Assembly (NCBI GenBank): GCA_008632985.1
Contig: QPGO01000259.1
Location: 57,413 to 77,412 of the forward strand
DNA from: Psammoneis japonica
Taxonomy: Eukaryota
Direction of reading: 5' to 3'
Length of the DNA stretch: 20,000 nt
The notes beneath the pieces are model-generated. The model saw only the letters and a program-made list of their open reading frames with translations. It had not been told where the DNA came from and did not search any database. This document shows, piece after piece, positions 1-20,000 of this stretch. How positions within the stretch are numbered: the first letter of the stretch is position 1; each line of letters begins with the position of its first letter. A program made the position numbers and the translations under genes.

Positions 1-797
1 ATGACGAAATGATTTTTTGTCGTACGCGTGGCTACCGTACAAACAGAAATCTACTCGATGACCAGAGGGTCACACTGGCAGATGATGCGAGGCAGCTGGA
101 GCCTGTCTGCTGCTGGTGCCATCACCCGCCTTTGAATTTCGGGACGTTTGTTTTGGTTGGAGCAGTGAGCAGTCTTTTGTGATTGATTTTCCTGCATTTG
201 GGCACTGGGCTTTCAGACTCAGGATGTTGCTGTTTTGTCTTTTGTTTTCATTTTTTGCGGCCGGCAGGGCTGTGGCTCATGACAAAAGCTGCGTCCTGCA
301 GCAAAGACTCAGCCTGCAGCAAGGGCGTGGAAGACTCCCACACCAAGGCACACACCCGCAGACATGTCATCCACAGATGCAAGGTCAACAAAAGACTGGG
401 TTGAAGCAAGGGCTCATTTCTTGCACAGGAGGCAAGAGTGCCACAAAAACAGGAGCAGCGAGTCTCCAGAGATTGAAGTGGTGGGTGGTGAGAGCCCTGG
501 TGCTCAAAGGAGCATCAAATGGAGGAAATGAGCTCTGCGTGCATTGTGATGCCAGAGCAAGTCAAAACAAGATGTGTGGCACAATGACAGATCTTGGCAG
601 CCAAGCACCATGTGGAACCTTGTGCTGCTGTGCTGCCTGTGACATGCATGTTTGCAATCATGTGATCCAATTGAAAACTTTTGACATCTGTTGTGTTTGC
701 TCACTTGCCAACATCTGAAGAGTGTGCTGGCACATGCAGATGTCACAAAAAAATGATTGTGGGGAGGCATGGCTGTGATTCAAAATGGGTCCTTGTG

Positions 798-885
798 ACA
801 GGTTCCAGCCCCGGGTGACGGGGTTCCATTTGACATTGGCCTGTGCAGCTCCATGTGCTGCCAGCTCTGCAGCACAAGAATTTGT
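798..885. mobile_element. Decayed terminus of the same TIR family (other end not identified)
   Basis: acaggttccagccccgggtg...tgacattggcc...agctctgcagcacaagaattt resembles 19891-19971. Preceded by cttgtg. Confidence 0.65.
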
Positions 886-2550
886 TTTTGACAGGTGTGT
901 TTGTCTTCAACATCTGAGCACAAACAACCACCAAGCATGTGGCACAACTGTGCACCTCAATGCTTGGCACAGCAATGTTTTGGTTGGCCTTGAAGCACCT
1001 GACTGGGCTGCAATCCTTTGTCCAACAAGAAAGAACAAATGCCAAAAATGCAGCAAAATGATGAAGTCCAAAACAGAAACTCTGTGCTCCGCTGATGCTC
1101 AGACTTGCTTGTCATTGACATGATCTCTGCACCAGCAGCAGACGGTGCTCAGGGCATGCCCTCCTTTCAGCAGCTCAGCATGCTGCCACTTGTTGTTCCA
1201 CAGAAACAACAAAAAGGAGCTTCGCTTCTGAGGAGCTGTGTTGTCAAGCGTGGCACCCAATTTTTGTTGGCTTCAAGCTGCAAAGCTGCATTGTGGTGTG
1301 TGATGGAATGAACTTGCCCCCATCCAAGGGGACAGCTTCCACCTGCAAAGTGGCTCTTGTCAAAAGACAAAGGCTTCAGCCACCGGATCAATCGGCAGAC
1401 GAGTTTTGGGTCACAGCAAAGAGTTGTTTTGGTTGCTTTGAGAGAGTTGCTTCTGTGGCAATTCAGACCACAACAATTCTCCTGGTCAACAACATTGCAA
1501 GAGCTCAAGCAAACAAACTGCTGGCACAAGTGGACAAGGCAAACTGAAAGCAGCTGCACCATTTTTGCAAATCCGCCTGCCCTGTGCTGTGGCCCAACAA
1601 CTGTGCTGCAAAATGACACAAAATTCCATCAAAGGTGTGCAGAAATGCGCGTGCATGTGACATGCAGCACATGAAAAAAGGCTCAACATTGCAGCCCAAT
1701 GCTGCAAGGTTCCACCATTTGTCTGGAGCAGTGTTGAAGAAAAATGCACTCACTGCCTGGCACACAAAATGCAGAGCTCACAATGCACAGAGTTGCACAT
1801 GCCTGCCTGTGTGTCATCCCTCCTGTTTGGCTTTGATGAGCTCAAATTTGCACAGGTGCTCTGAGATGGTGGCTGTGCATTTTTGCAAGTTTGGGCCAAA
1901 AAACAAGGGTTGCAGCAGCATCATTGCTTGTTCACAGCCCTGGATGAACAAGCTTGCCATGGTTTGAACATTTTTCACATCTGCTGCTGGGCTTGTGAAC
2001 AGGTTGTTGGGCAAAAGCACAGCTGCCTGCTGCAGGCACTTGCACACTTGAACTTGAGCAAGCCCCACTGTGGGCACTTGTGCAAGAGCAGGGTCATGCT
2101 GCTGGAAACCCACCCAGGGCTGAAGTGTGTGCCTGGAGCTGGCTTGTGTGCAATGGCCACACCCCACACACCACAAATCTTGTTCCCATGTGTGGTTGCT
2201 TTTGACCGATGGTGACCAGCTGGCAAAATGGAGCTGTTGCTCTTTTCATTTCAAAAGATCATGCAGTGGCAGAGGTGCATTGTGTGAATTTTTTTTGCAG
2301 AGCTGTGCCAAATTGTTTGCTTTTTTGTTGTTTCTTGTTTGGCGCTGATGCGCAAGCGGGAATCACTCCACTGCAGGTGCAGCAATGGTCAAATTTGTGG
2401 GCTGTCATCATGATCAAGGAGTTGATGAGTGGAGCCAAGAGGTCTGTCTTTCTGAATTTTTGCACTTTCCTTGCTTCAAAGGCTTGGAGACTTCATTTGT
2501 TTTTCCTGCATGCTCAAGCTTGCAAATGAAAAAACCTTCTCTGCAAAGTT

Positions 2551-2665
2551 CAGCCCTTTTGTTCCCAAGCTTGTTTTCCTCAATCAGCCTGTGGAAATGC
2601 ACAAGCATGATGCAGCCCCTTTGTTCCCAAGCTTGTTTTCCCCTCAATCAGCCAGTGGAAATGCA
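2551..2665 (+). repeat. Two-copy tandem duplication, about 62-bp period
   Basis: cagccc.tttgttcccaagcttgttttcc(cc)tcaatcagcc.gtggaaatgca at 2551-2601 and 2613-2665. Confidence 0.9.
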
Positions 2666-3255
2666 GTGTGATGTCAGAAGGACAGCTTGTTTGGGCTGAT
2701 TGTGAGCTGAGCAATGACAAGATTGACATCCTGTGTCACCAAAACAATGTGCAAAAATTTTGGGGAAGTGACCAAAAGACAATGACAAAAACCTTTCAAC
2801 ACATCATCAAGCCTGAGAATTTTGGGCAACAAAGAGCATGGGCTCAGTGCAAGAAGGAAGAAAGTCAGCACATTGCTTTTGTCAGCTTCTTTTGTTTGTG
2901 TCATGAGGAAGGATGGGTGGTTCTTTCAACAGCTGTTTTTTTTGTAAAAATGCAGCTCTCCCCCCCCCTCCAAAGCTGCTCACAGATTGTTGCTCATCGC
3001 AGCTGGGAAATGCGGTGCTGCTGGTTTTTCCACCCTGGCTGCATTGCACTCTCTCACACGATGACATGCTTTGTCACAGCAAAAATGTGCGCACACTTTG
3101 ACTCTTTTGTGCTGTGCAAGCTCAACATCTTTTTCTTTGGCCAGCAGCTTGAAAGCGCAAAAACACTGCAAAATGAAGTGCAGAGAGGGAAAAAAAAAGA
3201 ACACCCCCTTTGAGCAATCAGCAGAGAGAGCGGGGGGTGGCTGCTGGCACAGGGG

Positions 3256-3513
3256 GCCTGTTCCAGCTCCAGGTGCTCCGCGCGGGTTCGATTCCCATCA
3301 TTTGGAAATTTGTGCATTTGGCGCAATTGGCTTTTTCCAAATCCGTTTTTTGCCAAATCGAAGGGCAAGTGTGCACTTTACATGTGTTTTCGGGTGTACA
3401 CTCACCTTTCGATTTTCGAAACGATCAAAATTGAAGGAGCCAATTGCGCCAAACTGCACAGAAAATCGGCCTCTCGAGTGATGAAAAGCAGATCACCTGG
3501 AGCTGGAACAGGC
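3256..3513. mobile_element. MITE-like TIR element, 258 bp
   Basis: Perfect 20-bp TIR gcctgttccagctccaggtg / cacctggagctggaacaggc, flanked on both sides by cagggg (3250-3255 and 3514-3519). A second internal inverted pair: tgtgcatttggcgcaattggct / agccaattgcgccaaactgcaca. Confidence 0.88.
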
Positions 3514-5549
3514 CAGGGGGCTGCATTTCTCCTCCTCCCCAGTGCACCCCAGCCGCCCTCTCTGCACCCGCCCACTGCCACAAAGAGCCAAGGCACAATC
3601 ATCAGACAGCATGAAAGCCAAAGCTGAGTGGATTCCTGGGACTGGACAGCCCGGCGCGCCGTCCCAGTTGCCGCCAATGCGCCAGTCGTGCGAAATTTTA
3701 CAGCGATCATGATTGCGCAAGCATGGCATCAAGTGCGACTGCATCCCATGTCCTCACAGCTGCATCACAGATGCCATTTTGAGTCCTGGCCAAAAATTTT
3801 CCATTGAGTGGAACACACACATTTCTTTGAGCAATTGCGTTCTTGAACGGACAGGAAAAGGAAAGAAAATTTCATTCCAATCAAAATTGACACTGTTGGA
3901 CAAACACATTGGCAATGATGCACGTGGATTTGCCTGCTTGTCAACAAACTGCCCGCACATGCACTCAATGGCCAAGTGACGTTCTTTGATCATGCCATGC
4001 ATCAGAGATGAAACACCTGCACTCAGTTGTCCAACCTTCACATGAAGATCTGAGATGCAAACCGGGAGCAACCCGCCAGCACAAAAAACACGCCATGCTA
4101 CACTGCAACAACACCACATTGGGTGCCAAGCAATCCAAGACCGGCAAGCACGTGAAAGTTGACCCAACGGCAATCGGGCAGTCGTGTGTTGTGTGTTTTT
4201 GTTTGTGGGCGAGGCATTGTGCCAACAACAACAACAGCGAGATTGTTTCATCGTTGATCACTCCACCACAAAGAAGTGCCAATTATTTTCGTTGGTTGGC
4301 AGCAGCACATTTACGTGTGGAACCAGTTCTGCATGGTTTCCACACCGCAATTGTTCTGGGGAGAGTTGAAACATGACGAAAAGTGATTCTTGAATCTGAA
4401 GTGTTTTGAACAAAGCACAACAACCATGATGACAATGAAAACAACAACAACCATGATGCTCAAGTGTCTGCCATCTCTCTTGCTGTTGAACGCTTGCTTT
4501 GCATCTGCACAAGAAGCCCCTGCTCTTGGATGGTGTCTCAAATCCAAGCATTTTCTTGATGCCAGTGGCAGGAAGAACAACTGCTTTGGGCAGCCAGGGC
4601 AAGCTCAGCTTGTGTGGCTGCACCCAACAGGAGGGGTGGCAGTGCAACACATGAAAAAGGAGGCTGGGGCAGCTGATTGTCACATTGGCCAACAAACAAG
4701 AAAACAAAGTGTTGACACACAAAGAGCTGCTTGACAAACACCACCAAACTCAAGCCAGCCACCAAGGCAGCACACAACAACTGGAACAAAAGCACAAGAA
4801 GAACACTCCCCTTGACCTGTTCGGGGAGAGAAGTCACAAGTTTTCACAGGTTTCTGAGGACGCATGACGAATCTAATCAGAAAGGTCCCAAAACTGCGAT
4901 GCTTGAGTTTCAAAGAGCCACGCAAAATGAGAAACCCATGGAAACTTGCAACTTCTCTTCATGGGCAAGTCAAGGGGAGTGCAACCAAGCAGTTTGAACA
5001 CTCTGTCAGGTGAAATGTTCAAGTTTCCATCATCTGGGAGAGGGCTCAAGTTGGTGAGCCGACTTTGGCAATTTGTGTAGAAAACACACTGAGCTGTGCG
5101 TGCATGGAATCTGGCCCACTTTTGCACCCGCACCACCCCAAGGTGTGCGCACAATGAGCGCACAGCAGCGCAATGTCAGACAGAAGACAGTCTTGCATTT
5201 TTTGCAATTTGCGTGACAAATTGCCGTCGACGCCGATGATGATGACAATTTTCAGATGCTGACAGAGGACAACTTTGCAACAGGCACTTGATGCACTGAT
5301 CAACTGCACTGCGCAGAACACATGTGTGTGAAGAAAGTCCCCAGGGCAAACTCACAATCATTCGATGATCAAATGCGCAAAACGACGGTCAAAAAACAGA
5401 GCTCCTCATTGGTGTGACGTTTTGCGCTTTAATGGAGGTTGCTTGCAGGGACTTTCATGACTGAATGCATTCTCAAACACAACAAACTAAATGTCCACAA
5501 GGCGAGTCAGAATTGAAGCTGTGTCCCGCCTCAAGCTTCCGCATGCAAT

Positions 5550-5566
5550 GGGGGGGGGGGGGGGGG
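5550..5566 (+). repeat. Poly-G tract (17 nt)
   Basis: Directly visible homopolymer. Confidence 0.9.
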
Positions 5567-6402
5567 TCAAAATTGTCCATTTGTCACAGCACGTAGAATC
5601 TACATGGGTTCTGGCATTGACCTCATTGCAGGCACAGTCAGCCAACAACCCGACAATCACAGCGCACGCAGGGCCTGCGCAGGTCATGGTGTTGAACTTG
5701 CCATTGAGTCTTTTCAGCGCACAACCTGCGTGATCACGACTGCAACTTGTGGCAGCGTTTCCATTCTTGAACTGACTGTCGCAGTGGGATTTGCACCAGG
5801 TGCTGAGAAGCTGTGATTGGCAAGTGGGCTGTGATCCAAGAAGGAATCTGGAACCTTGAAGGGGGTGGGGTTTGGAGGCGGAACACACAACCAACTCAGA
5901 CTTGCCCAACAACAAAAGACTCTTGGACACGTCGCTGTCATCGCTGTCGTCACGACAATGCACCACCATCACATCGCCGATTGTTGGTGACAAGACGCGC
6001 AGTGTGCTGTGCGTTTCTCGTGCAGCAGAAAATCCTGAAAAATCAAATTGTCGTGCCTTTGCCCCTTCTTCTGCGATTGCCTTAAGAAGCTGTCAGCAGT
6101 GGCATGCACAAAAAAGCAATGAGCTGTTCCAAGACTGTGCTTGCCAGCGCACAAAGGATTCATCAGAGAACACTTTCTTGCACAAGCCAGTCGAAGACTG
6201 GGCTGAAAGAAGAGCAAAAGAGTGCGCCAAAAACAAAGGGCCAAGCAATCCAGCCATTTGTGAAAAAGCAAATGGCAGCATGTGTGACTTGCACACAAAG
6301 ATTTCAGATCTGATGTGGGCAACACTTTGGGAAAGAACTGCAAGTCCACAGCTCAAAACTTCAAGCTGGTTGTGGAAAGAGGTGCTGAGCCAATGCTTTG
6401 CA

Positions 6403-6422
6403 CCCCCCCCCCCCCCCCCCCC
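6403..6422 (+). repeat. Poly-C tract (20 nt) followed by A-runs
   Basis: Directly visible homopolymer. Confidence 0.9.
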
Positions 6423-6949
6423 AAAAAAAAGCTTAAAAAACAAACCTGAAGCTGCAAGCACCTGCAGCGCCAAACAAGGGTGGCACCACAGACAGCTGAG
6501 GCCAGCACAAAAAAGAAATGGAGCATGCAGACAGAGCTGAAAGACACTTGGCTCCTGTGAAAACTGCAGCCTTAGAGAGATGCTGATCTTTGCTGACTTT
6601 TCCATGACATGTTGGTCTTTCAGCATGCCTCCTGACCAACAATTGCTTTGTGGATGTCTGCACTGTCATTTTCTGCATCTTTGTTGTTTGGCTTTCTTGG
6701 AGTTAATTTTGGTGCCAGGAAGCCAACCAGAAAATTCTTGCCTGTGCAATGAGGAGGGCCGCCAGCGGAAGCTCATGACAGTCTGATCTTGGGGTGAGCA
6801 GACTCCTGGTGGGTGTCTTTGCTCCAAGAACTTTGTTGTTTGTCAGTTTTGCTTTGTTGTTTCTGGCGGTGATTTTGTTGTTTGCATCACCCAGGAGCAT
6901 AAAAAAAAAGGTTTTTTCTGTTGTTAAAAGGTTGGGTCATTTCCTGTTC

Positions 6950-7950
6950 AGCAAGCTCATGCAGTTGACAGTGCAGCACACTGTGTGTCGACTTGTCTCT
7001 GGTTGATCAATTGCGAGGGTTCCAATCACAATGGTGCCCAAAATCATCCAGAAGTGGCCCAAAGGCAAGTTCATGTCAGTGTCTTCTTTGCTGGTCTTGA
7101 CAAGACAAACCTCACGTGCCAAATTCAAAACACAACAGGAATCCAAGCAAAACCCAAGAGTTTGGTCTTGTCCACATCTTGGCTGAAACCAAGCAGAAAC
7201 ATCCCGCACACAAGCAGCGAGATGCCTGGCCACTTGGCGGATCCAAGCAGGTGCTTGTCAGCTTCTGCCGCTTGAGGCCCCACTTCTCACTGGCATTCTC
7301 TGTGTCTAGAAAGCACCAGATGCCTTTCAGTGCATTGCAAGCACCACAGATCAACATGACTGCATTGGCGCTGTCCAGGTTTTGAAGACAGGTGCACGCT
7401 GTGACAACTTGAGGTGCCAAGACCACGAGCACCTGGGCCACATTGGGGATTCCCAGTTTTTCTTCTTCATCATTCAGTCAGGATGCTGCGAACAACTTCT
7501 TCAATCACCAGGAACATCCCGCATCTGATGGCCATGTCAATGCTCTTGTCATGGACGAACATGAGGTGTGCAATGAAAGATGTCAAAAGGAAAAATGTCC
7601 ATTCCTTTCGGCAAACAAAGACACACTTGGGGGCAGGCTGCTTGAAGCCATGAGCCTCCATGGCCTTCTCTGTTCTGAGTGCACCAAGAACCTGAGCCGC
7701 TGGAAGGATTGTGCTGCTTGTCTTGGCCGCTGTGCTCGAATCAAGAGGTCCAGCCCCTCCACAATGGACAGAGAGTGCAGCAAAATGCGGAACAGTGGTG
7801 GCAGAGTCAAGAGGTCTGCCCCCTTTGTGAGGGAGTGCAACCAAACACAGAACAAAGGCCTTGTTTTGCATGAGGGTGCTCTTTTTGGCTGTGCACTCAA
7901 TTTGATGAGCACAGCAAGGCCGACAAGGACAGAAGAGAGTTTCATGGTTG
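6950..7950 (-). pseudogene. Possible decayed membrane-protein gene, family not identified
   Basis: Protein-like hydrophobic segments in minus frames (MKLSSVLVGLAVLIKL; LNDEEEKLGIPNVAQVLVVLAPQVVTA...NAVMLICGACNALKGIWCFLDTENASEKWGL), broken by stops and frameshifts. Confidence 0.3.
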
Positions 7951-8082
7951 GTTCTTTGCAGTTGAAAGTGCAAATGGGGATGATGACACAGTTTGCATCC
8001 CAAAAGATTTTTTGAAGAAATTTGTGGAGTGCGGCAGGTTCAAAGGTGTGCGCAAGAGCACAAGGTTGTGAGTCACATGGTG

Positions 8083-8225
8083 TGTCCACTGCAGTGACAT
8101 TCACAAGCTGGACCAGGACCAAACCAATCTGGCAGGAGTGGAGAGGGCTTTGCTGGTGCAGGCTTGCACTCTCCCAAGAAAATTCAGGCTGGACGGCAAG
8201 GGCCAGAGGGCGGGAAAGGTGGGAG
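8083..8225 (-). repeat. Split direct repeat B2 (3' end of the element)
   Basis: Direct copy of 8383-8556. Confidence 0.9.
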
Positions 8226-8229
8226 TGTC

Positions 8230-8365
8230 AAAAGCTGTCTGCTTTGACCCGCTGTTGTTGTCTCAAAAGAACAAGCAAGCTTCATTGGATGGGCAGCTCA
8301 TGCATTGCTGTGCATTCAATGGAGCCAGGAATCTTGCTTGGCACGTTGCTTGAGGCCAGCAGCTG
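8230..8365 (-). repeat. Split direct repeat A2
   Basis: Direct copy of 12489-12627, located between B1 and B2. Confidence 0.9.
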
Positions 8366-8382
8366 TTGCCACTTTTCTTGTT

Positions 8383-8556
8383 TGTCCACTGCAGCAATGT
8401 TTTCACAAGCTGGTGGACTGGGGCCAAACCAATCCAGGAGTGGAGAGTGTTTCACTGGCACAGGCTTGCACTCTCCCAAGAAAACCCAGGCTGGACGGCA
8501 AGGGCCTCCAGCTCCTCCAAAGGAGGTGCAAGTGAATTTGGGTGGGAGAGGTGGGA
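8383..8556 (-). repeat. Split direct repeat B1
   Basis: tgtccactgcag...ttcacaagctgg...ccaaaccaatc...caggagtggagag...caggcttgcactctcccaagaaaa..caggctggacggcaagggcc...ggg.ggga.aggtggga matches 8083-8225, with about 30 extra bp at 8507-8539. Confidence 0.9.
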
Positions 8557-8619
8557 CTGGCTGGCAGGCTGTGGCGCTCAAGGCATGTTGGGGGCAATGG
8601 GGACATCGTTGTTGGGGTG

Positions 8620-9480
8620 TGGAGTGCAAAGTTCCCACCAGCTGGCATGTGTTGTGCATGGCAGCATTTCATCAGAGTGCCAGCAGCCTGAGAGACAGAT
8701 GATGTCAGTGTCCACTTGGGCACACAGCAACCCCATGGCACCGGCGGCAAGAAGGCAGAGCACGCGGAGACATCAGATGGGTTGAAACCAAGGTTCTGGG
8801 GGCCAAGGGCAGTGACGGCAGTGTGGAGGATGGACATGATGTCAGCTCGGCTGACACGGTGCCATGCTCTGTCATGAAAGCATGTGGAGAGGGGGGTGTC
8901 TGTCAGCATGCTGTGGGTGCACAAATGCAACACTCGACATGTTGCTGCTTTAACTGGGCAAAGCTGGGGGTGGCCAGAGAGGCCCAGACCAATGACTTCA
9001 CCATCACACCATTCTTTTGGTTGGTGAATGTGAGGGTGGTGAATGTGGCAGCCACGAGCTGTGCGGTGGGCACCTGGAATAGATCAAGACACACACTGCC
9101 AGCGGAGAGATGCACGCTGGTGAGCTGGAAAGGGGTGGTGTCAGAAGGTGTGGCGGTGTGTTTGTCAGGGCGCAAAAGGAAGAAAAAGGCTGGAGCAATT
9201 GTGTCAGCGATCACCTGGGTGCCCGGGTGTTGGCTGAGGGCAGTGGTGGAGAGGATCCAATGCAAGTCGGCAACCAGCACAGGCTTGACGACTCTGTCTG
9301 GTGGAGGATCTTGCTTCTTGTGGCAATGGATTTGGTGGTTGAGCGGAAATCCAAACCCCCTTGTGGTGTGAGGTGCAGGTCCAGGGACCCCATTGCAGCA
9401 AACATTTGGCCAATGGACCACAGGGCATCTTCAGCAGTGTGTCCATGGATGGGATGGGGCCATGTGGTGCAAGGATGCTG
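8620..9480 (-). pseudogene. Tyrosine recombinase remnant of the Ngaro-like element
   Basis: EDALWSIGQMFAAMG...LDFR, KQDPPPDRVVKPV, AFFFLLRPDKHT (LLRPGEYT), LTFTNQKNGV, DVSACS/LAAGAMGLL (SARSLRAxGAMALL), DIICLSGCWHSDEML (IIRLxGRWRSDEMLRY). Frameshifted. Confidence 0.88.
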
Positions 9481-9639
9481 ATGTGGCATCAGTGGAGGCA
9501 GACTTGGAGGCAGAGGATGGGATCATCAATTTCAAGAAGGAGTGAATTGATGGCCACAGTGTGGCAGAAGTTGGTCTGTTTTTCCCAGTGGGTGTTGGTG
9601 GCGGAGGTGCGTGTGAAGTGGTGACTGTAAGGGTGACAG

Positions 9640-11575
9640 CTTGTTGCACAGCATGGAGGTCACAAAGGAGTGCAGTTTGGGTGGCAGGATCCACAAGCAC
9701 CGAGGTTTGTTCTGGGGACAACAAGAGTTAAAGTGGTGCAAAAATTTGGTGTCAGTGAGGGATTGCAACAAGCACAAGGCATCATCAGCGGCAGACGCAT
9801 TCCAGCTCCAGGTGGGACCTCGCACTGCTGAACTGTGACATCAACAGTTTTTGGATCATGTCGCATGTTGTGCACATGCATTTCCACATGTGACATTCTA
9901 CGAAATTGTTTCATGCTCCCTGTTTTGCGAAGCCAAAGGCTTTCCATTTTCGACATTTGTGAGAATGAAAATGCACTGGGCATGTTCTTCAATCATGTCT
10001 GAAGAATGCACCCGGGCAAACTGTCAATGATGTGCTCCAAGTGTGAAGGAGGAGATGCGTTCACAAAATTGCCTCTTTTTCTGTTGGTGATCATGTGCAT
10101 TTTCATTGCAGCACAAATTCACTGCAGAGCTTGCACGCAGAATTCTACGGGCCCAATGTCACACAGAGTCCGCCCAGGACTGGAACCCGTCGGCAGTGTT
10201 GACCGGGCATGGCAGGTGGTCATGCAGTGTGAGGTGACAATGGAAACGTTGGTGGCAGGCTTGGTGATGAAGAAGGGGCGCACGGATTCTTGCGGCAGTT
10301 GAGGATCCTTTGCATTGCCAGAACATGGTGCCTGAGCAGTCGGTGCATTGGAGGTGTGTGCATTCCCACATGTCGAAGCAGTTGGATGCTGCACATGTTT
10401 GCACTGTGCTTCCTGCAAGCTCCAGATTGGTGTTGGTCGTGGTTCCGGCGGGGTTGTCACAGGTGGCGAGGTCAGATGTGATGGCTTTGGGGAAGGGCAT
10501 TTGCCATGCTGTCAGACCTGATGAGGTTTGACAGTGGGCACATGCAGAAGGGCCAAACTTGAGTTTAGTTGCCCGTGGCACGGTGACTGCATTGGTTGGC
10601 AGCAGCACTCCTCCTCCTGTGCCATGCCCGGTGGCATCATGGCATCCATGTGCCATGGGTTTGAGCGGGACCAGTTCTTGGATGCAAACTGGACGAAGTT
10701 CGAGGGTGGCGCAGAGGTCTCTGAAGTTGTCCACAATTGCGTGGAAGGTGGGTGTGAGATGTGCGCGGGAGTCAGGTCTGTGTGGTGTGGTGCAGCAGTT
10801 CCTGGAGTTCAGAAAACAGGCCACGCAATCCAGGGATTGCTGTTGACAGTGAGCACAGCTCACCAAGTGGGTGGTGGCAGTCGGAAGTGGTGGTGTGATT
10901 GTGCTGGCAGGGGAAGTCCTGATGCAGTGCAGCACAGAGTTGTGCAAGGCAACAGTTGGTGAGGTGCAGTGTCATGGCATGGGTGTCGATCAGCCAACCC
11001 AGCACCTCTTTTTGTGTTGACCAGGTTGCATTGCCTTTGCACAATTTCTTTGCTGAGATGGGCTCTTGATGTTGTTCAGTGTCATTGGCATTGAGCGGTT
11101 GAAAGATTTTGTTGATGGCTGTCATGATTGTTCACAGAACATTGAGTTGGGAGTGCTGTGGCCCTTGTGCAGCACCGATGCAGTTGTCTGCATGTGTGTC
11201 AACATGCCACAGATGTTCGCGGCATTTGTGATGCAGGTGTGGGTCCGTTGTGGTTGGCAGTGGCACAGCTGAGGCTGGATCTCTGGGCAGCATTGTGCAC
11301 AAGGGCAGGTGATGGCCGCCAGCTGTGCCTGTTCCAGGTGGCGCAGCGGTGCAGCAGGAGTTGGTTGGCCAGGTCGGCACCAGTCTTGGTTGCAACACAA
11401 AATGCTTGTGGTGAGTTCTTCCAGCCCATGGGAAGTGTGGCTGGGATTGCCGCTGGGGGTGGTTTGCTTGGGATCAATGGGGGTGCCACAACCAATGTCG
11501 GTGCTTGGTCTGACATGATGGAGAGACAACAAAAACCATCAGACATGTTGATCTTCATCAAATGCACATGTCCTC
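9640..11575 (-). pseudogene. Reverse transcriptase-RNase H remnant of the Ngaro-like element (interrupted at 9795-10190)
   Basis: HLMKINMSDGFCCL (YLxKxDxSDGFYR), LPMGWKNSPQAFC, HVDTHADNCIG (YVDD mutated to HADN at 11183-11194), EPISAKKLCKGNATWSTQKEVLGWLIDT, LGELCSLSTAIPGLRGLFS, GCHDATGHGTGGG (DASG motif), TNTNLELAG, PVNT/AADDALCL. Confidence 0.9.
9795..10190. mobile_element. MITE-like TIR element, 396 bp, nested in the RNase H region
   Basis: Imperfect TIR acgcattccagctccaggtgggac / gtccgcccaggactggaacccgt, flanked by cggcag at 9789-9794 and 10191-10196. Removing it with one copy of the duplication restores the in-frame PVNTAADDA. Confidence 0.88.
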
Positions 11576-11839
11576 CAACAGTGGATGGCACTGGCTGACT
11601 TGATTGGCTGCAGTGGCTGCTCTGTGAATTCCCACAAAAGCTGGCTTGGGCGCCAATGACATTTGCGGCAATGGGTTCACACAGGCAAAGGGTGCATGCA
11701 TGGACGTGCGGGCATGTGGACTTTGACCGCCTTGGGAGTCTGTGCTGCAATTTCCAGATGTGGCCCTTCTGGCATGGTGGTGATTGCCGCCAACATGGCA
11801 TTGTTGGTCAATGTGTGCATGCCGTTTGGTGCCAAATTC

Positions 11840-12476
11840 ATCAACGCATTTGGGAACTTAGCAATTTGGCATTGGTTGCAAGCCAGGTCCCCCAATGATC
11901 CCACAAGTGAGACCAACCCATGGTTGTGGTTGTCGCACTGCTGTGCAGTGGGGCAGGTTGAAATGTGGTGGGACACTTGAATGTGCCCTGCATGGTTGGC
12001 GGGTCCTGGCACTTGGCAGTGCATGAGGACAGGCAGGGGTGCATCATGCTCAGAGGCCGCTGCAAGCCTGTCAAACAATGCCCCCGGATTGTGTCAGGAC
12101 TGGCCATTTTGAAGTCGGCAGTTGTGTGGAAATCAGTGCAGGTGCATGGGACGCGTGGTGGCTGGAGGTGTCCTGGAGGCTGTGCTTGTCCAGCGGTGCC
12201 TGCCTGAGGCGGTGGCACCGGTTGACCTTGTGGTTGAGCAGCTGCTCCTTGTTGTGCTGCTGGCAGCCCTTGCGGGGCCTGTTGCAGTGGTGCTTGTGGT
12301 TGTGGTGCCTGTTGTGCCAGCGGCACTGGGTGTGCAGGTTGCAGGTGGTGGGGGCGCGACGCCTTGTGCCAGCGGCTGGCTGTGCCCCTTGTTGGGGCAG
12401 TTGGTTTGCCCCTTGGTTCAACATGTTGTGTGTCATTCTCACACAAGTGGACAACAGTGGCGGAGGTGTCTTGCAT
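11840..12476 (-). pseudogene. Probable gag-like ORF1 remnant (Pro/Gln/Ala-rich)
   Basis: Lies between repeat A1 and the RT. Low-complexity PQA tract followed by a Cys/His-containing segment (HPCLSSCTAKC). Assigned mainly by position. Confidence 0.4.
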
Positions 12477-12488
12477 TGAACCAATGGC

Positions 12489-12627
12489 AAAAAGCTGTCT
12501 GCTTCGACTTGCTGTTGTTGTGTCTCAAAAGAACAAGTGAGCTTCATTGGACAGGCAGCTCCCGCGCAACTGTGCATTCAATGGAATTGGGATCTCACTT
12601 GGTGCATTGCTCAAGGCCAGTCACTGC
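12489..12627 (-). repeat. Split direct repeat A1 (5' end of the element)
   Basis: aaaagctgtctgcttcgacttgctgttgttg...tctcaaaagaacaag..agcttcattgga..ggcagctc...ctgtgcattcaatgga...aggccag matches 8230-8365 in the same orientation. Confidence 0.9.
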
Positions 12628-13221
12628 AAATGAGGCATGTGTCCAGTCACACAGGCCTGGTGGCTCCGAGTTTGTGAAAACAAAAAGAGAGGAAAAGAAG
12701 GAGGAGAGGAGAAAACGCCATGTGTTCAACTCGCACGTACGACGGCCATGCATTTTTGCAACATTGATGCTGCTGCAACAAGAACAAACCAACCATGACA
12801 CAGCAACAACCGATGTTTGATCTTGCCACCAAACCTCATCCTGCCAAAAATGTGGGTGCATGACATCCACATTTTGCTGTGACAAGTGTGTCAATAGCAA
12901 GAGACGTGAGAGAGAGAGCCAAAAAATGGACAACAAAAAAGCTCCTTCCTGCAGCTGTGCTGCTGCCCAGACTCCAGATTTTCACAACTTTCACAGCAAC
13001 AGCCAATGTTCTGTTTTCTCTGCCAAACCTTTCCTGCCAAAACTGCCAATGAGCAGCGTGCTGTGCTGTTTCTCTTTGGCAAGTGCGCCAGTGAAAAGAG
13101 AGGCACCGCAAGGGGGAAACCCAAACAGGCCAGGCAAACACAAAGGCCCTTTGCACGGCTTTGCCACAATGCTCAGGCTCTCAGCTCTCACAGCTTGTGC
13201 AGGTGTCAGGTTCTTCTGTCG

Positions 13222-13773
13222 ACGTGTTCCAGTCCCAGGTGACGCACAAAACGACAATCGGATTTTGAACATAATTTGTGCATGTTTTAGTGCATGTGGC
13301 ATTTTAACAAAAATGCTTAGGCCGGATTGACTTTCACAGGCTTGTAGAGTGTGAACATTTAAATAGTTTTTTGAGGGGTGTTCAAATCCTCATGGGAAAT
13401 GTATCACAAACTTCCTCAGTGGACTCTGTGCTGATTGTACGTCAGTAGATTTACACTGAAATTTTTTTGTAGGTAGAAAACCTGCCAAGCAGCATCGTAG
13501 AAAGATGTGTTTAGGCAACATCCAAGGTGACGGCAATATTTTCGCCGAAAATCATCCGTTGTGTTACGAATCTTTTAACGCAATGGAAAACATAGATGGC
13601 ACAATGACAATGACATTGCAACACTCACACGAGTCTTGTTAGTGTTGCAAAACATCCACATTTGTATAAATCTATGCTTTTGGTGGTGAAAGTTCGATCG
13701 TAAGTTAGGGACCGCGCAAAAATCGCGCAAATGTTTTTGTGCACGATTTGGTTCACGTGCGGCTGGAACACGT
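13222..13773. mobile_element. MITE-like TIR element, 552 bp, interior largely retains TpA
   Basis: TIR acgtgttccagtcccaggtga / tcacgtgcggctggaacacgt, flanks ctgtcg (13216-13221) and ctgtca (13774-13779). Confidence 0.82.
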
Positions 13774-13830
13774 CTGTCACACTGTGCCTGCAGCAAGCAG
13801 CAGTGCCAAGGCTGCTTGGCAGCCCAGCAG

Positions 13831-14150
13831 CCAGCTCTTTGTGAAAACATGGTTGCAAAAGGAAAGGATCCACCTGTTGCAACACAAGAGACAAGCAATC
13901 AAGAGTGCATTTTCCTGTGGTTTGGTGTCAAAGGAAATGTGCTTGTTTGTGGTGCTGTGCTGGCAAGACCAGCTGTGGGGTGCACTGCCCAGCCAGCCAC
14001 TGCCACAGCGGGGCCCCCCTCTCATGATGTTGGCATTCTTGGGCCAGATCATGCAGCTGTGTCACTGCAGTCAAATGGCATTTCTGCCAGCTCTGCATGA
14101 AAAAATGATTGCAAAAGGAAAGGAGCCATCTGCAGTGCAAGAGACAAACA
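13831..14150 (+). repeat. Diverged direct repeat (about 65-bp cores, 256 bp apart)
   Basis: ccagctctttgtgaaaacatggttgcaaaaggaaaggatccacctg...caagagacaagca (13831-13897) vs ccagctctgcatgaaaaaatgattgcaaaaggaaaggagccatctg...caagagacaaaca (14087-14150). Confidence 0.8.
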
Positions 14151-15122
14151 GCCAAGCTTCCTGTGGTGGTGGGCTGCTTGAAGCGCTGCAGCAGCTGTGC
14201 TCTGTGCTGGCCATCCAACAGAGATGAAAGGACCACGGTGTTGGCTGCAAGATGAAAGGACTTTGTTGGTTCCAACTGGCACCAAACAAGTGCAGGAAAT
14301 TTCCCTTTCATCCAAAGAAATTTGGGGCTTTGAGAGGAGCCATCATGAGCCAAAACCCCGCTCATGCTCACATCTTGATTTCCCCCTCATTGGCTTGTTG
14401 AACAAAGGAAACAAAGAGTCTTTCCTCTTTTGTTTTGTTGCACAATGTGTGCCAGATTTGCCACACCAACTTGAGCTTTTGTGGGCTTGCTTGGAGCAGA
14501 TTGCACTTGAAGAGACCATGGAAGCACATCTTTTGTCCTTGACAAAGTGCCCCCCCAATGGTGTCTGCCTCACTCATTGAGTGATGCACTCAATGAGAGG
14601 TGTTTTGGCAGCCACAGGCTCTGGACAAATCAACTTCTAGATGAAAGGATTGTGACAGTTGCAACTGCGCATTGAGCTGCCAATTAAATTTTCTTTTCTA
14701 ATTTCCTTGTCTTTCCTTGTCTGGGGAAACTCAGCACCAAATGAGGAATCCCCTGTGATCAAAAACCCCAAAGCTGATGCAGTGACAGGCATGTTGACAA
14801 TGACTCCATCTGTGGCATTGCCATCAAATTTGTGCTGGAAAACCATGCATGTTGTTTCTGCTTGTTGCTGTCAAAATGGAATTGTGTCTTGTCAAATTCT
14901 GCACAAACCCTGGCACATTTCCTGCACAGCCCACAAAGAGCCACCTGCACAGCTGGATGATTGCCTTGCTTCAGCCCAACAAGCAATGTGAAGCATGCTT
15001 TTGTGTTTTTTGGGATGTTTTTGGCAAAGGGGAATGTCCGAAATGCCTCCACTCTCCCAAGATTTGCTGCCAGCACTCCTTGAGTTGAGCGAGTTCCTTT
15101 TCCAATGACTGACAGCAGCACA

Positions 15123-16299
15123 ATGAGCATGTCACAATTGCCGTCACTTCCTCAGATTGTTCATGCAGAGGGAGCTCCAATTCATTTGTGCCCGGAAGAA
15201 ACAGAACCTCAGGCCTTGGCACAGGTGAGGCTCTTGGCAGAGCCCTCTTCACGCTGACTGATTGCGTGGCAGTCATGCCTGCATTTGTCCCAACGCCATT
15301 GGGGCAGATGTGTTGGGCACGGAATGGAGGCTGTGGATGTTCATGGGCTTTACAAGGAACACACTTTGACCACCTTTTTGCAACATCAAACAAAGCTTGA
15401 TGGAACACAAGAGGTGTTGGATGAGATTGCATCTGTGGTGGAGCCAACACATTGTCCAAAAGAACAGCTGATGATGCTGCCTCGTGTGATGGATCAGCTG
15501 GGCACACCAGGAGGGAATCACTTTTTGAAAGCAGTTTGTGAAGCAGAGAATGAGCAAGTTTGGGTCATGCCACATTCTGGAAGTCACAGTGTTGGAAATT
15601 GAGTTGCTCAACGCTGTGATGAGGTGGCAAAGAACATGTTGCAGCAACAAGGTGTTGATGCAAAACATTTGAATGGAATCAACCACATGTCAGTTCAATT
15701 GCAAAAAGGAGGAGATCATTTGAGAGACACACAGTGGTGTCAACAACATGCATTTCATGGTTGAAAGGCCATGAAAAGCATCATGCTCAACATTGTGGGG
15801 AAGGTGACAGGACGTGAAGCTGACATGTCTCAGGCAGTCAATGTCCACCACAGTTGCCGCCAATGTGAAGATTGTGGTGGCGGGTGCAAGTTGTGTGTGA
15901 CTCACAAAGGAGCAACCTTGGCATGAGATGGAGAGATGGGTGCAATTCCAGGTGGCAGCATGGGTGTTGGTTCCTGCATTGTGTGAGAAAAAGGAAACAT
16001 TGAAAGCTGGAGCTTGTCATCACATGGTGCAGGAAGAAGACTTTCTAGAACAAAGGCACACGGCGACATCTCACAAGAAGAGTTTGAAGCACCCATGTGT
16101 GGAATCACATGTGATGCTCATCCAAGTGTCAAGGATGAATCGCCTCAAGCCTGCAAGGATCTCACTGAAGTCATGCAACAATGCGAGTCTTTGACAGGCA
16201 TTGTTCATCGGGCTGCTTCCTTTCATCAATGTCAAGGGCTTCGAAAAGAAGCTTCCAAAGAAGTGTGGCAGACCGGCTGGCAAAAAGAATGAGAAATAG
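15123..16299 (+). pseudogene. rtcB: Bacterial-type RtcB RNA 2',3'-cyclic phosphate/5'-OH ligase pseudogene
   Basis: Motifs readable across frameshifts: EPQALAQVRLLAE, CVAVMP, CPNAIGADV-GHGM (PxAVGVDIGCGM), QLGTPGGNHFL (QLGTLGGGNHF), VWVMPHSGSHSVGN (MLHSGSRxVGN), VTHKGA (VTRKGA), GEMGAIPGGSMGVGSCIV, SSHGAGRRLSRTKA, KDESPQACKDL (DExPxAYKD), LLPFINVKG, ending in TAG at 16297-16299. It has in-frame TGA stops, several frameshifts and appears to lack the D-x-H-x-G-x-G segment after VMP. The start is approximate. Confidence 0.9.
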
Positions 16300-16583
16300 A
16301 AACAAAGTGGCAATGTGCAGTTACAAATCTGCTGCTTTCTCAAAGTGACAAACGAGACGTTTGAACTTGGATGATGCTCTTCAAAGCAATTGCTCTGCTC
16401 CTGCGTCCAAGCTTGTACTGAGCTGCTTGCAGCAACGAACGCGGCCAAGGACGGTATGGAGGTGTGCGGTGTGCTTTGGGAAAATGTCAGAGCGAGAAGC
16501 ATGAGTGTACCATGCATGATAAACATGTAACCCATGCTAAAAATCTCAATGGGTAGATTTCCATGAGACTAATAGATCTATAG

Positions 16584-18455
16584 CTATTTACTCAGAGCAA
16601 GCTTTCGGGTCATCTTCAATCTTTCAAGCTCGCAATTTCGACATGAGCACTTTCTTGAACCCTCGATTTCTCCCTTTTCATGATCTTTCTGCTGGCATTG
16701 CAAGAGTTTGGTCACTGCTGCTTCAATCCAAAATGGCGCAGCTGCAAGCCAGAAGCGAGCCCAAACAGCTCCACCCCAAGGGTTCCATGTCAGCACAACG
16801 TTCATTAACAGAGTCAGCGGGCCAAGTATCACAAAGAGCAGAAGGTCGATTGAGTTTTGGCAGTCTTCATTGGCCAAAGCGTGCTCGGGAACGACGAACC
16901 ACAAATTTGTCGCTGTATCAATGCAAGTCGTCCATTCGACAACGGACAAGGCAGAGAAGACCGCCAATGAAACCATGTTGGCAATGATCTGAACGTCAAT
17001 TACAGTGAGGTTGCCATCTGATGTCTGGACAAACTTGGATGACACTAGAAGCAATGATGAGAAAGCGACGTAGGCTGTGACAACCACAGAAGCCTTCGTT
17101 GCCACCTGATCAGCCCCGAAAAAGAGAGTTACCGTCGTGATCAGCGTCAGAATCATAAGAGGCAGTTGGAAGCGTATTTGATAAAAGCGTGGATTGCGAA
17201 ACCCCATAACATCAATTTGGGGATTGGTTCCGAACAAAAAGTGTTTTGATCTGTGAGTCAGCACGAACTCGAATCCATTATGCCGTATAATAGGAGGGCA
17301 ATATAAAGGGTCCTTCCACGTCAAATCTAGATCTCGCTCGTGAGAGTTTACAACGAATGCAATGTTATCCTGAATGAAATCGAAAGGAAAGTAGATGATT
17401 GCATCACTGGGTAGAGAGCGAGTAAGTTCTCCAATCATATTCTTGCGAGCCCCTGCTCCAAAGCCAGCAACGCGGACAAAGCCGTCACCGGGCTGGGTTT
17501 GGTCATCGGGCGACACCACCTTTCTTGGTAGAGGAAGGTTTTCGATTTCGACGTAGCCTTCGGGCCGGCGGACAAAGCCTATTTTCTCCCATGTTCGATC
17601 ATCCGCTGACTCCCAACAGTCACTAGGCTTGCAACGATGCTCCAGTATGAATTGGGTTCCAAGAGAGATGCCGTCAGCAGCTTCGGCAGGACTAACTGTG
17701 CTCTGTGTCTTTCTCCATCGAACCTCCAGGATTGATGATACACGTAATGAGTAGACGTCATCCCATGAAAGCGCCGTGGTTCGTGCAAGTCGTATCCCTC
17801 CCTCTTGCCAGTCGCCAACATCCAAGCCGGGTGACCATACAATATCTTCGGTGACAGGGTGCCTCGACTTGGCAGGAAAGGTGTCAGCTCTATGGTTTGG
17901 CAGTTTCATCAGTCGCTTGTCCTCCCAGTGCAGTGTGACCCCGACCAGGAGCTTGAGGCTGTGGCCCGCTATAAGGTATTCCAGATCCAGGTACTCAACT
18001 TCAATCTGAAGGTGGTGCGTGGTGGGATTGCGCGTCGAAAGTGGTCCACCGGATGAACTTCCTCTTGACGCTTTGGCAGCGGTCAAGTTCCGAAGTGCAT
18101 GCTCATACTCTGTTGCAAAGACCGTGGTCAAAGAAAGCGGCGAGCACAATGCCAGTCGACGCGACAAGGTTCTTTCCACGACGTCGTCTTGGGTTGCCAG
18201 GCACAGCACAAACTCGTCACCCCCTGCTCTCAGTACTTCGAGAATGCCCAGGTCTTCAGATTCCTTGAGCATCAACAGGAACTCTACCAGTTCTTCAAGA
18301 AAACTCGTCGCCGCAGAGTAGCCAAACATTGAGTTGTAGGATCGAAAGTAATTGACATCCAGCAGCGCAAAGCAACGCGTTGCTTCAGGAAACTTATTGG
18401 CCTTGAATTCATTCTCAATGAGCGAGCAACGAGGCAGTCTACTTAGCTTCGACAT
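16584..18455 (-). CDS. GGDEF-domain / pentameric ligand-gated ion channel (Cys-less Pro-loop receptor) fusion protein, about 623 aa
   Basis: Only long ORF with normal TA/CG content and Tyr usage. The track start at 18512 is TTG; the first ATG is at 18455 and the stop is TAG at 16584-16586. N-terminus: LSRLP...ALLDVNYFRSYNSMFGYSAATSFL...LRAGGDEFVLCL...AAKASRG (GGDEF fold; GGDEF motif at 18210-18224). Then pLGIC hallmarks: LHWEDKRL, IVWSPGL, YFPFDFIQ (Pro-loop, FPFD at 17379-17390), pre-M1 RNPRFY, four hydrophobic helices, LTVID before M3 and ID...P...N in M4. Confidence 0.88.
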   Translation of the reverse strand: MSKLSRLPRCSLIENEFKANKFPEATRCFALLDVNYFRSYNSMFGYSAATSFLEELVEFLLMLKESEDLGILEVLRAGGDEFVLCLATQDDVVERTLSRRLALCSPLSLTTVFATEYEHALRNLTAAKASRGSSSGGPLSTRNPTTHHLQIEVEYLDLEYLIAGHSLKLLVGVTLHWEDKRLMKLPNHRADTFPAKSRHPVTEDIVWSPGLDVGDWQEGGIRLARTTALSWDDVYSLRVSSILEVRWRKTQSTVSPAEAADGISLGTQFILEHRCKPSDCWESADDRTWEKIGFVRRPEGYVEIENLPLPRKVVSPDDQTQPGDGFVRVAGFGAGARKNMIGELTRSLPSDAIIYFPFDFIQDNIAFVVNSHERDLDLTWKDPLYCPPIIRHNGFEFVLTHRSKHFLFGTNPQIDVMGFRNPRFYQIRFQLPLMILTLITTVTLFFGADQVATKASVVVTAYVAFSSLLLVSSKFVQTSDGNLTVIDVQIIANMVSLAVFSALSVVEWTTCIDTATNLWFVVPEHALANEDCQNSIDLLLFVILGPLTLLMNVVLTWNPWGGAVWARFWLAAAPFWIEAAVTKLLQCQQKDHEKGEIEGSRKCSCRNCELERLKMTRKLALSK

Positions 18456-19890
18456 CTTAAACGGTGTGATACAAGATATTCGTTTCACCTGGTTTGTTTC
18501 AGCATTCCACAAGGAAAACAGAAAATTGAAAGTATTTCAATAGAGTTTGATGAGAGAGCACAGCGATAAGCACTTTCAGCTTATACTTGCTACTGTCCGT
18601 TTGGCGATAGCTGCAGACTTTTTTTTTACCGCTCGTCAAAAAAGTTCGCATAAGATCGTTTCTAGGACAAAATTTCACGCTGAATCGAATGGGCCACCTC
18701 GCACCTTCTGAAAATTGAGTCTTGAGTGTCTTTTGAACCGAACAATTTTTGGTGGGCGTTTTAAAGTAATTTTTTTCGCCAAAAATGCTTGGGCAAATGT
18801 TTGATTTCTTTGGGGGCAAAATGACGGTCTTCGCAAAAATTTTTGCTTGGGGAGATTTTTCCATCCGACGATGACAATGGACTGGCAACGCCATCTCCTC
18901 CTTAACCACAAAAGCCTTTGAGTCTTGTGCAGCAACTTCGTCGGCGCATGCAAGACACTGTGGTGCATGTGCCGACGAAGTTTCAATGTCCAACTGCAGA
19001 CAGTTAGAAACCAGATGGTGTTGCCGTTTTCAGCTCTGCAGCTGTCGCCAAACGGACAGTGCCGGGAGACCACAGGAAAACAGCACAGGCTCAGATGTTC
19101 AACTGCAGTGGGCGACATGGGCTCAAGTTCAAGAAATGGGCTGGCATGTCGTCTCAATGGAAAAATGATTGACGCCCACATCTTGGGATGATTTTGTGTG
19201 TGCCGATTTGCAGACCTTTTGGCGAGTGTTCGGCCCGTCATCTGTCCATCAGATTGTGGATTTTCGTGACCCTTCGTGCCTTTTTCACCATGACACAGCA
19301 CGGCAAAATGGCGTCATCACACCATCATGATTTTGAGCACAATGGAAGGTGGGGCATCGGTCGCCGACGATTGCACTGGTCCCTTTCGATGCTCCAAAGG
19401 CTCGAACATGTCATCGGCGACCGATGCCCCACCCTCCATTGTCATGAAAATGCCGTCTCATTTTCACCATGGCCAACCTCACCAACAGTTGACAGGGTGC
19501 ACGTGTTTCCACGTGATTCAGCACTCATCATTTGAACTTCCATTTTCTCACACCGCAAAAACATCGTCAACCGTCATCGTCGTTCGTGCAGCCATGGCAA
19601 CTGGGAAAAAGAGAGCGTGGCTGTCCTGTTAAAAAGAGAGTTGATGATGCTCTCATTCTTTTGACAGCACACATCTTGGTGAGCTCTGATGGGAAATGCC
19701 TGATGGCCAAATGCAGGAGACATTCATCGTGTGCTCCAGAGTGGCGACATTCGAGGCGGAACAACCAAAAGTGAGACATTGGGTGCAATTTAGAAGGGAT
19801 CCATTGAGTCTGTTGATGCTTGCATTGCAAAACATGCCATGAATGCATGTGACAAGGTGGGCGCCATTGATGATGAGAAAGCTCCTTTTG

Positions 19891-20000
19891 ACGCGTTCCA
19901 GCCCTAGGTGGGACTCCTTGTGACATTGGGCCCGTAGAATTCTACGTGCGAGCTCCGTAGTACGAGAATTTAATTAATGGACATGTTTATCTTCACATCA
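19891..20000. mobile_element. Left end of a little-mutated copy of the same TIR family (runs off the window)
   Basis: acgcgttccagccctaggtgggactccttgtgacattgggcccgtagaattctacgtgcgagctccgtagt aligns with the reverse complement of about 10115-10190. Preceded by cttttg. Confidence 0.8.

Follow-up and report, generated by a model that had tools for sequence, protein, structure and literature searches.

A 16-kb TpA-erased tract beside an intact gene in Psammoneis japonica: a saturated example of a newly described kind of mutation

A process that erases the dinucleotide TpA was first reported in 2026, in the marine alga Bigelowiella natans, by an unreviewed preprint describing A>G/T>C hypermutation confined to TpA in integrated viral DNA (Mettrop et al., April 2026; bioRxiv 10.64898/2026.01.13.699255). 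As set out in its main text, 230 of the 231 mutations found in two viral insertions of mutation-accumulation lines are A>G or T>C, all of these stated to fall on TpA; the genome contains 124 TpA-poor, CpA+TpG-rich clusters, and coding sequences low in TpA are enriched in reverse transcriptase (RT) and DDE domains (bioRxiv 10.64898/2026.01.13.699255). The statement, made in a sequence-only reading of the DNA analyzed here, that no described pathway removes TpA regionally is therefore outdated.

We analyzed a window of 20,000 nucleotides of P. japonica DNA (Table 1). Going by the preprint's main text, it resembles B. natans in three respects: A:T>G:C change appears only at TpA and gives TpG/CpA; the change is confined to non-host or selfish DNA, in regions of kilobase scale, with RT-bearing sequences among the TpA-poor set; and over the long term it leaves runs of 1-kb windows low in TpA and high in CpA+TpG. 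Sixteen consecutive windows of the tract pass the preprint's cluster thresholds, with rho calculated by a formula of our own (that of the preprint is printed as an image). The locus differs in its TA frequency, 0.0037 against 0.033 in the B. natans NCLDV region, and in its targets, namely an RtcB copy of cellular type, a retroelement and further repeats; a Pfam profile search and a comparison with viral RtcB detected no viral genes in the tract. CpG decay runs alongside, whereas CpG is absent from the preprint's main text. The uninterrupted 1.95-kb gene and ~48–50% G+C found here also depart from the averages tabulated for B. natans: an exon length of 159 bp, 7.8 introns in each gene and a G+C content of 45% (PMC12730881 Table 1).

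The tract shares with RIP in Neurospora and other fungi its regional, near-saturating, dinucleotide-specific transitions, its sharp edges by intact genes, and the destruction of selfish DNA and duplicated genes. RIP, however, turns CpA into TpA, so that direction and chemistry are opposite, and high-copy segments are unmutated here. RIP is usually called at TpA/ApT >0.89 and (CpA+TpG)/(ApC+GpT) <1.03; the tract gives 0.074 and 1.92. As in 5-methylcytosine deamination of methylated transposons, CGN Arg codons have become TGN/CAN, in-frame TGA stops included, but that process accounts for the CpG half only and cannot remove TpA. APOBEC3 and ADAR in animals likewise edit selfish nucleic acids as a form of restriction. 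Their substrates, single-stranded cDNA or RNA, are edited before integration, and the resulting clusters are strand-coordinated, whereas resident double-stranded DNA has here been struck on both strands without strand runs. That the 5'-U preference of ADAR resembles the TpA context is an argument of the preprint (bioRxiv 10.64898/2026.01.13.699255).

Table 1. Features of the window (positions counted from its first nucleotide)
Feature	Position	Strand	Basis or remark
TpA-erased tract, CpG-poor, TpG/CpA-rich	61–16296		Dinucleotide counts, 1-kb windows
Direct repeat, 5' copy	8230–8359	+	Partner 12490–12620; flanks retroelement remnant
Retroelement polyprotein remnant (RT and downstream domain), three frames	9336–11573	−	Homology to P0200
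High-copy repeat copy inside tract	10121–10191	+	Partner 19890–19961 (−), outside tract
RT catalytic motif, HADN versus YVDD of intact P0200	11183–11194	−	Alignment; DNA CATGCAGACAAC
Direct repeat, partner copy	12490–12620	+	Pairs with 8230–8359
TA- and CG-normal island, part of very high-copy element	13260–13720		Composition, contig depth
RtcB (RNA ligase) pseudogene, full-length, intronless, in-frame TGA stops	15147–16299	+	tblastn, Pfam
Spared segment, ordinary TA and CpG	16297–19005		TA positions, per-kb counts
Intact single-exon gene, GGDEF-domain protein, membrane-spanning C-terminal part	16584–18455	−	ORF, Pfam, homology
Second TA-free block, far side of gene	19005–19630		625-nt TA-free gap

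Composition and edges of the tract

Between positions 61 and 16295, TpA occurs 60 times against 1005.5 expected (obs/exp 0.06; 1000 mononucleotide shuffles, sd 23.1, minimum 936), which bears out the near-total loss over 16 kb first noticed in the raw sequence and corresponds to a removal that is ~94–97% complete. Thirty-five of the 60 lie outside the 461-nt island, and the longest TA-free gaps reach 2893, 1644 and 1293 nt. Over the same interval, obs/exp is 0.32 for CG, 1.73 for TG and 1.84 for CA, and AA/TT is above rather than below expectation (ApA 1.29). No reading frame of the tract is coding. Each of the 16 1-kb windows covering 1–16000 has rho TA ≤0.35 and rho CA+TG ≥1.59. In an outside control, tract-like composition was defined as TA obs/exp ≤0.43 together with CA+TG ≥1.52, which all 16 windows show; across 80 unrelated metagenome loci, none of 650 1-kb windows did.

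Relative to the spared segment, TA drops from 29.9 to 2.2 per kb and CG from 49.4 to 19.8; TA+CG is thus down 57 per kb and TG+CA up 70, with pyrimidine–purine (YR) steps at 246 per kb in the tract against 234. TpA loss is even along the tract and CpG loss is patchy (obs/exp 0.04–0.64 within it, 0.84 outside), so the two processes are separable. The excess of TG and CA had been ascribed to TpA; that source stands, but ordinary CpG decay in the tract adds to the same excess.

At the left boundary the last TA is at 52. At the right, the first TA, at 16297, belongs to the TAG codon that ends the RtcB pseudogene. The spared segment that follows consists of an intact gene with ~290 nt of 3' flank and ~470–550 nt of 5' flank. 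Its ORF (16587–18536) matches Pfam GGDEF at cut-off (23.8 bits) and is 53% identical to its homologue P0001 across 622 amino acids; judged from the first Met, the start is probably at 18455. This gene had been described as normal in TA. It is indeed spared, its TA obs/exp of 0.44 being seven times the tract value (CG 0.87), but 0.44 is low-normal rather than normal. Beyond the gene, outside the tract as first delimited, lies a second TA-free block; the window 19001–20000 has rho TA 0.17 and rho CA+TG 1.57.

Direction of change in the pseudogene, the retroelement remnant and the repeats

The RtcB pseudogene reads in frame 3 to ~16212 and then in frame 1 to its stop at 16297–16299. Twenty-four homologues identified it in tblastn (best E 1e-132; alignment from 15033 in some), as did Pfam RtcB on ORF 15987–16289 (E 3.3e-13). 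A comparison with 569 viral loci gave no close RtcB, identity being ≤43% in the best 80. Three motif changes that had been read from the sequence, GTLG to GTPG, MLHS to MPHS and AYKD to ACKD, are all present, at codons 15456 (CCA), 15570 (CCA) and 16152 (TGC). Conservation was scored over 218 columns shared by at least 80% of at least 15 homologues. Only 1 of 11 conserved Tyr is kept (6 are Cys by TGY, 3 His by CAY and 1 Leu), compared with 155 of 207 non-Tyr columns (Fisher p 1.7e-5); His (10/10), Lys (5/5), Phe (3/3) and Trp (3/3) are retained throughout, and Arg at 3 of 9. The 82 inferred base changes comprise TA>TG (21), TA>CA (8), CG>TG (9), CG>CA (4), other transitions (22) and transversions (18), the last two classes indicating that plain pseudogene drift is present too. 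The polarized spectrum is not even across contexts: the 29 A>G changes follow T (21), A (4), G (2) or C (2), those from T to C precede A (8), G (3) or T (1), and at Ile>Val and Thr>Ala changes the preceding codon ends in T.

In the retroelement remnant, ORF 11202–11807(−) matched 512 proteins at E ≤1e-3, and residues 184–831 of P0200 align to 11573>9336 with 318/642 identities. Seven of eight intact homologues give weak RVT_1 matches of 14–20 bits at a lenient cut-off, below the RVT_1 cut-off of 29.6 bits. The proposed degradation of the RT motif was confirmed, HADN aligning to YVDD; around it P0200 has YVDIYVDDFCGAAQG and the remnant HVDTHADNCIGAAQG. None of 11 Tyr of P0200 is kept (His 5, Cys 3, Phe 3), and 9 of 63 Arg are (Cys 15, His 9, Gln 7, Trp 1 and stop 1 among the replacements). 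In conserved columns, of which just 3 are Tyr, CG-type changes number 18 versus 6 of TA type. The neighboring gene served as a control for Tyr loss at similar divergence: against P0001 (327/597 identical) it keeps 8 of 16 Tyr, with one changed to His and none to Cys. The claim that Tyr codons were hit thus holds for RtcB, for RT and for its YxDD motif but is not confirmed for the catalytic Tyr of a recombinase, where EYT was thought to have become KHT; the tract contains four KHT tripeptides, none within a recognizable recombinase.

The direct repeat pair, which may be LTR-like or a split repeat, is 80% identical over 132 columns, with 5 TG<->CA doublet and 5 CG-versus-TG/CA differences. Repeat pairs with both copies inside the tract show 12 TG<->CA doublets, which argues that the copies were mutated separately, as DNA, after their divergence. 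At the high-copy repeat, the outside copy (19890–19961) keeps TA at three sites and CG at three where the tract copy has TG/CA (11 differences in total). Both strands were struck about equally (TG 1885, CA 1730), and the two outcomes show no strand-run clustering (z −1.27). A>G on one strand is indistinguishable from T>C on the other.

The island at 13260–13720 carries 25 TA and 14 CG (TA obs/exp 0.58); summed contig depth in bin 13341–14007 is 14,918 versus ~56 for unique DNA, and the island is probably a younger insertion. Segment 19630–20000, also very high-copy (summed depth ~38,000), keeps TA and CG. Of the suggestion that the process acts on silenced or repeated DNA, the repeat part is not shown, and chromatin state or age, instead of copy number, may therefore serve as the cue. 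The unmutated high-copy segments fit a younger insert and equally weaken repeat-triggered models.

A TpA-directed mutator and its alternatives

We are confident, short of certainty, that in the tract resident silent DNA underwent real TpA-specific A:T>G:C mutation together with CpG decay. Comparison with intact homologues bears out that TA was changed to TG/CA, strictly in a TpA context, over a confined region and with the adjacent active gene spared, and with this it supports the mutator proposed originally. On this reading, the retroelement remnant, the dead RtcB copy and the other repeats make up an old, silent, non-genic tract that two context-specific transition processes rewrote after its arrival at the present site. 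One would change A:T to G:C strictly at 5'-TpA-3', leaving TG or CA according to the strand struck, near saturation; the other would turn CpG into TpG/CpA by ordinary decay of the methyl-cytosine type. The leading candidate for the first is a DNA-level enzyme, most plausibly an adenine deaminase converting the A of TpA to hypoxanthine, copied as G; taken alone, we hold this deaminase step tentatively. Such an enzyme would work site by site, on either strand, in silent-marked chromatin, and would be excluded from transcribed genes. We infer the enzyme, its targeting cue and a defence role, the last suggested by the way in which all Tyr codons and the RT active site are lost. The tract is a new, saturated example of the kind of mutation just described, and by analogy its cause may be the same kind of process as in B. 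natans.

The lesion might instead lie on the thymine of TpA, modified (e.g., by a TET/JBP-type enzyme to 5-hydroxymethyluracil or further) and then mispaired with G or mis-repaired to give T>C. Because TpA is self-complementary, T>C on one strand yields exactly the observed TG/CA outcomes. Several lineages of protists have thymine hydroxylases, and in dinoflagellates 5hmU reportedly favors TpA. The sequence does not favor T over A as the target, the sole proposal printed in the preprint's main text is an ADAT2-like adenine deaminase (itself a candidate), and clean, long read-derived contigs speak against a persistently misread modified base; we consider thymine modification unlikely. A RIP-like homology trigger, mutating exactly the duplicated length with TpA in place of CpA as target, strikes us as improbable to a similar degree. 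The tract does end at most 32 bases from the RtcB stop codon, as for a copied gene, and does consist of repeats and a gene copy. Its edge also coincides with the expected 3' end of the neighboring gene, however, so transcription exclusion explains it equally well; the highest-copy segments (~15,000 and ~38,000 summed depth) keep TA and CG, and the main B. natans target, as the preprint's text describes it, is single-copy.

ADARs prefer a 5' U and accept a 5' A as well. A-to-I hyper-editing by an ADAR-like enzyme, acting on double-stranded RNA of the retroelement and followed by reverse transcription and integration, would accord with that 5' U, the retroelement in the tract and the intronless RtcB copy. 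However, depletion is uniform over 16 kb, beyond the retro-copied units; ApA is enriched despite the tolerance of 5' A; removal is nearly complete and alike on both strands; and the TG<->CA doublets between repeat copies indicate separate mutation as DNA. In B. natans, on the preprint's account, the process arose in culture, in a viral insertion that was resident and single-copy. This route is largely refuted, and we give it very little credence.

A technical artefact, with TA read as TG/CA through base modification or polishing error, seems slightly less credible still. K-mer contigs of run X1 (depth ~55–56) reproduce the tract, at the depth of the flanking unique gene (~56). One of 3644 nt (14977–18620) crosses the tract edge unbroken with 18 differences, and another (11042–12320) has 10. 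X1 is one sample from one study and may be the source of the assembly, hence not an independent platform. Symmetrically modified TpA would produce conflicting CA and TG strand reads and break contigs, which makes an artefact unlikely; the amino-acid changes fit fixed substitutions, and the CpG decay, stops and frame shifts are typical of a pseudogene.

Context-free AT-to-GC change by GC-biased gene conversion was rejected on the T context of A>G (21/29) and the AA/TT enrichment. The least probable account dispenses with a special mutator in favor of ancestral low-TA foreign DNA, such conversion or selection against TA; the host gene is itself lowish in TA, but derived TG/CA states occur at positions where Tyr, Ile, Leu or Thr is conserved, the tract is non-coding, the control windows are unlike it and the viral RtcB compared is distant, so that, unless the homologue-based polarity is wrong, the polarized spectra refute it.

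Dinucleotide composition of the tract

The tract (positions 61–16295 of the window) contains 60 TpA dinucleotides (obs/exp 0.06). The same sequence gave 1005.5 ± 23.1 (minimum 936) in 1000 mononucleotide shuffles, so the near-elimination of TpA over 16 kb noted in the sequence-only reading is borne out. Twenty-five of the 60 lie in an island of 461 nt (13260–13720), which leaves 35 TA in the other 15,774 bases; the longest TA-free gaps in the tract are 2893, 1644, and 1293 nt. CpG has an obs/exp of 0.32 (0.04 to 0.64 per 500 nt), and TpG (1.73) and CpA (1.84) are enriched. The remainder of the window (16296–20000) has TA and CG ratios of 0.37 and 0.84, the corresponding values for its intact ORF (16587–18536) are 0.44 and 0.87, and a second block without TA occupies 19005–19630. 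Compared with the spared segment (16297–19005), the tract has 57 fewer TA+CG and 70 more TG+CA per kb with near-equal pyrimidine-purine steps (246 vs 234 per kb), which is the prediction of TA and CG conversion into TG/CA. TpA loss is uniform along the tract and CpG loss is patchy; the two processes are therefore separable.

We applied the cluster criterion of a preprint on TpA hypermutation in Bigelowiella natans (bioRxiv 10.64898/2026.01.13.699255) to 1-kb windows, the formula for the dinucleotide ratio rho being our reading of theirs. TA obs/exp at or below 0.43 together with CA+TG at or above 1.52 was found in all 16 windows from 1 to 16000 and in window 19001–20000. The outside control reused the metagenome RtcB loci described below: across 80 unrelated loci, no 1-kb window out of 650 showed this combination.

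T precedes or A follows 22 of the 35 TA surviving outside the island, an enrichment over the spared segment, where this holds for 32 of 81 (p 0.03); TTAA is the most frequent context (8). TTA/TAA may be the poorer target, or else the surviving TA are newly created.

The six frames of the tract hold 46 TAA and 33 TAG vs 702 TGA. This near-loss of two stop codons gives rise to many long spurious ORFs; the 20-kb window has 150 ORFs of at least 75 aa. Translations that lack Tyr also blind profile searches, as happened with the retroelement remnant, which Pfam missed. In practical terms, TpA-erased tracts yield spurious ORFs and their genes escape profile searches.

One public sample contains the sequence, and no RNA data set is among the sequencing runs listed with it. 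Its run X1, stored as k-mer contigs, covers all 30 bins of the window. Three contigs have a depth of about 56, the depth of unique DNA in this run: 14977–18620 (3644 nt, 18 differing letters), which crosses the tract edge, 11042–12320 (1280 nt, 10 differing letters), and 188–1106 (919 nt, 4 differing letters). Differences between the window and other X1 contigs comprise 168 A>G, 194 G>A, 181 C>T, and 183 T>C, with 189 transversions in total. A symmetric modified base, read differently on each strand, would break contigs, and the long clean contigs argue otherwise. The X1 contigs rule out an assembly quirk, although X1 may be the assembly's own data and thus does not count as a second platform.

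Direction of change in the decayed genes

Two decayed genes in the tract were compared with their homologues, and an intact gene beside it served for comparison.

Features of the window, with the match or relation that defines each
Feature	Position	Strand	Basis or relation
Direct repeats, short	8230–8359 and 12490–12620		Flank the retroelement remnant
Retroelement remnant, three frames	11573>9336	−	P0200 (857 aa, closest long match), residues 184 to 831
RtcB pseudogene, full-length, intronless	15147–16299	+	tblastn with 24 RtcB homologues
Intact single-exon GGDEF gene	CDS about 16584–18455	−	N-terminal GGDEF-like domain, Pfam 23.8 bits (exactly the cut-off)

For some homologues the alignment with the RtcB pseudogene begins at 15033. 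The pseudogene changes frame once, near 16212, contains TGA stops in frame, and terminates in TAG at 16297–16299. Among 149 stop-to-stop ORFs of at least 75 aa, Pfam recovered RtcB only, plus three sub-threshold matches at chance level, and it found no viral genes in the tract in ORFs of this length. The RtcB copy resembles cellular-type homologues, with its nearest relatives among marine metagenome proteins, Logan assemblies, and one MMETSP transcriptome. Atlas searches for GGDEF and RtcB turned up bacterial or viral clusters only. The best 80 of 587 metagenome RtcB loci are bacterial-type genes of at most 43% identity, with no eukaryotic relatives or further mutated copies among them. Relatives on viral contigs likewise reach at most 43% identity (best 80 of 569), and these best 80 viral loci give no apparent sign of a viral origin for the copy.

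In 218 RtcB columns conserved in at least 80% of at least 15 homologues, the pseudogene keeps 156 residues and mismatches 62. Only 1 of 11 Tyr is kept; the others have become Cys (6, TGY), His (3, CAY), and Leu (1). Three of nine Arg survive, and all six changes lead to CAC, TGA, or TGC. Other residues fared differently (His 10/10, Lys 5/5, Phe 3/3, Trp 3/3, and Gly 24/27 kept; Tyr vs all other residues, Fisher p 1.7e-5). By parsimony the 62 mismatches represent 82 base changes: 21 TA>TG, 8 TA>CA, 9 CG>TG, 4 CG>CA, 22 other transitions, and 18 transversions. Of the 29 A>G changes, 21 have a 5′ T, 4 a 5′ A, 2 a 5′ G, and 2 a 5′ C; T>C has a 3′ A in 8 of 12, and C>T has a 3′ G in 9 of 13. These neighbor-base tallies replace a count of the dinucleotides that explain each mismatch (TA 23, AT 17, and AC 15 of 62), a confounded measure in which one and the same A can be scored under TA and again under AT or AC. 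Ile>Val and Thr>Ala replacements sit after a codon ending in T, which indicates TA>TG across the codon border. The excess of TA>TG over TA>CA is largely a detection bias, since third-position T>C is silent. When only TA- and CG-type changes are allowed, identity to the best homologues rises from 0.63–0.65 to 0.75–0.78.

The retroelement remnant was recognized through an ORF at 11202–11807 (minus strand) carrying a LPMGWKNSPQAF motif, which we take to be reverse transcriptase (RT)-like. A search of 1.84 billion representatives with this ORF returned 512 proteins at E ≤ 1e-3. In a lenient cut-off scan, seven of eight intact homologues matched RVT_1 weakly, at 14–20 bits against a Pfam cut-off of 29.6 bits; at E ≤ 1e-5, ten homologues gave no match. 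Pfam found nothing in the window's own copy, stop-read-through translations included. The weak RVT_1 matches of the homologues identify the family as a divergent reverse transcriptase.

Aligned with P0200, its intact homologue, the remnant is identical at 318 of 642 residues. None of 11 Tyr is kept (His 5, Cys 3, Phe 3), nor are most Arg (9 of 63); 33 Arg changes lead to Cys (15), His (9), Gln (7), Trp (1), or a stop (1). The catalytic YVDIYVDDFCG of P0200 reads HVDTHADNCIG in the remnant, so that the alignment upholds the change of YVDD to HADN (11183–11194) proposed from the sequence. At 158 columns conserved among many homologues, there are 18 CG-type and 6 TA-type changes, and only three conserved Tyr, none of which is kept. 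CpG decay is the larger contributor in this element.

Among the 150 RT-family representatives listed, four (P0082, P0100, P0125, and P0136; 104–283 aa) are free of Tyr; the median Tyr share of the 150 is 2.0%. The four could be translations of TpA-erased copies in other public data sets.

From 8001 to 13000, over the minus-sense retroelement remnant, TG is up to 22% more frequent than CA, and G+C skew ranges from +0.12 to +0.26. This may reflect either the native strand composition of the element or a strand bias in which partner of TA or CG was affected; the RtcB region has no such bias.

Taken with the Tyr counts in both genes, the preference of RtcB A>G changes for a preceding T supports the earlier proposal of a mutator that converts TA to TG or CA. 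Once the spectra were polarized, T:A to C:G changes proved to be bound to context, not equal in all contexts. A recombinase also reported from the tract was not found there.

The spared gene, tract edges, and repeats

The GGDEF gene is diverged from its best homologue, P0001, to the same degree as the dead genes are from theirs (327 of 597 residues identical). It nevertheless retains 8 of 16 Tyr, with one changed to His and none to Cys, and 20 of 37 Arg. When the two dead genes are pooled, 1 of their 22 Tyr is kept, vs 8 of 16 in the live gene (p 0.002). A word-based search found two relatives only (53% and 39% identity). The C-terminal half of the product is hydrophobic, and the architecture is unusual for what appears to be a eukaryotic genome.

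The spared segment comprises this gene with about 290 nt of 3′ flank and 470–550 nt of 5′ flank, and has the appearance of a complete transcription unit with a mutated block on either side. Its boundary with the tract is sharp. The rightmost inferred TA>TG is a Tyr>Cys codon at 16264–16266, where the Tyr of KKY is invariant in 12 of 12 aligned RtcB homologues, and the first surviving TA on the right belongs to the stop codon that begins at 16297, which resolves the edge to 32 bases. The copied RtcB gene stops at this point, which is also where the 3′ end of the neighboring transcript is expected. At the other end, TA is normal (4) and CpG high (6, obs/exp 2.3) in bases 1–60, which places the left edge inside the window as well, near 53–60.

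By summed X1 contig depth, pieces of very high copy number lie in bins 2669–4002, 9339–10672, 12674–14007, and 19344–20000. The island (TA obs/exp 0.58, CG 0.81) and positions 19630–20000 belong to the highest-copy elements and are unmutated; thus, high copy number does not by itself set off the process. The segments are most simply read as younger, and the untouched island is compatible with an episodic or past process.

The window has no tandem repeats, and searches of it gave no Rfam matches and no tRNA genes. Three inverted repeats (3317–3453, 4804–4981, and 19330–19451) have arms of 41–60 nt, 72–88% complementary and 17–74 nt apart, and are possibly hairpin-forming ends or MITE-like elements. 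The last falls within the second TA-free block.

Mode of action and relation to known processes

Repeats within the window are short and few in number, and the counts from them are small. A copy of a high-copy repeat inside the tract (10121–10191) differs from one outside it (19890–19961) at 11 positions; at six of these the outside copy has TA (3) or CG (3) and the inside copy TG or CA. Repeat pairs wholly inside the tract show 12 TG<->CA doublet differences (5, 5, and 2), each representing one ancestral TA or CG that changed in opposite ways in the two copies. Each copy therefore acquired its changes on its own, as resident DNA, which argues against the editing of an RNA intermediate. TG and CA occur at similar frequency in the tract (1885 and 1730), and their order shows no strand runs (z −1.27), in a test diluted by native and CpG-derived TG/CA; other complementary pairs do show compositional runs, AC/GT among them (z −7.4). 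Many independent single-site events on either strand fit these data better than a few processive single-strand bursts. CpG decay of the 5mC-deamination type, seen in the CG ratio and in polarized CG>TG/CA changes in RtcB and the remnant, runs alongside the TpA loss.

Had editing of the ADAR or APOBEC type preceded integration, the changes should form strand-coordinated clusters within retro-copied units only and be the same in every daughter copy. We largely rejected it on the 12 doublets, the runs test, and the uniform loss over 16 kb. GC-biased gene conversion, which acts on AT>GC in all contexts, was also rejected, as AA (1.29) and TT (1.27) are raised and AT is 0.81 vs 0.06 for TA, and A>G is context-biased.

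To our knowledge, regional dinucleotide-specific hypermutation as a genome defense was in print for fungi (RIP) only, until one 2026 preprint on a single alga. Fungal RIP converts C to T at CpA and so creates TpA, giving high TpA/ApT and low (CpA+TpG)/(ApC+GpT); it is triggered by homology and limited to duplicated sequence. The tract lies at the opposite extreme (0.074 and 1.92, respectively), with the direction reversed. As for the homology limit of RIP, the tract edge falls within 32 nt of the RtcB CDS end and the highest-copy segments are unmutated.

The sequence-only reading knew of no described pathway that removes TpA, a statement now outdated by the B. natans report, an unreviewed preprint dated 2026-04-14 (bioRxiv 10.64898/2026.01.13.699255). 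It is the only description of TpA-removing hypermutation that we found in the full-text literature. According to its main text, two insertions, one from a giant virus (186 kb) and one from a virophage (25 kb), took 231 of 302 nuclear point mutations in mutation-accumulation lines; 230 of the 231 were A>G or T>C, all stated to be on TpA, at a rate of about 6e-7 per site per generation in some lines only (bioRxiv 10.64898/2026.01.13.699255). The genome has 124 clusters of at least three TpA-poor, CpA+TpG-rich 1-kb windows, RT and DDE domains are overrepresented among its TpA-poor CDS, and an ADAT2-like deaminase is proposed (bioRxiv 10.64898/2026.01.13.699255). CpG is not mentioned in the main text (bioRxiv 10.64898/2026.01.13.699255), and our literature search found nothing relevant on cytosine methylation in B. 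natans.

Going by that text, the tract shares with B. natans the A>G/T>C change on TpA and the footprint of low TpA with high CpA+TpG, and the window provides independent sequence-level evidence of the end state left by such a process. TA frequency is 0.0037 in the tract vs 0.033 in the B. natans NCLDV region (bioRxiv 10.64898/2026.01.13.699255). Several features go beyond the footprint described there. A retroelement and a cellular-type RtcB copy are affected, not viral insertions alone; CpG decay coincides with TpA loss, a hint that both may follow one cue in silent chromatin; an active gene is spared with a 32-base edge; and a probably younger high-copy insert is untouched.

Candidate actors are an adenine deaminase or a thymine modification, and candidate targeting cues are silent chromatin, homology, or foreignness. 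A more far-reaching reading, held with somewhat less than even confidence, is that the host belongs to a lineage other than Bigelowiella. TpA hypermutation would then be a widespread RIP-like defense of marine protists rather than a peculiarity of chlorarachniophytes, coupled to cytosine-methylated silent chromatin, acting on viruses, transposons, and stray cellular gene copies alike, and stopping a few tens of bases short of transcription units. With similar reserve, the process would run to completion, removing every Tyr codon, the YxDD center of RT, and two of three stop codons. If the host is not Bigelowiella, the phenomenon is broader than reported. A natural TpA-specific DNA A:T>G:C editor would also interest base-editing research. 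Genes of B. natans average 7.8 introns and have exons of 159 bp on average, with 45% G+C (PMC12730881 Table 1), a poor match to the window's uninterrupted 1.95-kb gene and 48–50% G+C. This comparison carries little weight on its own.

Follow-up and report, generated by a model that had tools for sequence, protein, structure and literature searches.

A single uninterrupted reading frame in the window, as we call the whole 20,000-nucleotide stretch of Psammoneis japonica DNA analysed here, encodes a protein in which a GGDEF domain is fused to a body homologous to ion channels of the pentameric ligand-gated type (pLGICs), and the fusion and the active-site residues of the GGDEF domain are conserved in a family of relatives. 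GGDEF signalling is almost wholly bacterial, and pLGICs are among the best-studied receptors. We propose, with about an even chance of being right, that the product is a membrane signalling protein, in which a minimal GGDEF cyclase would sit, by way of a short flexible linker, on top of a Cys-less pLGIC body and act as its output. The features of the gene and of its surroundings are listed below.

16584..18455, minus strand: complete coding sequence, uninterrupted, 623 codons plus a TAG stop at 16584-16586
18060..18455, minus strand: compact GGDEF (diguanylate-cyclase-type palm) domain, residues 1-132, from Pfam, PDB profile matches and alignment
18306..18308, minus strand: Thr50, at the site of the guanine-specifying Asp of the canonical 'GH..GD', from alignments with PDB chains and bacterial sequences
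18210..18224, minus strand: GGDEF active-site motif, residues 78-82, invariant in the six of six family sequences that cover it
18015..18059, minus strand: linker rich in Gly and Ser, residues 133-147, that carries a conserved GP..RN motif and leads from the cyclase domain into the channel body's first beta strand
17199..18014, minus strand: beta-sandwich, residues 148-419, with homology to the ligand-binding ('extracellular') domain of pLGICs, from hhalign and PDB profile stretches 3-66
17451..17759, minus strand: family-specific insertion of about 100 residues, residues 233-335, opposite a gap in the hhalign template
17379..17390, minus strand: FPFD 'Pro-loop' signature without flanking Cys, residues 356-359, aligned to 'YFPFDYQNC' of nAChR alpha-3
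16788..17198, minus strand: pre-M1 Arg420, M1 with Pro432, M2, M3 and M4, residues 420-556, from hydropathy, hhalign and PDB alignments
16587..16787, minus strand: 67-residue C-terminal tail with an excess of basic residues (12 K+R against 7 D+E), from hydropathy and charge counts
16632-16649, minus strand: CxCxxC motif in the tail, residues 603-608, present in four of six members
16297..18767, no strand: island of ordinary dinucleotide composition, bounded by the first and last clustered TpA

Two homologies in a single reading frame

The open frame runs over 16584..18512 on the minus strand (642 codons counted from a TTG), its first ATG lies at 18455 with an in-frame stop 19 codons upstream in the window sequence, and the gene is intronless. 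The longest frame of the window from stop to stop has 650 codons, compared with a median of 254 and a maximum of 434 in 200 first-order Markov simulations of the window, and this excess holds despite the scarcity of TAA and TAG there. The initial annotation had placed a GGDEF domain at about 18455-18060 and a pLGIC within one uninterrupted ORF, both of which agree with the 623 codons of the minus strand and with a domain spanning residues 1-132. The motifs that it had listed are all present, namely DVNYFRSYNSMFG (residues 33-45), RAGGDEF (76-82), AAKASR (126-131), WEDKRL (177-182), WSP (207-209), FPFD (356-359) and RNPRFY (420-425), with the correction that what had been written as 'FPFD.Q' is actually 'FPFD..Q' (FPFD, then FIQ).

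The GGDEF domain is recognised by Pfam PF00990, one of the models that the annotation had named, although narrowly: the window's protein scores 23.9 bits against a cut-off of 23.8, a borderline margin of 0.1 bit, and five of the eight sequences of family alignment A2 match the model (best E 1.3e-7). With NCBIfam TIGR00254, five of five members remain below the cut-off (21.1-27.5 against 37.4 bits; E 2e-4 to 2e-6). The top PDB profile matches of the GGDEF part are solved diguanylate cyclases (best E 2.3e-7), and the entries 8qj3/8qpf (Sd-Amt1) are also found among its matches. Aligned with ten bacterial GGDEF domains, the domain is about 25-30 residues shorter than the canonical one because of two deletions after the GGDEF hairpin. 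The metal-binding Asp (D33) and the base-contacting Asn (N41) are kept in five of five family sequences, and the phosphate-binding K/R pair of canonical enzymes is kept only loosely, with a basic residue at position 128 in three of seven sequences (Ser in another three) and at position 131 in six of seven. The RxxD I-site is absent from all six members examined. Sequence identity within the family is similar in the GGDEF part (32-56%, among the four members with the whole domain) and in the channel parts (27-64%), which argues that the GGDEF domain is not decaying. From its kept active-site residues, the domain is predicted to be minimal yet catalytically equipped.

One active-site position departs from the canonical enzymes. 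Position 50 carries Thr in five of five family sequences and Asp in ten of ten bacterial GGDEF comparators, so that the Asp typical of GTP-specific diguanylate cyclases is replaced throughout the family. In the HMMER alignment, this Thr is paired with the Asp of canonical chains and with the Ser of chain 6d9m ('GHLVGS'), which, going by its chain name, we take to be the Hypr enzyme of the study cited next, there under another code. In its accessible part, that study gives the PDB code 5VS9 for the Hypr enzyme and states that natural GGDEFs with Ser/Thr at the specificity position have GGDE[F/Y] only (eLife 2019, PMC6456294). Thr50 combined with a strict GGDEF motif (six of six) is the sequence pattern of the Hypr type, and in this respect the family resembles the promiscuous "Hypr" cyclases. 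With Thr in place of the Asp that specifies guanine, and with GGDEF kept strictly, c-di-GMP may therefore not be the sole product.

The channel body is missed by Pfam: of the models PF02931 and PF02932 named by the annotation, neither attains its cut-off, and neither matches the window's protein even at E<=10; Neur_chan_LBD matches two of eight family sequences weakly (best E 0.0048). Profile-profile comparison supports the pLGIC homology that had been suggested. Against ten Pfam-confirmed bacterial pLGICs (ORFs from loci L159-L170), hhalign gives a probability of 97.4-97.5% (E 8.5e-12), compared with 0.7% for the reversed control, over a core of 92-93 columns and, at low mact, a collinear alignment of 295-300 columns. 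When the channel profile is compared with PDB sequences, 59 of the 60 matches listed are pLGIC subunits (best E 3.9e-4), and the PDB alignments pair M1-M3 with GABA-A delta and nAChR alpha-3. Weak matches to TIGR00860 are found in two of five members. An ESM Atlas feature search reached 0.94 (201 of 256 features), with clusters that carry Neur_chan families and are all eukaryotic; searched with the whole protein it reached 0.81 with stand-alone GGDEF clusters, to be read as a lead only.

The details of the body follow the pLGIC pattern. The beta-sandwich carries W.D.RL (177-182) and W.P (207-209), and its insertion, with 32-48% identity within the family, is without counterpart in bacterial pLGICs. 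Hydropathy places four hydrophobic segments in the window's protein (427-445, 455-473, 488-506 and 538-556), all within residues 420-556 and connected between M3 and M4 by a short acidic loop of 31 residues; four such segments occur in six of six members, in keeping with the four transmembrane helices that had been described. Residues P357, D359, R420 and P432 are kept in all six. The reported lack of a Cys-loop disulfide is likewise borne out, since no flanking Cys pair occurs in any of the six members examined, which have no or one Cys within 20 residues of FPFD, and none in the window's protein. Polar residues at the 2' and 6' pore positions and a hydrophobic residue at 9' are conserved in seven of seven sequences, a pattern that fits a working pore. 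Glu is absent at -1' and K/R stands at 0', which may hint that the pore is not selective for cations. Taken by its sequence, the segment of residues 148-556 is a very divergent Cys-less pLGIC body.

Distribution and genomic setting of the family

An exhaustive phmmer search of 1.84 billion representatives gave 20 matches at E<=1e-3. Four of them (P0002, P0003, P0005 and P0006) are full-length relatives with both parts, and the architecture proposed for the window thus recurs as the same fusion; P0004 is truncated at the N-terminus, where half of its GGDEF domain is missing, and P0007-9 and P0011 are fragmentary. The match P0010 was rejected as a relative: it is a perfect tandem-repeat protein of 1934 residues that matches in 26 stretches, because the weak scores of its repeats add up. 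A word-indexed search with a profile of the channel part recovered just three of the known relatives and missed P0004 and P0005. The fusion was not found in 185,579 prokaryote species genomes, where the matches of all 80 loci that were kept are confined to residues 1-142 (29-41% identity), and a metagenome scan with a three-sequence alignment gave 78 loci that are generic bacterial GGDEF genes, all within residues 1-137. Among the viral contigs of IMG/VR, none of 385 candidate stretches encodes a relative. The sources name the relatives only 'GGDEF domain-containing protein', and as the Pfam channel models miss the body, the family is invisible to domain-architecture databases. An origin of the gene in a eukaryote is likely, and the family is small and probably one of protists. 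The statement that no GGDEF-pLGIC fusion has been described holds after a full-text literature search, which returned no description of one.

The gene lies in an island of about 2.5 kb that contains, besides the gene itself, 287 bp downstream and 312 bp upstream of it. The DNA around this island is almost free of TpA, and the composition of the island differs sharply from that of its flanks and is uniform across the junction of the GGDEF and channel parts. Across the border of the island lies an inverted repeat of 26 nt; its arms differ only by TA versus CA, so the island must have been there before the flanks mutated. An RtcB pseudogene is located nearby, intronless and hypermutated, with Tyr changed to Cys or His; the idea that its pieces are exons of a spliced gene was rejected, as all are in one frame broken only by TGA. 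Among its closest relatives is a protein from an MMETSP source, suggestive of an RtcB of protist type. Apart from the fusion gene and the RtcB relic, a Pfam scan of 132 ORFs gave no match at E<=1e-3, and tRNA genes, Rfam families and tandem repeats are absent from the window. The idea of dinoflagellate DNA is unsupported, with 0 matches to a spliced-leader relic at up to 3 mismatches.

The island bears on two other accounts of the gene. Given that GGDEF domains are overwhelmingly bacterial and that the island is so unlike its flanks, one might suspect that a GGDEF gene of bacteria and a channel gene of a eukaryote were joined through a chimera in the assembly or through bacterial contamination, but this is hardly credible, as the same junction and a conserved linker occur in the four independent full-length relatives, which come from different sources, the prokaryote loci reach no further than residue 142, and no change in composition marks the junction. 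Alternatively, the gene could be no core gene of the host but the cargo of a foreign element, giant-virus-like or other, that became integrated, and its sole member still kept active. This is an account of origin only, with which any mechanism is compatible and which we consider unlikely. It would explain an intronless gene with an equally intronless, hypermutated RtcB relic adjoining it and no further Pfam match among the 132 ORFs, in DNA with the TpA->TpG/CpA signature that is described, in the accessible part of a 2026 preprint, for integrated viral DNA of Bigelowiella natans. Against it stand the IMG/VR stretches, in which no relative is encoded (0/385), the MMETSP-source protein among the nearest RtcB relatives, and the inverted repeat, by which the island predates the mutation of its flanks.

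Membrane orientation and possible signalling mechanisms

The N-terminal parts of the family differ from those of bacterial pLGICs. The maximum hydropathy of the first 60 residues is -0.51 to 0.81 in five of five family members, compared with 1.73-2.74 in ten of ten bacterial pLGICs; by this measure an N-terminal hydrophobic segment or signal peptide is absent from the former, whose N-termini are of similar length, and present in the latter. The M3-M4 loop, in the five members with four cleanly called segments, has 18-34 residues with 0-2 K+R and 3-6 D+E, and the tail after M4 has 67-123 residues with 12-23 K+R against 5-16 D+E in the family; the M1-M2 and M2-M3 loops have too few charges to inform the orientation. 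The CxCxxC motif of the tail and a CxxCxxxH insert in the beta-sandwich of three of six members would suit a reducing compartment. Since there is no signal peptide and the C-terminal tail is long and basic, the N-terminal part would face the cytosol. Judged solely by hydropathy and charge, the orientation is inverted, with both the cyclase and the domain called "extracellular" probably cytosolic.

No characterised pLGIC is known to have its beta-sandwich on the cytosolic side of the membrane, and the classical orientation would put the N-terminal GGDEF domain outside the cell, away from NTPs. According to this alternative, export of the N-terminal part would make the GGDEF domain an extracellular or luminal cap with a structural or non-enzymatic ligand-binding role. 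The general precedent of the superfamily speaks for it, as do the hydrophobic leaders of the ten bacterial relatives, and the gene models of the family could have missed an upstream exon with a signal peptide; nevertheless it is improbable, considering that five of five independent members are without a hydrophobic N-terminus and start at a similar length, that an in-frame stop closely precedes the ATG in the window, that the long tail is basic and the M3-M4 loop acidic, and that the full conservation of catalytic residues would be pointless without NTPs.

In the mechanism that we prefer, with the cyclase as output, the protein would assemble as a pentamer, like its pLGIC relatives, and insert N-in/C-in, the reverse of classical pLGICs, with the crown of GGDEF domains, the ring of beta-sandwiches and the tail, basic and rich in Cys, all in the compartment that contains the NTPs, the cytosol. 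Either the membrane itself or the binding of a ligand or ion to the beta-sandwich from the cytosol would set the conformation of the pentameric body; depending on this conformation, adjacent GGDEF domains would be brought together in the two-fold pair required for cyclisation or moved apart, so that the body would be the sensor and the cyclase the output. Cyclisation by GGDEF enzymes generally needs such two-fold pairing of domains. A break in symmetry, of the kind suggested for the trimeric receptor Sd-Amt1, could reconcile the five-fold with the two-fold arrangement, and the product might be a mixed or adenine-containing cyclic dinucleotide.

The signal could also travel in the other direction. 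Characterised GGDEF output domains are usually located C-terminal to the sensor, and N-terminal extras on bacterial pLGICs modulate the channel, so the N-terminal order of the GGDEF domain favours an action of this domain on the channel. In this possible, if rather doubtful, alternative, the GGDEF domain is a cytosolic binder of NTPs or cyclic dinucleotides that gates the pore, and catalysis is absent or secondary. It accords with the pore positions kept in seven of seven, with the shortening of the GGDEF domain and with the placement of accessory domains N-terminal to the beta-sandwich in bacterial pLGICs such as DeCLIC. Known GGDEF-based receptors, however, use the RxxD I-site and have often lost the GGDEF motif, whereas here the I-site is missing in six of six members and the active-site set is intact in five of five or six of six, depending on the residue; at the least, substrate binding at the catalytic site is therefore indicated.

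A bolder form of the proposal, quite unlikely as it stands, is that of an 'inside-out' pLGIC in a protist, with its ligand-binding ring turned to the cytosol and bearing five Hypr-like synthase domains, in which ion flux across the membrane would be coupled directly to the synthesis or sensing of a messenger of the cGAMP or c-di-AMP type. If true, pLGICs would gain a new topology class, and eukaryotes would have a second system of cyclic-dinucleotide signalling, independent of the first. A cytosol-facing, enzyme-bearing branch of pLGICs would widen the known range of the fold and would be a natural system for the study of a five-fold allosteric machine that drives a two-fold enzyme, and the Thr variant makes the identity of the messenger a testable question.

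Comparison with known systems

Among bacterial pLGICs, N-terminal accessory domains, such as that of DeCLIC, are periplasmic binders of ligands or Ca2+, and channels linked to PBP or Cache domains were reportedly described by Tasneem et al. in 2005. The protein of the window is similar to the DeCLIC type in that an extra domain precedes the beta-sandwich, at the apex of the presumed pentamer; no report of a nucleotide cyclase among these accessory domains was found in the full-text literature search. The GLIC/ELIC-type bacterial channels are represented in the comparison by the same ten ORFs from L159-L170 (hhalign, 97.5%).

The closest likeness of the body is to the Cys-less 'Pro-loop' pLGICs of protists and prokaryotes, which also consist of a beta-sandwich followed by four transmembrane helices (Jaiteh, Taly and Henin 2016, PMC4795631, in its accessible part, where the terms 'GGDEF', 'cyclase' and 'signal peptide' have 0 occurrences). 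Common to both are W.D.RL and W.P, FPFD with its invariant Pro and no Cys pair, the pre-M1 Arg, the M1 Pro, and an M2 with polar 2'/6' and hydrophobic 9' positions. Unlike them, the family is devoid of a signal peptide and carries about 100 additional residues within the beta-sandwich, an N-terminal GGDEF domain and a basic tail of 67-123 residues, with CxCxxC in four of six members, and it is too divergent for the Neur_chan models.

Sd-Amt1, an ammonium receptor that combines the trimeric Amt channel fold with HAMP and GGDEF domains, offers a parallel in architecture, and its authors propose, as far as the accessible text goes, that the symmetry is broken by the pairing of just two domains at once (Sci Adv 2024, PMC11152129). 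In both cases a channel-family oligomer of odd symmetry, here a putative pentamer, is fused to a GGDEF domain of the kind that is active as a dimer, and this domain is, by our proposal, also cytosolic here. Sd-Amt1 differs in being bacterial, in carrying its GGDEF domain at the C-terminus by way of HAMP and a linker helix, and in being an Amt trimer rather than a pLGIC pentamer (Sci Adv 2024, PMC11152129).

The Hypr GGDEF enzymes GacA and Bd0367 make 3',3'-cGAMP and share with the family a hydroxyl residue (Ser/Thr) in place of Asp and a strict GGDEF (not GGEEF), the 'Goldilocks' rule; as described in the accessible part of the source, they are soluble bacterial response-regulator fusions with an I-site (eLife 2019, PMC6456294). 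In the family, by contrast, the hydroxyl residue is Thr where theirs is Ser, the I-site is absent and the domain is shortened.

The initial annotation had compared the protein to CBASS, an analogy that finds no support, as none of five members matches any of 5027 PADLOC models (E<=0.01) and their synthase part is of the GGDEF and not of the CD-NTase class. Among eukaryotes, the diguanylate cyclase that has been characterised is DgcA of Dictyostelium, a soluble stand-alone enzyme without membrane or channel part, whose product c-di-GMP is a secreted morphogen. With DgcA, the family shares a GGDEF protein in a eukaryote, given the likely eukaryotic origin of the gene, and differs from it in the channel part; as a conserved, membrane-bound GGDEF family, probably of marine protists, it would extend eukaryotic cyclic-dinucleotide signalling beyond Dictyostelium.

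The GGDEF-channel fusion

The gene lies on the minus strand in an open frame spanning 16584..18512, in which the first ATG, at 18455, starts a protein of 623 residues ending at a TAG stop. Many long spurious frames occur in the window because TAA and TAG are scarce (about 30-47 on each strand, compared with about 420-456 TGA), and the longest stop-to-stop frame has 650 codons. Despite this composition the gene's frame is exceptional: when the window was simulated 200 times with a first-order Markov model, the longest frame had a median of 254, a 95th percentile of 336 and a maximum of 434 codons, which the gene exceeds. It is the single uninterrupted ORF with GGDEF and pentameric ligand-gated ion channel (pLGIC) parts described in the initial annotation. 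The motifs quoted there are all present in the protein, except that the loop given as FPFD.Q reads FPFDFIQ. The fusion is real and conserved. Both parent families are already well known; full-text literature searches found no description of the combination, and the single paper they returned appears to deal with amino-acid-sensing Cache domains. The initial annotation likewise knew of no such fusion.

GGDEF is the only Pfam family detected in the window's protein, and the match (PF00990; residues 27-91, profile positions 33-93 of 161) is borderline on its own, scoring 23.9 bits where the gathering threshold is 23.8. Scanned singly, five of the eight sequences of the family alignment match GGDEF in Pfam (best E 1.3e-7), the NCBIfam model TIGR00254 matches five of five members, each under its cut-off (21.1-27.5 against 37.4 bits), and the best PDB matches of the family profile are solved diguanylate cyclases (E 2.3e-7), which together bear out the compact GGDEF domain proposed earlier. 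Aligned with ten bacterial GGDEF proteins from the exhaustive search, the domain is complete yet short, two deletions, of about 23 and about 16 alignment columns, having removed sequence C-terminal to the GGDEF hairpin. The catalytic residue set is retained: the strand-1 Asp (D33) and the base-contacting Asn (N41) occur in 5/5 family sequences each and the GGDEF motif in 6/6, while a Lys/Arg close to the domain end is more loosely kept. In the 12 residues that precede the motif, none of six members has an RxxD inhibitory site. Compared with the window's protein, identity is 32-56% in the GGDEF part (four members with the whole domain) against 27-64% in the sandwich and transmembrane parts; being as conserved as the channel, the domain is therefore no decaying appendage.

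The channel body is undetected by Pfam in the window's protein, and four independent lines recognise it as a pLGIC. A profile of the channel part (seven sequences), searched against all PDB sequences, matched 89 at E<=10; the 60 listed comprise one cytokine-receptor-like factor and 59 subunits of pLGICs (GABA-A, nicotinic, glycine, GLIC chimeras), with only four at E<0.01 (best 3.9e-4). The alignments shown run collinearly over strands 1-2 with W.D.RL and W.P, the pre-M1 'R.P.FY' and M1-M3, and 'FFPFDYIED' stands opposite 'YFPFDYQNC'. A bacterial pLGIC profile was built from a PF02931 search of 401 genomes of one bacterial class (14 genomes above the cut-off), using 10 ORFs of 300-460 residues after 4/14 were excluded by length. 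Against this profile, hhalign gives the family 97.4-97.5% probability (E 8.5e-12) across 92-93 columns at the default setting, and at low mact 295-300 columns (query 1 to 426-431, template 64 to 366-371 of 372), a span of the entire beta-sandwich and all four helices whose middle is unreliable; a second, low-scoring alternative is the only one in which the FPFD loops pair. A reversed-template control gives 0.7% (E 0.082).

By ESM Atlas features, residues 146-623 score 0.94-0.93, with 200-201 of 256 features in common, against exclusively eukaryotic clusters (rotifers, diatoms, green algae, haptophytes), some carrying Neur_chan_LBD or Neur_chan_memb; one clan is common to all ten best named matches. 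Weak matches are also obtained to Neur_chan_LBD in 2/8 family sequences (best E 0.0048) and to TIGR00860 'LIC' in 2/5 (E 0.0014 and 0.0022), and the hallmark residues W177, D179, R181, W207, P209, P357, D359, R420, P432 and D487 are invariant in the six or seven sequences covering each. The pLGIC assignment holds in profile-profile comparison, while direct Pfam recognition goes no further than the weak ligand-binding-domain matches in other members. No Cys pair flanking the FPFD loop was found in the six family members examined, as claimed for the missing Cys-loop disulfide, and the protein is therefore of the Cys-less 'Pro-loop' type, which PMC4795631 describes from protists and prokaryotes.

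Distribution and membrane orientation

Searching 1.84 billion cluster representatives exhaustively with phmmer (E<=1e-3) returned 20 proteins. Four are full-length relatives with both parts (P0002, at 54% identity, P0003, P0005 and P0006), P0004 begins midway through the GGDEF domain, P0007, P0008, P0009 and P0011 are fragments, and ten, close to the threshold, are generic bacterial GGDEF proteins. P0010 was rejected as a relative, being a repeat artefact. The 90%-identity clusters of the matches each contain 1-12 members, the contigs measure 0.7-30.9 kb, and the source name of relatives, where given, is 'GGDEF domain-containing protein'. In prokaryotes (185,579 species, one genome each) all 80 kept loci match residues 1-142 only, so that the search for the architecture in bacteria, suggested earlier, yielded GGDEF-only matches and no fusion. 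A metagenome scan likewise gave 78/78 GGDEF-only loci, and none of 385 candidate stretches in IMG/VR viral contigs encodes a relative.

In classical pLGICs the N-terminus is exported, which would leave the GGDEF domain extracellular and out of reach of NTPs. A reversed topology, not considered in the initial annotation, would make the fusion intelligible. The maximum hydropathy (15 residues, within the first 60) is -0.51 to 0.81 in the five members whose N-terminus is complete, none of which has a hydrophobic leader, against 1.73-2.74, indicating such a leader, in 10/10 bacterial pLGIC comparators; the window gene's ATG is preceded, 19 codons upstream, by an in-frame stop. In classical receptors the M3-M4 loop is the large cytoplasmic loop; here it is short and acidic, with 18-34 residues, 0-2 K+R and 3-6 D+E, in the five members with clean four-segment calls (a simple hydropathy scan splits the segments of P0005 differently). 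The tail after M4 has 67-123 residues, with 12-23 K+R against 5-16 D+E, and the chain ends at M4 in 7/9 bacterial comparators computed. The tail carries CxCxxC in 4/6 members, and a zinc-knuckle-like CxxCxxxH...C insert occurs late in the beta-sandwich in three of six (P0003, P0004, P0006), not in the window's protein; such Cys clusters would be typical of the reducing cytosol. In P0003 the segment around the insert is duplicated. Lacking a signal sequence, an N-terminal domain of 420 residues is expected to remain cytosolic and, with four helices, the tail would then be cytosolic too, where its basic character agrees with the positive-inside rule. Hydropathy and charge counts thus make an N-in/C-in orientation probable.

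Genomic setting

In seven of ten 2-kb bins of the window, TpA observed/expected is 0.03-0.07, with CpG at 0.16-0.51, TpG at 1.60-1.91 and CpA at 1.61-2.33.

Features around the gene, with the basis of each call
1-16296 and 18768-19790, apart from islands: nearly TpA-free DNA (dinucleotide composition)
13272-13706, 16297-18767 and 19791-20000: sharply bounded TpA-normal islands (dinucleotide composition)
14808-16292, plus strand: intronless relic of RtcB, tRNA-splicing ligase (three collinear Pfam pieces)

Within the gene's island TpA stands at 0.44 for the CDS and at 0.54 and 0.47 for the 3' and 5' flanks, respectively, falling to 0.02 and 0.05 immediately outside. The gene keeps synonymous-type TpAs (22 xTA codons and 17 across codon boundaries) and was therefore spared the mutation. 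The adjoining RtcB relic is a single frame interrupted by 8 TGA codons, with 49-63% identity to eight RtcB proteins over 360-426 residues. Where homologues have Tyr, it has Cys at 7-8 positions, His at 3-4 and Tyr at 0-1, and its stops stand opposite Arg in 3-4 of 5-6 cases. These changes are exactly TAY->TGY/CAY and CGA->TGA; TA->TG/CA and CG->TG substitutions alone, with no indels, inactivated RtcB.

Two inverted repeats each have one TpA-normal and one TpA-free arm. The 26-nt repeat (18592-18617 / 19035-19060) crosses the island edge, its sole mismatch being TA inside and CA outside, and the arms of the 51-nt repeat (10121-10171 / 19911-19961) differ mainly by TA->TG/CA and CG->TG/CA. These differences suggest in-place mutation of the flanks and protection of the islands, of which the gene's is the size of a transcription unit. 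A preprint of April 2026 reports TpA->TpG/CpA hypermutation of viral DNA integrated in the chlorarachniophyte Bigelowiella natans (bioRxiv 10.64898/2026.01.13.699255); the window shares the signature described there, in a more extreme form and combined with CpG decay.

The small island 13272-13706 holds about 25 TpA in 435 bp, is bracketed by a 22-nt inverted repeat (13221-13242 / 13753-13774, 86% complementary) and has no match in Pfam or Rfam; it could be a late-inserted small transposon or another protected element. Separately, a 17-G run and a 17-C run, about 825 bp apart, form an inverted repeat at 5550-5572 / 6397-6419.

The window points to a eukaryotic source, probably a protist, because it has one intact gene in 20 kb, its other scanned ORFs, the relic apart, lack Pfam matches, the nearest channel clusters by Atlas features are eukaryotic and the nearest relatives of the RtcB relic include an MMETSP-source protein. 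Outside the gene and the relic, none of 132 stop-to-stop ORFs (chosen from 166 other frames of at least 70 residues, the shortest excluded) matches Pfam at E<=1e-3; the 26 ORFs of at least 150 residues gave a single sub-threshold match, a chance one.

Predicted activity and comparison with known systems

The canonical 'GH..GD' reads 'GY..AT' in the family, with Thr in 5/5 members against Asp in 10/10 bacterial comparators at the same position. HMMER alignments place this Thr opposite the Ser of 'GHLVGS' in chain 6d9m. That chain, in which a response-receiver diguanylate cyclase is fused to lysozyme, would, to judge from its name, be the Hypr enzyme (the code in the eLife paper is 5VS9; PMC6456294). 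As described in that paper, Ser at the specificity position allows adenine besides guanine, the combination of Ser with GGEEF is inactive, and natural GGDEFs with Ser/Thr there have exclusively GGDE[F/Y] (PMC6456294). The family, with Thr and GGDEF, conforms to this rule for Hypr GGDEFs, and the Thr variant suggests a relaxed purine specificity.

M2 keeps a polar 2' (Ser), a polar 6' (Thr/Ser) and a hydrophobic 9' (Leu/Val/Ile), a pattern that makes a working pore plausible. Position 0' is Lys/Arg in 6/7, no family sequence has an acidic residue at -1', and selectivity is probably other than the classical cation type. The main rival reading, a nucleotide-gated channel, is favoured by the domain order and is considered rather unlikely. 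The preferred model is a pentamer in which the cytosolic beta-sandwich ring and the membrane part would act as the sensor and the apical GGDEF domains as the output, a Gly/Ser-rich linker of about 15 residues letting neighbouring GGDEF domains pair. This model is preferred because the active site is fully kept, because the product-binding I-site is absent, and because GGDEF is the output domain in characterised proteins. A further reason is the odd-symmetry precedent of Sd-Amt1, a solved oligomer of channel fold that drives a dimer-active GGDEF, with two of its three GGDEF domains proposed in that report to pair at once (PMC11152129).
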